A DNA stretch of 64,000 nt. Origin: Ignavibacteriota bacterium. GTDB taxonomy: Bacteria; Bacteroidota; Ignavibacteria; UBA10030. Made by a program: the position numbers and the translations under genes. Under the pieces are notes generated by a model. The model did no database searches. It saw only the letters and a list, made by a program, of their open reading frames with translations, and was not told the origin of the DNA. The DNA is taken from contig CAVSHO010000001.1 in the NCBI GenBank assembly GCA_963727825.1, positions 352,001 to 416,000 of the forward strand. Direction: 5' to 3'. Of this stretch, positions 1 to 64,000 are shown piece after piece (the stretch's first letter is position 1; each line of letters opens with the position of its first letter).

Positions 1-396
1 ACCGCTTTTGCCCGCGATGTTGTGCGTGGCGTCCATCCGGAATGGGTGCGCAATTTGTATGGCTTTGCAGTTAAGCCGGATATCGGATTTTATTTTAAAG
101 TACCGATAGAAGTTTCCCTCAATCGTATTTTAACAGGCAGAGTGGAATTGAAATTTCATGAAGCCGGAATGGATATGGGCCTCAGCGAAGATCCGAAGGA
201 AAGTTTTCGGTTGTTTCAATCCAAGATACTTGAAGAATATGACAGGATCGCAGCGGAATTCGGTTTGAGTGTTATCGATGCGACCCTTTCTATTCAAAAA
301 CAACAGACAATGGTTCGCGAGATCATCAGAGAGAAGTTGAAAGATTATGAGCCCACGCCATTCCTAAGAAAGAAGGAAAATGTCTATGTTGCATAA
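1..396 (+). CDS. Thymidylate-kinase-like (dTMP kinase fold) protein, 5' truncated by the window; probable subunit of a Tmk-like polyphosphate kinase pair
   Basis: Frame is open from base 1 (TAFARDVVRGVHPEW...). Clear similarity to the next ORF (TAFARSIVRGADSQW; EAGMDMGL vs ESGMDLHL). Confidence 0.8.
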   Translation, partial: TAFARDVVRGVHPEWVRNLYGFAVKPDIGFYFKVPIEVSLNRILTGRVELKFHEAGMDMGLSEDPKESFRLFQSKILEEYDRIAAEFGLSVIDATLSIQKQQTMVREIIREKLKDYEPTPFLRKKENVYVA

Positions 397-1147
397 AAAA
401 AATGTGTTTTATGGTACCGGGCTGCCTTATGTTGATGCTCATGAAATGAAGGGAAAACTCATTGTCATTGAAGGCACAGATGGAGTAGGGCGATCAACCC
501 AAATTGAATCATTAAAGAAATGGCTCGAGGTTAAAGGATATGGAGTTGCGACAACCGGATGGACTCGCTCGCCGCTGATGGGCAATGCAATTGATGAAGC
601 GAAATCGGGCCACACACTCAACGTAAACACCTTTAGTCTATTATATGCTGCAGATTTTGCCGATCGCCTAGAGCATGAAGTGATTCCTGCATTGAAGGCA
701 GGGTTTATTGTTCTCGCAGACCGCTACATTTATACAGCGTTCGCCCGGTCGATAGTCCGTGGTGCAGACTCACAGTGGATTCGAAAAGTCTTTGGTTTTG
801 CACTTGTGCCTGACGCAGTATTTTATATGCGCGTGCAAATTGAAGATTTGATTCCCCGTGTAATCAACAGCAAGACATTGAATAGACGCTATTGGGAAGA
901 AGACTTAGGCGAAGGAATGGATTACTGGGAATCAGGTATGGATCTGCATCTCGGAGAGGATTTTTACGACAGCTTTATGGAGTACCAGAAACGTATTCTT
1001 CATGAATTTCACAAGATGTCCAAAGAATTCAGATTTCAGGTTGTGGATGCGTCACGTTCGTTTGAAGAAATCAATAGGGAATTAAAACAGGGGATATTAC
1101 TCATCCTAAATCATGAAAGATCCGAAGAAAAATCTAGCCGCAATTGA
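380..1147 (+). CDS. Second thymidylate-kinase-like protein
   Basis: GKLIVIEGTDGVGRSTQ P-loop (GRS rather than GKS/T) and Tmk DRY motif (VLADRYIYTAFAR); overlaps the upstream paralog. Confidence 0.85.
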   Translation: MSMLHKKNVFYGTGLPYVDAHEMKGKLIVIEGTDGVGRSTQIESLKKWLEVKGYGVATTGWTRSPLMGNAIDEAKSGHTLNVNTFSLLYAADFADRLEHEVIPALKAGFIVLADRYIYTAFARSIVRGADSQWIRKVFGFALVPDAVFYMRVQIEDLIPRVINSKTLNRRYWEEDLGEGMDYWESGMDLHLGEDFYDSFMEYQKRILHEFHKMSKEFRFQVVDASRSFEEINRELKQGILLILNHERSEEKSSRN

Positions 1148-2669
1148 TATCGGAACAAATTCCTTCCATCTCATTGTAGCCGAAGTCAATACTGAGACGG
1201 GGCGGTTTAAAATTCTTGGAAAAGAAAAAGAAGTTGTCCGTTTGGGGTCTGGTTCGACGGATATGAAATATCTTTCCGAGCTTGCTATGAACCGTGGTAT
1301 TGAAGTCCTAAAACGATTTCGTATTGTTGCGGATGCTTTTCAAGCAGATGTGCGGGCAATTGCCACGAGCGCTGTACGCGAAGCGATCAACAAACAGGAT
1401 TTTGTTCGCCGCGTGAAGATAGAAACCGGAATTCGGATAGAAATTGTCTCCGGTTTCGAAGAGGCACGGTTAATTTATTTAGGCGTGTTGCAGGCGCTGC
1501 CTGTGTTTCATAATAAAATACTACTTGTTGATATCGGTGGAGGCAGCACCGAGTTTCTCATCGGGGAAAAACGGTCTATTTACTTCAGCAATAGCCTAAA
1601 ACTTGGAGCAGTCCGGTTAACAGAGCGATTTTTAGAATCAGGGAACCTCAGCCGGAAAACTGTCGAAGAATGCAGAAAATATGTGCGCGGATTTCTGGTT
1701 CCGATTATTCGCGATGTAAAAAAACAACAGTTCGAGGTTTGCATCGGAACTTCTGGTACTATCAACAACCTGGCAAATATTATACGAACAAATCGTGGTG
1801 AGGCAATTGAGCTTCCATTAAACAATGTTTCTTTCTCACGGGCAGAATTACTTGAAACTGTTAAGAATATACTCACGTTTATAACGCCCATCGAAAGAAT
1901 GGAAATTGAAGGATTAGATCCCGACCGTGCTGATATTATGCCTGCCGGAGCTATCATTCTTGAACAAATTTTTCTGGCACTGGGTATAAAAATATTAACC
2001 GTTTCGGAATATTCATTACGCGAAGGAATTCTTCTCGACAGCATAGAAAAAATGCACACGAAGAAGCCGTCTGTGTATCTCCACAATCTTCGACGGAGCA
2101 GTGTTCTTCATTTGGCCGAGATTTATCATTATGAAAAAAAACATGCGCATCACGTGAACGCCTTGGCGTTGCAACTGTTCGATCAGACCAAATATCTCCA
2201 TAAACTCAATGGACAGGCGCGTGAATATCTTGAAGCAGCGGCAATTCTCCATGAAGTAGGATCATTCGTTTCGCATACACAGCATCACCGGCATTCCTAT
2301 TACCTGATTAGGAACGCAGAACTGTTTGGCTATACAGAAAACGAGAAAGAAATTATCGCGAATGTTGCACGCTATCATCGTAAGAGCCATCCTAAGATAA
2401 AACATGAGGGATACAATCTTCTTTCAAACGAAGATAAGATATTAGTATCTAAACTTGCCTCCCTTTTGCGTATTGCTGATGGTCTCGACCGTTCGCATGC
2501 CTCACGAATCCAACAATTGAAGGTACGCAAGATTAGTCGAAAACTTCGTGTCCGGGTTTATCATGCATCAAAAGTCAAGCCGGATTTAGAATTGTGGGGT
2601 GCGAACCGGAAGAAGCAATTGTTTGAAATTGTTTTTCGAAAAAGAATTGAATTTGTAGCAGTATCTTAA
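1113..2669 (+). CDS. ppx: Exopolyphosphatase Ppx/GppA with C-terminal HD domain
   Basis: AAIDIGTNSFHL, ATSAVREA, EEARLIYLG, DIGGGSTE, LREG, and HD-region LHEVG / ARYHRKS / LRIADGLD. Confidence 0.93.
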   Translation: MKDPKKNLAAIDIGTNSFHLIVAEVNTETGRFKILGKEKEVVRLGSGSTDMKYLSELAMNRGIEVLKRFRIVADAFQADVRAIATSAVREAINKQDFVRRVKIETGIRIEIVSGFEEARLIYLGVLQALPVFHNKILLVDIGGGSTEFLIGEKRSIYFSNSLKLGAVRLTERFLESGNLSRKTVEECRKYVRGFLVPIIRDVKKQQFEVCIGTSGTINNLANIIRTNRGEAIELPLNNVSFSRAELLETVKNILTFITPIERMEIEGLDPDRADIMPAGAIILEQIFLALGIKILTVSEYSLREGILLDSIEKMHTKKPSVYLHNLRRSSVLHLAEIYHYEKKHAHHVNALALQLFDQTKYLHKLNGQAREYLEAAAILHEVGSFVSHTQHHRHSYYLIRNAELFGYTENEKEIIANVARYHRKSHPKIKHEGYNLLSNEDKILVSKLASLLRIADGLDRSHASRIQQLKVRKISRKLRVRVYHASKVKPDLELWGANRKKQLFEIVFRKRIEFVAVS

Positions 2670-2807
2670 ATGAAATGCAATTGTGTTAGGTACATTTTGA
2701 AATATTTATTGGACTCTGTAAATATCTGTGTTGTAGCTGTGAACCTGTCTGTTAGATTGTATCCTGAAACTTCAATTACCTGACAAACAACTTGATTGTA
2801 CACTTCT

Positions 2808-3299
2808 CTATGAAATAGATTGCAAGAAGCGCTGTCTAAACTGCTCCTCTTCCCATTGGGAAAATTTCTTACAGAGAGAAAGAAAGTTTTCATGCCGTTC
2901 CTTTTCAAACCTTTGTATTAAAATGCGGAGCCCTGTTGTCGGTATCTTCAGTGCACGATCATTGATGCCTGCATTGAAATGGCGAACTTGCCGGACATGT
3001 TGTCTGAGGATTGGAAGATTGATATCGAGATCATGTATACGGCCTAAGATACCGAGGATCTGTTTGACGGAATTGAGGCAATCCTCAAATTGTGAACCAT
3101 ACGCCGGCAGATACATTTCCATCGCATATCGCACTCGCTTTCCACGCAAACGCAGAGCATGAAGGGTTTCCTGATGATGTTCGTTCAAGATCACAGGATC
3201 GATTCTTGTCAAGAAGGAATCTAATATGGGTGGGAGAATCTCACGGCCGTTGCTGCGTAATGTCAATTTATTCTTCGAGGAGGTGGCTCTCTTTTTCAT
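2808..3299 (-). CDS. CHAD-domain protein, half resembling the second (C-terminal) helical bundle
   Basis: LHALRLRGKRVRYAME and LGRIHDLDI motifs. ATG at 3299 overlaps the upstream TGA (ATGA), with GGGGA just upstream. Confidence 0.8.
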   Translation of the reverse strand: MKKRATSSKNKLTLRSNGREILPPILDSFLTRIDPVILNEHHQETLHALRLRGKRVRYAMEMYLPAYGSQFEDCLNSVKQILGILGRIHDLDINLPILRQHVRQVRHFNAGINDRALKIPTTGLRILIQRFEKERHENFLSLCKKFSQWEEEQFRQRFLQSIS

Positions 3300-3772
3300 C
3301 GAAGGGATCCCCAAATGAATTCTTCGAACCGCCGCTTAAACCCGGTGCGTATGAGTTTTCGGATTTCTGCTTTCATGACTTTACGGTGTAACTCGCGTAT
3401 AGTTCGCTCCTGTGCCACAAGCCATTGTAAAGCAATCTTATCTTTGGTTGGGATGTCTTTGATAAGATTTTCCAATTCTTCTTGCAAAACATCGATTTCC
3501 CGTACCGGTCCAAAAGCATTAATAAGTTTCTCAATCTCTTCTAACTGATAACGCAATTGTTTTTTAGGAAAGAAATTTTTATGAATCTTCAATGTAGCAC
3601 GAAGGCGACGGGCTGAAACTCGCATGTTATGGAGCGCCTCTGGATCAGTCCCTTTAACTGTCTCAGATTCGTATGAAAGCATTTCCTGCATCCATCCTAG
3701 TAGCGTTCTTCGAAGCGAAACTTTGAGTGGTTCGTTCGGATCAAGATCAACAATTTCCAATGGTCTTGCCAT
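3296..3772 (-). CDS. CHAD-domain protein, half resembling the first (N-terminal) helical bundle
   Basis: DPEALHNMRVSARRLRATL and FGPVREIDV motifs; ATG at 3772 (MARPLEIVDLDP). Confidence 0.85.
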   Translation of the reverse strand: MARPLEIVDLDPNEPLKVSLRRTLLGWMQEMLSYESETVKGTDPEALHNMRVSARRLRATLKIHKNFFPKKQLRYQLEEIEKLINAFGPVREIDVLQEELENLIKDIPTKDKIALQWLVAQERTIRELHRKVMKAEIRKLIRTGFKRRFEEFIWGSLR

Positions 3773-3974
3773 AACAAGAGTAATGTAGATAAAAGATTGC
3801 AAAAGATAAAATGGAGAACTGGTCAAGTCACAAAATCAAAGAACTCATGTACGATGAAATCAAATTTGATAAATGAATACAATGTATTTATCTTGTGAAG
3901 TATTAAGTTGGACTATCGTTAGCATTAATTAACAAGGACAGTTTTTACATGAAGAACGGGAGAAGAGAACAACA

Positions 3975-4346
3975 ATGACAAACAAAGTTGAAATCAAATG
4001 GTTGCGCGAGCCAGAAGAACATGACTATCCAGCAGCACTGGCCTACTTGTCTTTGATTGAGGATGAAAAGAAAGCCACAGAACTTGTCAATAAATTGAAA
4101 AGAGCATCGATTTCAGAATTTAAGGCCAAAGATATTTTTAGAGCGTCAGATTTATCCTTATTAGGGATTGGTAATTCTCATATTATAAAAGATCAACATA
4201 AAATAAAATCGGGTCATGAACTATCGCCTCTCCTCCTTGTAAGAGATCCGGATAATGCAAAAGTTATTATTGCAGATGGATATCATCGATTATGTGCGGT
4301 TTACTCTTTCGATGAAGATGCCGTCATTCCTTGTAAAATTGTGTAA
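3975..4346 (+). CDS. Small stand-alone ParB/sulfiredoxin N-terminal-fold protein
   Basis: SPLLLVRD...VIIADGYHRLCA matches the ParB/Srx DG.HR motif; 123 aa with no HTH. Confidence 0.7.
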   Translation: MTNKVEIKWLREPEEHDYPAALAYLSLIEDEKKATELVNKLKRASISEFKAKDIFRASDLSLLGIGNSHIIKDQHKIKSGHELSPLLLVRDPDNAKVIIADGYHRLCAVYSFDEDAVIPCKIV

Positions 4347-4423
4347 ATGCATACACTTTTCTTGTGCATCGAAAATGATCTTATCATTCTTTGTTTTAAA
4401 ATCATTAGCTTGGAGCCACCTTT

Positions 4424-4870
4424 ATGAACTGGTCGCTTTTTCTTCCTTCGGTGTCCGATGACTACGAAGGCTCTCCCATTGCCTTCTATTTCTTGGTGCT
4501 GGTCGCTATCGTTAGTACGATCCGCAGTTTTATTCATATATTTGCCATTGACGGTGGGGCAAACTCCATTGCGGGCATAGCGATCAATTTGGCTGGCGGT
4601 TCCAACATTGTTGCGATTTTTGGACAATGGGGTGCAAGCCAACTTCTCCTTGCTCTCTTCTACTGGTTGGCGATTATACGTTATCGGTTTCTAGTTCCTT
4701 GGATGCTGGCAATTGTTTTCCTCGAACAAGTTTTACGAATTGGAGTTGGTCATCTTAAACCCATCGAAGTATCCACATTGCCCCCCGGAGCGATTGGAAG
4801 TTACATCCTTTTGCCTCTATCATTAATTGCTTTAATATTATCCTTGGTGCAGAAGTCTAAAGCTGGATAA
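4424..4870 (+). CDS. Hypothetical integral membrane protein (about 4 TM)
   Basis: 148-aa ORF with four hydrophobic segments; GGAG upstream of ATG. Confidence 0.7.
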   Translation: MNWSLFLPSVSDDYEGSPIAFYFLVLVAIVSTIRSFIHIFAIDGGANSIAGIAINLAGGSNIVAIFGQWGASQLLLALFYWLAIIRYRFLVPWMLAIVFLEQVLRIGVGHLKPIEVSTLPPGAIGSYILLPLSLIALILSLVQKSKAG

Positions 4871-5060
4871 TCGATGCCTCTCTGTCTGCTAAAAGAGTGT
4901 AATGAATTTATTTAATTGCGTTGCACAAAAAACAGTCGCACTCCTAATGTGACAAGCAAGCAACCTGGATCAAAATATTTTCCATCTCTGCTAAAGCCAC
5001 TTATTCCCTTAAATTATATTGCAAGACATTGTCATAGACAATGAGGATCATAAAAATCAG

Positions 5061-5132
5061 TTTACATTCCCATGATAACTTCTATACAAAAACATGATAA
5101 TCTGACCACATATTTGATACGCCGTCATAATA
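5061..5132 (+). promoter_or_regulatory. Pho-box-like array of seven hexamers at 11-bp spacing, upstream of the TonB receptor operon
   Basis: TTTACA 5061, ATGATA 5072, TATACA 5083, ATGATA 5094, ACCACA 5105, GATACG 5116, ATAATA 5127. Adjacent palindrome CATTGTC-ata-GACAATG at 5027-5043. Confidence 0.55.
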
Positions 5133-5339
5133 ATTAAAAAACATACCGCAAGTATATTGTATCCGTATTTTTTCGACTCCTATTATTTAAATATAGAGGT
5201 GGATTACGTTATCTCACAAATTTTTTCCGTGTGAATTCTTGGTATTTAGCCGCAGTCAATCACACAATAAAATTTCCGGCAGCCGCATTTGGTCAGCTTT
5301 CTTTGATTTAAACACCGTGCTCATTTAACTCATACGAAT

Positions 5340-8129
5340 ATGGATTTACAAATTATGGTTCGTCTGAATGCTGCAATTATTTTTACTGCGCTCTGCGTTG
5401 TCAGCTTGTATGCCGGCTCGATTCGCGGTACTGTACGTGACAAAGGAACGAACGAGCCTATCGTAGGAGCAAATGTCTCGTTACTGGGAACAGGCATGGG
5501 AGCAGTGACGAATGCTTCGGGTGAATTCTTCGTATCCATGTTTAAAAGGACGTACACTATTCGAGTGAGCATGCTGGGGTATGAACAGTATGAGAGCAAG
5601 GTTGTTCTTCCGGAGGATACTGCGGAAGTAGTGCTTGAAATTTATCTTAAGGAAAGTCCCATTGGTGTCGGCGAAGTTGTGGTTCGGGCGCGCGCAAATA
5701 GAGAACTCGAGGCCGCTGGCATTCGTACGGAGTTTGAGTCGAATAACATCATCAATGTAATTACCGCTCAAACGATCGAGCGCTCAACAGATCGGACTGC
5801 AACAGAAGTGCTTCAGCGTGTCTCAGGTCTCTCGATCATTAAACAGAATGGAGAAGGTCACGCCGTCGTTATGCGTGGATTAACCCAGCAATATAATAAC
5901 ACACTTGTGGACGGCATTAAAATTCCAAGTCCGGAATCAAAAGACAGATTTATTCCTCTCGATATCTTTCCATCGTCCTTATTCGAACGGATCGATGTCA
6001 CAAAATCGCTAACAGCTGACCTTCCCGGTGATGCAATAGGGGGAACAACGGATCTCGTCATCCGACGTGCACCTGAATCCTTTATTCTCCAAGTGAGCGC
6101 TGCAACGGGCTATAATTCTTCAGTACAGAATAATCCCTTTATGACATTTGATGCGAGTACAGTCCAGGAGCTTGATCCAGATCGGCTTCATCACATCGTT
6201 GATCAGGAAAATCCAACTGCCTTTACCAAAGATGCATATGGGCGTTTAACAGTGTCACCATCTGATTTCTCAGTCAACAATCTCAAGTTTACATATAAGA
6301 ATAGTCCAATAGATGGTTTGTATTCTCTCGTCGTAGGTGACCGCTTTCTCGATTCACGAATCGGCATCATAGCCTCCGGTGGCTATCAAAACACGTTCAA
6401 TCGGTCACAAACAGATGTTTATAGTATTGATGGTGGAAATATAAATAATAGTTGGAATGCGACCGATGCATCAGTTGACGACCAGACATATTATACACAT
6501 AAAATGCGAAGCGGAGCAACTGTCAAAGCCGACTTTATTATGGCTATCGATCAGCAATTTTCAGTGACATTCATTTACAATAATCAAACGACGGAATTGA
6601 CGAGGAATGGCATTTCAACAACCCTTAACGGTACTGTTGGTGCCGCGACCATTATTGGTACCTATCGTTCTGCACTTCAAAAACAGACTATAGCAAATTA
6701 TTCCATCTCAGGCGATAATTTTACGTCATCACCCATCTCTGTGCACTGGATAGCAAATTATTCCGATGCACAACAGGATCGTCCGGATGATGCTGAATAT
6801 TCCTTGTTGAATCACCCTGATAGAAATGGGAATATCCCAACTGTGTGGGGCACTGGCAATGTTACTCATTCCTGGCGATGGAATGATGACCGTCAGTACC
6901 TTGTCAATGTGGATTTTACGTACAAATTAACCTCAGACGAAACAAATGTTATCCATACAGGCGGAGGTTATACAGGACTTAAACGTGCAAATTTCGAAAA
7001 TGATTTTACATTAGTCCCCGCGCTTGATCCTACTACCGGACGGACGCCACCCTTCACTGTAATTGATAGCATGAAATTTGTCCCTAATGCAGCGATCGTC
7101 GGAAATCCAGTGTTTAATTATCAGAATTACAAAGCACAGGAAGCACTGTTATCAGGGTATTTTGAATACACATTAAACACCGGCGCTTTTCAGGCACTTG
7201 CAGGTATTCGATGGGAACAAGCAACGGACCAGTTCTGGACCGCTGCTCCCATTAGTGATAGATATAATTCGGACACGGTAAAATTCATAGACTTATTGCC
7301 AAGTGCGCACATTCGCTATGCATTCAGCTCAGAACATATTATGCGCCTTTCTGTCACAAAAACTATGAGTCGGCCAAGTTATTTTGATCTTGTTCCTGCT
7401 CAAGACGTGGGAGACGTTAATGTAAACAAAGGGAACCCTGACCTGAAGGCCGCACACTCAACCAATGTTGACCTGCAATATGAGTATGTCACTTCTACTA
7501 CCGATCAGTTCTCTATTACTTTTTACAAAAAACACATTACCGATGCAATCCAGAAAAGCGTATCCGGTTCCACGGTAACATCTACAACCATGACCAATGG
7601 CCCTCCGGCGGATGTCTATGGAGCTGAAATTTCTGTTCTTGTGCACATCGGGAATTTTGGCATCTCCGGAAATTATGCTCAAGCCTATTCACGTACAACC
7701 GATCAGGTCACTATCGTAACGATCGGGACCGATATGTGGGGCGAAATTGGACCTGTTAACACGTACGTCACACGAACTCGTCCGCTTCAAGATCAGTCCC
7801 CGGTTCTCGCAAATGCAACTCTCTCTTATGGGAATAAGCTATGGGGCACCGGCATGCAGGTTTCATACAATTACACCGGCAGACGGCTCGTTGGCGTCGG
7901 TAGCCAGGACGGATTAGATGTCTATGAAAATGGCGTTGGAGATATGGATTTCTCTGCAGATCAGATCATACTACCGGGCCTTAAGCTTTCAGTGAAGCTC
8001 TCTAATATTTTAAATTCTGTCGTTGTGCGAGAAGCTCCATCCGGTGCATGGATGATCCATGTGCCCCTCCTTGTTGAACAGGATTATAATAAATTCCGCG
8101 GTACTATCGGGATCAGTTTTCTTTTATAA
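5340..8129 (+). CDS. TonB-dependent outer-membrane receptor with N-terminal carboxypeptidase-regulatory-like domain
   Basis: Signal peptide; GSIRGTVRDKGTNEPIVGANV; plug (EVLQRVSGLS, MRG, DAIGG); GNPDLKA; amphipathic C-terminal strand. Confidence 0.92.
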   Translation: MDLQIMVRLNAAIIFTALCVVSLYAGSIRGTVRDKGTNEPIVGANVSLLGTGMGAVTNASGEFFVSMFKRTYTIRVSMLGYEQYESKVVLPEDTAEVVLEIYLKESPIGVGEVVVRARANRELEAAGIRTEFESNNIINVITAQTIERSTDRTATEVLQRVSGLSIIKQNGEGHAVVMRGLTQQYNNTLVDGIKIPSPESKDRFIPLDIFPSSLFERIDVTKSLTADLPGDAIGGTTDLVIRRAPESFILQVSAATGYNSSVQNNPFMTFDASTVQELDPDRLHHIVDQENPTAFTKDAYGRLTVSPSDFSVNNLKFTYKNSPIDGLYSLVVGDRFLDSRIGIIASGGYQNTFNRSQTDVYSIDGGNINNSWNATDASVDDQTYYTHKMRSGATVKADFIMAIDQQFSVTFIYNNQTTELTRNGISTTLNGTVGAATIIGTYRSALQKQTIANYSISGDNFTSSPISVHWIANYSDAQQDRPDDAEYSLLNHPDRNGNIPTVWGTGNVTHSWRWNDDRQYLVNVDFTYKLTSDETNVIHTGGGYTGLKRANFENDFTLVPALDPTTGRTPPFTVIDSMKFVPNAAIVGNPVFNYQNYKAQEALLSGYFEYTLNTGAFQALAGIRWEQATDQFWTAAPISDRYNSDTVKFIDLLPSAHIRYAFSSEHIMRLSVTKTMSRPSYFDLVPAQDVGDVNVNKGNPDLKAAHSTNVDLQYEYVTSTTDQFSITFYKKHITDAIQKSVSGSTVTSTTMTNGPPADVYGAEISVLVHIGNFGISGNYAQAYSRTTDQVTIVTIGTDMWGEIGPVNTYVTRTRPLQDQSPVLANATLSYGNKLWGTGMQVSYNYTGRRLVGVGSQDGLDVYENGVGDMDFSADQIILPGLKLSVKLSNILNSVVVREAPSGAWMIHVPLLVEQDYNKFRGTIGISFLL

Positions 8130-8224
8130 ATCACGAACACCAAGCATAAATTAACAAAAGAAAAATCATGAAAGTATTATTAAACCAATCTCATCCAACA
8201 TATCAATTTTCTACAGGAGGATTT

Positions 8225-9673
8225 ATGCGTACCTTGCTTGTACTAATTCTGCTTACATGTTGTTCCGCTTTACAGGCACAGACAATCTCGTCTGGACCAT
8301 TATCAGGCCATATTAGAGGAACGACGCTTCCTAATAAATCTTATGTCATTACAGATTCTATTGTTGTTGATGCAGTTGACTCCCTTCGGATCAGCGCTGG
8401 TGATACACTGATCATGCAAAGTGTAAACGGTGCGATGTTCGCTTTCGGGAATTTTTATTGTGAAGGCACATCCACAAGTCCCATTGTCATCACTGTTCCG
8501 GCTGCACGTCGCACGCTTGGCCCCGGTCAATGGGGCGGAATAGTGATAGATTCACCTAATGTCTTCAGTATGAAGTTCACTCATATTTACTGGGCAGGAG
8601 GATCGGATCTTACTGGTCATGCATATCGGACGGTCAATATTGTCTCGGGCTATTTGCACAACACGGTAACGACATTCACGGATAACTGGATCACTGGCAC
8701 GGTTGATGATGCCATCGGAATCACCGGCGGTAAAGTCAGCCTTCTGCGAAACGTTTGCAAATGGTGCGGTTCACCGGATGGCGATAATCTCAATATTAAA
8801 AGTGGTGTATGGGGTGAAATCGCGTACAACGTCATCTGGGGACCAGGCGGAAATGGTATTAAGGTCAATGCCAGTTCCAAAACACGTATAACAAATGTGT
8901 GCATTCATAACAATACGATCACTGCCGGCGGCTGGCGCCGTCTTGGAGAACCTGGCTATTGCATTCTTTTGGATGCAAGTGCCCGTGCGGAAATTTATAA
9001 CAACGTATTCGGCGATTGCTATAATGATCTCGAAATCACAACAGCAGCGGATACCGTAAACACAGTGTACGATAATAATTTCTATTTTGGCTCTGTTGAC
9101 AGCTTGAACAAAGCGAATATTTTTTGGGCGCCGGATGGCGTTGCGCGTAAACAAGCGCATGATAAATTTATGGCCGGTAATGCAACTGGGTCTCCGTTTG
9201 TGAAGTTTAATGATTACTTCACTAATACTTGGGCTGCTCTCGATGCTGATAATAATTATCTGTTGAGTGCAACCTATAAGAACCTGGGATTCACGCCCCC
9301 CAGTAGTTGGACGAATCCCGGGATAACCGGCACCCTTCCTGGCGATGCCAATGTCGGAGCACTTGGTGCATCCACAACCGGTGTCAACAATAGCTTGACG
9401 AACGAACCAACGGGTTTTGCACTTAAACAGAATTATCCGAATCCCTTCAACCCATCGACGACAATCGGATACGCTCTTCCGCACGATGGCTTGGTTACAT
9501 TGACTGTCTTTAATCTTCTCGGACAATCTGTTCGTATACTAGTCAACGGTGTGCAGGCAGCAGGCGCTCACGCTGTTCGATTTGATGCATCGACTCTGCC
9601 CTCAGGAGTATATCTGTACAAGCTCCAATCTGGCGGAATGAGCAATGTCGGTCGTATGATGCTTTTGAAGTAA
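8225..9673 (+). CDS. Secreted right-handed beta-helix protein with T9SS type A C-terminal sorting domain
   Basis: AGGAGG before ATG 8225; signal peptide; GQWGGI and DDAI motifs with Asn-rich repeats; C-terminal FALKQNYPNPFNPSTTI...SGVYLYKL...MLLK. Confidence 0.85.
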   Translation: MRTLLVLILLTCCSALQAQTISSGPLSGHIRGTTLPNKSYVITDSIVVDAVDSLRISAGDTLIMQSVNGAMFAFGNFYCEGTSTSPIVITVPAARRTLGPGQWGGIVIDSPNVFSMKFTHIYWAGGSDLTGHAYRTVNIVSGYLHNTVTTFTDNWITGTVDDAIGITGGKVSLLRNVCKWCGSPDGDNLNIKSGVWGEIAYNVIWGPGGNGIKVNASSKTRITNVCIHNNTITAGGWRRLGEPGYCILLDASARAEIYNNVFGDCYNDLEITTAADTVNTVYDNNFYFGSVDSLNKANIFWAPDGVARKQAHDKFMAGNATGSPFVKFNDYFTNTWAALDADNNYLLSATYKNLGFTPPSSWTNPGITGTLPGDANVGALGASTTGVNNSLTNEPTGFALKQNYPNPFNPSTTIGYALPHDGLVTLTVFNLLGQSVRILVNGVQAAGAHAVRFDASTLPSGVYLYKLQSGGMSNVGRMMLLK

Positions 9674-9720
9674 ATGAAAAGTAGAAAATTGGTTTGCTAT
9701 TTTATATAGGTATATAGGGA

Positions 9721-9756
9721 GAACGGCGGTACAGCCTAAGGGACGTGCCGCCGTTC
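9721..9756 (+). terminator. GC-rich stem-loop between the beta-helix gene and the phosphatase gene (weak terminator or mRNA-stabilising hairpin)
   Basis: GAACGGCGGTAC...GTGCCGCCGTTC inverted repeat; no clear U tract. Confidence 0.45.
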
Positions 9757-9797
9757 ACTGAATCAATCCATTTAATTATTACGATAAGGACTAAGTT

Positions 9798-10796
9798 ATG
9801 AATCGCTTTCGTTTTTTATTAATTACCATACTCATTCTATTTGCAGCATCTTTCACCAGACTTCAATCTCAATCAGCAATTGGAAATCCCAATCATTTGT
9901 TGCTCGGCAAAGGATCATTAAATTTTCTTGTCATCAGTGATTGGGGCAGAGAGGGTATCGATGACACAGATAAGAAAGCACCCGGTCAACTGAAGGTAGC
10001 AAGACAACTTGGAGTTACTGCAAAAATGGTCAAAGCGTCGTTTGTTGTTTCATGTGGCGACAATTTTCATGGACATGGGGTATCCAGCAGTACGGATTCT
10101 CTATGGAAAGTGAATTTTGAGAATGTTTACAATGCGAAATCATTAATGATTCCATGGTACATAGCACTCGGTAACCATGATTATGCAGGTAACGCAGATG
10201 CAGAACTTGAGTATGCAAAGACAAGCAAGAGGTGGGTAGAACCTGCGCGTTATTTCTCTTTCACTAAGAAACTTCATGGTTCAACGCGGGTTCTTTTTGT
10301 CATTCTTGATTCTTCACCCTTTGTCGAAGAATACATCAATGAAAAAAGCGATGGACATCATGTGAGTGGCCAAAAGATAGCAGTACAACTGCGATGGTGC
10401 GACAGTGTGCTAAGCTCATCGAGCGCAAGTTGGAAATTCGTATTCTTTCATCATCCCGCATATTCCGCTTCTTCTAAACATGGCAGCACCGTGGAAATTC
10501 AGCGCGCGTTCGTTCCTTTGTTTGAAAAGTATCACGTCGATGCCTGCTTCTCAGGTCATGATCATGATTTACAACACTCACGCCCAGATGATGCAACTGT
10601 AGAATATTTTGGATGCGGCGGCGGTTCTGAAACAAGGCCTGCAGGGCAAGCGCCTTTTACGAAGTACAGTAATGCTTCTTTAGGTTTTGGAGTAGCCTCA
10701 CTGACTCAAAGTACAATAAGATTCAGCTTTGTCAACGAGAATGGAGAACAAATTTATGTATATGACATGCATAAGAGAACTGCCAAAGGGCAATAG
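9798..10796 (+). CDS. Exported purple/tartrate-resistant acid phosphatase-like metallophosphoesterase
   Basis: Signal peptide; DWG, GDNF(H), GNHD, HHP and GHDH motifs. Confidence 0.88.
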   Translation: MNRFRFLLITILILFAASFTRLQSQSAIGNPNHLLLGKGSLNFLVISDWGREGIDDTDKKAPGQLKVARQLGVTAKMVKASFVVSCGDNFHGHGVSSSTDSLWKVNFENVYNAKSLMIPWYIALGNHDYAGNADAELEYAKTSKRWVEPARYFSFTKKLHGSTRVLFVILDSSPFVEEYINEKSDGHHVSGQKIAVQLRWCDSVLSSSSASWKFVFFHHPAYSASSKHGSTVEIQRAFVPLFEKYHVDACFSGHDHDLQHSRPDDATVEYFGCGGGSETRPAGQAPFTKYSNASLGFGVASLTQSTIRFSFVNENGEQIYVYDMHKRTAKGQ

Positions 10797-10876
10797 TTGA
10801 AACGTTCGGTAACAACAATTAAGCTGCTTGACCTAATGTTTGTATTAACAGTATACTACTTTCTTAAGGGGAACAT

Positions 10877-11305
10877 ATGACACATCTAAAAGAAATCATT
10901 AACGCTATTGGTGCTCATGGAAACTGGAAACAACGTCTTCGGCGAGCAATAGAAACAGGGAATAGTGATTTTACCGTTGAAAAAATAAGAGTCGATAATC
11001 AATGCGACTTTGGTAAATGGCTACATTCCTTATCTTCGGATGAAAAAAAGTCGTTTCATTGGACCAAAATTCAACAATTGCATGCAAAATTTCACATTGA
11101 AGCTGCCCGTTTATTCGAACTTGCAATACAAGGGAATCAAAAAGAGGCTTTGGATGCAATGGTCCTTGGAAGTGATTTTGCAAGATACTCCAGTGAATTA
11201 ACAATGGCAATGGTGCAATGGAAAAGATCATTAAAACAAACCGTCACCTTAACCAGATATCTAGACGCTCCTATTCTTTCCTATGACTTTGCCAATGATG
11301 TTTAA
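10877..11305 (+). CDS. Stand-alone CZB (chemoreceptor zinc-binding) domain protein
   Basis: AHGNWK, CDFGKWL and LHAKFH give the 3His-1Cys CZB ligand set. Confidence 0.85.
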   Translation: MTHLKEIINAIGAHGNWKQRLRRAIETGNSDFTVEKIRVDNQCDFGKWLHSLSSDEKKSFHWTKIQQLHAKFHIEAARLFELAIQGNQKEALDAMVLGSDFARYSSELTMAMVQWKRSLKQTVTLTRYLDAPILSYDFANDV

Positions 11306-11506
11306 TAATGAACTATAGAAGTGGAAACACGCTCCGCTTGTTTTGGGCAACATTGGAATTGGCCTGCATGCAGTAGTGCCTACGGCCTTTCCGCCGCACG
11401 CTTGCTGAAGGCGGGCACACAGGCAGATCACACGGCATCCCGATTTATCAGGAGGCCATCCGTTAGGCAACACAAAATGCATCAAAAATATATTCAGGGA
11501 GATTAT

Positions 11507-11734
11507 ATGAAACGGTATAAGAATCTTGCAGGTGACTCTAAGGTAATCGCATATGAATACGGCTCAGACTTTATACGGGTACAATTTAGAGACAACTCAG
11601 TTTATCGTTACACTTATGAAAGTGCTGGCAATGTCAATATTGAACAAATGAAAAAGTTAGCGAATGCAGGTCATGGACTCAATTCGTTCATTAATACGCA
11701 TGTTCGCAAGCTACAACAATTAAAAGAACGATAA
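11507..11734 (+). CDS. Small KTSC-like protein (75 aa)
   Basis: AGGGAG RBS then MKRYKNLAGDSKVIAYEYGSDFIRVQF...YRYTY...GLNSFIN. The longer ORF-track start at 11321 is unlikely. Confidence 0.75.
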   Translation: MKRYKNLAGDSKVIAYEYGSDFIRVQFRDNSVYRYTYESAGNVNIEQMKKLANAGHGLNSFINTHVRKLQQLKER

Positions 11735-11840
11735 ATACATCAGAGCTATTCAAATGCTGAAGGTTAACCACTGATAACTGTGGCAAACCAATACTCTAGA
11801 AAAAATGATACATAAACTATCACACATTAAGGAATAAACC

Positions 11841-12845
11841 ATGTCAAGCATACGTACACGATTGTTGATTCTCGGCACGCTCTATTGCTGTGCATTCCCA
11901 TTAGTCTTTGCTCAAGCCACACTTCCTATTGTTCTCGATACAATTGCTGTTGGAGGAACCGGAGGAATGGATTACATCACATGCGATCCGAAAATACATC
12001 GCCTGTATATCTCCCACGGCACTCGTGTTGAAGTCGTTCAGTACGATACAAAAGAGCATGTTGGAAGTATTGAGAAGACATCCGGTGTTCATGGCATAGT
12101 CCTCGCATCTGATCTCTCGCGCGGTTTCACAAGCAATGGTAAAGATGGCAGTGTCACCGTGTTTGACACCAAGACGCTGGCTGTTATTAAAACAATCGAG
12201 ACAAAGCAGCAGAAACCAGACGCCATTCTATTCGAACCAACGACGAAGCGCGTTTTTATTTTCAATGGCGATAGTGAAAACTGTACTGCAATAGATGCAA
12301 CGACGATGGAGATCGTCGGAACGCTGGCGCTTGGCGGTGGACCGGAGGCTCCTGTAGCGGATCGTAAAGGTGATATTTTCGTGAACATTGAAACGACCAA
12401 CGAAGTGGTCCGGTTCGATGCAGCATCGCTGAAGATAAAATCCCGCTGGCCAGTCGCTCCAGCACAAACACCAACAGGGATTTCGATGGATCGCGAAAAC
12501 CGAATTCTTTTCATCGGAGGAAGAAACCAGGTTTTTGTTGCAATGAATGCTGACGATGGTAAGATAATAGCAAGTTTTCCAATAGGGAAAGGTGTGGATG
12601 GCACTGCCTTCGACTCAAAGACAGGAATGATCTATGTCTCAAATAAAGACGGCAGCCTTGATGTGATTCAAGAAGAATCAGCATCGAAGTTTACTTCCGT
12701 TGGCAAACTCCAAACTTCTCCAGGAGCAAAAACACTTGCTCTTGATAACAAATTACACCGGGTATTTCTTCCTGCTGCCCGCCAAGTGGATGGGCCAGGT
12801 GGTATGAAGGGGGAGATGATGGTGCTTGTGGTAGGAGAACGATAG
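11841..12845 (+). CDS. Exported YncE/YVTN-family beta-propeller protein
   Basis: Signal peptide; GGMDYIT, VHGI, FTSNGKDGSVTVFD and PDAI repeats. Confidence 0.85.
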   Translation: MSSIRTRLLILGTLYCCAFPLVFAQATLPIVLDTIAVGGTGGMDYITCDPKIHRLYISHGTRVEVVQYDTKEHVGSIEKTSGVHGIVLASDLSRGFTSNGKDGSVTVFDTKTLAVIKTIETKQQKPDAILFEPTTKRVFIFNGDSENCTAIDATTMEIVGTLALGGGPEAPVADRKGDIFVNIETTNEVVRFDAASLKIKSRWPVAPAQTPTGISMDRENRILFIGGRNQVFVAMNADDGKIIASFPIGKGVDGTAFDSKTGMIYVSNKDGSLDVIQEESASKFTSVGKLQTSPGAKTLALDNKLHRVFLPAARQVDGPGGMKGEMMVLVVGER

Positions 12846-12917
12846 AATCGCGATGTGAAAATGAAGTGCCTCGGAATAATTTCCGAGGCATTCAATAATA
12901 AAAGGATACACTATTAT

Positions 12918-13388
12918 ATGAGAAGGTCATTTCAATTCTTGCCGATGACTTTAATGTTGTCTGGCACCGCGTTGGCACAAATCATCACGGCAAAACAAGT
13001 ACCACCTGTTGTGAAAGAAAATTTTCAAGCGAAGTTTCCAGCCATAAAACGTGCGCAGTGGAAATTCAAATCCGACAGAAACTATGAAGCCGAGTTTGCA
13101 CTGAAGGGAATAGAAATTGTAGCGAAATTCGATTCAACCGGTAAATGGTTGGAGACCGAATCCGCTGCATTTCGGTCTGCGGTTCCCGTAGCGGTATTAG
13201 ACACTATCTCCAGATACTTCAAGGCATATAAGATCGTCGAGATCCAAACCATATATCGCTGGAACGCGGAGTACGCGCTTTGGGAGATACATTTGGATGG
13301 TGCAAACGAAATCGTGAAAGCGCAGTTTGGCAACAATGGTCAGATAATAAGTCAATCCACAAAACCTAAATTTCAAAAAGAGAAGTAG
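12918..13388 (+). CDS. Periplasmic PepSY-like (BLIP-like) repeat protein
   Basis: Signal peptide; two repeats VPPVVKENFQAKFP...YEAEF...FDSTGKWLETE and VPVAVLDTISRYF. Confidence 0.75.
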   Translation: MRRSFQFLPMTLMLSGTALAQIITAKQVPPVVKENFQAKFPAIKRAQWKFKSDRNYEAEFALKGIEIVAKFDSTGKWLETESAAFRSAVPVAVLDTISRYFKAYKIVEIQTIYRWNAEYALWEIHLDGANEIVKAQFGNNGQIISQSTKPKFQKEK

Positions 13389-13407
13389 TACCATCCATAC
13401 CGACAAG

Positions 13408-13476
13408 TCAACATTCTGTTTACGAAATCTTCACATTCTTATCATCCTCCCGTAACACCAGAATGACATCTTAACA
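13408..13476 (+). promoter_or_regulatory. Pho-box-like array of six hexamers at 11-bp spacing, upstream of the EEP gene
   Basis: TCAACA 13408, TTTACG 13419, TTCACA 13430, ATCATC 13441, GTAACA 13452, ATGACA 13463, plus an off-phase TTAACA at 13471. Resembles the TT(A/T/C)ACA-N5 PhoP box. Confidence 0.65.
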
Positions 13477-13525
13477 ATATATTAAAGGAATCGAATTCAT
13501 ATTAATTCGTTTAAAAGAGGAATAT

Positions 13526-14614
13526 ATGAAGCAATTGCTCAGGGTATTTGCATGGATTCTGGCGGCACTCATTATACTGCTTATAGTTGGTTCGACACTT
13601 GATCACCTCGATGCGTTCAGCAGCAAAGACGCTTTGTATGGATTAGATTTCCTTCCAGCATTGTGGGTCAGTGCTATTGCGGTTGTACCGATCGTTCTAT
13701 TCTTTCTCTTTGGAAAAAAGAGAATTGCCTTTCTGTTATTAACCGTTGTTTGCATTTACACAGCGGCTTTTGGTGATTTCTCTCTTTCATTTCTTATTCC
13801 ACGAAACCGACCGCAATCTACCATAGCAAAAAAGATAACTGTCGTTGCGTTGAATGTTCAATATTATTCGCATGGCGTCAATGAAGTGATAGATGGTATT
13901 CTTTCTCTTGGGGCCGATGTGGCGCTCCTATCAGAAAACGACCTTTCTGATAGCCTCACTTCTGTTGTGAAGAAAAAAATTGCTCCAATGCAGATATGTA
14001 TGGGACATAAAAACAGCGTCGCTATTCTTTCACGATATCCAATTGTCGATTTTAAGGAAATAGAACTTCCAAGTTACGAGGCGTCTTTATCCGGGAGCAA
14101 CGATATCGATGATCTTTCCCGCCATCCTCACCGTTCGTTTGTGTACGCGCTCCTTAACGTTAATGGGACTCAAGTGAATGTTGTATCGATCAGATTTATT
14201 GCTGGCAGGCCAAAAAATAATACACTTGGGGAAAATTTACGTTGGGGAAGGTATCTTCTTGCAATGCAAATGGAGGAGGTTGATGCTTTTACCACGTACT
14301 TGCACGGACTTCATGGCCCGGTTATTTTTGGTGGCGACCTCAATGCACCACCATTATCAAAACCAATGCGTAAGATTCAATGCATGGCGACTGATGCCTA
14401 CATGGCTAATCATTTCTGGGGAGATTATACATTCCGTACTGAATTGCCCACGATGAGATTAGATTATCTCTTCAGCATAAACAACGTCATTCCTGATAAC
14501 GCTCGAAGACCGCATCTGACAGTTTCGGATCACTTTCCAGTGGTCGCTGATTTCTGGATTCCAATCATAGAAACGGTTCAAGCGACAAAAAGGGGCATCG
14601 TCTCTCTTTATTAG
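13526..14614 (+). CDS. Membrane-anchored endonuclease/exonuclease/phosphatase (EEP) family protein
   Basis: Three N-terminal TM segments; ALNV, DVALLSE, AILSRYPI, GGDLN, RLDYLF and SDHFPV motifs. Confidence 0.9.
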   Translation: MKQLLRVFAWILAALIILLIVGSTLDHLDAFSSKDALYGLDFLPALWVSAIAVVPIVLFFLFGKKRIAFLLLTVVCIYTAAFGDFSLSFLIPRNRPQSTIAKKITVVALNVQYYSHGVNEVIDGILSLGADVALLSENDLSDSLTSVVKKKIAPMQICMGHKNSVAILSRYPIVDFKEIELPSYEASLSGSNDIDDLSRHPHRSFVYALLNVNGTQVNVVSIRFIAGRPKNNTLGENLRWGRYLLAMQMEEVDAFTTYLHGLHGPVIFGGDLNAPPLSKPMRKIQCMATDAYMANHFWGDYTFRTELPTMRLDYLFSINNVIPDNARRPHLTVSDHFPVVADFWIPIIETVQATKRGIVSLY

Positions 14615-14645
14615 GGTAGCTGGTTCACGCAGCTTTTCAGAATAA

Positions 14646-15332
14646 TTACTTCAGCATTGTTACGAACGAATTGTCTAGCCAGACAGGCGCGTCATTGCTG
14701 TTGTTGAAGTATGTTGCTGTGCTATATGCAACAATCACACCTATTATGGATCCCGCGTAAATATCCACAAAAAAATGTTGTGACAAATAAACGCGAGAGA
14801 ATGCAATAATACAAGCGGCAATGAACAATAAGGGTCGTAGCAAGCGTTGCTTTGTCATCATGCATAAAAGTGTGCAGGTGGTAAAGATTGTTGCGCTGTG
14901 ACCTGATGGAAAACTATTAAAGGAATAGACTTCGACACCGGGAACAAGGTACAATTGATGAATCCCTTTAAAGAATTGACACGGTCGGAATGAATCGGAA
15001 AAAAATAATCTCTTTAGTAATTGAATAATAACAGAGCATGAAATATTACTTATCGCGAGCATCATTGCATATCGGAATCTGATAAATAATAAAATCAATA
15101 CCAATATTGTTGCACTAATACCGTCTCCTAAAAGAGTTGCATATGTAAAAAAGACATCAGCAGCAGACGAGTGATATTGATTGATAAAAAGGTGGATGTA
15201 TGCTTTCGGAATAAGAAGGAGGATGAATCCGCCGAAAAGGATAAATACATACATCCACTCGATAAATGGTGAACTATACTTGATCTGCTGAATAATTCTT
15301 TGTAAGAGTATTTGTCTTGAATGAATATTCAC
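14646..15332 (-). CDS. PAP2-family membrane phosphatase
   Basis: K-x6-RP (KRLFFSDSFRP), SFPSGH and SRVYLSQHF motifs; GTG start overlaps the upstream TGA. Confidence 0.9.
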   Translation of the reverse strand: MNIHSRQILLQRIIQQIKYSSPFIEWMYVFILFGGFILLLIPKAYIHLFINQYHSSAADVFFTYATLLGDGISATILVLILLFIRFRYAMMLAISNISCSVIIQLLKRLFFSDSFRPCQFFKGIHQLYLVPGVEVYSFNSFPSGHSATIFTTCTLLCMMTKQRLLRPLLFIAACIIAFSRVYLSQHFFVDIYAGSIIGVIVAYSTATYFNNSNDAPVWLDNSFVTMLK

Positions 15333-16045
15333 TGTACAGCCTGTTTTTCCTGAAATTTATATCCCACTCCTGGTACTGTTTCGATATAAGATGCGTATCC
15401 TTTAAGTTTCTTTCGTATGCGTCCGATGTGTACATCTATTGTACGGTTGGCTGAACTGTCGTAGTGACCCCAGATAGTATGAAACAACACCTGACGCGTC
15501 ACTACTCGTCCATGGTTTTTTGCAAGTTGTATAAGAATTTCAAATTCCCTTTTAGAAAACTCGACTTGTTCCTTTCCACAGATCACTGTAAATTGAGAAA
15601 TTAGAATCGATAAATCATCGATCGTGATTATATCATTCTCTCTATCCTGCATAGTTAGCTGTTGTTGATCTTGTCGTCTAAAAAGTGCGCGTATCCGGGC
15701 TTTCAAACGAGGTATTTGCAAGGGTTTAGCGATATAATCATCTGCACCGACTTCAAGACTAATAATTTCATCTATCTCTGTCTCCTTATTACTCAGAATG
15801 AATACAGGAACATCGGGCAATTCAGGTTTTTGTTTGACAACTCGAAGAAAATCCAATCCGTTCATATCCGGCAGCTGAGGATTAAGAATGATGAGGTCTG
15901 GAAAAAACTGCAAGTGGTTCAACGCTTCCCGGCCTGAAGAAGCGGTCGTCACGTAATACCCTTCCTGCGAAAGAACACTTGATAACATCGAAGATGTTTC
16001 TGTATCCAAATCAACGATGAGAATAGATTTACAAGCTATGGTCAT
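15329..16045 (-). CDS. OmpR/PhoB-family response regulator with atypical receiver (phospho-Asp replaced by Asn)
   Basis: PDLIILNPQLP where the canonical motif is DLIILD; GADDYIAKP; wHTH RTIDVHIGRIRKKL...IETVPGVGYKF. Confidence 0.88.
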   Translation of the reverse strand: MTIACKSILIVDLDTETSSMLSSVLSQEGYYVTTASSGREALNHLQFFPDLIILNPQLPDMNGLDFLRVVKQKPELPDVPVFILSNKETEIDEIISLEVGADDYIAKPLQIPRLKARIRALFRRQDQQQLTMQDRENDIITIDDLSILISQFTVICGKEQVEFSKREFEILIQLAKNHGRVVTRQVLFHTIWGHYDSSANRTIDVHIGRIRKKLKGYASYIETVPGVGYKFQEKQAVQ

Positions 16046-16055
16046 AGGTTCTTCG

Positions 16056-16083
16056 TTTACAATAGTTTTACAGAAGGGTAACG
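16056..16083 (+). promoter_or_regulatory. Pho-box-like triple repeat in the divergent promoter region
   Basis: TTTACA 16056, TTTACA 16067, GTAACG 16078 (11-bp period). Confidence 0.6.
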
Positions 16084-16175
16084 AATTGTTTCTTGCTCGT
16101 CTGCCAATGAATGAATAAGTTGTGATTGAATAAATTTCATGAACATGAACTTTTACTATATACGAGATAATACTT

Positions 16176-16991
16176 ATGAAAAATCAATCTTCTCTTTCTA
16201 CAATAATTCCTCTGTTTCAATCTGTGGAGGAAAATTTCCGTAATAATAACCTGGAACTTGCACTGTCAGGAGTTCGTTCCATTCTCGCAGACGATCCAAA
16301 AAACTTCTATGCAATTGCAATTGAGCGTCGTCTGAAGCGTATTTTTGATCTTCAACAAAAACCGTCTACTGCCTCTAATGCGACGGAATATTCTCGTGCC
16401 CGAATGATTGCTGCACTGGAACACGTTTGTCATATGGCTGTACAACAATTGACGAAAATTTCTGAACAGGCATCGGTCCATGACATGAGTCACCAATTGC
16501 GAGAACAAGCGTTGGAGAACAAATATCAAGCGCTGCTGCATCGAGCAAGACAGCAATTCCATATTCAAGAATATAGCCGCGCTCTTCAAGAAGCGGAACG
16601 TGCTCGTATTATCCGGCCGGATAGCGTTGAAGCTGATACCTTGATTCTGGAAATCAAAGCTCATATAGCAACTCCAGCAGTAAAAGAAAAACAACAGGCG
16701 CGGTTAGAAGATGCGGCCAAAGAAAAAAATGAAAAGCCGAAACAGGCACGAGAATTAAAAAATAAAACAGCCATTGAAAGGTCTGAAGTTGTAACTGAGA
16801 AGATTCTTTCTTCCATCTCCTTTGCTGATTATCACCGGACGAATGCCGATTATGCTGTCTGTCTCCAATATATTGAGCAAGGATTAGAGCTCGATCCTTC
16901 CAATGAAGTGCTCCTTCAGATGAAAGAAGAAGTTGAAAAGGTTGTAATGGAAAAATTCTCGGAGAAGGAGTCTTCATATCAGTTAGTCTGA
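16176..16991 (+). CDS. Helical TPR-like hypothetical protein
   Basis: Three TPR-like hairpins (LADDPKNFYA, RIIRPDSVEA, LELDPSNEVL) separated by coiled or charged linkers. Confidence 0.65.
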   Translation: MKNQSSLSTIIPLFQSVEENFRNNNLELALSGVRSILADDPKNFYAIAIERRLKRIFDLQQKPSTASNATEYSRARMIAALEHVCHMAVQQLTKISEQASVHDMSHQLREQALENKYQALLHRARQQFHIQEYSRALQEAERARIIRPDSVEADTLILEIKAHIATPAVKEKQQARLEDAAKEKNEKPKQARELKNKTAIERSEVVTEKILSSISFADYHRTNADYAVCLQYIEQGLELDPSNEVLLQMKEEVEKVVMEKFSEKESSYQLV

Positions 16992-17765
16992 AGTGTGTAA
17001 AGACAGTTCAGCAAGATGTAGGCGTGCTTCGTCTTGCTGTTGCTTTTCGCGGAGGTTCTTTGGAACATGCTTTATCACTTCTTTCAATGAAGATACTGCC
17101 AGGGATTTGTTTCCCATCGCTTTATAAGTCCAGAAGAGTTCATAGTAGGCGAACGAATTGGACGAGTCGTACCGTAAAGCAGTTTTCAAATAATGTTCTG
17201 ATGCTTCCAGGGAACCAGAGAGATCTTCGCCAAATACCACGCGCACGATGCCTTTTTCCAGCCAGCTGAGTTTTGAACCCTCACGTTCGAAAATTGCGCG
17301 AACGACGTATGGATAAGAAAACGTCGAATCGCACTCCAGAGATCTCTGAATGTGCGACTTCACATCTTTCCCAATAGATATTTTCTCTCGAATACCAACA
17401 AACGGAATAAGGCTTCCTTTTGCCAGTGCATACCAGAAATGTGCTGCCGCACTATCGGGATAATTGTGTGCAAGAGAGTCTGCAAACTCAATAGCCTTCT
17501 TATATTCCAGCTCAGAAGCCGAGTCTTTGTTCAGATGAATTCTTCCATTGTCGTTGTGAATGCGAACCATACGAAGTAAGCAGGCATAACTCGTAGGAGA
17601 TTCATTGTAAGCCTGCTCGTATTCCTGCTGAGCTGATTTATTATCGAATGCTTGATAATAATAATCTCCCATGGCTATGTGGTTCTCCTTAGGGGGATTC
17701 GAAAAATAGATGATTAATCCAAAAAGTGCGGTGAATATAAATTGTGCCGCTTGTGTCAATTCCAT
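16983..17765 (-). CDS. Membrane-anchored or exported TPR protein resembling the RMD1-3 (regulator of microtubule dynamics) family
   Basis: N-terminal hydrophobic segment; AHFWYALAKG...GIREKI...KSHIQRSLE...KLSWLEK...FGEDLSGSLEAS pattern typical of RMDN-like proteins. Confidence 0.65.
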   Translation of the reverse strand: MELTQAAQFIFTALFGLIIYFSNPPKENHIAMGDYYYQAFDNKSAQQEYEQAYNESPTSYACLLRMVRIHNDNGRIHLNKDSASELEYKKAIEFADSLAHNYPDSAAAHFWYALAKGSLIPFVGIREKISIGKDVKSHIQRSLECDSTFSYPYVVRAIFEREGSKLSWLEKGIVRVVFGEDLSGSLEASEHYLKTALRYDSSNSFAYYELFWTYKAMGNKSLAVSSLKEVIKHVPKNLREKQQQDEARLHLAELSLHTSD

Positions 17766-17916
17766 GATGATCATTTCCTTATGAGTACGATAATAAGGAT
17801 ACAAAACGCATCTTGCTGAACAATAACCGATTCATTACCAATTTGTTAAGTCTGTTAGTGTATCTTGTAAAGGCCAAAATGTGACCGTATATTAATATGC
17901 AAGAGAAGAAATCGTT

Positions 17917-20325
17917 ATGAATGTAACATCCTTTGTTTTAGGACAAGCGCTGAGGCAGCTTGGCATCCCTACAGATGCAATTCGCCAATTGCAGATCGCC
18001 GGTCAATTGAGCGATGTCGATGGGAGCGGATTCCCCAATGAATTATTTCAGTTGAGTGCTCCAATGGTAACGCGGGGATTGCTGAACTATGCAATCCTAC
18101 AGATGAAGCGTGACTGGTTATATCCGCAGTGGGTGCATCAACAACTTGATCCAAAAAGTAAAAGTTTTGTCGCAAGATCGCAGAATCCATTGCTTCTTAA
18201 CATTACGCACAGAAATTGGACAATGCTCGGCAGTCCATATGGAGAGTACGAAGCTATTGTCGATCCTTGCGGATTACTCACACCGTTACCTCGTGAATGG
18301 TCGATTGATGTTTGGCTTGTATCAGATCGGGGGATATTCCTGCCATCACTTTCCATACCGATATATCAAGAATACGATACAAAGGCACCAAGAATCACAA
18401 CTCGGTTTGATGTTCATGGTATGTTGTTAGAAATTGAGGCATTCGTTGATACAACGAATCAAGGAAGAGATGTGATCTTCCAAGCCGTTCACGTAACCAA
18501 TAACACCGATCAAGTATTAGATGCATTAGTATGTTTTGCTGTGCGGCCGTTCAATCCAGAAGGGGTTGCGCCGATCCGGCATATTGAATTCAAGCAAGCA
18601 CGCCAATTGTATGTTGATCACTGTCTCGGACTTGTCTTTGCCGAGGAACCACAGAGAGTATATTGTTCCAATGCTCAGCAAGGAGATGTAGTGAATACAC
18701 TTCGTCGGCAAGTAGAATGCGGCAATTGGAGATCATCAGAAGAAACTGATCTGAAACATTCAGTGTCGTGCTCGAATGGTCTGGCAAATGCAGCAGTAGT
18801 GTTTGAGGCAAACCTTGTTCCCAACGCAAAACGGTCAATTCACTCTAGTATTGCCTTAGGAACAAAACAGTTTCTTTCACGATTGCAGTCAAAATCAACC
18901 TGGCGTGTCTCCTTTGAACAGCGAAGGGAAAGACATCAAGCTCGATGGATTAAAGAACGGTCAATTGGTGCTGTGATCGAAATTGCCGACGAGCGTCTGC
19001 AAAAGCTCTTCGATGCTAATGTACTGGCTCTTTTACAACTGCAGGATGGTGAATTTATTTCTCCCGGTCCATACCTTTATCATCATTTCTGGTTCCGGGA
19101 TGCAGCACCGATGGTGCATGCGTTGGATAGATTGGGATTTCATCGGCGTGCAAGACAGGTATTAGATTCCTTCCCTGAAAGGCAAGCCAGCGATGGTTTT
19201 TTTAGAGGGCCGGATGGAGAGTGGGATTCCAATGGCGAGGCACTCTGGCTGATCGAGCAACACGTTGCATTATCGCATCCGATTTCGTGGTTAGGACATC
19301 TATTCCCGAATATTCAACGCGGTGCTGAGTGGATTATTCAGAAAAGAAAGCAGAGTCACGATACATTTTCTACAAATCGAGGACTTCTTCCGCCAAGTTT
19401 AAGCGCCGAACATTTTGGAATGGTTGATCAATACTATTGGGACTCCTTCTGGGGATTAAGAGGCATTCGTTCCGCGGCCGCTCTCGCTCATATCATTCAT
19501 CGGCGGGAGATTGCAGAACGATGGGATCGTGAAGCTGAAATGTTCTCCAAAGATATTCGAAGGTCACTGGAAATCGCTGCCGACCGGTTAGGCAGAAATC
19601 TTATTCCGGCATCTCCCTCGCGTCCGTTTGATGAAAGTGCTATCGGATTTGTTTCCGGAATTTATCCGCTAGGTATTACAGATGTCTTTCCATCAGCTTT
19701 TAATGCAACACTGCATGAATTCACGGATAGGTTTGTAGATGACAGAGGGTTTTTCCATCCCATTATTCATTCTGGGTACAATCCATATCTCACATTACAG
19801 ATTGCGCACGCTTTTTTATTGAATAACCAACCACAACGGGCCTGGCAAATTGCTGAGACAATTTTCCGTCAATGCCCGTCACCATATTCATTGCCCGAAG
19901 CGATACATCCAAAGACAGGCGGTGGAGCTATGGGGGATGGTCATCATGGCTGGGCTGCCGCTGAAATTGTTCTCTTTTTTCTCGATTGTCTTGTGCGTGA
20001 AGAAAGAACAATGCTTTCTTTCTATAAAGATGCGACTGCAGGAATGATTCCATGGGGAATGAACACTTCTTTTCATGGAATTGCGACATCATTTGGGAAA
20101 GTCGGTTGTACATTAAACTACGAAACTGAAGGAAGGGCAATATGCTCGCTGTCACTTGAATCTATTTCAGAAAAGAAGCCAAGTGCAATTGATATCTATT
20201 TGCCGTTCTCAATCAAGAGAGCGTTGACGTCTACGCAGGGTGTAGATCTTCAGATTACATCAGGGCAGGAGAAAACAAGAATTACTTGTTCATCAGGCAA
20301 CGCAGTATTGCTCCTGGAGAGATAA
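17917..20325 (+). CDS. Six-hairpin (alpha/alpha)6 glycosidase-like protein (GH15/GH63/GH78-like), no signal peptide
   Basis: PGPYLYHHFWFRDAA, GEWDSNGEALW, SAEH, YYWDSFWGLRG, LPEAIHP and GDGHHGWAAAE motifs. Confidence 0.7.
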   Translation: MNVTSFVLGQALRQLGIPTDAIRQLQIAGQLSDVDGSGFPNELFQLSAPMVTRGLLNYAILQMKRDWLYPQWVHQQLDPKSKSFVARSQNPLLLNITHRNWTMLGSPYGEYEAIVDPCGLLTPLPREWSIDVWLVSDRGIFLPSLSIPIYQEYDTKAPRITTRFDVHGMLLEIEAFVDTTNQGRDVIFQAVHVTNNTDQVLDALVCFAVRPFNPEGVAPIRHIEFKQARQLYVDHCLGLVFAEEPQRVYCSNAQQGDVVNTLRRQVECGNWRSSEETDLKHSVSCSNGLANAAVVFEANLVPNAKRSIHSSIALGTKQFLSRLQSKSTWRVSFEQRRERHQARWIKERSIGAVIEIADERLQKLFDANVLALLQLQDGEFISPGPYLYHHFWFRDAAPMVHALDRLGFHRRARQVLDSFPERQASDGFFRGPDGEWDSNGEALWLIEQHVALSHPISWLGHLFPNIQRGAEWIIQKRKQSHDTFSTNRGLLPPSLSAEHFGMVDQYYWDSFWGLRGIRSAAALAHIIHRREIAERWDREAEMFSKDIRRSLEIAADRLGRNLIPASPSRPFDESAIGFVSGIYPLGITDVFPSAFNATLHEFTDRFVDDRGFFHPIIHSGYNPYLTLQIAHAFLLNNQPQRAWQIAETIFRQCPSPYSLPEAIHPKTGGGAMGDGHHGWAAAEIVLFFLDCLVREERTMLSFYKDATAGMIPWGMNTSFHGIATSFGKVGCTLNYETEGRAICSLSLESISEKKPSAIDIYLPFSIKRALTSTQGVDLQITSGQEKTRITCSSGNAVLLLER

Positions 20326-21147
20326 TATATTCGTTCCGGGAATGCGGTGAATATGAACGGTAAGGGGAAGTTCCATCTTTGCCTTAGCATAGAGAGATTC
20401 ATTTTCGCCGACAAGGATTGCTAAACCATCGGGGTCGCACAGCTGCAATAACGGGATGTCTATATCGCTATCGGTGGCAACAATCATGGGCATACAATCG
20501 CCGCTCAATAGACGGTATTGGGCAACTTTTCCATCGCCCACCGGAATCGGGTTCAATATTTGATTCGTGATTATTCCGTTTACGATTTTTGGCTTAATAC
20601 CGGCAATATTATTTATAGGAATATCAAACAACATAGAAGCGGCCATTTTCGCTGAAACATCGTTGCTTGCCGAAATAATAAAAATCGTATACTCCCACTG
20701 ACGCAACAGGTGTATCACCTCAAGCATGATCTGATTTGCCTTTGGCACAGGGACTTCCATTCCTTCACACCTGATCGTATCGGAACTCGAAAGTAAAACT
20801 CGTTTGGTTGTTCTGATAAGAAAGTCCAAAGAAAGGCCATTCAATGCGCGCACCGCTTCAATGTAAGCAGTTGATGCATCTTCTTTTACCATCTGCTGAT
20901 ATTCGGTCCATGAGAGCGAGAGAGGAAAGTCTTCAGAGAGTAATTGTGCAAAAATGGCATTACCAATATCACCGACAAGCAATGTATTATCCAGATCAAA
21001 TACCGCGGTTCTGCTTTTCCCACCCAGATGAGATTCACCAAACCGCTGCTCAATATCTAGGAGGCACTCCAATATGTTCGATCGAAAAACCATTTCTATC
21101 GAGTACTTTGACATAAAGCCAGGGTCGATCAATTCGTAGATTCTCAT
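20293..21147 (-). CDS. HAD-superfamily phosphatase (subfamily IB-like)
   Basis: Motif I AVFDLDNTL, motif II IISAS, motif III GKV, motif IV TDSDID; ATGA coupling to the upstream gene. Confidence 0.85.
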   Translation of the reverse strand: MRIYELIDPGFMSKYSIEMVFRSNILECLLDIEQRFGESHLGGKSRTAVFDLDNTLLVGDIGNAIFAQLLSEDFPLSLSWTEYQQMVKEDASTAYIEAVRALNGLSLDFLIRTTKRVLLSSSDTIRCEGMEVPVPKANQIMLEVIHLLRQWEYTIFIISASNDVSAKMAASMLFDIPINNIAGIKPKIVNGIITNQILNPIPVGDGKVAQYRLLSGDCMPMIVATDSDIDIPLLQLCDPDGLAILVGENESLYAKAKMELPLTVHIHRIPGTNILSLQEQYCVA

Positions 21148-22124
21148 TGCGCTGTGAATGATCGAAGAGGTTTAGCTGCGAATGCAGGAATCGTAAGTGG
21201 TTTATGATGTTGATGAAGTGCAACTGTAACGTTTGAGATCTGGTAAGGAATCGGCAGCTGGCGAATCTTGATATTACAATACCCATCAGTATATTGCAAC
21301 ATATTATACTTCAAGAACTTCACAGGGTCGTCACAGACTGCGCCTGCTCCATTGGCAAAAAGAATTCCGTTACGATCATATATCTCATTTCGATGAATAT
21401 GTCCATGCAATACATATCGGACATTGAACGATTGGAAAAGGCGGATAATTCTTTTTCTTTTTTTCATCCGCATGGTGTTCGACTCTATTTTTGTCCAAAG
21501 TCTGCCTCCTTCATAGTCTGATTGAATGAAATCGTTAAAGTGATGATGGATAACAATAATGTTGGTACGATCAGCTAAAATGCCGAAGGAGGTCATTTTT
21601 TCTAAAGCATCAATTTGCTGATCGTCCAACATTCCATTCGTGCCCAATGGATTTTGCCTAAAAGACCATGGAGGAATTGAATTCAAGCCGATGATGTTGA
21701 ATGGCCCTACTATTTTGATAAAAGGAAACAGACTTGTTTCACTCAATCTTGTGACATTCTGGAAAGTCTCAGCAAATGCATTCTGGAACAATGCTATATG
21801 CTGTGTATAGTCGATACTACGAATATGCTGCGGAAAACTCAGCACATCTACAGCGCGATGTGGTCCGCCGAAAATATCATGATTCCCAGGCACGATAGTC
21901 AATTTGCTGCTATCCAGCAATTGATGATTTAAAAGTATTTCCCGTGCAAGATAGTAATCATCTTCATCAGCCGTGCTGACAATATCACCGGAGACAATTA
22001 TATGATCTGCCCCTTCGTTCAACATAGAACGTAAGAGCATTTTAAATGATTTGATATGCTCACGATAATGCTGCCGGCTCAAATGCGGATCTGAAATATG
22101 TGCTATTTGAAACATATCTTTCAT
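21144..22124 (-). CDS. Calcineurin-like metallophosphoesterase (CpdA/GpdQ-like)
   Basis: AHISDPH, SGDIV, PGNHD, HHH and LHGHIH motifs; likely ATG at 22124. Confidence 0.88.
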   Translation of the reverse strand: MKDMFQIAHISDPHLSRQHYREHIKSFKMLLRSMLNEGADHIIVSGDIVSTADEDDYYLAREILLNHQLLDSSKLTIVPGNHDIFGGPHRAVDVLSFPQHIRSIDYTQHIALFQNAFAETFQNVTRLSETSLFPFIKIVGPFNIIGLNSIPPWSFRQNPLGTNGMLDDQQIDALEKMTSFGILADRTNIIVIHHHFNDFIQSDYEGGRLWTKIESNTMRMKKRKRIIRLFQSFNVRYVLHGHIHRNEIYDRNGILFANGAGAVCDDPVKFLKYNMLQYTDGYCNIKIRQLPIPYQISNVTVALHQHHKPLTIPAFAAKPLRSFTAQ

Positions 22125-22132
22125 AAGAATAT

Positions 22133-23281
22133 TTACGCTGCCTTGTGTAATAATCGGCGTTGTTTTACCTGTTGTATAACATCTTCGTACGTAATAAAGA
22201 GACGGTTCAGAATGGATTCCCACCGGTATTCCTGAGCACGTCGATGTGCCTGTTCGCCCATCGTCCGCCTATAATTCGGGTGATCGAGCAGCCATTCCAC
22301 TTTTTGTGCAAGGTTCACACCGTCCAGTGGTTTAGCAAGGAGTCCAGATGTTCCATCTTCAATGATCTCAGTTGCGCCCCCCATTTTTGCTGCAACTGGG
22401 GTCAATCCGGAAGCCATTGCTTCTAACGTTACCAATCCGAAGGTCTCCGTTGTTGAGGGGAAGACAAAGATGTCGGCAGAGGCGAAACTCTCTGCAAGCG
22501 TGACACCCGTCTGGTATCCCAGGAAGTGTGCGCCCGGCATCATCTGCTCAAATTCGGTCCGAGCGTGACCTTCCCCCACGATCACCATTTGAAAATCATT
22601 TCGCTTTGTTTTTAATTGTTGATATGCATCAGCTAGGACTCGCAAGTCTTTTTCCCATACTAACCTGCTTACAAATAATACGATGGGTTTAGAACCGCCG
22701 CCGAATTGTATTCGCCATACGTCATTTCGACGCTCAGGCGTGAAGAGCCCCGTGTCGACACCATTTGGAAGATATTGTAAACGTTGAATATTGTTTTCTG
22801 TCAATTCATTTAAAATAGGTCTTGTAGGGACGAGAGTTAGATCTACGTTGTTATACAGATTTCGGGTTATTCGCCATACAAGGTCTTCAAGCTTTGTCAG
22901 GTTATAATAACGAGGATATGCCGGGAAGTGTGTATGGTATGTTGCAACCACAGGCACGTCAAAATGTTTTGCATATTTCACCGCACCAAATCCGAGTGTG
23001 CAGGGACTATTGATATGAATGATGTCCGGCCTGAAATTATTTAGTATTTTGGCGAAAGATTGATATCCTGGCAAAGCCATCCTGTATGCTTTTTGGAGCG
23101 GGATGACAACGGAGGGAACCTTATACATCGGAATGAGCTGCTCTGATAGTTCAGGCAAAATAGAAGTGATGGCAATTACCTCATGATTTCTGGCAAGTGC
23201 GCCATCAATCATTTTATATACAACACGCGTGACTCCATCTTGTCCGACTTTTAAGTTCGCATTGAAATACGCTATTCGCAT
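22133..23281 (-). CDS. GT4-family glycosyltransferase (MgtA/Agt-like, likely diacylglycerol glycosyltransferase)
   Basis: AGGAG RBS; DGVTR, ATYHTHFPAY, NGVD, VSRLVWEK and FPSTTETFGLVTLEAMASG motifs. Confidence 0.88.
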   Translation of the reverse strand: MRIAYFNANLKVGQDGVTRVVYKMIDGALARNHEVIAITSILPELSEQLIPMYKVPSVVIPLQKAYRMALPGYQSFAKILNNFRPDIIHINSPCTLGFGAVKYAKHFDVPVVATYHTHFPAYPRYYNLTKLEDLVWRITRNLYNNVDLTLVPTRPILNELTENNIQRLQYLPNGVDTGLFTPERRNDVWRIQFGGGSKPIVLFVSRLVWEKDLRVLADAYQQLKTKRNDFQMVIVGEGHARTEFEQMMPGAHFLGYQTGVTLAESFASADIFVFPSTTETFGLVTLEAMASGLTPVAAKMGGATEIIEDGTSGLLAKPLDGVNLAQKVEWLLDHPNYRRTMGEQAHRRAQEYRWESILNRLFITYEDVIQQVKQRRLLHKAA

Positions 23282-23391
23282 AAATACTCCTCTTTTCTTG
23301 CATGCAATATAAGAGAAGCGTATTACTGGAAAATGATGGTGTGGTTATTGATTTGTTAAGCTTTTCGGATGATGAAATCTGGAGGAACGCA

Positions 23392-23577
23392 TTAAAAAAG
23401 AGGAAGGAAGGCATATCGAAGAAGAAAGAGGGCTACGGTTATTCCTATCACCCAAAGGAAAAATTCGATTCCGTTTATCGGTTCAGTATTCTCTTCTCTG
23501 TTTTGCTCTGGGAGATTTTTTTCTACCATTTCGAAGATCTTCGATGAAGGATCATGCTCGTTTTCTGTATTTGCCAT
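23392..23577 (-). CDS. Small single-TM hypothetical protein (61 aa), first gene of the GT4 operon
   Basis: AAGGA RBS before ATG; acidic N-terminus and C-terminal hydrophobic helix. Confidence 0.55.
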   Translation of the reverse strand: MANTENEHDPSSKIFEMVEKNLPEQNREENTEPINGIEFFLWVIGITVALFLLRYAFLPLF

Positions 23578-23744
23578 ACAGCTTTATCCTTTATGAATCA
23601 TTAATAATAACAAGAAGCAATGAGTAAAGTATTACGGAATTGTTAATTTATTATTAACAAAATTGAGTCTTTTCTACGAATCCTTGAAAGAGAGAAACCT
23701 AACCCCTATATTAAATGCACAAATCTGAAAGATTGAAGTACCTT

Positions 23745-24434
23745 ATGAAAAAAAACATTCTAATCGTCGATGATGAAAAAGATATCATCGATCTTTTATC
23801 GTATAATCTGATCAAAGAAGATTTTTCGGTGATTACCGCCCGCAACGGACGCGAGGCATTGGAACGAGTGAAACAAAAACCTGATTTGATCATTTTAGAT
23901 ATAATGATGCCGGAAATAAACGGGTTGCAGGTTATTCAGGAATTAAAAAGGGATAAGAAGACAGCGTCCATTCCTGTGCTTTTACTTACAGCAAAGGGTT
24001 CAGAGACGGATGAAATTGTTGGCCTGGAAGTAGGAGCGGATGATTATATTATTAAGCCGGTGAAAATTGGAAAAATCATTGCGCGTGTACATGCGGTACT
24101 TCGCAGACAAGAGCAGGCTGCTCAAAAAGCAATTCCACAAATGGATATTATTTCTATAAAAGACTTAGTAATTAACGTGTCCAGCTACACAGCAAGCATT
24201 GGGAAGCAGAAGCTATTATTTCCAAGAAAAGAATTTGAAACGCTCGTTTATCTTATTCGGAATCGTGGGAGAGTGCTTTCACGAGAAGCCATATTAAATG
24301 CGGTCTGGGGGGAAAATATTCATGTGGTGGATAGAACTATAGACGTTCATATTAGAAAAATACGCGAGAAGCTTGGTACTTATTCGGATTATGTCGAGAC
24401 AGTTTCTGGTGTTGGATATCGATTTAAAGCTTAA
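23745..24434 (+). CDS. phoP: PhoB/PhoP-type response regulator
   Basis: ILIVDDE, PDLIILDIMMP, LTAK, GADDYIIKP and wHTH RTIDVHIRKIREKL; directly upstream of a PhoR-like kinase in a phosphatase-rich region. Confidence 0.85.
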   Translation: MKKNILIVDDEKDIIDLLSYNLIKEDFSVITARNGREALERVKQKPDLIILDIMMPEINGLQVIQELKRDKKTASIPVLLLTAKGSETDEIVGLEVGADDYIIKPVKIGKIIARVHAVLRRQEQAAQKAIPQMDIISIKDLVINVSSYTASIGKQKLLFPRKEFETLVYLIRNRGRVLSREAILNAVWGENIHVVDRTIDVHIRKIREKLGTYSDYVETVSGVGYRFKA

Positions 24435-25878
24435 ATGAAAATACAAACAAAAATTACCGTTACTTATGTTGTTCTTGCACTGTTGATTGTTGTCAGTCTC
24501 GGTGTATTCACAAGCATGCGCATGGAATCGGTACTTCAAGGAGCGAATGGTAAACGAACTAAGCCGTCAAGCCGATTTGGTTTTCTTCATTCTCGAAAAA
24601 GATACGACGTACTCATTCTCGCAAATCGATCAACAGGTCAAGTTGGTCGGAGGTCTAGAAAACCTTCGAATTACACTAATTGATGTACAAGGAAACGTAC
24701 TTGCAGACTCGGATATTCCTTTCCCAGATATTGCTGAAGTAAAGAACCATTTGAATCGTCCAGAAGTTCAAGATGCAAAACGTTATGGTGTTGGACACGA
24801 TATCCGTCATAGTGCAACTGTCGGTCACGATTTTTTGTACATGGCAAAACTTGTAAGGATATTTCCAAAGGGAATTAATTTTAAAACGCTTCAATATATC
24901 AGATTGAGTGTTCCACTCGAAGACGTGCAGGATCAAATCAATCGCATTCGTTCGATTATTATAATAGTTGGATTAGGAGTACTGCTTGCAATTGTAACGG
25001 TCAGCATAATTGTTTCTCGTCTCATTACAAAACCGATGACGCAAATTGCCCAAGGTGTGGAACAAATTCGCTCCGGCGATCTGGATGCACAGCTTATTGT
25101 TTCTTCTAATGATGAAATCGGACTTGTAGCAAACGCGGTTAACGAACTCGTACAAAAGCTTAAGTCGGATATTGTACAATTGAAGAAATTAGAGCAAGTG
25201 CGCAGTCAGTTTCTAGGAAATGTTTCGCACGAGCTTCGCACACCGATATTTGCTGTACAGGGATATTTGGAAACGCTTCTCAACGGTGCTGTAGATGATC
25301 CTGCTGTGAATCGCTCGTTTTTGGAAAAAGCACAATCAAATTTGGACCGTCTCAATGTATTGCTAGAGGATCTCATCAACATTTCTCAAATCGAATCAGG
25401 TGAAATGAAAATGAGCTTCCGATACTTCAGTATCAACGAATTTCTAGAATCTGTAATCAAAGAATTTGAAACTATAGCGGCAAACCGAGATGTTGTTCTA
25501 AAACTATTATTGAACACGACCGCGGACGATGAAATTTTTGGCGATAGAGATAGATTGCGGCAGGTTCTAAATAATTTAATCAGCAATGCTATTAACTATA
25601 ATAAATCCGGAGGGGAAGTAGTTATCGCTTCCGAGAAAAAAGAACATGGCATTCAACTGAGTATAAAAGATACGGGTGTTGGAATTCCATCTGAACATCT
25701 TTCAAGGATATTTGAGAGGTTTTATCGTGTTGACAACGACCGCTCACGCGAGCTTGGCGGCACCGGCCTAGGCCTTGCAATTGTTAAGCATATCGTGGAA
25801 GCCCACGGAAGTCAGGTACAGGTGGAAAGTAAGGTGGGAGAAGGAAGCATATTCCGATTCCTTCTTAAAAATAACTAA
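24435..25878 (+). CDS. phoR: PhoR-type sensor histidine kinase (TM-sensor-TM-HAMP-HisKA-HATPase); one extra base near 24530, probably an assembly error
   Basis: MKIQTKITVTYVVL...MRMES joins YFKERMVNEL if one G of TCGGTAC is removed. NHLNRPEV, VSHELRTP, RIFERFYRVD and GGTGLGLAIVKH motifs. Confidence 0.85.
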
Positions 25879-27698
25879 TGTGCATTCGCCGGTATTTCGA
25901 TGGCTGGAACCATGATCTCTATGAGCTCTTGTTCCAACGCAAGTAATTCATTCCGCATAGTTTCACGATAGTGTTCAGATTCTTCAAGCAGCTTTGGAAT
26001 CAGACTTTTGTAATAGTTTATACCATCCTGTAAACTCGCTTTGAATGTGCTGAAATATTTTTGTTCCTTTGCATTCCAAGTATCAAGCCGTTTTTGGATT
26101 TCAATTTTCATATAATCCACATATAACCGCAGCTCATTTATGAATAAATTGGGGCGATTGGGATCAGTCATAAGTTGTATACGGCCGTAGATGTGCCCCA
26201 CCATTTCTTCTAATGAGGTAATTTTTGAGAAGTAAGCGAGATTCGGCCCTGGACATATTGCAACAGCGCGTTCTTTTGCGGGTCCATGACCATTACTGTT
26301 GATGAGGCCGGATGCAGCAAGATCTTCACACAGACAGGCTTTCTCAACTATCTTCGCAAGTTTCTCAAATAGCACCGTCGGTGAAAAATTCTGTTTTTTT
26401 AATTGATCAATTTTAAGTTCTTGATATTGGCTCGATGCAGTGCAAATTGGTTCAGTCGTAAATTCTGTGTTGGAGACGAGAAACTTTTTTGTGCATTTGC
26501 TTCCGGGGTTTCCCTCATTGGCGCGCTGGTGGATAAGCAAGTCGCTCGTGCTTCCCCGTAGATTATTAAACGGCACTCCAAGTGGTGAAGCATCGCTGAT
26601 ATAATAATCCTCTCTCCTAGCATGAACAAGTAGCTGTCTTGTCGTCTCATCGACATTGGTTGCCTCTGGGACGAGGAGAAACGGTGATCCCCAGCCAGTT
26701 CCTTCAATACAGTAATATTCACGCAAGAACTTGTCTTCCTTCGCCGTGCCAATCCCGCCTTGTACAGTTATTCGAAACGGTAAAGAGTGAGGAAGAGGCA
26801 TTCCTTTTTCCAGTAATGCCGCAGCATAAATTTGCCGTAATTCTGAAAGCAATAAATTTCTATTGGTCTTGAACTCGTCGAGAATTGGCCCAAGCAAAAG
26901 CCCATGCGAAGGAAAAGCATGTCCGCCGCAATTTAATCCGGATTCAATACGGAATTCTGAAATCCAAATTCCTTTCTTTGCAAGTATCTTTCCCTGAATA
27001 ATGGCAGAACGATAATCGCTGACTTTGAGGATAACCCTTTTATTTAGATTGCCATTTTCATCGGGGAAAAATTCGGGCCGTTGTCCCATGTAACTGAATA
27101 ACCGGGGATTCAATCCCGCAGAGAGAATAACTGATGAATTGAGGTCGCTTTGAGCAAATCCGCGCAGTGAGGCAAGTGCATCTGAAAATTCTGCCGGGAG
27201 TTCTTTTTGATCGTGTCCGGTATTAGCTTTATCTAATTTTGTCATGATGTTAACATCGATATCGCCGGCAATAATATTTGTTCGTAACTCATGCTGCAAC
27301 GCTGATTGTTTTTCGGTGTCGGTCACATGTATCATGCGATGATAAAGCACTTTAAGCTGTGAGTCCTCCGGCAGAATTTCGAAATACTTGACAATCTCGC
27401 TTCCTTTCTCAAACGCTGAAGCTTTGAGAGTGGCAATCTGTTTCTGCACAATCTTCTGGAGAAGATTGAGATAAGCGGTAATCCTTTTGGCTCGATAATC
27501 TTCATCCCGAACAGTAATCGGAAAATAAGTCTCCTCGAACAATCGTGCATAATGCTTTCTCATGTGCTCGATTAAAATATCATCTACAATCGATATGACA
27601 GATGAAATACCGTACCTCGCAACTCGAATAGGAGTGTCAACAGAAAATGCCAGTCCTAATACCGGAATATGAAATGAATGCACTCGAGTATCTGCCAT
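25875..27698 (-). CDS. Conserved ~600-aa Bacteroidota-type protein with probable FMN-linked TIM barrel (nitronate monooxygenase/FabK-like) and Cys cluster
   Basis: ILSAG, ESGLNCGGHAF, TVQGGIGT and GWGSPFL echo NMO/FabK motifs; Cys pattern KCTKK..ICTAS..ACLCEDL..ICPGPN. Confidence 0.6.
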   Translation of the reverse strand: MADTRVHSFHIPVLGLAFSVDTPIRVARYGISSVISIVDDILIEHMRKHYARLFEETYFPITVRDEDYRAKRITAYLNLLQKIVQKQIATLKASAFEKGSEIVKYFEILPEDSQLKVLYHRMIHVTDTEKQSALQHELRTNIIAGDIDVNIMTKLDKANTGHDQKELPAEFSDALASLRGFAQSDLNSSVILSAGLNPRLFSYMGQRPEFFPDENGNLNKRVILKVSDYRSAIIQGKILAKKGIWISEFRIESGLNCGGHAFPSHGLLLGPILDEFKTNRNLLLSELRQIYAAALLEKGMPLPHSLPFRITVQGGIGTAKEDKFLREYYCIEGTGWGSPFLLVPEATNVDETTRQLLVHARREDYYISDASPLGVPFNNLRGSTSDLLIHQRANEGNPGSKCTKKFLVSNTEFTTEPICTASSQYQELKIDQLKKQNFSPTVLFEKLAKIVEKACLCEDLAASGLINSNGHGPAKERAVAICPGPNLAYFSKITSLEEMVGHIYGRIQLMTDPNRPNLFINELRLYVDYMKIEIQKRLDTWNAKEQKYFSTFKASLQDGINYYKSLIPKLLEESEHYRETMRNELLALEQELIEIMVPAIEIPANAH

Positions 27699-27933
27699 CT
27701 TTAATTCTTTCAATAGTAACAATTTTAATCAAATTAATACAAGATCGTGTATTTTCCCGCAAAATCAAATTATATCCAGAGAAATGCAGACTTATTTATT
27801 AAAATGATAATGAAGTGGTGATCAGTGGTTCCAATAAAGGAACTACAATAAAAAAAATAGAATGTTAAATATTGTGTATATCAAATTAAACCTTTATATA
27901 TCTATCGATTTCTTATAAGAAACAAAAATATTA

Positions 27934-29073
27934 ATGGCTCGTTTGAAAAGTATGAAAAGGTTGCAAAAAAGAGTGGCGTTAGTATGTTTTTCTCGTTCCC
28001 TCGGCGGGCTTGAACTTTCTACTATTCGCATAGCACAAGCGATGGAAAAAAAAAGTGTTTCCACTGTTGTAATTGTACCAAATTCATCGCCGCTTGAACA
28101 GCGAGCAAACGATGCAAACCTTCATGTAAATACAATCACACCTCATTTGAAATATGGAGATATCTCGACAGCACTACACCTTGCCCGTGTACTGAAAGAC
28201 CAACAAATCGAATTGGTTTTGCTCATGCAATCAAGAGATATTCATCTTGCTGCTATTGCATCAGTGATAACACCTCAAGTGAAGTTAGTGTTTTATCAGC
28301 AAATGAATTCGCGCTATAATAAGCGTGATTTTATTCACACATGGATATATTCGAAACTATCACTATGGATTTCCCTCACTCAAAGCATGAAAGAGGATGT
28401 GCTTTCATATACGCGTATGCCACGTGAGAAAGTAAAAGTAGTACCTTTAGGGATAGATCTGTTGCAATTTGATCCATCACACTATGATAAAAATGATGCA
28501 CGAACATCTTTTGGATTATCCACTAATGGTTACACTATCGGAGTTTTAGGACGGCTCGATAAGCTAAAAGGTCAGCATGTATTGCTTCAAGCAGTACCGG
28601 AAGTTGTGAAGCAACACCCAAATGTCACATTTCTTATTGCAGGCGATGAAACCGCGGGGGAACATGGATACAAAGAATATTTAATGAAATTGGGCCGAAC
28701 ACTTGACATCGAACGATACGTAAAATATGTACCTTTTACTGAAGATGTTCCTCGTTTAATGGCAGCTCTTGATGTTTTTGTTCTTCCATCGTTCTCTGAA
28801 ACATTTGGACTTGTGGTTGTAGAAGCAATGGCGATGGAACGGCCGATCATTGCGACGAATGCAGGCGGGCTACCAGAGATTATTACAAACGGCAAGACGG
28901 GATTACTTATAAAACCACGCGATGCAACCGCGGTTGCCTGGGCGATTCACCGCGTTCTTAGTGATTCTGACCTCCGTTCGTCACTTGGACATTTAGCTCG
29001 TGAGGAAGCTTTGAAACGATACGATTTTGATAGTTGTGTAAATTCTCTTCTCGAATCGCTTGCAATGCTTTGA
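27934..29073 (+). CDS. GT4-family glycosyltransferase (cell-envelope polysaccharide/LPS type)
   Basis: GGLE, LGRLDKLKG and LPSFSETFGLVVVEAMAM motifs. Confidence 0.88.
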   Translation: MARLKSMKRLQKRVALVCFSRSLGGLELSTIRIAQAMEKKSVSTVVIVPNSSPLEQRANDANLHVNTITPHLKYGDISTALHLARVLKDQQIELVLLMQSRDIHLAAIASVITPQVKLVFYQQMNSRYNKRDFIHTWIYSKLSLWISLTQSMKEDVLSYTRMPREKVKVVPLGIDLLQFDPSHYDKNDARTSFGLSTNGYTIGVLGRLDKLKGQHVLLQAVPEVVKQHPNVTFLIAGDETAGEHGYKEYLMKLGRTLDIERYVKYVPFTEDVPRLMAALDVFVLPSFSETFGLVVVEAMAMERPIIATNAGGLPEIITNGKTGLLIKPRDATAVAWAIHRVLSDSDLRSSLGHLAREEALKRYDFDSCVNSLLESLAML

Positions 29074-29170
29074 ACAATCTATGATTAGTCTAAAAAAAAG
29101 AGATCACGCATATTATCGCCAAATGATTCTTTAATTATTCAATTATCAGCTTGTAGTAAAGTAAATCAAT

Positions 29171-29210
29171 AAAAAAGGCAAGGCGAATCAATTGATTCTA
29201 ACCTTGCCTT
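29171..29210 (-). terminator. Intrinsic terminator on the minus strand
   Basis: Minus strand reads AAGGCAAGG-TTA-GAATCAATTGATTC-G-CCTTGCCTT-TTTT. Confidence 0.7.
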
Positions 29211-29406
29211 CGATTTTGTTAGGCCTCTTAATACCCCTCTTGATTCAACTACTCCCCGTATGCCTCATCAAGCTTTACAATGCGGATGAAGCGCCTTGCC
29301 TTTTTTCGGTAGAGCAATCCGAACTTCTCGGATACAGCTTTGTAGGTGATTTCAATAAACCCTGGGTGGGCTACAAACTGCAGTGTTAAAGTAAGCGTTT
29401 GCTCAC
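29171..29406 (-). ncRNA. Candidate structured non-coding RNA, family not recognised (strand inferred from the terminator)
   Basis: At least five stems in 235 nt, plus a perfect 15-bp inverted repeat 29171-29185 / 29292-29306. Confidence 0.35.
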
Positions 29407-29491
29407 TAAGACGGTATCACGTAAACGCGTGTTTTTTATTTTTTTATAGTTTTGTGAAAAAAATACTTGACAGAATCCCCTAAAAACCATT

Positions 29492-30169
29492 TTAGAGAAT
29501 TCGTTGTTTGAGGGCTTTTGCGACAGCGCTGCTACGCTTGTTCACGTGAAGTCTTTCATAGATTTTTCTTACGTGAGTATCGATTGTGTGATGACTGAGA
29601 GAAAGCTTCTTGCCGATTTCCTTTTTCGTTAAACCGTTTATCATTTGTAAAAGGATTTCTCGCTCGCGATTGGTTAAATTGTAATCTGGAGAAGGCGAAT
29701 TTAATGCAGCAAACGATGTTAAAACTTTTCGCGCAATTTGTGCGTTGATAGGTGAGCCGCCGTTCTGTACGTCGCGAATTGCCTCGATAATTTTTTCTAC
29801 TGGAGAATTTTTTAATAAGTAGCCTACGGCTCCATCACAGATAGCTTGAAAGATACTGTCACTATCTTCGCGCACAGTAATAATAATAATTTGAGTAGAC
29901 GGAGCAAGCTGTTTAAATTTCTGTATTCCTTCCAGTCCACTCATACCGGGTAACCCGATGTCTAACAGAATGATACTTGGATGCTTGCTTAATTTTAGCT
30001 GTTGAAGAGTTTTCTCGCATGAATTAAATGATTGACTGCATACTAAATCGGCTTCGCTATTAATCAACTCGATAAGGCATTTTTGGAAAAATAAATTATC
30101 CTCAACAATCCAGATTTCTGCTCTTTTAGTAGAATGTCCGATCGTACGTTTTATTAAGCGGCTTTTCAT
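29492..30169 (-). CDS. NarL/LuxR-family response regulator
   Basis: IWIVEDN, ILLDIGLPGMSG, GAVGYLLK and HTH LTNREREIL...TIDTHVRKIYERLHV. Confidence 0.92.
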   Translation of the reverse strand: MKSRLIKRTIGHSTKRAEIWIVEDNLFFQKCLIELINSEADLVCSQSFNSCEKTLQQLKLSKHPSIILLDIGLPGMSGLEGIQKFKQLAPSTQIIIITVREDSDSIFQAICDGAVGYLLKNSPVEKIIEAIRDVQNGGSPINAQIARKVLTSFAALNSPSPDYNLTNREREILLQMINGLTKKEIGKKLSLSHHTIDTHVRKIYERLHVNKRSSAVAKALKQRIL

Positions 30170-30346
30170 GCTATTGTGTAATTGATTTCTTTACTTGATA
30201 CAAAAAGGGGCTTTATCAAAGTAATCATTTCTGACTATCTTTTCAATATGTTGATGCATTTCTTTGGTCAATGCGAATATTATTGGCATTATGTGATAAT
30301 TTCTTAACCTTGCTAATCGAATGATTATTGGCTACATTTTTCGTCA

Positions 30347-33300
30347 ATGAAACCAGTTATTTTGATATTTTCCCTTTTGAGTCTACTTTCGTTGCCTGTG
30401 CTTGCGCAAGATTCGAAAGAGAACGCCGACTTCAAACTTGCCGTGAATCTCTATAACGACAAGTTATATGATTTAGCTCTTGAACAATTCCGCGCATTTA
30501 TCGACTTGTATCCCAATACCGCACAAGGCGTTGAGGCACATTTCTATCTAGGACTTACACAGTCCAAGCTTGGTAAACACGACGATGCGCGGTTCACCTT
30601 CCAAAATTTTGCTCTTGCATATTCTGACAACAGTAAAGCTCCTGAAGCGTGGATGAACGCCGCAGAGGAATACGCGGCTATGAAAAATGAACGCGAGGCG
30701 GCAATGGCGTTCGAACGCGTTAAGACGTTTCATCCGAAGAGCAAGTTTGCACCAATTGCTCTGTCAAAAGCAGCAGATTATTACGAACAGCTTGGCGACA
30801 AGGAAAACACTATTCGTGTGCTTCGTATGTTGACACAGGAGTACACAACAGTTGAAGTTCTTCCGGCGCGGCTGAGAATTGCAGAAATGCTTAATGCGGA
30901 AGAACAGTATGAACAAGCGCGTCAGGAATCTAAACGTGTCGCGGATGCAACGGGCGATGCACCACTGAAGGCGCGCGCGTTTCTGCTATTAGGGCAATCT
31001 TTTATCGGATTAGGAAAAACTTCCGAAGCGGAAGAAGCGTTTTCTGATATAGTCAATAATTTCAAATCCACATCAAGCTATTACAAAGCGCTCTTCGCGC
31101 TGGGTGTGTTAAAGAATTTGGAAGGCAATACAGACGACGCTATGGCACGATGGAAATCGCTCGCGGAGGATAGTTCAAAAGCACCGAAACAATTGAGACA
31201 GGACGCCTACATTGAAATGGCAGAGGCAAACAACCGTGTTCGGTCATATCAGCGTGCGTTATCCTTGTTTGAACGTGCAAGCGAAATTCGAGGAGTACGC
31301 AATGGTGAAGTGCTCTACAAAGCTGGCATCGCGGCAGAGCAAACGGGTGACCTTTTGAAAGCGGCACAATATTATTCCCGTGCGCTCAATGATAGTCTTG
31401 GCAGTGCAGATCGACGGGCATTAATCGTTGGTGCTTATAAAGCAGCGAAGATAACGAAAAATTTCGCCGAAGCTGTGCAGTTAGTGAATTACTACCGCCA
31501 AAAATTTTCATCGGATGCAAATTTACCGCGCCTCTTGATTGAGGGGGCAAGAATAGCAAACAATGAACTTGGCGATCCAAAAACAGCTATTGATTTTTGC
31601 GAATGGCTTCGCGAACATTATTCCACAAGCGAATGGATTGATGATGCAACTTTTGAACTTGGTCAAGCGCGGAAAAAAGCCGGCGATGTGGATGGAGCAA
31701 TTGATGCATTTGAAACTTTGCAACGACGTTATCCAAGCAGTGAGTTTGTTTCAGAAGCACAAAAACAAATTCGCCTCATCAAAGCATTTGATCAGCGAAA
31801 CAATGATGCAAGTCTGCAAAAACTTGCATTACTAGTAGGTGATGTTATAGCTCAGAAATCAAAAGGAAATCTTGCTTATCGCCTTGCAGAAATCTACTTC
31901 TTCGATTTGAAAGATTACAATCTTGCCGCCGGACAATATGCTTATGCGCTCAGTGTTGATTTAGAAGATGCCCTTCGACCATCTGCATGGTTGAAACAAG
32001 CACAATCCTATGAACTGCTCGCACTTAAAGAGGGAAAAGTAAGTGCACAAGGAAAAGAATATATCTCCAAGGCTATTGCTTTCTATGATTCACTTGCAGC
32101 TCATTTTCCAGCAGGCGAACTCACCGATCAAGCTGTCGTGGCTGCATTCACACTCCGCTTGCAATTGGCAGATAAGGTGGAGGATCTTCGAGCACTGGGC
32201 ACAGAATTTTTATTGAAGTCTTCCGGAACACGCGGAAGAGACGCAGCGCTTCTTTTACTTGGTGATTCGTATTTTTCAGCGAAGAATTATGATAACGCAA
32301 TCTTGACCTATAAACTTTTATTGGAAAAATATGCAGATCGTGAAACAGCTCCATCTGCATACTATCACCTTGGAATGTCGCTTGATGGAATTATGGAAAA
32401 AGATACTGCATTTCAAGTGATAGATCGATTTCTTTCTAAGAATCCAAATCATCTTTATAGCGCGGCGGCAACAGCATATCTTGCAAAAGCAGCTGCAGAT
32501 AGCGCTCAATTATTAAAAGCGCTTGGATTTTTTGATCTCTTGGAAAAACGTTATTTCTACAGTCCATTGAATTCGGATATCGACATACAAAAAGCGGACG
32601 CATATTTCAATGCAAAGGATTTTAAAAATGCCTTCGATTGGTACGAACGAGGGTGGAAGAGAATCCAATCGGATTTCTTCGCTGTGACTGGCGATCCCAA
32701 TGAAGAGCGTTCGATAGTCTTTAAGCTCGGGGTATGCAGTGAAAAACTTGGCGATCTCACAACGGCAAAAAAATGGTACGCCGATTATATAACACGGGAT
32801 CAAACGACCGATAGAGCCAAACAGGTTTACTATGCTCTTGCATCCATCTCGAAGTCAGAGAATAATATTGACGATGCAACAATGTACTTACAGAATGTAA
32901 GCCGCATCGCGGCGAAGACCGGTAGACAAAGTGCATCGATAGCGCTAGAAACAGCTGAAATGTTATTCCGGAATGAAAAATATTCTGATGCAATTGCGAA
33001 GTATAATGAAGCTATATCACAAACAAACAATGATAGTCTTAAGCACTACATGCAATCACGTGTTATTATATCGTACTTCCGCCTTGACAATATTAACGAA
33101 GCCGACAGGCGTGCTGTAGAATTTGTGAAAGCGAATTCTACAGGTGCGTTCAGCTATGCGGCAGAGTTTGAATTTGAGCGGGGCAAATATCAAGTCAGGA
33201 AAGATGACTTTGTAAAAGCAAAAGAGCGATTCGATAATGTAGTTCATTCGTATCGCGGCGCCAGCATTGTGCCAGAAGCGCTCTTCTGGATAGCTCGTGT

Positions 33301-34000
33301 GTATGAATTGGATCAGAAAATGCCGCAGGCGGTGCAAGTGTATGATTCTCTTATACGGAATTTTCCAAACGTCGAGATTCTTCCGCGTGCGCGGTTGAGC
33401 CTTGGCAATGTGTATTATAATCTGGAACAATGGGACAACGCCTCCAAACAATACCGCTTCATTCTTGATAATGAACAGCATTCGCCAGATTTGGTTCCGC
33501 TTGCAATGAGTAATTTGATTATGACCTACAAGGAAATGGAACTTTTCGATGGTGCACTAGAACTAACGCGCAAGTATATCGATCGTTTCCCAAACGATTC
33601 AGACCTCATTGATAAGAAAATCGACATGGGTGTACTCTATCAGAAATTAGGATACTACGATCAATCGATCCTGCAATTGCAAAGCTTGATTGAAGCAGGC
33701 AACGCCGACCTTGAGGCGGAACTCCGATATTATATAGGTGAAGCATATTTCTACAAGGGAGAATTTCAGCAAGCGGTCTTGGAATTTCTGAAGGTGCCAT
33801 ACTTGGTCACGAAGAGAGGCAAAATAGATTGGATTTCAACTTCTTATTACATGGCAGGTCAATCGTACGAGAAAATGTCCAAGTACGATCAGGCAATGAC
33901 GATGTATAGACAAATCATCGATCGAAAAGATACTGATGCACAGTTTAAAACAGCAGCACAAAAAGAAATCGATCGGGTGAAAGCTATCTTAAAAAAATAG
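30347..34000 (+). CDS. Large exported TPR protein (BamD/CpoB-like repeats)
   Basis: Signal peptide; many TPR units ending F/YP.S (YPNTAQG, HPKSKF, YPSSEF, FPNVE). Confidence 0.85.
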   Translation: MKPVILIFSLLSLLSLPVLAQDSKENADFKLAVNLYNDKLYDLALEQFRAFIDLYPNTAQGVEAHFYLGLTQSKLGKHDDARFTFQNFALAYSDNSKAPEAWMNAAEEYAAMKNEREAAMAFERVKTFHPKSKFAPIALSKAADYYEQLGDKENTIRVLRMLTQEYTTVEVLPARLRIAEMLNAEEQYEQARQESKRVADATGDAPLKARAFLLLGQSFIGLGKTSEAEEAFSDIVNNFKSTSSYYKALFALGVLKNLEGNTDDAMARWKSLAEDSSKAPKQLRQDAYIEMAEANNRVRSYQRALSLFERASEIRGVRNGEVLYKAGIAAEQTGDLLKAAQYYSRALNDSLGSADRRALIVGAYKAAKITKNFAEAVQLVNYYRQKFSSDANLPRLLIEGARIANNELGDPKTAIDFCEWLREHYSTSEWIDDATFELGQARKKAGDVDGAIDAFETLQRRYPSSEFVSEAQKQIRLIKAFDQRNNDASLQKLALLVGDVIAQKSKGNLAYRLAEIYFFDLKDYNLAAGQYAYALSVDLEDALRPSAWLKQAQSYELLALKEGKVSAQGKEYISKAIAFYDSLAAHFPAGELTDQAVVAAFTLRLQLADKVEDLRALGTEFLLKSSGTRGRDAALLLLGDSYFSAKNYDNAILTYKLLLEKYADRETAPSAYYHLGMSLDGIMEKDTAFQVIDRFLSKNPNHLYSAAATAYLAKAAADSAQLLKALGFFDLLEKRYFYSPLNSDIDIQKADAYFNAKDFKNAFDWYERGWKRIQSDFFAVTGDPNEERSIVFKLGVCSEKLGDLTTAKKWYADYITRDQTTDRAKQVYYALASISKSENNIDDATMYLQNVSRIAAKTGRQSASIALETAEMLFRNEKYSDAIAKYNEAISQTNNDSLKHYMQSRVIISYFRLDNINEADRRAVEFVKANSTGAFSYAAEFEFERGKYQVRKDDFVKAKERFDNVVHSYRGASIVPEALFWIARVYELDQKMPQAVQVYDSLIRNFPNVEILPRARLSLGNVYYNLEQWDNASKQYRFILDNEQHSPDLVPLAMSNLIMTYKEMELFDGALELTRKYIDRFPNDSDLIDKKIDMGVLYQKLGYYDQSILQLQSLIEAGNADLEAELRYYIGEAYFYKGEFQQAVLEFLKVPYLVTKRGKIDWISTSYYMAGQSYEKMSKYDQAMTMYRQIIDRKDTDAQFKTAAQKEIDRVKAILKK

Positions 34001-34104
34001 GAATAATGTTATTCGTAGAATGAGTAACAAAGTGAGAATGATTAATAAAGATAAAATGTTTTTGATCCCTCGATCACGAAATCACACAATGGCTTGATTT
34101 GATT

Positions 34105-36380
<2,276 letters not shown>

Positions 36381-36434
36381 TTGTTCTAATCTTTAAAGCT
36401 TGCAAGAGCGGTGCATTCTCTTCCGCGGCAAATA

Positions 36435-37287
36435 TTATCTCATACTTTTTGTGAAGAAGTCTTCTTTTATTATCCCATTACATACAGCTATTACGGGGCC
36501 GATCATTGTTGCACTGAAATCATTTTTGAATTCAAGGCTTAAATCTCCGCCTTGCATTTTTACGGTTATATTGTTTCCGCACAAGCCTAACTTAAAAGCA
36601 ACTGCTGCTGAAGCAGGTACTGCTGCTTCCTGAAGCAAGAGTATATCCGGCGCCTCGTTCCCATATTTCAATCTGTATATGGTTTTTATCAATAACTTTC
36701 ATGAACTGAACATTTATTCTATTGGGAAACATCGGATTAGTTTCGATATGCGGCCCGTACTCTTTGGCAAGCTCCGGCGATATTTCATCACAAAGAACGA
36801 CACAATGAGGATTCCCGATATTCGCAGCACAGTATTGTAAGGTTCTGCCTTTTATTACAAAATTCCTGTTGAGAACTTCTCCTGGCTCTCCATTTAGAGG
36901 AATCTCCGAAGCAATAAAGGAAACTTTTCCCATTTCAATTTTAACCATATCGCCATTGTTTCGTATTTCAGATTGTACATCTCCACCGATCGTGCTGATT
37001 GTAAACGGATTTGTTTTAACCAAACCTACATCCCATAGATAGCGGGAAAAAATTCTTAAACCGTTTCCGCTCTTTTCTGCTTCGCTTCCATCGGGATTGA
37101 ATATTCTCAATTTAAAATAATTGTCTATAATTTCAGGCCCGTACAATATTCCGTCGGACCCGACTCCAAAATTTCGGTCGCAAATTAACTTAATTGTCGG
37201 TTTATCTAACGTAATTTTCGTTTCTCTTGGATCTATAACTATATAGTCGTTTCCAAGTCCATGATATTTATAAAATTTCACCGCCAT
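36435..37287 (-). CDS. dapF: Diaminopimelate epimerase; one extra base near 36616, probably an assembly error
   Basis: KYHGLGNDY, GVGSDG, GNGLR, GNPH and WERGAGYTLASGS. Removing one base at CAGGTAC joins ...SSST to ASAAVAFKLG...GGDL. Confidence 0.9.
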
Positions 37288-37327
37288 TTTTTCCCTTGTG
37301 TAAATTCTTTATTATCCGATTCCCGTT

Positions 37328-38560
37328 TTAAAATATCAATTTTAATTCTTTAATTCGACTTTTCATTTCACTAATTACTTCTTTTTCACGTTCGATCGTA
37401 TCGGCTTCAAATGTTACTGAAAATCTAATGTATTTTCCTGCGTCGTCCCATGGCACTGTCGAGATTAGGACGGATCGAATCAGAAAATCCGAAAATTCTG
37501 CTGCTGTCTTAAAAACCTCACCTCGTTCTGTGCCGATTGGTGCAGCTACATAACAATAGAATGATCCCTTTGGCTTTTTTGCCTTGAATCCTAATTCACA
37601 AAGCGCGTTAACCAAGAGATCAAATCTTCTTGAATATTTATCTACCGTAGCTTTTGTGATCTCCAAATGGTTTAGCGCCTGTATTGCTGCTTTCTGAATT
37701 GCCCGAAATTGTCCTGAATCGGTATTGTCTTTCACTGTGGCATAAGCATTGACAGCTTTGGAATTTCCACAAATGAAACCTATTCTCCAGCCTGTCATGT
37801 TGAAAGCTTTTGATAATGAATGGACTTCAACTCCAACATCCATAGCTCCGTCAATAGACAAAAAGCTTAACGGTTTGCAACCGTCGTAGGTCAATGCGCT
37901 GTAGGGAGCATCGTGAATAATAACAATTCCATTGCGGTGTGCAAAGCCGACTACGTGTTTGAAAAAATCAAGTGTTGCTGTGGCTCCAGTTGGATTATTT
38001 GGATAATTAAGATAGAGTGCTTTTGATTTTTTTAAAATTGATGATGGAATAGAATCTAAATCAGGCAGAAATGAATTTGATTCTAAGAGAGGAAGATTGT
38101 ATACCTCGCCTCCAAGATATTTTGCGTAAGTCGCAGACACCGGATATCCAGGTACCGTTGTGAGAAAAATATCACCTGGATTTATGAAGCAAATTGGAAG
38201 TAGTGCAAGGACCGGTTTAGATCCAATTCCATGAACTATATGCTCCGTCGGATTTTCAATTTTTAATCCGTAAACCTTGTGCAAATATTGAGCAGCGGCA
38301 TGTTGAAATTCCGGGATACCGTTATCTGCATACCAGCGATTTTCCGATTTTCCCGCTTCCTGAGACAGGGTTTTTACAACAAGAGGATCTGCCGGCCAGT
38401 CAGGTTCTCCGACACCGAAGTCGAGGATTGATAATTCAGGGTGTGCAATTTTAGCCGCTGCCTTGGCTCGTTTAATCAGTTCGAATTTGTAAATTTCTGT
38501 TGATTTGCCAAAGTTAATTCCTCCAATTCTTTCTGCAATTTTATCATCAAAGAAGCTCAT
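37328..38560 (-). CDS. dapL: LL-diaminopimelate aminotransferase (class I/II PLP enzyme)
   Basis: DFGVGEPD, GSK, NYPNNPTG, HDAPY and SLSKAFNMTGWRIG; directly upstream of dapF. Confidence 0.88.
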   Translation of the reverse strand: MSFFDDKIAERIGGINFGKSTEIYKFELIKRAKAAAKIAHPELSILDFGVGEPDWPADPLVVKTLSQEAGKSENRWYADNGIPEFQHAAAQYLHKVYGLKIENPTEHIVHGIGSKPVLALLPICFINPGDIFLTTVPGYPVSATYAKYLGGEVYNLPLLESNSFLPDLDSIPSSILKKSKALYLNYPNNPTGATATLDFFKHVVGFAHRNGIVIIHDAPYSALTYDGCKPLSFLSIDGAMDVGVEVHSLSKAFNMTGWRIGFICGNSKAVNAYATVKDNTDSGQFRAIQKAAIQALNHLEITKATVDKYSRRFDLLVNALCELGFKAKKPKGSFYCYVAAPIGTERGEVFKTAAEFSDFLIRSVLISTVPWDDAGKYIRFSVTFEADTIEREKEVISEMKSRIKELKLIF

Positions 38561-38591
38561 AAATACATCTTACCTTTCTGTTTAATGTAAT

Positions 38592-38619
38592 GCCGCCGAT
38601 AAACGGCGGCGCAAAGTTA
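38592..38619 (-). promoter_or_regulatory. Bacteroidota-type -7 promoter element (TAnnTTTG) followed by a 5' leader hairpin for dapL-dapF
   Basis: Minus strand reads TAACTTTG (38619-38612), then GCCGCCG-TTTAT-CGGCGGC. Confidence 0.5.
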
Positions 38620-38659
38620 TCACTTTCTGATTAGAAGCCCATCTTAAAAATGATTTTGA

Positions 38660-38752
38660 GTCATCCTGAACCTGTCGAAGGGTGATATAATATGTCACAG
38701 GTCAGACTTCGACAAGCCTTCGGCGTGAGCTCAGGCGAACGCTCAGTCTGAC
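38660..38752. repeat. Bacteroidota-type REP-like palindromic element with a nested insert
   Basis: GTCATCCTGAACCTGTCGAAG ... CTTCGACAA[GCCTTCGGCGTGAGCTCAGGCGAAC]GCTCAGTCTGAC. Confidence 0.7.
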
Positions 38753-39015
38753 AGCAAGGAGTCTTTTTGAAATATCTTCTAATATTATATATGAAATCAA
38801 ATATAATTGCAACAATTACAATTCAATTAATGATGCCCCAGCGTTTGCGTCGGATGCGAAGAAAGAAAACGATCGTTGAAGACCACGCTGTCAATCAATT
38901 AATGCACGGTATCGCCAATTTCCTTTTTAACAAAGGGAATTATTGGATAATTTTCTGTTATTTCTTCCACGGTTGTAACCTTGCCTTTCCCCTGAAATTA
39001 CAATACATTTTTTCT

Positions 39016-40870
39016 GTGACAAGTCTCCGATATAAAATTGGTCTAAGCTATTTCGTTATTGTTGTCATCGGTTTGGCAACGAGCGCCGTTGCTATCTATA
39101 ATTTTTCTAATCTTCGTGATACCTTCAGTCTTATGCTGCATAATAATTATGAAAGTGTTCGTGCAGCTCAGAATATGTTTAAGGCTCTTGAGCAGCAGGA
39201 AAACGCTCAACTTTCGATGCAACTTACAGATATTGATTCAGCTTATGTTCGCTTTAGCATCTATCGAACCGGATTTTTAGCCTGGCTTGGGGAAGGAAAG
39301 CAAAGCGGCCAAAGCGAGCGCGAAAAAAAGGTTTTGGATAAAATATCACAGAATTATTCGCGGTACAATCAACTTTCTGATTCGCTTTATCACTTGTTGC
39401 AAATAAAAAGACAAACAAGCGCTGCATTGAATTATACATCGAGAGTAATTCGCCCCGTATTCGACTCGTTGAAGGCAGGATGTTTTGAGTATCTTGCAAT
39501 TAATCAGGATGCGATGACTATCACTGAAGAGAAATTGAATCAGACTGCAAGTGATGCAACACTGACAGTGATTACCATTTCTGTGATAGCGGTGCTTTTG
39601 AGTTTCTATACAAGTGTTCGGTTCACACGTAATATTATCCTGCCGGCGGAGAAACTTACTCGTTCTGTGCGAAAAATCAGTAGCGGTCAGCTTAATCAGA
39701 AAATCGATGTGAACACAGACGATGAGATTGGAGAGCTGAGCCGCGAATTTAATAAAATGACGGAACGCTTGAGAACGTATGAACAGATGAATATACAACA
39801 GCTTATTGCGGAGAAGAAAAAATCTGAGACAATTGTAGAAAATATTGCCGATCCGGTTATCGTTACAGATGAGAATGGAGTGCTTGTTCTGATTAATCAA
39901 GCTGCAGCTGCTGTCTTCGATGTTCGCGGAACTGAATGGCAGGGAAAATTTGTACGCGAAGTCGTCGGTAATCAAAGCTGGGCGGAAATGTTAGAACTTG
40001 GCGGCATTCGTCGTATCGAAAAGGAACATCGCGATCCGCTTTTCGCGTTTACACGTAACGATCTGAAATTATATTTCAGGCCGCGTCAGGCGCATATTGT
40101 TGATGAACATGGAAATATTCAGGGTATAGTAACGCTGTTGCAAGATGTGACGCGATTCAAAGACCTTGATCGGATGAAATCCGAATTTATTGCCACGGTT
40201 TCTCATGAACTTCGCACACCATTGACTTCATTAAGCATGGGCGTCGACATCCTTTCGCAGGGAGTTGTAGGATCTGTGAACCAACGCCAGAAAGATCTGC
40301 TTGTTGCAGCAAAAGATGATTCTGAACGATTGCGAAAATTAGTGAAAGAATTGCTGGATCTTTCCAAGCTTGAATCCGGCAAGTACGAAATGAAAAAAGA
40401 GCTTGTCGATTTCCGCCGTCTTATGGCAGATGCTGTGAAACCTTTACGTCTTCCGTTTGAGGAAAAGCAGATTCACTTAGAGCTTAATATTCCGGAGCAT
40501 ATGCCTGCTCTTTCTGCCGATCCCCATCAGCTTACGTGGGTTGTAACGAACTTGTTAAGCAATGCACTTCATTACACTGATACAAACGGTAAAGTTCAGC
40601 TGACTGCAAAGGAAGAGAAACAGGGGCTTCTTGTAACTGTTGCTGATACGGGGCATGGAATTCCACAAGAGAATTTGGAAACGGTCTTCGATAAATTTGT
40701 CCAAGTGAAAAGCTCAACTGAGACAACACCGGGTAGTGTTGGCCTGGGGTTGGCAATTGCGCGAGAAGTAGTGGAGGCCCACGGGGGACGAATTTGGGTT
40801 GAAAGTCAAGTGGGAGTTGGCAGCACATTTTTCTTCACTATTCCTACAGGTACTACAAGCCGGGGCATAA
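39016..40870 (+). CDS. Sensor histidine kinase (four-helix sensor, HAMP, PAS, HisKA, HATPase); appears fused to the next gene only through a probable 1-nt error at 40849
   Basis: Likely GTG start at 39016; DEIGELSREFN, VSHELRTP and GLGLAIAREVVEAHGG. Removing one G at ACAGGTAC gives IPTVLQAGA-TAA ending at 40870. Confidence 0.8.
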
Positions 40871-40875
40871 ATCAT

Positions 40876-42198
40876 ATGCAGCAGCAAAAACCAAAAGTAC
40901 TCGTTGTAGATGACGAGAAAAATATTCTCACTACAATCGGTATTTGTTTAGAATCAATTGGCATTGATGCGACACTCTGTGCGAAGCCGCAAGATGTACT
41001 GCAGTTGCTGCAGGAAAATGTATTTGATATTGCTTTTGTCGATTTGAAAATGTCGCCGATGGACGGTATCGAAGTCCTTGCAGAGATAAAGCAATATTCG
41101 CCTATCACAACTGTCATTATTATGACTGCCCACGGTTCTGTCGATACCGCGGTAACTGCAATTAAAAAAGGGGCGTACGATTATCTGCAGAAGCCATTCG
41201 ATTTTGAGGAATTGAAATTATTTACACAGAAAGTTCTTGCTTATCACCAGCTTGTTCATGAAGTAGCTGAACTTCGTGAAGAACTTGCCTCAATGCAGGG
41301 TAGCGGTGAAATCATCACACGCAACCGTACGATGATTGAACAGCTTGATATTGTAGCGCGTGTTGCCGACAGTACAATTAGTATTCTGGTTGAAGGAGAA
41401 AGCGGCACAGGAAAGGAGTTGGTAGCGCATTACATTCATCAGAAAAGTAATCGTGCCGATAAGCCGTTTGTCAAAGTAAACTGCGCAGCGATTCCGGAAC
41501 AACTTTTGGAAAGCGAACTTTTCGGTCATGTGCGTGGAGCGTTCACCGGCGCGTTGAAGGATCGGCAAGGCAGGTTTGAAATGGCGGACAACGGAACAAT
41601 TTTCTTAGACGAAATTGGTGAGTTGCCATCGTCCATCCAATCGAAACTTTTGCGCATTCTTCAGACGAAAGACTTCGAGCGTGTCGGTGAAAATGTGACA
41701 CGCAAAGTAGACGTTCGAGTGATTTCTGCGACAAATCGCAATTTAGACGAAGCGTTAAAAGAAGGAAGTTTCCGCGAAGACCTTTTCTATCGTCTGAATG
41801 GAGTTCGAATAAAACTTCCACCCCTTAGAGAAAGGCCGGAAGATGTACCGTTACTTATTCACCACTTTCTCAAGAAAATTTCAAAAGAGCGGGATATAAA
41901 AATTGCACCGGAAGCTGATAGAATTCTAAAATCATATCGTTGGAGCGGTAATGTCCGGGAATTAGAAAACGCAATCGAGCGTGCAGCGCTTCTTACCGCA
42001 AATGACGTTATCGAACCGGTACATTTACCGGAAGAAATTCGTGGAAGTATTGAAACAAATGCCCTTTCTTTGGAAGAAACCGAAAAAGTACAAATCAAAA
42101 AAGTTCTGCAAATTGCAAAAGATTACGATGAAGCAGCAGCCATTTTAGGTATCGATCGAGCAACTCTTTGGAAGAAGAGAAAAAAATTCAATCTTTAA
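40876..42198 (+). CDS. Sigma54-dependent (NtrC/AtoC-family) response regulator
   Basis: VLVVDDE receiver; GESGTGKE, ESELFGH, GAFTGA, FREDLFYRL, WSGNVREL; Fis-type HTH. Confidence 0.9.
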   Translation: MQQQKPKVLVVDDEKNILTTIGICLESIGIDATLCAKPQDVLQLLQENVFDIAFVDLKMSPMDGIEVLAEIKQYSPITTVIIMTAHGSVDTAVTAIKKGAYDYLQKPFDFEELKLFTQKVLAYHQLVHEVAELREELASMQGSGEIITRNRTMIEQLDIVARVADSTISILVEGESGTGKELVAHYIHQKSNRADKPFVKVNCAAIPEQLLESELFGHVRGAFTGALKDRQGRFEMADNGTIFLDEIGELPSSIQSKLLRILQTKDFERVGENVTRKVDVRVISATNRNLDEALKEGSFREDLFYRLNGVRIKLPPLRERPEDVPLLIHHFLKKISKERDIKIAPEADRILKSYRWSGNVRELENAIERAALLTANDVIEPVHLPEEIRGSIETNALSLEETEKVQIKKVLQIAKDYDEAAAILGIDRATLWKKRKKFNL

Positions 42199-42230
42199 TT
42201 CAAATCTCATCGTAAGAAGTCTACTATTCT

Positions 42231-42250
42231 AAAAACGCGAGCGTTTTTTT
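42231..42250 (+). terminator. Short intrinsic terminator after the sigma54 activator
   Basis: AAAAACG-CGAG-CGTTTTTTT. Confidence 0.45.
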
Positions 42251-42469
42251 GTTTATTTTTTTATTCCAAATTATGCATTAGCTTGTAGAGTCCCCCCTGC
42301 GTCGGGCAGGCGATCACCAGATCGGACAATGATGTTAACAATATTTCATCCAGTCGGTGATTGGATTCTACACCAATTCGGTTATCGTTCACCTTTCCTA
42401 TATTCTATCATTTCTATAACATATGCCCCTCTTTTATTTCTAATGAATGGTTTGGGTTTATTAAACCTA

Positions 42470-42561
42470 CGTTGCTTTTTACAACATTGATATGCCGAAT
42501 AATAATAAACGAAAAAAGGGATTTGTGTGTGAAGGCGAATATTGCGTTGCCTTTCACAACA
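42470..42561. promoter_or_regulatory. Pair of putative enhancer (UAS) sites for a sigma54 activator
   Basis: CGTTGCTTTTTACAACA (42470-42486) and CGTTGCCTTTCACAACA (42545-42561): 15/17 identical imperfect palindromes. Confidence 0.6.
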
Positions 42562-42630
42562 CGAGAGAAATTCATTTTACATAATTCCCCTGATTTTAAC
42601 TGAAAATCGAGATAATGAGTAGAGAACTAT

Positions 42631-42646
42631 TGGCATCATAATTGAT
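42631..42646 (+). promoter_or_regulatory. Putative sigma54 -24/-12 promoter
   Basis: TGGCATC-ATAA-TTGAT versus consensus TGGCACG-N4-TTGCW (spacing correct, -12 is GA not GC); about 50 bp before the STAS gene. Confidence 0.55.
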
Positions 42647-42694
42647 AAATCAGACAAGGAAATTAGTTTTAAATTGAAAAGCCGAGGAAACAAC

Positions 42695-43042
42695 ATGGCT
42701 ACAAAACTTACTACGCTTGACAATCTTGATATAGCCGTACTTGAGCCTCGGGGTTCGCTCATTGGCGGTGAAGAGACAGACGAATTAAAAGCTAAGGCCA
42801 AAGATTTGGTTGAACAAGGGAATAAAAAACTTGTACTCGATCTTGGTAGTATTACCTATATGAACAGTTCTGGAATAGGTGCACTCGTAGGCATTCATTC
42901 TATGTATCAAAAAGTGTCTGGTAAGATCAGCCTTTGCAATGTCGCCAAAGGCGTTCAAAATGTTTTTGTCATAACAAAGCTGACGAGTGTTTTTAATGTT
43001 GAAGAAGATCGCAAACAAGCAATTAGTAGTCTTAAATTATAA
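42695..43042 (+). CDS. STAS-domain anti-sigma-factor antagonist
   Basis: GAGG RBS; LVLDLGSITYMNSSGIGALV motif. Confidence 0.9.
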   Translation: MATKLTTLDNLDIAVLEPRGSLIGGEETDELKAKAKDLVEQGNKKLVLDLGSITYMNSSGIGALVGIHSMYQKVSGKISLCNVAKGVQNVFVITKLTSVFNVEEDRKQAISSLKL

Positions 43043-43089
43043 ATCAAAATAATACTCATTTAATATAACACAAATCAGGAGAACGTTTC

Positions 43090-43824
43090 ATGAAGACTTC
43101 CACGTTCAATGCTATCGTTATCGTCCTTGCTTTCGTTTTTGGCTGGGTGATTTTCGAATATACCTTACCGAAAGTTATTACAGATGGCGGTCCACTCGTT
43201 ATTGCTCTTATTGCACTTGTAATCATGCTGATCGCAACAATCGTTGAGCGTTTGCTCACGTTGAAGAAAGCCAATGGCAAAGGCACTTTGACAGTATTTC
43301 TGAAGAATGTGCAACAAGCGGTTAATTCCGGCGATATAGATACAGCGCTTGCCGTATGCGATAAGCAACGTGGCTCTTGCGCCAACGTTCTTCGCGCAGG
43401 TTTAGAAAAATATAAGATGGTAGTGGAGGAAGGTGATATAAAAGGGCAAAAGGAATTAATGGAGAGTATTCAACGCTCTATCGAAGAAGCGACTATGTTA
43501 GAAGTGCCAATGCTCGAGCGCAACCTCTCTATGATGTCCACAATTGCTTCTATCGGAACAATGGTGGGATTGCTCGGAACAGTAATTGGTATGATCCGTT
43601 CATTCGCAGCTATGGCACGCCAAGGTGCACCGGATGCGATTCAGCTTGCTCTTGGTATCTCTGAAGCTCTTATTAATACTGCAGGTGGTCTTATTGCAGG
43701 TATCGGTGGTATCGTTGCATATAATTTCTTTGTCACGAAAATCGATAACTTCACCTATATGATTGACGAAGCGAGCTATTCCATAATTCAATCATTAGCC
43801 TCACGCAAACCGCATAAGAAGTAA
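43090..43824 (+). CDS. exbB: MotA/TolQ/ExbB proton-channel protein
   Basis: GLLGTVIGMIRSF and GISEALINTAGG motifs. Confidence 0.92.
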   Translation: MKTSTFNAIVIVLAFVFGWVIFEYTLPKVITDGGPLVIALIALVIMLIATIVERLLTLKKANGKGTLTVFLKNVQQAVNSGDIDTALAVCDKQRGSCANVLRAGLEKYKMVVEEGDIKGQKELMESIQRSIEEATMLEVPMLERNLSMMSTIASIGTMVGLLGTVIGMIRSFAAMARQGAPDAIQLALGISEALINTAGGLIAGIGGIVAYNFFVTKIDNFTYMIDEASYSIIQSLASRKPHKK

Positions 43825-43842
43825 CAGGGAAAGGTTGACGTT

Positions 43843-44310
43843 ATGCCAAAACATAAAAAAGGAAGAGTCGGCACTCGCATCGACATGACACCGATGGTGG
43901 ACGTAGCAATGCTCCTGCTTACATTCTTCATGATGACCACACAGTTCAAACCACCAGAGGATGTTGAAGTAATTATCCCGGCTTCTCATTCTGAGTTCAA
44001 ACTGCCGGAATCACATATTATGATGGTATATGTAACCAAAGAAGGCAAGATCTACCTTGGTGTAGATGCACAAGGTTTGATGGAGCGACTCTTTGGAAAA
44101 GAAAATAGATACAAACGGGCGATTGAAGTAGATAAAACCACGCTGGGGACTGTTCTCATGCTGGCGCGTACCAATGATCCCTTACTTCGTACTGTCGTCA
44201 AAGGAGATAAAGAGGCTCCCTATGGACCGATGGAAGATGTTATGGATGTCTTGGTGAAAACGAGGATCACGCGTTTTAATCTCGTCACAGATTTGGATAA
44301 AGGAGCATAA
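43843..44310 (+). CDS. exbD: ExbD/TolR family protein
   Basis: IDMTPMVDVAMLLLTFFM and KGDKEAPY motifs. Confidence 0.92.
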   Translation: MPKHKKGRVGTRIDMTPMVDVAMLLLTFFMMTTQFKPPEDVEVIIPASHSEFKLPESHIMMVYVTKEGKIYLGVDAQGLMERLFGKENRYKRAIEVDKTTLGTVLMLARTNDPLLRTVVKGDKEAPYGPMEDVMDVLVKTRITRFNLVTDLDKGA

Positions 44311-44312
44311 TC

Positions 44313-44810
44313 ATGGCTGGTGCAGATGTTGTTGAATCAAAATCGCATACTAAGGGCAAGAAGAAAAAAAAGCGAGCAGGAGTTCGCATAGATATGACGC
44401 CAATGGTGGACGTAGCGATGTTATTGCTCACCTTTTTTATGATGACAACGGTGTTCAGTAAACCGCAAACCATGGAATTGAATTTACCGCCTGATGAAAA
44501 AACGACGGTTGAGGTTCCTGCATCGGTTCTGCTAACGATAAGGGTAGCCCCGAATATGGAGATCTATTGGAGCATGGGAACTGAACCGACCGCATTAAAA
44601 AAGGTTGCGTTCAAAGAATTACGTCAATTGCTTATCGGTAAACTCCGAGATATTCCAAAACTCATTACACTTGTGCAGATCGACCGGGCGGCAAAATATA
44701 ACGATATGGTTGATATTATTGACGAGCTGAACCTTGCCAATATCACACGTTTCAGTATTGCGCCGATGACAGACAAAGACAAACAGCTTATTGCAAAAGT
44801 AGCAGGTTAG
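44313..44810 (+). CDS. exbD: Second ExbD/TolR family protein
   Basis: IDMTPMVDVAMLLLTFFM and AKYNDMVDIIDEL motifs. Confidence 0.92.
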   Translation: MAGADVVESKSHTKGKKKKKRAGVRIDMTPMVDVAMLLLTFFMMTTVFSKPQTMELNLPPDEKTTVEVPASVLLTIRVAPNMEIYWSMGTEPTALKKVAFKELRQLLIGKLRDIPKLITLVQIDRAAKYNDMVDIIDELNLANITRFSIAPMTDKDKQLIAKVAG

Positions 44811-44818
44811 GAGATAAA

Positions 44819-45547
44819 ATGTCGCAAACAATAGCAGTACCTGTCCAATATGGTGCAGCCGAATTGAAAACGGTTGCCCAAAAATATATGATGTGGGGTC
44901 TTTTGGCGGGCATCCTTATCTGTTTCTCCGGAGTCGGCACGTATGATCTTGCCGTCTGGTTGAATGAAGATGAAGAACCTGTTCATATGGTCCGCATTAT
45001 GAAATATACAGATCTTGGACCTCCCCCGTCATTAACCAATCAAGCAACAGCTGCCGTTGCTGCTTCTGGGGCGGCAGTACGGCCAAGTGTCGGAATTCCA
45101 GTTCCAGTGCCTGATGCGGAAGTTAGCGCAGAGCAGACAATTGCAACACAAACAGAATTAAGTGCGGCAACTGCGCCTTCGGTCGATGCAAGTGGATCTG
45201 GTCCTGGCACTCGAATTGAGCAAGATTTGAAGATTGATGATGAGGCACCACCCCCAGATTTCGTTCCATACGAAAAGGAACCCACGGTTATCAAGCGAGT
45301 TGAACCGAAATATCCAGATCTCGCTTTACGTGCTGGCTTGGAAGGCAATGTGTACGTTAAAGTGTGGGTAGACAAAGAAGGAAAAGTACGTAAGGTTGTT
45401 CTTCTCAAGAGCGATGCTCCAATCTTTGAAGAAGCCGCAATTGGAGCTGCGAAGCAATGGGTATTTACCCCGGCAGTAATGCAGAAAGGTCCGGTTTCGG
45501 TTTGGGTTTCTATCCCGTTCCGATTTAGACTGACGGGAAATAAATAA
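44819..45547 (+). CDS. tonB: Energy transducer TonB
   Basis: YGAAELK N-terminus, TM, Pro-rich linker, PKYPDLALRAGLEGNVYV...IPFRF. Confidence 0.92.
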   Translation: MSQTIAVPVQYGAAELKTVAQKYMMWGLLAGILICFSGVGTYDLAVWLNEDEEPVHMVRIMKYTDLGPPPSLTNQATAAVAASGAAVRPSVGIPVPVPDAEVSAEQTIATQTELSAATAPSVDASGSGPGTRIEQDLKIDDEAPPPDFVPYEKEPTVIKRVEPKYPDLALRAGLEGNVYVKVWVDKEGKVRKVVLLKSDAPIFEEAAIGAAKQWVFTPAVMQKGPVSVWVSIPFRFRLTGNK

Positions 45548-45664
45548 CCATTTGATGATGCCGAAGCTGATGAGTGCAAGGAAACAGCACGTCCTGAAAA
45601 ATTGGGATGGACTGATACTTAGACTTATCAGCTTTGCACATTTATGAGGGTTGGATTATAAATA

Positions 45665-45883
45665 TTGTTGAAGCTTGCCAACATAACGACTTATTTAAAT
45701 TACACAGTCTCTATTATTACATTTGTATTTGGAATTATAATAGTTAGCGGCGTGGCATTTCCATATGTGCCGAATAAACTGCGAATAATGTTCGGCGTAG
45801 TACTAATGCTATGGGGAATTTATCGATTTGTTTTTACACGAGTCAAAATACGCCAACGAAACGAGGAAGATGAAGAAGCATGA
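45665..45883 (+). CDS. Small 2-TM membrane protein
   Basis: TTG start; two hydrophobic helices ending WGIYR; ATGA overlap with the next gene. Confidence 0.65.
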   Translation: MLKLANITTYLNYTVSIITFVFGIIIVSGVAFPYVPNKLRIMFGVVLMLWGIYRFVFTRVKIRQRNEEDEEA

Positions 45884-46782
45884 AGCGTGCGCTTCTTTCA
45901 ATGCTTTTTATTCTGATAGTAATAATCAGCGGATGCAAAAAACAAACCGAGACTGTAACATCTGGTCATCGTCTTTTGCTTGCCGCCGATCCGTATTTGC
46001 CATTGATACAGCAAGAAGTGGAACAATTTATAAGTCTCTATCCACAGGTGAAAATGGAGGTGCTTGGCGCGACAACACGTGAGGCAATCGTTTTATTATT
46101 AAATGACAGCGTTCACACAATTGTAATCGATCGGCAATTCAATGAAGAAGAAAAACAAGTTGCACAACAAGCATCTATTAGGCTTGTTGAGGATAAAATT
46201 GCTGAGGATGGTGTTGCGATAATCGTTCATAAAAAAAATCCAATTCCTAACATTACTACGGAATCGTTGCATCGTATAGTCACAAAAACGGCGATAGAAT
46301 GGGCACAAATTAAAGAATCTCGCTGGAGCGGACCTATCGATTTTATTCTAACCGGAAAAAACTCTGGTTTGTATGAGTTGCTTCAGAAACAGATTTTTCA
46401 AGGATCAAAGCCACCGGAACCAAATGCCGTGATGAATAGTCAACGTGAAGTGATTCAATACGTGTCTGAACATCCAAACTCCATTGGGTGTGTAGCTGCT
46501 TCGCTTCTGACGGATGAAAATACGAATGTTAAGATGGTGCCGGTTCTTACAAAATCTCCAGATGGGGGTGAGAAGGCGTATTTACCCAAGCAGCAGGAAA
46601 TTTACGAATCTCTTTACCCGTTCCATTATTCTTTGTATCTTTATAATGCTGAGGCCAAGGCAGCCGTTGGAATTGGTTTCAGTGCATTAGTACTTTCAAA
46701 TGTTGGGCAAAAGATTTTTCAGAGATCAGGCTTGGTGCCTGTTAATATTCCATATCGGACTATTCAGTTAAAAGCGGAGTAA
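45880..46782 (+). CDS. PstS-like periplasmic substrate-binding lipoprotein
   Basis: Lipobox ISGC; IAEDGVAIIVHKKNP, NSG and YVSEHPNSIG motifs; conserved position after tonB. Confidence 0.8.
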   Translation: MKRALLSMLFILIVIISGCKKQTETVTSGHRLLLAADPYLPLIQQEVEQFISLYPQVKMEVLGATTREAIVLLLNDSVHTIVIDRQFNEEEKQVAQQASIRLVEDKIAEDGVAIIVHKKNPIPNITTESLHRIVTKTAIEWAQIKESRWSGPIDFILTGKNSGLYELLQKQIFQGSKPPEPNAVMNSQREVIQYVSEHPNSIGCVAASLLTDENTNVKMVPVLTKSPDGGEKAYLPKQQEIYESLYPFHYSLYLYNAEAKAAVGIGFSALVLSNVGQKIFQRSGLVPVNIPYRTIQLKAE

Positions 46783-46789
46783 AACGAAA

Positions 46790-48499
46790 ATGAAGCATAT
46801 CCTTTTGATTGTTGCGGCGATCTTAATCGCCGCCACGACTACAGTCTTCGGTCAGCCACAACTTGATAAAGCTAAAGACCTGATGAAACAAAAAAAGTAT
46901 GATGAGGCAATTGCTGCCTGCCAAACCTATCTTCAATCAAGTGCGCGTGATGAAAATGGGTGGTTAGTTCTAGCAGAAGCTTATCAACAAACGCAAAAAC
47001 TCGACTCTGCGGAAATTGCAGCGAAGAAGACAATAGAATTGGAAGATGGGATGATGGAAGGATATACGATTCTCGGACAGATTCAACTTACGAAGAAAAA
47101 CGCTCAAGACGCCTATGCAACGGCAAAAACAGGGTTGAAGATGACGAAACGAAAAGCATCCAAGTACCCTCCTTTACTTGTTGTGTTAGGTCAAAGTCTA
47201 TTGGCATTAGATTCTGCTGATGCTGCGTTGGTTGCCTCCGGAGAAGCAAAGGAATTAGATCCGCAAAACGCGGCTGCGTACGAAGTTATGGGAGATGCAT
47301 ATCTAAAGCAAAAAGTTGTTCCCATGGCGATTAATAGTTATGAAAAGTCATTGGAAATTGATTCGCTCCAGCAGCGTGTATTGTACAAAATAGCTAATGC
47401 ACAAAAGAACGACCGACAATATACTAGAGCGGCTGAAGTTTATTTGCGTATTCTTACCCTCGATCCAAATAATGAGGCGGCTCGGCTTGAGCTTGCTGAT
47501 TTATTTTTTCGAGCAGGGCAATATGCAAATTGTGCAAAGGTTCTAAGAGAATACTTTAAGAACCAGAAAAATCCACCAAAAGAAATCCAATTGAAATTTT
47601 TGGAAGCACTATACAAGAGTAAACAATATAAAGAAGCTTCAGAAGTTGCAAAGGGATACCTGAAAATCGAACCAAAATCAGCGCTTGCGTATAGGGCAAT
47701 TGCCTATGGAAATCTTATCGATAAGCAATACGCACAGTCTGTTGAAGCATATAAAAAAATTGCGACAATGGATACGATGGAGTTTGATGATTATCGCTGG
47801 TTAGGAACTGCCTATAGACAAATAAAAAAGGATTCGCTAGCGGCGATGGCTTGGGAAGAAGCGCTCAAAGATACAACACAGACAATTACACTAAGGTCTT
47901 ATTTGTATGGCGAAGTGGGATCGATATGGATGACTTATAAACACTATGACCGTGCCGTAGAGTTTTTCCAAAAGCGAGTTCAGCTGGATACAATAGCTGT
48001 TGGCGCCTCGTTCAATTTAGCGACTTGTTTGATGCAGTTAGAAGAATATGAAAAGGCAGTATCAGTTTTACGAAAGGCAATTGCTCGGAATCCTAAATAC
48101 CCTCCGGCTTACATCAATATGGGTTTTTGTTATTTCCAGATGAAAGATTTCGATGCCGGGCGTAAGGAATTTGAAACGGCTATCAAAATTATTGATACCG
48201 CGGAATCTAAGTATCACTCTGAACTTGCCGATGCCAATCGCATGATTGCATTGGCAATGATGTTGGAAAAGAAAACAACTCCCGAGGCGTCTCAAAAGAA
48301 ATGGGAAGACGCCATTGTTTACTTAAGGAAATCAGTTAAGTACAAAGAAGATGTTGCCGAAACACACCTCCTTCTTGGACAATGTCTCCAGAATTTAAAT
48401 AAAAAGGAGGATGCTATAAAAGAATATAAACGAACGGTTCAGTTAGAGCCGAAGAATGAAGCGGCAAGAAAAGGCTTGAAAGATTTACAGCCCGAATAG
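46790..48499 (+). CDS. Exported TPR protein
   Basis: Signal peptide; many TPR units (ELDPQNA, TLDPNNE, QLEPKNE). Confidence 0.88.
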   Translation: MKHILLIVAAILIAATTTVFGQPQLDKAKDLMKQKKYDEAIAACQTYLQSSARDENGWLVLAEAYQQTQKLDSAEIAAKKTIELEDGMMEGYTILGQIQLTKKNAQDAYATAKTGLKMTKRKASKYPPLLVVLGQSLLALDSADAALVASGEAKELDPQNAAAYEVMGDAYLKQKVVPMAINSYEKSLEIDSLQQRVLYKIANAQKNDRQYTRAAEVYLRILTLDPNNEAARLELADLFFRAGQYANCAKVLREYFKNQKNPPKEIQLKFLEALYKSKQYKEASEVAKGYLKIEPKSALAYRAIAYGNLIDKQYAQSVEAYKKIATMDTMEFDDYRWLGTAYRQIKKDSLAAMAWEEALKDTTQTITLRSYLYGEVGSIWMTYKHYDRAVEFFQKRVQLDTIAVGASFNLATCLMQLEEYEKAVSVLRKAIARNPKYPPAYINMGFCYFQMKDFDAGRKEFETAIKIIDTAESKYHSELADANRMIALAMMLEKKTTPEASQKKWEDAIVYLRKSVKYKEDVAETHLLLGQCLQNLNKKEDAIKEYKRTVQLEPKNEAARKGLKDLQPE

Positions 48500-48575
48500 A
48501 TATCGAATTACTATTTTAACAAATTTTCAATTAACAAATATTTCTTTCACACAGCTTTAACCGAAAGGAACCGCG

Positions 48576-49592
48576 ATGAATAAAAAAATCATCCTCTTCT
48601 TATTTACAGCATTTGCCATTTTGCCAGGCTGCAAAAATAATGCGGCTGTGGATATAAAAGAATGGGCACAATTTCAGGATCAATTCTTCAAAGTTTCGTT
48701 TAATTATCCTAAGGATTGGGTAGTCGTAACAGAATCGAAGAAAGTAACCATATCGTCTTCAGCCGAAGCGGCTGAGAAATTTTTTGACCACGATTCACGC
48801 AAACCCGATGGTATCCAGATTATTATCGCATCTGTGCGAAGTGATTCTATGCAGGATTATACCAAATACATCCAGGACTTCAAAAACAATAAGGTTGCTG
48901 AAGGATTCACTGTTAAAGAAATTGAAGATGCCACTATCGATGGGCTTGCTGCAAAAAAAGTAACTTATACTGGTGCGTATGATGAGAATACAAAAATCAA
49001 TGCGATATACGCTGCCACACTGAAAGATTCCACAATTTACTATGTGCAATATTCTGCCTTCAACAAAATGTTCGAACCGAATAAATTTGTTTTTGATTCG
49101 GTGATAGCGTCATTGTCGTTGCCTAAAAAAATTATTGTTGAAAAGGGTGTTGACCCTGCAATTCCAATTGCACAAACCGAACGGTATTCAGATAACTATC
49201 TCCAATTGGAACATCCTGCTAATTTTGGCGCGAGTGATGTTGCAAAGAAGGGAGATGTAATATCGGCAATAAGATTTATGGGAACTAATAAAGATTCGAG
49301 AAATGATTGTACAATTGATATTGATGTGAGGCCGGCAAAGAAGCTTTCGTTGGAGAAGGTAGTGGACCAGAATTCGAAATTCTTTAAGGCTTCATCCAAG
49401 GGAAATACGACAATTGGTGGAGAAAAAGCAATCTATTTAGATTACTCCCTTGTAAAAAACGTTGATAGCCGAGTCTATTTTATCGTCAAAAACGACAAAA
49501 TATTCCGCATTATCTTGAACTATTATTCCCCGATGAAGAAGGACTTCCTGCCTGCATTTGAGAAAGTCATTGCTTCCATTCGCTTTAAGTAG
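48576..49592 (+). CDS. Lipoprotein with two PsbP/DcrB-like domains
   Basis: Lipobox LPGC; duplicated SFNYPKDW / LEHPANF, TIDG / TIGG, and FDSVIASL / FEKVIASI. Confidence 0.7.
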   Translation: MNKKIILFLFTAFAILPGCKNNAAVDIKEWAQFQDQFFKVSFNYPKDWVVVTESKKVTISSSAEAAEKFFDHDSRKPDGIQIIIASVRSDSMQDYTKYIQDFKNNKVAEGFTVKEIEDATIDGLAAKKVTYTGAYDENTKINAIYAATLKDSTIYYVQYSAFNKMFEPNKFVFDSVIASLSLPKKIIVEKGVDPAIPIAQTERYSDNYLQLEHPANFGASDVAKKGDVISAIRFMGTNKDSRNDCTIDIDVRPAKKLSLEKVVDQNSKFFKASSKGNTTIGGEKAIYLDYSLVKNVDSRVYFIVKNDKIFRIILNYYSPMKKDFLPAFEKVIASIRFK

Positions 49593-49616
49593 TATTATTA
49601 TTCCCATCTTTTTGAT

Positions 49617-49651
49617 AAACCGAGGCTATTCAATGGCCTCGGTTTCCTTTT
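49617..49651 (+). terminator. Intrinsic terminator
   Basis: AAACCGAGGC...GCCTCGGTTT followed by CCTTTT. Confidence 0.7.
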
Positions 49652-49672
49652 GTTAGACTCGGAAAATTAATT

Positions 49673-51701
49673 GTGAAAAAGCAAGTCATCAATGTGTCCT
49701 CGGAGAGCGGACTCATAGATGCAAAGAAAGTGAAGGTTGTTGTCATCACTACTGTTATGCTCTCCTTCATTTCCTATTGGAGAGCTTCTGCAATAGTTCT
49801 TTCGGACCTTGCATCCAGCGCTTATTATGCGCTTGGGATTGCTGAAAAAGCCGTCGGTCCATCAGCACCGTGGTTTGTTCTTTTCGTCATGCTATTTGCC
49901 TATGGTATCCGTGCAGTCTATATAGAATCGTCTAGTATGTTTGTTCGAGGTGGAGTGTACCGAGTTGTCCATGAAGCCCTTGGCGAGACAGCAGCAAAGT
50001 TCTCAGTTTCAGCCCTTCTCTTCGATTATCTTATTACAGCACCCATCAGTGCCGTATCAGCTGGATTATATATTGCTGGATTACTCAATGCGCTGTTGTA
50101 CTATGGCGGCGTGAACCTAGTTTTGAATGCGAATATAGTAGCTGTTGTAACTGCAGTTTCCGTACAATTTTATTTCTGGCGGAAAAACATTATCGGCATT
50201 GAAGAATCAAGCGAAAAAGCACTGCGAATTTTTCAGATTACCTCTGTTCTTGCTGGAGTTCTATTTATCTGGTCGGTGGCGACAATTTTTGTGCGCGGTG
50301 TACATCTGCCTCCTTTCTCTATCAAGCTATCAGATGACGCATTAGGATGGCTTCGACACGTCGATTGGTTGAAGTCGATTGGAGCAGTCGGTGTTCTTGT
50401 CGGCATGGGACATGCAATTCTTGCGGTAAGTGGTGAAGAAACACTAGCGCAAGTATACCGCGAAATTGAAGCTCCAAAATTGAAAAATCTAAAGCGTACA
50501 GGGATGATCATTTTCTTATTTGCGTTAATGTTTACAGGCGTGAACTCGCTTTTCGCCTCAATGATCGTACCTGAAGATGAACTATTAGGGGTCTACAATA
50601 ATAATGCATTGAGCGGACTTGCGATGCACTTGATTGGTCCACGGTCGTTTCTCCTGCTTCTGCAAGCATTCGTTGTTTTTACTGGCTTTCTTATTCTTGC
50701 TGGGGCAGTAAACACTGCGATTATTGGTGCCAATAGCGTACTTAATCGAGTTGCAGAAGATGGAGTGCTTCATGACTGGTTTCGAAGACCGCATCGACAG
50801 TACAGGTACGTCATATCGTATAATAAATATGCTTTGCATTCTCCAGATTAGTATCATCATTGTGAGTGGGGGTGATGTATTTCTACTGGGTGAAGCATAC
50901 GCGTTTGGTGTCATGTGGAGCTTTATTATGAAAGCGTATTCCATGATTGTTCTTCGCTATAAGGATTTGTCTCCACGTGAATGGAAAGTACCACCCAATA
51001 TAACAATCGCAAATGTGGAGATACCGATAGGACTTTGCTTGGTATTTATTATTCTATTAGGGCTTGGAGTTGTAAATCTTTTTACTAAACCGGTAGCGAC
51101 ACTGGGTGGAATTTCTTTCACGATCCTTCTGTACTTTGTATTTGGTATTTCAGAGCATATTAATAAAAAACATGCTTTTGGTAATGCTCACGAGTTGGAG
51201 AAGTTCAATATGTTTGCCCAGGATAATCTAACGGCTGATGCGATAGGATGCAAATATAAGCATAGGAAGTTGGTAGCTGTTCATGCAACAGAACAATTAA
51301 TGCATTTACGAAAATGTCTTACTGAAACCGATCCGGAAACCACAGATGTTATTGTGATGACTGCAAAAATTCTACGTGAGAGAGACCGACTAAACGGAGA
51401 TGCCAAAGCAATCGGATTACAGGAAGAGGAGCTTTTTTCTGAGGTTATTAAGATTGCGGAAAAAGAGGGCAAGCCGATCTTACCTATTGTTGTTCCAACA
51501 AACAACGTTTCATATGCTATAGCACATACTGCCGCACAAGTCGGTGCGCAAGAAGTGCTAATGGGCGCGCCAACAGCTTATCCAGCCGAATATCAAGTGG
51601 AACAATTTGCACTTTACTGGGGAATGGTAGAAGCGGATGCACGTCATCACATCGTTGTTCGTTCGGTAGGAACAAAGGCAGAACTTGTGGTTGAATTATA
51701 A
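49673..51701 (+). CDS. APC-superfamily transporter with C-terminal USP-like domain (KimA/YdaO-like); one extra base near 50804-50806, probably an assembly error
   Basis: SDLASSAYY, LLFDYLIT, SGEE, GAVNTA and LGEAYAFGV motifs. ORFs 49673-50851 and 50724-51701 join at CAGTACAGGTAC. Confidence 0.78.
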
Positions 51702-51923
51702 TGTATTCAAGAATTTTCAATTGTATAATTGGGAGCAATTTAAAATAATTTATTCAACATATCATCTTCAGTGGCTGAGCTTTTTATTTTCTCCTTGGCT
51801 TCTTTCAAAAATCATTTCAACGGATTCTTTTATAAGCATTCACTTGCTTCTTGTAGGAAATCCTTTCTATCTTTATACATAGTAATTCGAACACTGTAAA
51901 GACATTTTTGGAAATTAATAGTA

Positions 51924-52850
51924 ATGCATACAGTTCTTCTTTGGGTTGGATTTAATATTTTTATTTTAGTTCTCCTGACCCTTGACTTGAAAGTGTTCAA
52001 TCGCAAGCCGCATGAAATTAGTATTAAAGAATCTTTAATGTTGAGCGGAGTGTGGATTGCTATATCGCTGCTTTTCAATATAGGAGTCTATTTTTGGTTT
52101 GGCCGCGAGTCCGCGCTTCAATTTTTTACAGGTTACTTGATTGAAAAATCTTTAAGTATTGATAATCTGTTCGTTTTCCTTCTTCTCTTCTCCTATTTTA
52201 AGGTGCCTGCAAAATACCAGCATGAAGTTCTATTTTGGGGAATTCTAGGTGCTCTGTTAATGCGCGGAGTACTGATTCTTCTCGGTGCTGCGTTAATTAC
52301 TCGATTCCATTGGATTTTGTATATCTTGGGATTATTTCTCGTCGTTACGGGAGTTAAGATGGCATTTCAGGATGGAAAAAAAGAAGTGCATCCGGAACGT
52401 AATATTGTTGTTCGATTATTTAAAAAATTCCTTCCTATTTTATCCGGTTACCATGAAGAAAAGTTCTTTGTGAAAACAAATGGGAAACGGTACGGTACAC
52501 TTTTGCTTGTTGTTTTAATAGTGATAGAAACAACGGATTTACTTTTTGCTGTTGATTCAATCCCGGCAATATTTGCTATTACACAAGATTCATTTATTAT
52601 CTACACTTCCAACGTATTTGCCATCCTTGGGCTACGATCTCTCTACTTTGCTCTTGCCGGCATTATGGATTTGTTCTACTACCTTCGGCACGGATTATCG
52701 GTCGTTCTGACATTCATCGGATTAAAGATGTTGTTAATGGGATATGTGAATATTCCTATCGGATTGGCACTAGGAATAGTGGGGACTATATTAATAATTG
52801 CAATTGCCGCTTCGGTTATTCGGGCGAGAATTCAAAAGAATAATTTGTAA
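51924..52850 (+). CDS. TerC/Alx-family membrane protein
   Basis: EKSLSIDNLFVF, VLFWGILGA, ETTDLLFAVDSIPA and SNVFAILGLRSLYF motifs. Confidence 0.93.
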   Translation: MHTVLLWVGFNIFILVLLTLDLKVFNRKPHEISIKESLMLSGVWIAISLLFNIGVYFWFGRESALQFFTGYLIEKSLSIDNLFVFLLLFSYFKVPAKYQHEVLFWGILGALLMRGVLILLGAALITRFHWILYILGLFLVVTGVKMAFQDGKKEVHPERNIVVRLFKKFLPILSGYHEEKFFVKTNGKRYGTLLLVVLIVIETTDLLFAVDSIPAIFAITQDSFIIYTSNVFAILGLRSLYFALAGIMDLFYYLRHGLSVVLTFIGLKMLLMGYVNIPIGLALGIVGTILIIAIAASVIRARIQKNNL

Positions 52851-53043
52851 CAAATCCGGGTACTTTAATTAGTGACTCTACTAAACACATAAATGTACTT
52901 TCCCATCCATTACTTTGTTGCTGACACCGTTAACGAATTCAGCACCGCCCCAATTAACCGAATAATAAAAAAATATTATCGCTGTTATTTAAATTCGATA
53001 CTTAATTGAGTGCTCCGAAATGGTAAATGCTCTTCTGAAAACG

Positions 53044-53081
53044 AAAAAGGCATACAACCTTATGTGATGTACGCCTTTTTT
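53044..53081. terminator. Bidirectional terminator between the convergent TerC and csp genes
   Basis: AAAAAGGC-ATACA...TGTAC-GCCTTTTTT. Confidence 0.65.
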
Positions 53082-53126
53082 GATTCTACAACAGAGTGAT
53101 CATTCGCAAGAAATCAAACGATTCTC

Positions 53127-53327
53127 CTACACTTTAGAAACGTTCACTGCTTGCAGGCCCTTCGGCCCCGTCTGGACTTCGAACTGCACTTTGTCGCCAT
53201 CGTTCAGGGTCTTGTACCCATCGCCAACAATCGACTTGTAATGGACGAATACATCTTCGCCATTTGCGCGAGAAATAAATCCAAAACCTTTAGCGCCGTT
53301 GAACCACTTGACTGTTCCTTCTTCCAT
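53127..53327 (-). CDS. csp: Cold-shock protein (CspA family)
   Basis: GTVKWFN, KGFGFI and DVFVH motifs; AAAGGA RBS. Confidence 0.96.
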
Positions 53328-53929
53328 GGAACAAATCCTTTCCTAAAAAGTTACCCCGATCAACCGTCGGGTCGGTGTACGCAGCCGTTACCGACTCTCG
53401 CGAAAAATATCAACGAACATTGTTGCCAATTGGTGGATGTTCGATGACAGCTTCTTACACTTAGGATGCAAAACTTTGTCCATCAAAAGATTATTGAAGC
53501 GATTTCCCTTATATATTATTGTATTCGGGAATTCTCACAAAGAAGCAAGTACGGTGTACTGTTACTTGGCATGCATATAATACAGATTGTTCGGATAAGT
53601 TCCAAGGGGAAAAACGACTGATATTTATTTTTGGTCGGTACATCCCCTTTGTCTTTCTGGAGATCAAATTCCTTTTTAGATGGTTTTCGCCATTTCCGTA
53701 CTTACCTCTTAAAGCCGTAGGTACAAAACTCATAACTAAATGGGATTTGGCATATTTACGAAATTATTATTATGTTTTTTTACGTTATTATTCAATTTTA
53801 ATGAGAGTTAGATTATGCTCTTTAAGCACATTTAAAGCGATAATATTTGGCTATTATTACGCTGTGCATTTTATTCGCCAAGTATAACACACGGGATTAT
53901 ATCAATCAGGTCTTAAAATAGGCAATAAA

Positions 53930-54817
53930 ATGACTCAAGATCCTCATCAAATACTTAAAAATATAAAGCCAACAAAGCCGTTTTTTGTAGGGATAGATTC
54001 CGACGGCTGTGTGTTCGATACTATGGAAATAAAACATAAGGAGTGCTTTTGTCCAAATTTCATTCGTTATTGGGAATTACAAAACATTTCAAATTATGTT
54101 CGTGATACTTGGGATTTTGTAAATTTGTATTCTCAGACGAGAGGATGTAACCGTTTCCATGCAGTTATAGAAACAATGCAACTTCTTGCAGAACGAAAAG
54201 AAGTGAAGGCATGTAATACAAAACTCCCGGATGTTACTCCTTTAGTTGAATGGATAAAGAAAGAAACAAAACTTGGTAATCCTGCACTGGAACGCTATGC
54301 AAAAGAAGTAAATAATCCAATAATTGACAGAGCCCTTGCATGGTCGAAAGCAGTCAACAAATCAATTAGTGAACTAGTTCATGGTATTCCTCCTTTTCCG
54401 TGGGTTCGTGAATCGCTTATTAAGTTTAATGAAAATGCTGATGTAATAGTTGTTTCTCAAACCCCACAAGAGGCGTTGGATCGTGAATGGATCGAACATA
54501 ATATCAACAAGTATGTTAGAATTATTTGCGGGCAAGAATATGGCACTAAGGCTAAACATATTCAATATGCTGCAAAAGGAAAGTATCCCTATGATAAAAT
54601 ATTGATGGTAGGCGATGCTCCAGGGGATATGAATGCGGCGAAATCAAACGGTGCACTGTTCTATCCAATCAATCCAGGGCATGAAGAGGATTCTTGGGAA
54701 CAATTATACAAAGAAGAAATCGATCGTTTTTTCGATGGTTCGTTTGCAGGCGAGCATGAGAAAAAGTTGATTGAAGAATTCAATAAGTGCCTACCGAAAA
54801 CGCCGAGCTGGGTATAA
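53930..54817 (+). CDS. HAD-superfamily hydrolase
   Basis: GIDSDGCVFDTM, VVSQT, GTK and MVGDAPGD motifs. Confidence 0.85.
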   Translation: MTQDPHQILKNIKPTKPFFVGIDSDGCVFDTMEIKHKECFCPNFIRYWELQNISNYVRDTWDFVNLYSQTRGCNRFHAVIETMQLLAERKEVKACNTKLPDVTPLVEWIKKETKLGNPALERYAKEVNNPIIDRALAWSKAVNKSISELVHGIPPFPWVRESLIKFNENADVIVVSQTPQEALDREWIEHNINKYVRIICGQEYGTKAKHIQYAAKGKYPYDKILMVGDAPGDMNAAKSNGALFYPINPGHEEDSWEQLYKEEIDRFFDGSFAGEHEKKLIEEFNKCLPKTPSWV

Positions 54818-54869
54818 CGACTTGCATTATCTATGAGTTAGCTTTGCTTTAATTATTGTGATGTTAATC

Positions 54870-55499
54870 TCATAGTCCCTTTACGAGGTTAACAGCTTCT
54901 TTTACAAGAGTCGTCATTTCGTTGAATTTGCCGTTAGAGATCATTTCTTCTGAAACCATCCAGCTTCCTCCACAAGCAAATACTTGTTTAAGGGAGAGAT
55001 AGTTGCGGACATTCTTTGCGTTTATGCCGCCTGTCGGAATAAATTTAATCATGCTATACGGTGCGCTGATCGCTTTTAGTGTTTTTATGCCGCCATAGGC
55101 TTCTGCAGGGAAAAACTTAAAAATACTCAAACCGTAATCAATACCCATTCCAATTTCTGTCGGAGTGCAGATTCCAGGAGTAATTGGGATTTTATTTTCG
55201 ACACAATACTTTACAACTTTTGGATTGAAACCAGGAGACACAATAAACGATGCACCGGAATCAACAGCTGACTTTACTTGATCCACCGAAAGAACGGTTC
55301 CGGCACCAAGGCAAATTTCCTTAAACCGCGAAATACGCTTTATAGATTCTACCGCTGCGGCAGTTCGAAACGTGACTTCAGCACATGGCAAACCACCGGC
55401 AATAAGAACTTCAGCCAACGGTTCGGCATTTTTTGCATCCTCCAAAACAACGACAGGTACTAAACGTATTTTACCAAGTCTTTTAAAGACTTCTGACAT
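54870..55499 (-). CDS. eda: KDPG/KHG aldolase
   Basis: EVTFRT, GAGTVL, VSPG, KFFPAE, PTGGI and GGSW motifs. Confidence 0.95.
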   Translation of the reverse strand: MSEVFKRLGKIRLVPVVVLEDAKNAEPLAEVLIAGGLPCAEVTFRTAAAVESIKRISRFKEICLGAGTVLSVDQVKSAVDSGASFIVSPGFNPKVVKYCVENKIPITPGICTPTEIGMGIDYGLSIFKFFPAEAYGGIKTLKAISAPYSMIKFIPTGGINAKNVRNYLSLKQVFACGGSWMVSEEMISNGKFNEMTTLVKEAVNLVKGL

Positions 55500-55960
55500 A
55501 ATATTGTCCTTATAAATTGTTAATTATTATTGAATACTACTTTAACACTTAAAATGAATTGTCCACGGCAACAGAAACAGCCCTGTCAATAATTTCTATC
55601 TAGGATTCCGATTACCTTTAAACGTTTTACCAGTCGCTGGTCTTCAGACGATTTCTGGACAAATGCATTAACAGTAACATCATCAATTTCTAGTTAAACT
55701 TTCTTTTGTCGTATGTACAATATACGTTCCATTTTTCATTATATCGATAGCTACTTTATCAACAAATGACTTTTAACAGTCCTGCATGGTGCAAACCTAT
55801 AATGAGCGATTTTTTTGGGGTAGGATGCGAAATGATGGCAAATCCTTAATGAGGTAATACTACGGAAATTGGTGTGGAGGAACTAAAATCACTCTCGGAG
55901 AGTCACTTATAATCTGGTCGAACAAAGCGTCAGGCGCCCTTCAAAATGCACTTAAATTTT

Positions 55961-56588
55961 TTAGGCAACCCTGCTGAGTGTTCTTTGCTCATTACTATTT
56001 TCTTGCGAAACTTCTATAATAGTTTCATTAAGAGGACGGGATGCCAACAGGGCACGGACCATTTCTTCCAATATTAACGGCTTTGTGACATAATCATTCA
56101 TGCCAATCGAAAGAAAACTCTCTCGATCATCAGCTGATGCATTGGCTGTCATCGCGATGATATGCGGTTGTTGATCGGCAGGAAAATCTTTTCGTATCGC
56201 CATAGTTGCTTCTCGACCATCCATTTCCGGCATTTCTGCATCCATCAAAATTACGTCGTAAGATTGGCGTTTTAATGCATCTATTGCTTCGATACCAGTG
56301 AACGCTACGTCTGCGCGATACCCAAGTTTCTTTTAAAAACCATAGAGTAATCTTCAGATTGACAAGACTATCCTCTGCAAGCAAAATTCTTAATGGATGC
56401 TGTTGTCCTATCTGCACATTGAATGTTGGCAGATTTTCGATTGTTGCCCGTAGCAACCGGTGGTCTGCTTCCCTTGGGTCTAGTATCCGGTTATTTCCGG
56501 TTTCTGTTGTTTCTGCTTGGTACGTGTGGCTTTGACCTTCAACCGGCTCGCAGGGAGTTTCTGTAATTGTAATCGCTGTATATTCCAT
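55961..56588 (-). CDS. Single-receiver response regulator with N-terminal extension; 1-nt homopolymer frameshift near 56335 (error or pseudogene)
   Basis: GGAGG RBS before ATG 56588. LRILLAEDSLVN...WFL joins KKLGYRADVA...ILMDAEMPEMDG...IIAMTANA...YVTKP if one base of TTTTAAAAA is removed. Confidence 0.75.
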
Positions 56589-57072
56589 AACAACCTCCAA
56601 TCGTTTGTTCTAAAGAAACCGAATCTTATTTGAAAACCACAACCCTTGTGCCGATATGTGAAAAAGCAAAATTTTTCTAAAAAGGGTCGTATTTATTGAA
56701 TTTGAGCTAGTTCTATCGTTTATGAAGATACCATCAATTGAGAACTTTGTAGAGATTTCAATTGTGATCTTTGATAGGAAATTATTCTAGCGTTAAAGTG
56801 AAGAGGAGGGGTAGTTATTAAGCTAGGAAATGCTGATCATTATATTTAGCAGCGCTTCCAATATAAAAAAAAAGGTCTTTTTCTCTTGAAATTAATTTAT
56901 TGACAGTTTTTATCGTTATTAGAGATATTTTTAAAAGTCTACTTTGTGAGGATGCATCGACTAGAAGGACGCACCAGTAGTTTTAATGCCAAAGTAACAC
57001 AATTATTATGTGGATCAGTTTGAGCGTAAATTCATAGATCATAACTCTAAATCGAATTTTTCTAATGGCTGG

Positions 57073-57432
57073 TTATGGAATAGGAAGGGAGATGTTGAAT
57101 GTCGTGCCTACTTTAAGACGGCTTTCTGCCCAGACTTTCCCGTTATGTGCTTCGATGATCTTACGTACAATAACAAGCCTGAGACCAGTGTTGGATTCAC
57201 CTGAAGTAGTCTTTATACTAAACCTTGGAAATGGTTTAAAAAGCTTATCCATATCGGCCGTTGGAATTCCTTGACCTGTATCATGCACGGAAATCACATG
57301 CGCCCCATTCTCACGCTTTGCTACCATTCTATGTAGAATTAACTATATAACCGTTTTTTCGAGAACAAGACGAAGGAGTTTTATTTGCGTCGGACTATCG
57401 TCGACAATAAGAATATTTATATACGCTGCCAT
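57073..57432 (-). pseudogene. Decayed receiver-kinase gene: receiver N-terminus joined to an HATPase_c C-terminus by a large internal deletion
   Basis: MAAYINILIVDDSPTQIKLLRLVLE, then a frameshift and TAG/TGA stops, then VHDTGQGI...TGLRLVIVRKIIEAHNGKVWAES...GTTF. Confidence 0.75.
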
Positions 57433-57447
57433 CTTCAGCGCAATCCA

Positions 57448-58260
57448 TTACGACTTTTGTGTCGCATCAGGGAAGAACTTCTCTGCACAGCTCGGACAGA
57501 TACCATGAGTGAACTCAACATCAATTCTTTTTGCCATATAAGTTTCGATTTGATTCCAGTAACCCTGGTCATCACGGATCTTTTTGCAGTGCGCACAAAT
57601 CGGTAGCAATCCACTTAAAGTTTTTACTTCGGTCAATGCATGTTGTAAATTCTGATTTAACTTTTCAAGCTCAATATTCTTCTGTTCAAGTTGACGGTAT
57701 ATGTCGATAAGATCGTTATGAGCCTTCTTAAGTTCATTGGTTTTCTGAACAGCGTTTTCATAGGTTGATAGTAGAAGATCAATAATTTGCAATTTGTCAG
57801 AGTTGATGAAGTACTTCTGACCTGCAAACATGATTTCGATCTCCGAACCCAAAGGTTGACTTTTTCGCAACTCCTGATTAGCGAATATATAATGAATACG
57901 AGAAACGAGAAAAGCACTTTCGTAAGGTTTAGTAAGGAAGTTATCAGCTCCTGCTTGAAGACCTTTAATCACATCTTGGGGATTGGAAAGCGATGTTAGC
58001 AGTATTACCGGAATAAGTTTTAAGTCGGGATCACTTTTCAATACCTTGCATAGTGCAAAACCATCCATCTCCGGCATCACGACGTCGGTGATAATGAGGT
58101 TGGGATTTTTATAGCGAATGCGTTCTAATGCTTTGACACCATTTGGCGCAGAATCAACAGTGTAACCGTTTTCTTCAAGAATAAGACGAAGAAGTTTTGT
58201 TTGCGTCGGACTATCTTCGACAATAAGAATATTTATCTGTGCTGCCATTGTTATTGCCAT
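57448..58260 (-). CDS. Response regulator with coiled coil and C-terminal Cys/His zinc-ribbon-like domain
   Basis: ILIVEDS, ITDVVMP, GADNFLTKP; C-terminal LLPICAHCKKIRDDQGYW...THGICPSC. Start may be 58248. Confidence 0.88.
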   Translation of the reverse strand: MAITMAAQINILIVEDSPTQTKLLRLILEENGYTVDSAPNGVKALERIRYKNPNLIITDVVMPEMDGFALCKVLKSDPDLKLIPVILLTSLSNPQDVIKGLQAGADNFLTKPYESAFLVSRIHYIFANQELRKSQPLGSEIEIMFAGQKYFINSDKLQIIDLLLSTYENAVQKTNELKKAHNDLIDIYRQLEQKNIELEKLNQNLQHALTEVKTLSGLLPICAHCKKIRDDQGYWNQIETYMAKRIDVEFTHGICPSCAEKFFPDATQKS

Positions 58261-58295
58261 CCATTTCTGTTATGCGTATGTTAGAATTACCTACT

Positions 58296-58384
58296 GTTAG
58301 ACATCATTAGTAAAAATAGTGCTAGTTCTTTTCTATAATATATACTTCGATTTGATTCCAATAGTTCTCATTGCTACGGATCTT
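58296..58384 (-). pseudogene. Remnant of another KIR-x4-YWNQIE zinc-ribbon C-terminus
   Basis: Minus strand encodes KIRSNENYWNQIEVYI. TTCGATTTGATTCCA is identical at 58346-58360 and 57544-57558. Confidence 0.55.
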
Positions 58385-58641
58385 CAGCTTCTTGGATAAC
58401 TAAGTATATATTAAATTATTAATACAATTTGCCTTTATCCATAATTTATACCAAAATGTGTAATAAGCAAACCGTAATAGGAAGTATTTCTGCAGTATTT
58501 GAAACAACAAACATTATTTTGTGCCAAGTATCAAGAATATGATGTAAAAGTTATTTATTGTCTGATAACTTTGGTTAATCAATTATGAGTAAACATCGTG
58601 AGAGCAACTTGTTGGAGCGTTAGTAAAAGGAGGTAAAAAAC

Positions 58642-59811
58642 ATGAAACTTGAACAAAAGAGATGGGATAGTGTTCATGGATGGATACCCGAACTTACGAA
58701 AACCGAAATTGGAGATGCTCAATTAATTTTGGTTTTTGGTGCCACATCACTATTAAGAAAGCAGATTCAGCTTCAGCAAATCAAAGAAACGTATCCTCAT
58801 GCCCATACTTTTGGCTGTTCGACTGCCGGAGAAATTTGTGGTACACAGGTCACAGATGGTTCAATTGTAGTAACAGCAATTAAATTTGAACACACACAAA
58901 TCAAAGATGTTAAAGTGAATTTAAATCAAGTAGAAAGCAGTTATCAAGCAGGAGAACTCTTAGCGAAAGCTTTGCCTTTAACTTTACCATCGTCAATGTC
59001 AGGTGGAGAAGATAAACTGGTGCATGTCTTGGTTCTATCGGAAGGATTAAAGGTAAATGGAAGTGATTTAGTCAGAGGATTAACATCACAACTGCCAGAT
59101 GGAACAACTGTTACCGGCGGATTGGCTGGTGATGGTGATCGGTTTGAAGAAACACTTGTCTTTGGAGATAGTGAACCACTGAAAGAAACTATTGCTGTAG
59201 TCGGATTATATGGAAGTCGATTAAAGGTTGGTTTTAGTTCTTTCGGTGGATGGGACTCCTTTGGACCAGAGAGGCTGATAACAAATTCGAAGGGGAATGT
59301 GTTATACGAGCTTGATGGACATTCGGCTTTGGAACTGTACAAGAATTATCTCGGTGAGCATGCGGAAGGTCTTCCATCAACAGGGCTTTTGTTTCCTTTG
59401 GGTATTCGGAACAAGTCAGGAAAGAGGGGAGTAGTGCGAACAATTTTATCGGTAGATGAAAATGATCATAGTATAACATTTGCAGGAGATGTTCCAGAAG
59501 GTTCATACGCACGATTTATGAAGGCGAACTTTGATCGCCTAATTGATGGCGCTGTTGAAGCGGCAAAGACAGCCGACCAAGCAATTGGTTCTGTTGCGCC
59601 TAATTTAGCGATTCTTATAAGTTGTGTCGGACGGAAACTAATTCTAAAACAGCGAGTTGAAGAAGAGGTGGAAGGCGTTCGAGATGTTTTAGGTGAACAG
59701 ACTATATTATCCGGATTTTATTCATATGGAGAGATAGCTCCATTTACTACCGGTGCCCAATGCGAATTGCAAAACCAAACAATGACTATTACAACTCTTT
59801 TAGAGGAATAG
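58642..59811 (+). CDS. FIST N+C domain signal-transduction protein
   Basis: AGGAGG RBS; GCSTAGEI, GGLAGD, LISCVGRK, GFYSYGEI and NQTMT motifs. Confidence 0.93.
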   Translation: MKLEQKRWDSVHGWIPELTKTEIGDAQLILVFGATSLLRKQIQLQQIKETYPHAHTFGCSTAGEICGTQVTDGSIVVTAIKFEHTQIKDVKVNLNQVESSYQAGELLAKALPLTLPSSMSGGEDKLVHVLVLSEGLKVNGSDLVRGLTSQLPDGTTVTGGLAGDGDRFEETLVFGDSEPLKETIAVVGLYGSRLKVGFSSFGGWDSFGPERLITNSKGNVLYELDGHSALELYKNYLGEHAEGLPSTGLLFPLGIRNKSGKRGVVRTILSVDENDHSITFAGDVPEGSYARFMKANFDRLIDGAVEAAKTADQAIGSVAPNLAILISCVGRKLILKQRVEEEVEGVRDVLGEQTILSGFYSYGEIAPFTTGAQCELQNQTMTITTLLEE

Positions 59812-59815
59812 TGGC

Positions 59816-62800
59816 ATGGAACAAATGCACAGTTTACTAAAACGTCAACTTAGACGATGTTTCGGCGATCAGTTCCACATTCCTGAGGATTGGCAGGAAT
59901 TTATTAATGCGGTGGATAACGCCTATTGGGAATCCGATATGGATCGGGGGATGCTGGAACGTTCTCTTGAGCTGAGTTCACAAGAGCTTCTCCAGGCAAA
60001 TTCGGAAATGCGGGCAATATTTTTAGCAATACCTGATTTACTCTTTCGAATTGATGGTGAGGGCAGGATACTTAATTACAAAGCAGGTTCTACCACAGAT
60101 CTATTTCTTGATCCCAAGGAATTACTGGGGAAACGAATTCAAGATGTTCCATTAAAACAGGTTAGTGAGAAATTCAGTGAAGCGATTCAACAAGTGCAAG
60201 AATTAAAAACAATTGTCAGCATAGAGTATTCACTATCCATGCAAAATCAACCGCTTTTCTTTGAAGCCAGACTTGTGCCACTCCACAAGGATCAAATTGT
60301 GGTCATTATTCGCAACATCACTGAGCGTAAGCGGACGGAAGAGGCGCTTCAGGAAAGCGAGCTGCGTTTTCGCATGCTTTACGAGAATGCCAAAATAGGT
60401 CTTTACAGAACTACTCCCGATGGAAAAATACTAATGGCAAATAAAATGTTAGTAAAATTGCTTGGTTATCCGTCTTTTGAAAAACTTGTTGAAAGGAACC
60501 TTGAAGGAGAGGATTATGAACCAACGTATAAACGCAAAGAGTTTCTTGAAATAATCGAAAAAGATGGTGAGATAAATGATTTTGAATCAGCGTGGATTCG
60601 TCAAGATGGCAGTATGTTTTTCATACGAGAGAGTGCTCAAGCAATTCGTGATTCTCAAGGTAACACAATATACTACGACGGAGTAATGGAGGATATCACC
60701 GAACGCAAACAAGTGGAAAAAGCATTGCAAGAGAGCGAGAATAAATTTAGAGCGATAATTAATGGAATGATAGATTCAGTATGGGTGATTGATTCCTCTG
60801 CCAATATCATTGATGTCAACAATTCTGCCATAGAAATTATGGGTTATTCAAGGGAAGAATTGCTTTCTATGAAAATTGGTGATATTGATGCTTACAATTA
60901 TCCCAAAGAAATAAAAGAGCTTACAAGTAAGGTGCCAATAGATAAAATTCAGACTTTTGAAACCTGTCATAAAATTAAAGATGGGAGAAAAATTCCAGTA
61001 GAGATTAATTCCAGTCTTATTGCGTATGGAGATAAAAAAGCTATTTTGTGTATTGCAAGAGATATTACCGAACGCAAACGAGCTGAAGAAGCATTAGAAT
61101 TAGCTGCAAAACGCTTCAAATTGGTAGCATTAGCTACACGAGATGCGATCTTCGATTGGGACTTGAACACACATCAAATCTGGAGAAATGAAAACTATCA
61201 ACAACTCTTCGGATCAATGGAAGTGAGTCTGGATAATACCGATTGGTGGGTGGATCGCATTCATCCGGAGGATCGGGAACATGTCCGTAATACTCACAAT
61301 GCTGCTTTGAAGGGCGATACTGATATGGTATCGGTTGAGTATCGCTTGTGTCGCCCTGATGGATCGTATGCATTTGTTTTTGATCGTTCACATATTGTTC
61401 GTGATACTACAGGCCAACCTACTAGGATGATCGGTGCAATCACTGATATCACCCAACAAAAACGGGCAATGGAGACATTAACATTGCTCAGCCATACGGT
61501 GAAAAGCATCGGCGAATCTATCAGCATAACCGATTTGAGGAATAATATCCTTTTTGTCAACGAGGCGTTTTTGAAAACCTACGGATATACCGAGCAAGAA
61601 ATTATTGGTAAACCAATCAGCATTGTCACTTGCGACCCGGTTACGAGTGAGCAAACGATACTGGCAGAAACGTTTAAAGGCGGCTGGCAGGGAGAACTGG
61701 TGAATAGAAAAAAAGACGGTACAACTTTCCCAATACATCTTTCTACTTCCATCGTCTATAATGAAAATCAAGAACCAATTGGTCTTGTCGGAGTTGCTAC
61801 GGATATCACAGAGCGTAAGCACGCTGAAGAAGCGCTGCGAGAATCTCAAGCTATCTACCGTTCTTTTATTGAACATTTGCCAGCCGGAGTTTTCCGTAAA
61901 GATACTGAGGGTCGCTTTGTTTTCGTCAATTCATTGTTTTGCCGGCTCAAAGGGATGGAAATGGATGAAATCATAGGTAAAACACCACATGAACTTGCAG
62001 TATTTACATCTACAATAAAAGCTACCCGACCTGCTATAATGAAAATGCAATACGAAATAGCGGATGAAGCTGTAAAGCATCAAGAAATGATTATGCAGAC
62101 AGGTAAATCTATTGAGACGGAGGAAGTCTATCCACAACAAGATGGCACAACACGATATTTTCATGTTGTAAAATCGCCAGTCTTTGCTGCCGACGGAAAA
62201 ATAATCGGCATTCAAGGAGTCCAGTTCGATATCACCGAACGTAGGATCGCACAAGAAGAACTCCAACGGGAACGTAATTTACTTCGGACGGTAATCGATA
62301 ATCTGCCCGATGGAATCTATACGAAGGATTTGAATTGTCGAAAGACACTCACAAATAAAACTGATATTTATAATATGGGTCGTGAATCAGATGCTGATGT
62401 GTTAGGAAGAGACGACTATGATCTATTCCCGAAAGAAATGGCGGATAAGTTTATAGCTGATGACCGATATGTTATCCAAACCGGTCTGCCAGTTATTAAC
62501 AGAGAAGAATATGTGGTTGATGCAAAAGGACAGAAACATTTTCTGCTGACCACAAAGTTGCCGTTTCGAGATGAACAAGGCCAGATTATTGGCTTAATAG
62601 GCATCGGTCGCGATATTACCGAGAGAAAACGTGCGGAAGAAGCATTACAAGAAAGCAACGAAAAATTACGAAACATCGTCGAAAATAGTACGAACCTTTT
62701 CTATTCGCGCAACACCGATCAGGTGTTCACGTACCTCAGCCCTCAAGCCAAAGATATTTTTGATTGTGAGCCAAATGAAGCCTTGAATCGTTTTACAGAT

Positions 62801-64000
62801 TTTATGACAGATAATCCGATTAATAAGCTCGGTTGTGAGCTGGCAGAGAAAGCAATCCAGACTTGTCTGCGGCAGGAGACCTATGAACTCGAGCTGATGA
62901 GTAGGAAAGGGCGCCGTGTTTGGGTAGAAATTCAGGAAGCACCTGTCGTGAAGAATGGAAAAACGATTTCTATAGTAGGAGCTGCAACGGATATCACCGA
63001 GCGTAGGTGGGCAGAAATGGCGCTTCAAGTTAGTGAGAAAAAATATAGAGATATTGTTACATGGGCTCCAGTTGGAATATACCAATCAACTCTATCAGGA
63101 AAACTACTCAGTGGTAATAGTCGTATCGCAGAAATGTTGGGTTATGATGATGTGAACGAATTGATTGGGTATAATATGAGGCAAACTATATATTATGATG
63201 AAAAAGATTGGGAGCGTTTTGTTGCTGAAGATGACCTTCATAAAAAAAAGGTGGCTTTGAGTCATGAAACTCGATGGAAGAAAAAAAATGGCTCTGTTAT
63301 ATGGGTCTTAATAACGATCCACGATGTACGAGATAAATCTTCTGAAATTCTCTATTACGAAGGATTTGTGTTTGATATTACCGAGCGTAAGCATGCAGAA
63401 GAAGCTTTACGCGAAAGCGAGGAACGTTATCGTTTGCTTGTTGAGAATTCGACGGATATCGTGACCGAGATTGACGCTGAAGGCAAGTATCTGTACGTCA
63501 GTGCAAATGTTAAATCGATTTTAGACCTTGAACCAATGAGCCTGGTTGGCACTAATGTACTATCAAGAGTATATGGGAAAGATAAAGCTGTAATTGGAGA
63601 GATATTAAGCAAATTAGGTGGAAGTGCAACATACCGATACCGCGATCGATTGAGTGGTTGGCATTGGTTTGAATCCTCGGGGCGAGTCTATTATACATCT
63701 TCAGGTGAACAAAGGATGGTTATGGTCAGCCGCGATGTCACACAGCGACGTAAAGCTGAGCAAGAACTTGAATTATCGAGAAAGCAATTACAGCATTTCA
63801 CAGAACACCTTGAGAATGTTCTTGAAGAAGAGCGAAAAAGAATCTCGCGTGAACTTCATGATGAACTAGGTCAATTGTTAACTATCTTGAAATTTGACTT
63901 AAGTTGGCTTAAATTAGAAGAGGTCAATAGCGATTCCGACACTATTGCGAGAATTGATGCAATGATGGAATCGGTAAATGAAGCACTGACGTCGGTGAAG
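59816..64000 (+). CDS. Cytoplasmic multi-PAS (10 modules) HisKA_3 sensor kinase, 3' truncated by the window; missing from the ORF track
   Basis: ATG 59816 (MEQMHSLLKRQL). In-frame DIT.RK-type PAC ends at 60314, 60692, 61061, 61445, 61802, 62228, 62612, 62990, 63374 and 63734, then EEERKRISRELHDELGQ. Confidence 0.9.
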   Translation, partial: MEQMHSLLKRQLRRCFGDQFHIPEDWQEFINAVDNAYWESDMDRGMLERSLELSSQELLQANSEMRAIFLAIPDLLFRIDGEGRILNYKAGSTTDLFLDPKELLGKRIQDVPLKQVSEKFSEAIQQVQELKTIVSIEYSLSMQNQPLFFEARLVPLHKDQIVVIIRNITERKRTEEALQESELRFRMLYENAKIGLYRTTPDGKILMANKMLVKLLGYPSFEKLVERNLEGEDYEPTYKRKEFLEIIEKDGEINDFESAWIRQDGSMFFIRESAQAIRDSQGNTIYYDGVMEDITERKQVEKALQESENKFRAIINGMIDSVWVIDSSANIIDVNNSAIEIMGYSREELLSMKIGDIDAYNYPKEIKELTSKVPIDKIQTFETCHKIKDGRKIPVEINSSLIAYGDKKAILCIARDITERKRAEEALELAAKRFKLVALATRDAIFDWDLNTHQIWRNENYQQLFGSMEVSLDNTDWWVDRIHPEDREHVRNTHNAALKGDTDMVSVEYRLCRPDGSYAFVFDRSHIVRDTTGQPTRMIGAITDITQQKRAMETLTLLSHTVKSIGESISITDLRNNILFVNEAFLKTYGYTEQEIIGKPISIVTCDPVTSEQTILAETFKGGWQGELVNRKKDGTTFPIHLSTSIVYNENQEPIGLVGVATDITERKHAEEALRESQAIYRSFIEHLPAGVFRKDTEGRFVFVNSLFCRLKGMEMDEIIGKTPHELAVFTSTIKATRPAIMKMQYEIADEAVKHQEMIMQTGKSIETEEVYPQQDGTTRYFHVVKSPVFAADGKIIGIQGVQFDITERRIAQEELQRERNLLRTVIDNLPDGIYTKDLNCRKTLTNKTDIYNMGRESDADVLGRDDYDLFPKEMADKFIADDRYVIQTGLPVINREEYVVDAKGQKHFLLTTKLPFRDEQGQIIGLIGIGRDITERKRAEEALQESNEKLRNIVENSTNLFYSRNTDQVFTYLSPQAKDIFDCEPNEALNRFTDFMTDNPINKLGCELAEKAIQTCLRQETYELELMSRKGRRVWVEIQEAPVVKNGKTISIVGAATDITERRWAEMALQVSEKKYRDIVTWAPVGIYQSTLSGKLLSGNSRIAEMLGYDDVNELIGYNMRQTIYYDEKDWERFVAEDDLHKKKVALSHETRWKKKNGSVIWVLITIHDVRDKSSEILYYEGFVFDITERKHAEEALRESEERYRLLVENSTDIVTEIDAEGKYLYVSANVKSILDLEPMSLVGTNVLSRVYGKDKAVIGEILSKLGGSATYRYRDRLSGWHWFESSGRVYYTSSGEQRMVMVSRDVTQRRKAEQELELSRKQLQHFTEHLENVLEEERKRISRELHDELGQLLTILKFDLSWLKLEEVNSDSDTIARIDAMMESVNEALTSVK

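Follow-up and report, generated by a model that had tools for sequence, protein, structure and literature searches.

Two adjacent genes that resemble thymidylate kinases (Tmk) and run into a ppx gene raise the question of whether they act on dTMP, as the names given to such genes would have it, or on polyphosphate (polyP). The genes open the window, the whole stretch of 64,000 nucleotides analysed here (Ignavibacteriota bacterium, GCA_963727825.1, contig CAVSHO010000001.1, positions 352,001 to 416,000), and belong to the following features:

1..396, plus strand: gene A (ORF1), the 3' 131 codons and stop, assigned by Pfam, by its best PDB match (2plr/5h70) and by its place in the A clade
380..1147, plus strand: gene B (ORF2), Tmk-fold, putative rPPK3-like helper, 255 aa (P0001 in gene calls, 253 aa with the ATG at 386 as start)
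1113..2669, plus strand: ppx, Ppx/GppA-family exopolyphosphatase with HD-type domain III, 518 aa
2808..3314, minus strand: C-terminal half of a CHAD protein (Pfam CHAD positions 167-223, 3e-13)
3296..3826, minus strand: N-terminal half of a CHAD protein (Pfam CHAD positions 8-132, 6.7e-22)

Gene A is open at its 5' end, and its 131 visible residues start with TAFARD, directly after the DRY motif; its lid/EAGMD segment lies at approximately 130..180. The overlap of ORF1 and ORF2 spans 17 nt (11 nt when counted from the ATG at 386, where gene callers place the start of gene B), and that of ORF2 and ppx spans 35 nt. The original prediction of two paralogous Tmk-fold ORFs overlapping each other and ppx, with CHAD genes alongside, thus describes the locus correctly. 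Against Pfam Thymidylate_kin, ORF2 reaches 2.8e-22 and the ORF1 fragment 1e-4; the latter value is under the gathering score because the C-terminal half alone is present. The ppx product matches Ppx-GppA (2.9e-69) and Ppx-GppA_III (6e-35) in Pfam, and its top NCBIfam match is an exopolyphosphatase. The two CHAD half-genes overlap by 19 nt, the C-terminal half being convergent with ppx. A frameshift or sequencing error was rejected as the origin of this split, since 14 related loci carry the identical split and fused forms occur elsewhere. A scan of 56 ORFs across the 64-kb window revealed no SixA gene, no separate tmk and neither PPK1 nor PPK2. Promoter-like sites (18 vs 13.2 ± 3.9 in shuffles) and terminator-like sites (6 vs 4.4 ± 2.2) in 1..5400 are not above chance.

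The closest published counterpart is the PPK3 family (Höfmann et al., JBC 2026, PMC12995831; preprint 10.1101/2024.08.28.610084). SaPPK3 of Sulfolobus acidocaldarius consists of Saci_2019 (cPPK3) and Saci_2020 (rPPK3), which form a heteromer by SEC; this is the tandem Tmk-annotated polyphosphate kinase pair beside ppx to which the original prediction refers. According to the published account, Saci_2020 is inactive alone and activates or organises Saci_2019, and the enzyme favours ATP formation from ADP and polyP and prefers ADP as its substrate (PMC12995831). The characterised relatives are described there as lacking dTMPK activity. The inactivity of rPPK3 is attributed to a lost DRX arginine, and a basic cleft is conserved in cPPK3 and not in rPPK3 (PMC12995831). 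The Sulfolobus operon partners are ppx and CHAD, and PPK3 neighbourhoods more generally hold polyP genes such as ppx, CHAD, SixA, Pst and others. PPK3 activity is reported as established for the S. acidocaldarius enzyme only (PMC12995831). Among the papers listed in a literature search on PPK3 and polyphosphate from 2023 onwards, only the JBC paper of Höfmann et al. and its preprint deal with the Tmk-like family, and none was found to report experiments on a bacterial member. The name 'PPK3' is also used in several biocatalysis papers for a PPK2-type enzyme.

Both window proteins are far closer to the cPPK3 homologue STK_15430 than to canonical Tmk. ORF2 scores 146.3 bits (9.6e-42) against STK_15430 (2plr/5h70) and 55.8 bits (4e-14) against the best canonical Tmk. 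The ORF1 fragment aligns gaplessly with 2plr/5h70 at 1.1e-21, the best Tmk reaching 0.089, and the closest full-length A orthologue, L001_A, scores 202.7 bits (5.2e-59) vs 53.5 bits (2.3e-13). In a fold search with the AlphaFold model of ORF2, eight ST1543 chains occupy ranks 1-8, with a TM-score normalised by target length (TMt) of 0.81-0.85. Judged from these alignments, gene A is most likely an orthologue of cPPK3, with Saci_2019 represented in the comparison by its homologue STK_15430. With a cut-off of 83.25, which is passed narrowly where it is passed, the TIGR00041 'dTMP kinase' model gives 86.5 for ORF2, 92.8 for L001_A and 81.3 for L001_B, and NCBIfam 20.0 returned no PPK3-specific match for the proteins scanned. 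Relatives named in the sources are always called dTMP kinase or thymidylate kinase. The suggestion that such genes can be wrongly annotated as tmk is borne out by the ORF2 score and by these names.

The arrangement recurs across bacteria. The tandem A+B pair is found in 80/80 related loci examined and is therefore not due to chance; ppx is present in 72/80 and adjacent to the pair in 68/80, and CHAD recurs in 24/80. Hosts belong to Ignavibacteriota/Bacteroidota, Acidobacteriota, Planctomycetota, Nitrospirota, Binatota, Elusimicrobiota, Omnitrophota and other groups. Relatives from Nitrospira and Binatia show the order ppx-A-B(-CHAD). Species-level genomes with relatives number at least 492 in a search of genome contigs, and in a word-index protein search all 8000 of the 8000 scored candidates lie at E <= 1e-5. 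None of the 80 loci has a canonical tmk in its flanks, and tblastn of ORF2 against PLSDB plasmids gave no match at E <= 1e-20. A tree of 157 rows separates an A clade from a B clade with 98% SH-aLRT support; it is drawn at its midpoint, includes neither a canonical Tmk or PPK2 outgroup nor the named Saci_2019/Saci_2020, and is used for the A/B split alone. Gene A of the window falls in the A clade, together with the K-type representatives. Pairwise A-A and B-B identities are correlated (r=0.92 over 70 loci), and natural A-B fusion proteins in gene order exist (P0470, 487 aa; P0124). Two proteins with a retained Walker-A Lys and NKY in place of DRY, P0226 and P0213, were considered as archaeal rPPK3 and rejected, their relatives being bacterial, e.g. 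Margulisiibacteriota.

In sequence, the two proteins are paralogues with 42% identity to each other and distinct active-site signatures. The full-length gene A product, P0389, comes from the same contig, consists of 237 amino acids and is 100% identical over the 131 residues; it carries GIDGSGKST and CADRYIYTAFARD, with DRY intact. The Walker-A Lys type GIDGSGK[ST] is found in A at 72/80 loci, the other 8 being fragments. The P-loop of ORF2 reads GTDGVGRST (473..499), its Arg38 codon CGA lying at 491..493, so that the Lys-to-Arg change (GVGRST) noted in the original prediction is present as read. This Arg type, G.DG.GR[ST], occurs in B at 78/80 loci, and G32, T33, D34, G35, V36, G37 and R38 are invariant in 33/33 rows. 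The E(A/S)GMD segment noted in both ORFs takes the form HEAGMD in ORF1 and WESGMD in ORF2. ORF2 further shows an N-terminal GTGLPY (413..430), a DRY motif at 719..727 with the DRX arginine kept, and a lid insertion at approximately 863..919; the lid of B is about 13 residues longer in the window's subclade. B retains the DFADRLEH segment as well as DRY, and other B-clade rows also keep the DRX arginine wherever the motif is aligned. The Walker-A and DRX arginines are combined in 82 of 157 aligned rows, and no row (0) pairs the Walker-A Arg with a substituted DRX Arg. Conservation of basic residues is confined to A at five positions (R59, position 60, K63, K130 and lid K156 in L001_A numbering), and R63 is invariant in B where A has Ser. 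A is basic, with a median net charge of +8, and B acidic, at −6; this agrees with the published contrast between the basic cleft of cPPK3 and its lack of conservation in rPPK3. B is the faster-evolving subunit, with a mean column identity of 66% vs 79% for A.

Complex modelling, which had been proposed for the heteromer, supports a predicted A-B assembly. With L001_A standing in for the window A protein, to which it is 89% identical across the 131 visible residues, the pair with ORF2 scores 0.70 and the best of 3 controls 0.00, against a score mark reached by 116/157 solved complexes vs 2/215 mismatched pairs, although this score may reflect likeness to solved Tmk homodimers. Agreement between the prediction runs covers 92% or more of the contacts, and the partner pLDDT is at least 79.

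Taken from homology and context, the locus is very probably a bacterial PPK3 operon, and A and B are most likely its catalytic and helper subunits. The idea of a bacterial version of the Sulfolobus pair is thereby supported, with STK_15430 far above the canonical Tmks and with ppx and CHAD as partners. We postulate that A would be a P-loop kinase of Tmk fold that passes terminal phosphate back and forth between ATP/ADP and polyphosphate in place of dTMP. B would bind A via the usual Tmk dimer face and its own N-terminal GLPY segment, and would activate or organise it in the way that Saci_2020 acts on Saci_2019. The overlapping genes A, B and ppx probably share a single transcript, so that polyP synthesis or use by PPK3 and hydrolysis by Ppx would be co-regulated. 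The neighbouring CHAD protein probably sits on the polyP granule.

Could the two genes instead encode kinases for dTMP, or more broadly for (d)NMPs, and be no more than neighbours of ppx? The Pfam Thymidylate_kin and TIGR00041 matches at or above cut-off, and the deposition of STK_15430 under dTMP kinase, are what such a reading would lead one to expect. Canonical Tmk, however, scores approximately 90-150 bits below the cPPK3 homologue; the alignment shows TAFAR after DRY in the window protein vs SLAYQG in S. aureus TMK; ppx accompanies the pair in 72/80 loci; and one of the two proteins is without the Walker-A Lys. We regard a dTMP or (d)NMP kinase function as extremely unlikely. A role in a nucleotide alarmone pathway, in which Ppx/GppA would dephosphorylate pppGpp and the kinases would use guanine nucleotides instead of polyphosphate, is very unlikely as well. 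The ppx product does match the GppA model NF008260 at 9.6e-75, and its score of 282.8 against TIGR03706 ('exopolyphosphatase only') stays below the cut-off of 307, but its top NCBIfam match is still the exopolyphosphatase. CHAD, a polyP-granule-associated domain, is found next door and in 24 of the 80 loci, and the sole relative characterised in the published account uses polyP and prefers ADP (PMC12995831).

Within a PPK3 operon, the part played by B deserves separate weighing. In P-loop NTPases, a Walker-A Lys-to-Arg change usually keeps binding and cripples transfer. B most likely does not catalyse transfer itself: it is probably non-catalytic because the Walker-A Lys is Arg and the basic polyP-binding residues of A are missing. 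At the same time, the sequences indicate that B is not degenerate in the published rPPK3 way, because the DRX arginine is retained, and it may have kept the ability to bind nucleotide or turn it over. The non-catalytic role originally proposed for the GRS subunit thus fits the Lys-to-Arg change at 78/80 loci, the lost basic residues and the opposite charge, but the published DRX-arginine defect that would go with it is absent. An alternative is that both subunits bind ligand and that B acts as a nucleotide/polyP-end sensor, or as a second catalytic site for another acceptor, e.g. AMP, setting direction or rate. Its otherwise complete and invariant P-loop, the intact DRY and retained DFADRLEH, its own invariant R63 and a Walker-A Arg that is fixed and not drifting would suit such a role. 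This alternative is nevertheless unlikely: the residue normally contacting the transferred phosphate is replaced, the five basic positions conserved in A are missing from an overall acidic protein, B evolves faster than A, and Saci_2020 is reported inactive on its own (PMC12995831). We tentatively envisage a wider scheme, which we consider possible and somewhat doubtful. The bacterial helper would represent a pseudokinase type of its own with wide conservation (fixed Walker-A Arg, intact DRX, acidic surface, GLPY arm) that binds the nucleotide or polyP end as an energy-charge sensor and sets whether polyP is made or consumed; archaeal rPPK3 would have degenerated separately, and PPK3 would not be peculiar to archaea but would serve hundreds of uncultured bacterial species, Nitrospira and Binatia among them, as a major polyP enzyme.

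The locus is most likely a new bacterial example of PPK3, a family already in print, and not a new kind of enzyme. The novelty implied by the original prediction does not hold, as bacterial PPK3 operons with both subunits beside ppx/CHAD were already predicted (PMC12995831), and overall novelty is modest. The additions are threefold. A putative PPK3 is placed in an Ignavibacteriota/Bacteroidota-type lineage, which a table of that paper scores as PPK3-negative. The bacterial spread (at least 492 species-level genomes) is far wider than the "few bacteria" of its abstract. Relative to the paper's text, a helper with a Walker-A Lys-to-Arg change and an intact DRX is also new, although its Figs S15-S19 and Tables S2-S3 may already show bacterial rPPK3 motifs. 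Data S1 lists Nitrospira and Leptospirillum genomes as PPK3-positive, and the Nitrospira loci of the present set, with their identical ppx-A-B arrangement, link to those positives; the cultivable Chloracidobacterium likewise figures as PPK3-positive in the table of the paper. Several of the PPK3-positive Nitrospira in Data S1 also hold PPK1 and/or PPK2; absence of ppk1/ppk2 is therefore no strict rule. Many bacterial genomes carry the pair under the name dTMP kinase, and with no PPK3-specific NCBIfam 20.0 match, polyP surveys limited to PPK1/PPK2 therefore miss this route. This bears on soil, peat and groundwater lineages (Ignavibacteriota/Bacteroidota-type MAGs, Nitrospira, Binatia, Acidobacteriota) as well as on studies of phosphorus removal and biomining. 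The fixed Walker-A Arg provides a simple sequence rule that separates the bacterial subunits, and R38K a mutational handle on the helper role.

Like SaPPK3, the window combines a tandem of Tmk-fold paralogues with ppx in an operon and has CHAD close by, one paralogue having full catalytic motifs and a basic surface, the other being degenerate and without those basic residues. The heteromer is predicted for the window pair and shown by SEC for SaPPK3. Unlike SaPPK3, the window system has a bacterial host, the order A-B-ppx, a split CHAD convergent downstream and a polyP kinase activity that is predicted; the Nitrospira/Binatia order ppx-A-B(-CHAD) equals the Sulfolobus order. Unlike archaeal rPPK3, the window helper keeps the DRX arginine and has the Walker-A Lys-to-Arg change and a lid about 13 residues longer.

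The best PDB match, for both ORFs by sequence and for ORF2 by fold search, is STK_15430/ST1543 of Sulfurisphaera tokodaii (PDB 2plr, 4nzy, 4rzx, 5h70), which is deposited as a dTMP kinase and termed a cPPK3 homologue by Höfmann et al. (PMC12995831). A-type proteins align to it nearly without gaps and share its P-loop, DRY, EAG.D lid and KKK segment; STK_15430 is archaeal, with 213 aa, and ORF2 departs from it at the Walker-A Lys, lid length and basic residues. Canonical Tmk (PF02223, TIGR00041) resembles the window proteins in fold, in P-loop/DRY/lid architecture and in dimer face, but its similarity is weaker (~50 bits) and its post-DRY segment different, and the window genes are paired and ppx-linked. 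As described for P. aeruginosa PA3455 (PMC12995831), two-domain class II PPK2 resembles A+B in combining an active P-loop kinase unit with an inactive oligomerising duplicate; it differs in belonging to another P-loop kinase family, in having its units fused, and in an inactive unit that lacks Walker B and not the Walker-A Lys.

Two overlapping thymidylate kinase (Tmk)-fold genes, A (ORF1) and B (ORF2), open the window and are followed by ppx and by two CHAD open reading frames.

1..396, + strand: A (ORF1), 5'-truncated, 131 aa, begins TAFARD; Pfam Thymidylate_kin
380..1147, + strand: B (ORF2), 255 aa; Pfam Thymidylate_kin
1113..2669, + strand: ppx ORF, 518 aa; Pfam Ppx-GppA and Ppx-GppA_III
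2808..3314, - strand: CHAD C-half ORF, 168 aa; Pfam CHAD model positions 167-223
3296..3826, - strand: CHAD N-half ORF, 176 aa; Pfam CHAD model positions 8-132

Read directly from the sequence, A and B overlap by 17 nt, or by 11 nt from the ATG at 386, the start used by gene callers for the 253-aa protein P0001, and B overlaps ppx by 35 nt. On Pfam Thymidylate_kin, ORF2 scores 79.8 bits and the ORF1 fragment only 22.5 bits, because half of the protein is missing. The N-terminal half, with GIDGSGKST and CADRYIYTAFARD, is provided by P0389, a 237-aa protein of the same 468,878-bp contig that is identical to ORF1 over its 131 visible residues. The A and B proteins share 42% identity, with a 12-residue lid insertion in ORF2. 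The P-loop of ORF2 reads GTDGVGRST (473..499), with a CGA arginine codon at the Tmk lysine position, and its DRY motif lies at 719..727; HEAGMD occurs in ORF1 and WESGMD in ORF2. The ORFs, their junctions and the Pfam matches thus bear out the original prediction of an overlapping Tmk-like pair with ppx beside CHAD genes, as well as its Lys-to-Arg P-loop change in the second ORF and its E(A/S)GMD segment in both. A promoter and terminator scan gave sites at chance level, and no tmk, ppk1 or ppk2 was found among the 56 window ORFs scanned with Pfam (7 + 49).

Among all PDB sequences, the best match of both ORFs, by far, is ST1543/STK_15430 of S. tokodaii (2plr, 4nzy, 4rzx, 5h70). ORF2 matches it with 146.3 bits (9.6e-42), the best canonical Tmk reaching 55.8 bits, and for the ORF1 fragment the corresponding E-values are 1.1e-21 and 0.089. 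For L001_A, the closest full-length A orthologue among the matches listed, the scores are 202.7 and 53.5 bits, with an almost gapless alignment to STK_15430. The AlphaFold2 model of ORF2 (mean pLDDT 78.5; below 50 in lid residues 162-180) retrieved eight ST1543 chains at the top of a fold search (TMt, the TM-score normalised by target length, 0.81-0.85), followed by canonical TMKs. STK_15430 is named a homologue of cPPK3, the catalytic subunit of the polyphosphate kinase PPK3, by Höfmann et al. (PMC12995831). In that paper, Saci_2019 (cPPK3) of Sulfolobus acidocaldarius makes polyP from ATP, with ADP + polyP to ATP as the preferred direction; Saci_2020 (rPPK3, the regulatory subunit) is inactive alone and, when bound 1:1, increases activity by about ten-fold; and dTMP kinase activity belongs to Saci_0893, neither Saci_2019 nor Saci_2020 having it. 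Their neighbourhood holds ppx, sixA and a CHAD gene. This published account agrees with the tandem Sulfolobus polyP kinase beside ppx from which the prediction had started.

A scan of species-representative genomes with ORF2 confirmed at least 492 relatives among the 595 matched stretches listed, from Ignavibacteriota, Bacteroidota, Acidobacteriota, Planctomycetota, Elusimicrobiota, Firestonebacteria, Omnitrophota, Nitrospirota, Binatia and others. The best 80 of these were kept as loci (55-84% identity to ORF2), and all 80 have an A-type ORF directly upstream of the B-type ORF. In this set, ppx adjoins the pair downstream in 35 loci and upstream, the Sulfolobus order, in 33; it lies elsewhere in four, two of them ORF-extension artefacts, and is absent from the stretch in eight, two of them short contigs. 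BLAST with the window CHAD halves found CHAD in at least 24 of the 80. A bacterial version of the Sulfolobus pair, as had been proposed, is supported by the STK_15430 kinship, the conserved A and B and the ppx linkage, and on its sequence the locus is a genuine PPK3 operon of bacteria, well conserved and with predicted polyP kinase activity.

The A P-loop is GIDGSGK[ST] in 72/80 loci, the remaining eight being fragments, and the B P-loop is G[TPS]DG[VA]GR[ST] in 78/80, with two unmatched. We built a tree of 157 rows, made up of both window proteins, the A and B of 28 loci selected from the 80 for breadth, and 99 cluster representatives (50% level) taken from the best 150, of which the other 51 fell outside 200-300 aa and were dropped. 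In this quick, midpoint-drawn search without an outgroup, an A side of 60 rows is separated from a B side of 97 rows with an SH-aLRT of 98, and Nitrospira, Binatia and the window's group recur on both sides. Mean column identity is 79% for A and 66% for B, the faster-evolving of the two. Pairwise A-A and B-B identities correlate with r=0.92 over 70 loci, which shows only that the pair travels together, since related genomes give such a correlation anyway.

A carries all catalytic motifs of the cPPK3 homologue, including an equal lid length. When 72 A and 79 B sequences are aligned together, lADRYxYTAFaR is kept in both, and five positions carry a basic residue in 85% or more of the A sequences and in no more than 20% of the B sequences, namely R59, 60 and K63 (the RGKKK segment), K130 and lid K156 in L001_A numbering. 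The opposite pattern is limited to B R63, and net charge has a median of +8 in A and −6 in B. These contrasts match the statement in PMC12995831 that cPPK3 conserves a positively charged cleft for polyP and rPPK3 does not. In B the P-loop, with its Arg38, is invariant, and DRY, DFADRLEH, YWESGMD and a G-x-GLPY segment at the N terminus are also kept.

With L001_A, a relative's protein, as chain 1 in place of the window A, three complex predictions with ORF2 gave a score of 0.70, a mark reached by 116/157 solved complexes and 2/215 mismatched pairs; the best of three controls scored 0.00. At least 92% of contacts agree between runs, partner pLDDT is at least 79, and the two chains are predicted to meet through the dimer face typical of Tmk (A 52-85 and 115-127; B 66-98 and 130-140), with B 12-17 in addition. 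The modelling favours the suggested heteromer, although, Tmk homodimers having been solved, the score may reflect only likeness to them. A-B fusions in gene order also exist, P0470 (487 aa, both P-loop types visible) and P0124 (460 aa).

Further fusions of an A-type (GIDGSGK) and then a B-type (G.DGVGR) domain are seen in P0167 and P0156. P0240 (2575 aa, with inorganic pyrophosphatase (InPase) and ART-PolyVal), P0195 (1237 aa, with MFS_1 and DUF2252) and other long hits are multidomain proteins that each contain one A-like domain of the PPK3 type. In the Ignavibacteriota/Bacteroidota-type subclade, the B lid (863..919, ORF2 residues about 162-180) exceeds that of some other relatives by about 13 residues, with TLNRRYWEEDLGE ahead of GMDYWESGMD; across 80 B sequences (79 from loci plus ORF2), the lid pattern spans 29 residues in 32, 16 residues in 23 and is unmatched in 23.

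The window CHAD halves overlap by 19 nt (2808..3826, - strand). A frameshift error is ruled out by an equivalent division into two genes (about 157 + 164 aa) in 14 related loci (among L003-L018, L020 and L025) and by fused forms of about 321 aa in L023 and L030, so that CHAD is here a naturally split gene. Between CHAD and a TonB-dependent receptor lie a 123-aa ORF matching neither Pfam nor NCBIfam (3975..4346, +) and a hydrophobic 148-aa ORF (4424..4870, +). The region 5340..16045, close behind the operon, encodes this receptor together with a secreted protein bearing a T9SS tail, a PAP2 phosphatase, two phosphoesterases (Metallophos, Exo_endo_phos) and a response regulator of OmpR type, and may be a phosphate-scavenging neighbourhood. 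An ExbB-ExbD-ExbD-TonB cluster, then a PstS-like PBP_like_2 protein (45880..46779) and a TPR protein, occupies 43090..48496.

Labelling as tmk, also foreseen, does occur. TIGR00041, the 'equivalog' model of NCBIfam for dTMP kinase, requires 83.25 bits; ORF2 (86.5), L001_A (92.8) and a Nitrospira A (88.2) exceed this cut-off, and L001_B scores 81.3. Relatives, wherever named, are called dTMP or thymidylate kinase in every case, and no PPK3-specific model in NCBIfam 20.0 or Pfam matched these proteins.

PMC12995831 already describes a PPK3 clade consisting mainly of bacterial dTMPK paralogues, and predicted operons of which all but one encode both subunits beside polyP genes; at the family level the inference is therefore already in print, and the operon is an additional member of a described system. 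The abstract places PPK3 in 'a few bacteria'. In the available part of Data S1, PPK3 is scored as present in Leptospirillum, Chloracidobacterium validum and several Nitrospira, some of these Nitrospira also having PPK1 and/or PPK2, and 11/11 Ignavibacteriota and 2/2 Kapabacteria rows show PPK3 = 0 with PPK1 of at least 1. The closest relative among the matches listed is an Ignavibacteriota MAG (B 84%, A 89% identity), and the T9SS sorting domain encoded in the window is in keeping with that group, so the window adds a lineage to the family as tabulated there. The breadth of bacterial distribution and the helper-subunit signature merit a note rather than a headline.

That signature departs from published rPPK3, whose inactivity is ascribed, in both the preprint and the JBC paper, to loss of the DRX arginine. 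ORF2 and the other B-clade rows with an aligned motif keep this arginine. Of the 157 rows in the tree, 82 have Arg at both the Walker-A and the DRX position and 52 have Walker-A Lys with DRX Arg; in four B-side rows (P0137, P0166, P0200, P0218) the Walker-A Lys is replaced in a second way, by Cys. Walker-A Lys with the DRX Arg lost is confined to four rows on the A side (P0213, P0226, P0185, P0203). P0213, P0226 and their relatives keep the Lys and have NKY for DRY; the relatives of P0226 are bacterial, with a Margulisiibacteriota name among those of the subgroup, which thus shows the DRX-type degeneration described for archaeal rPPK3. The main texts of both paper versions make no mention of the Walker-A Lys→Arg change, which the PDF supplement may show. 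The signature of the putative bacterial helper subunit is hence Walker-A K→R with DRX intact, where the published rPPK3 lacks the DRX arginine.
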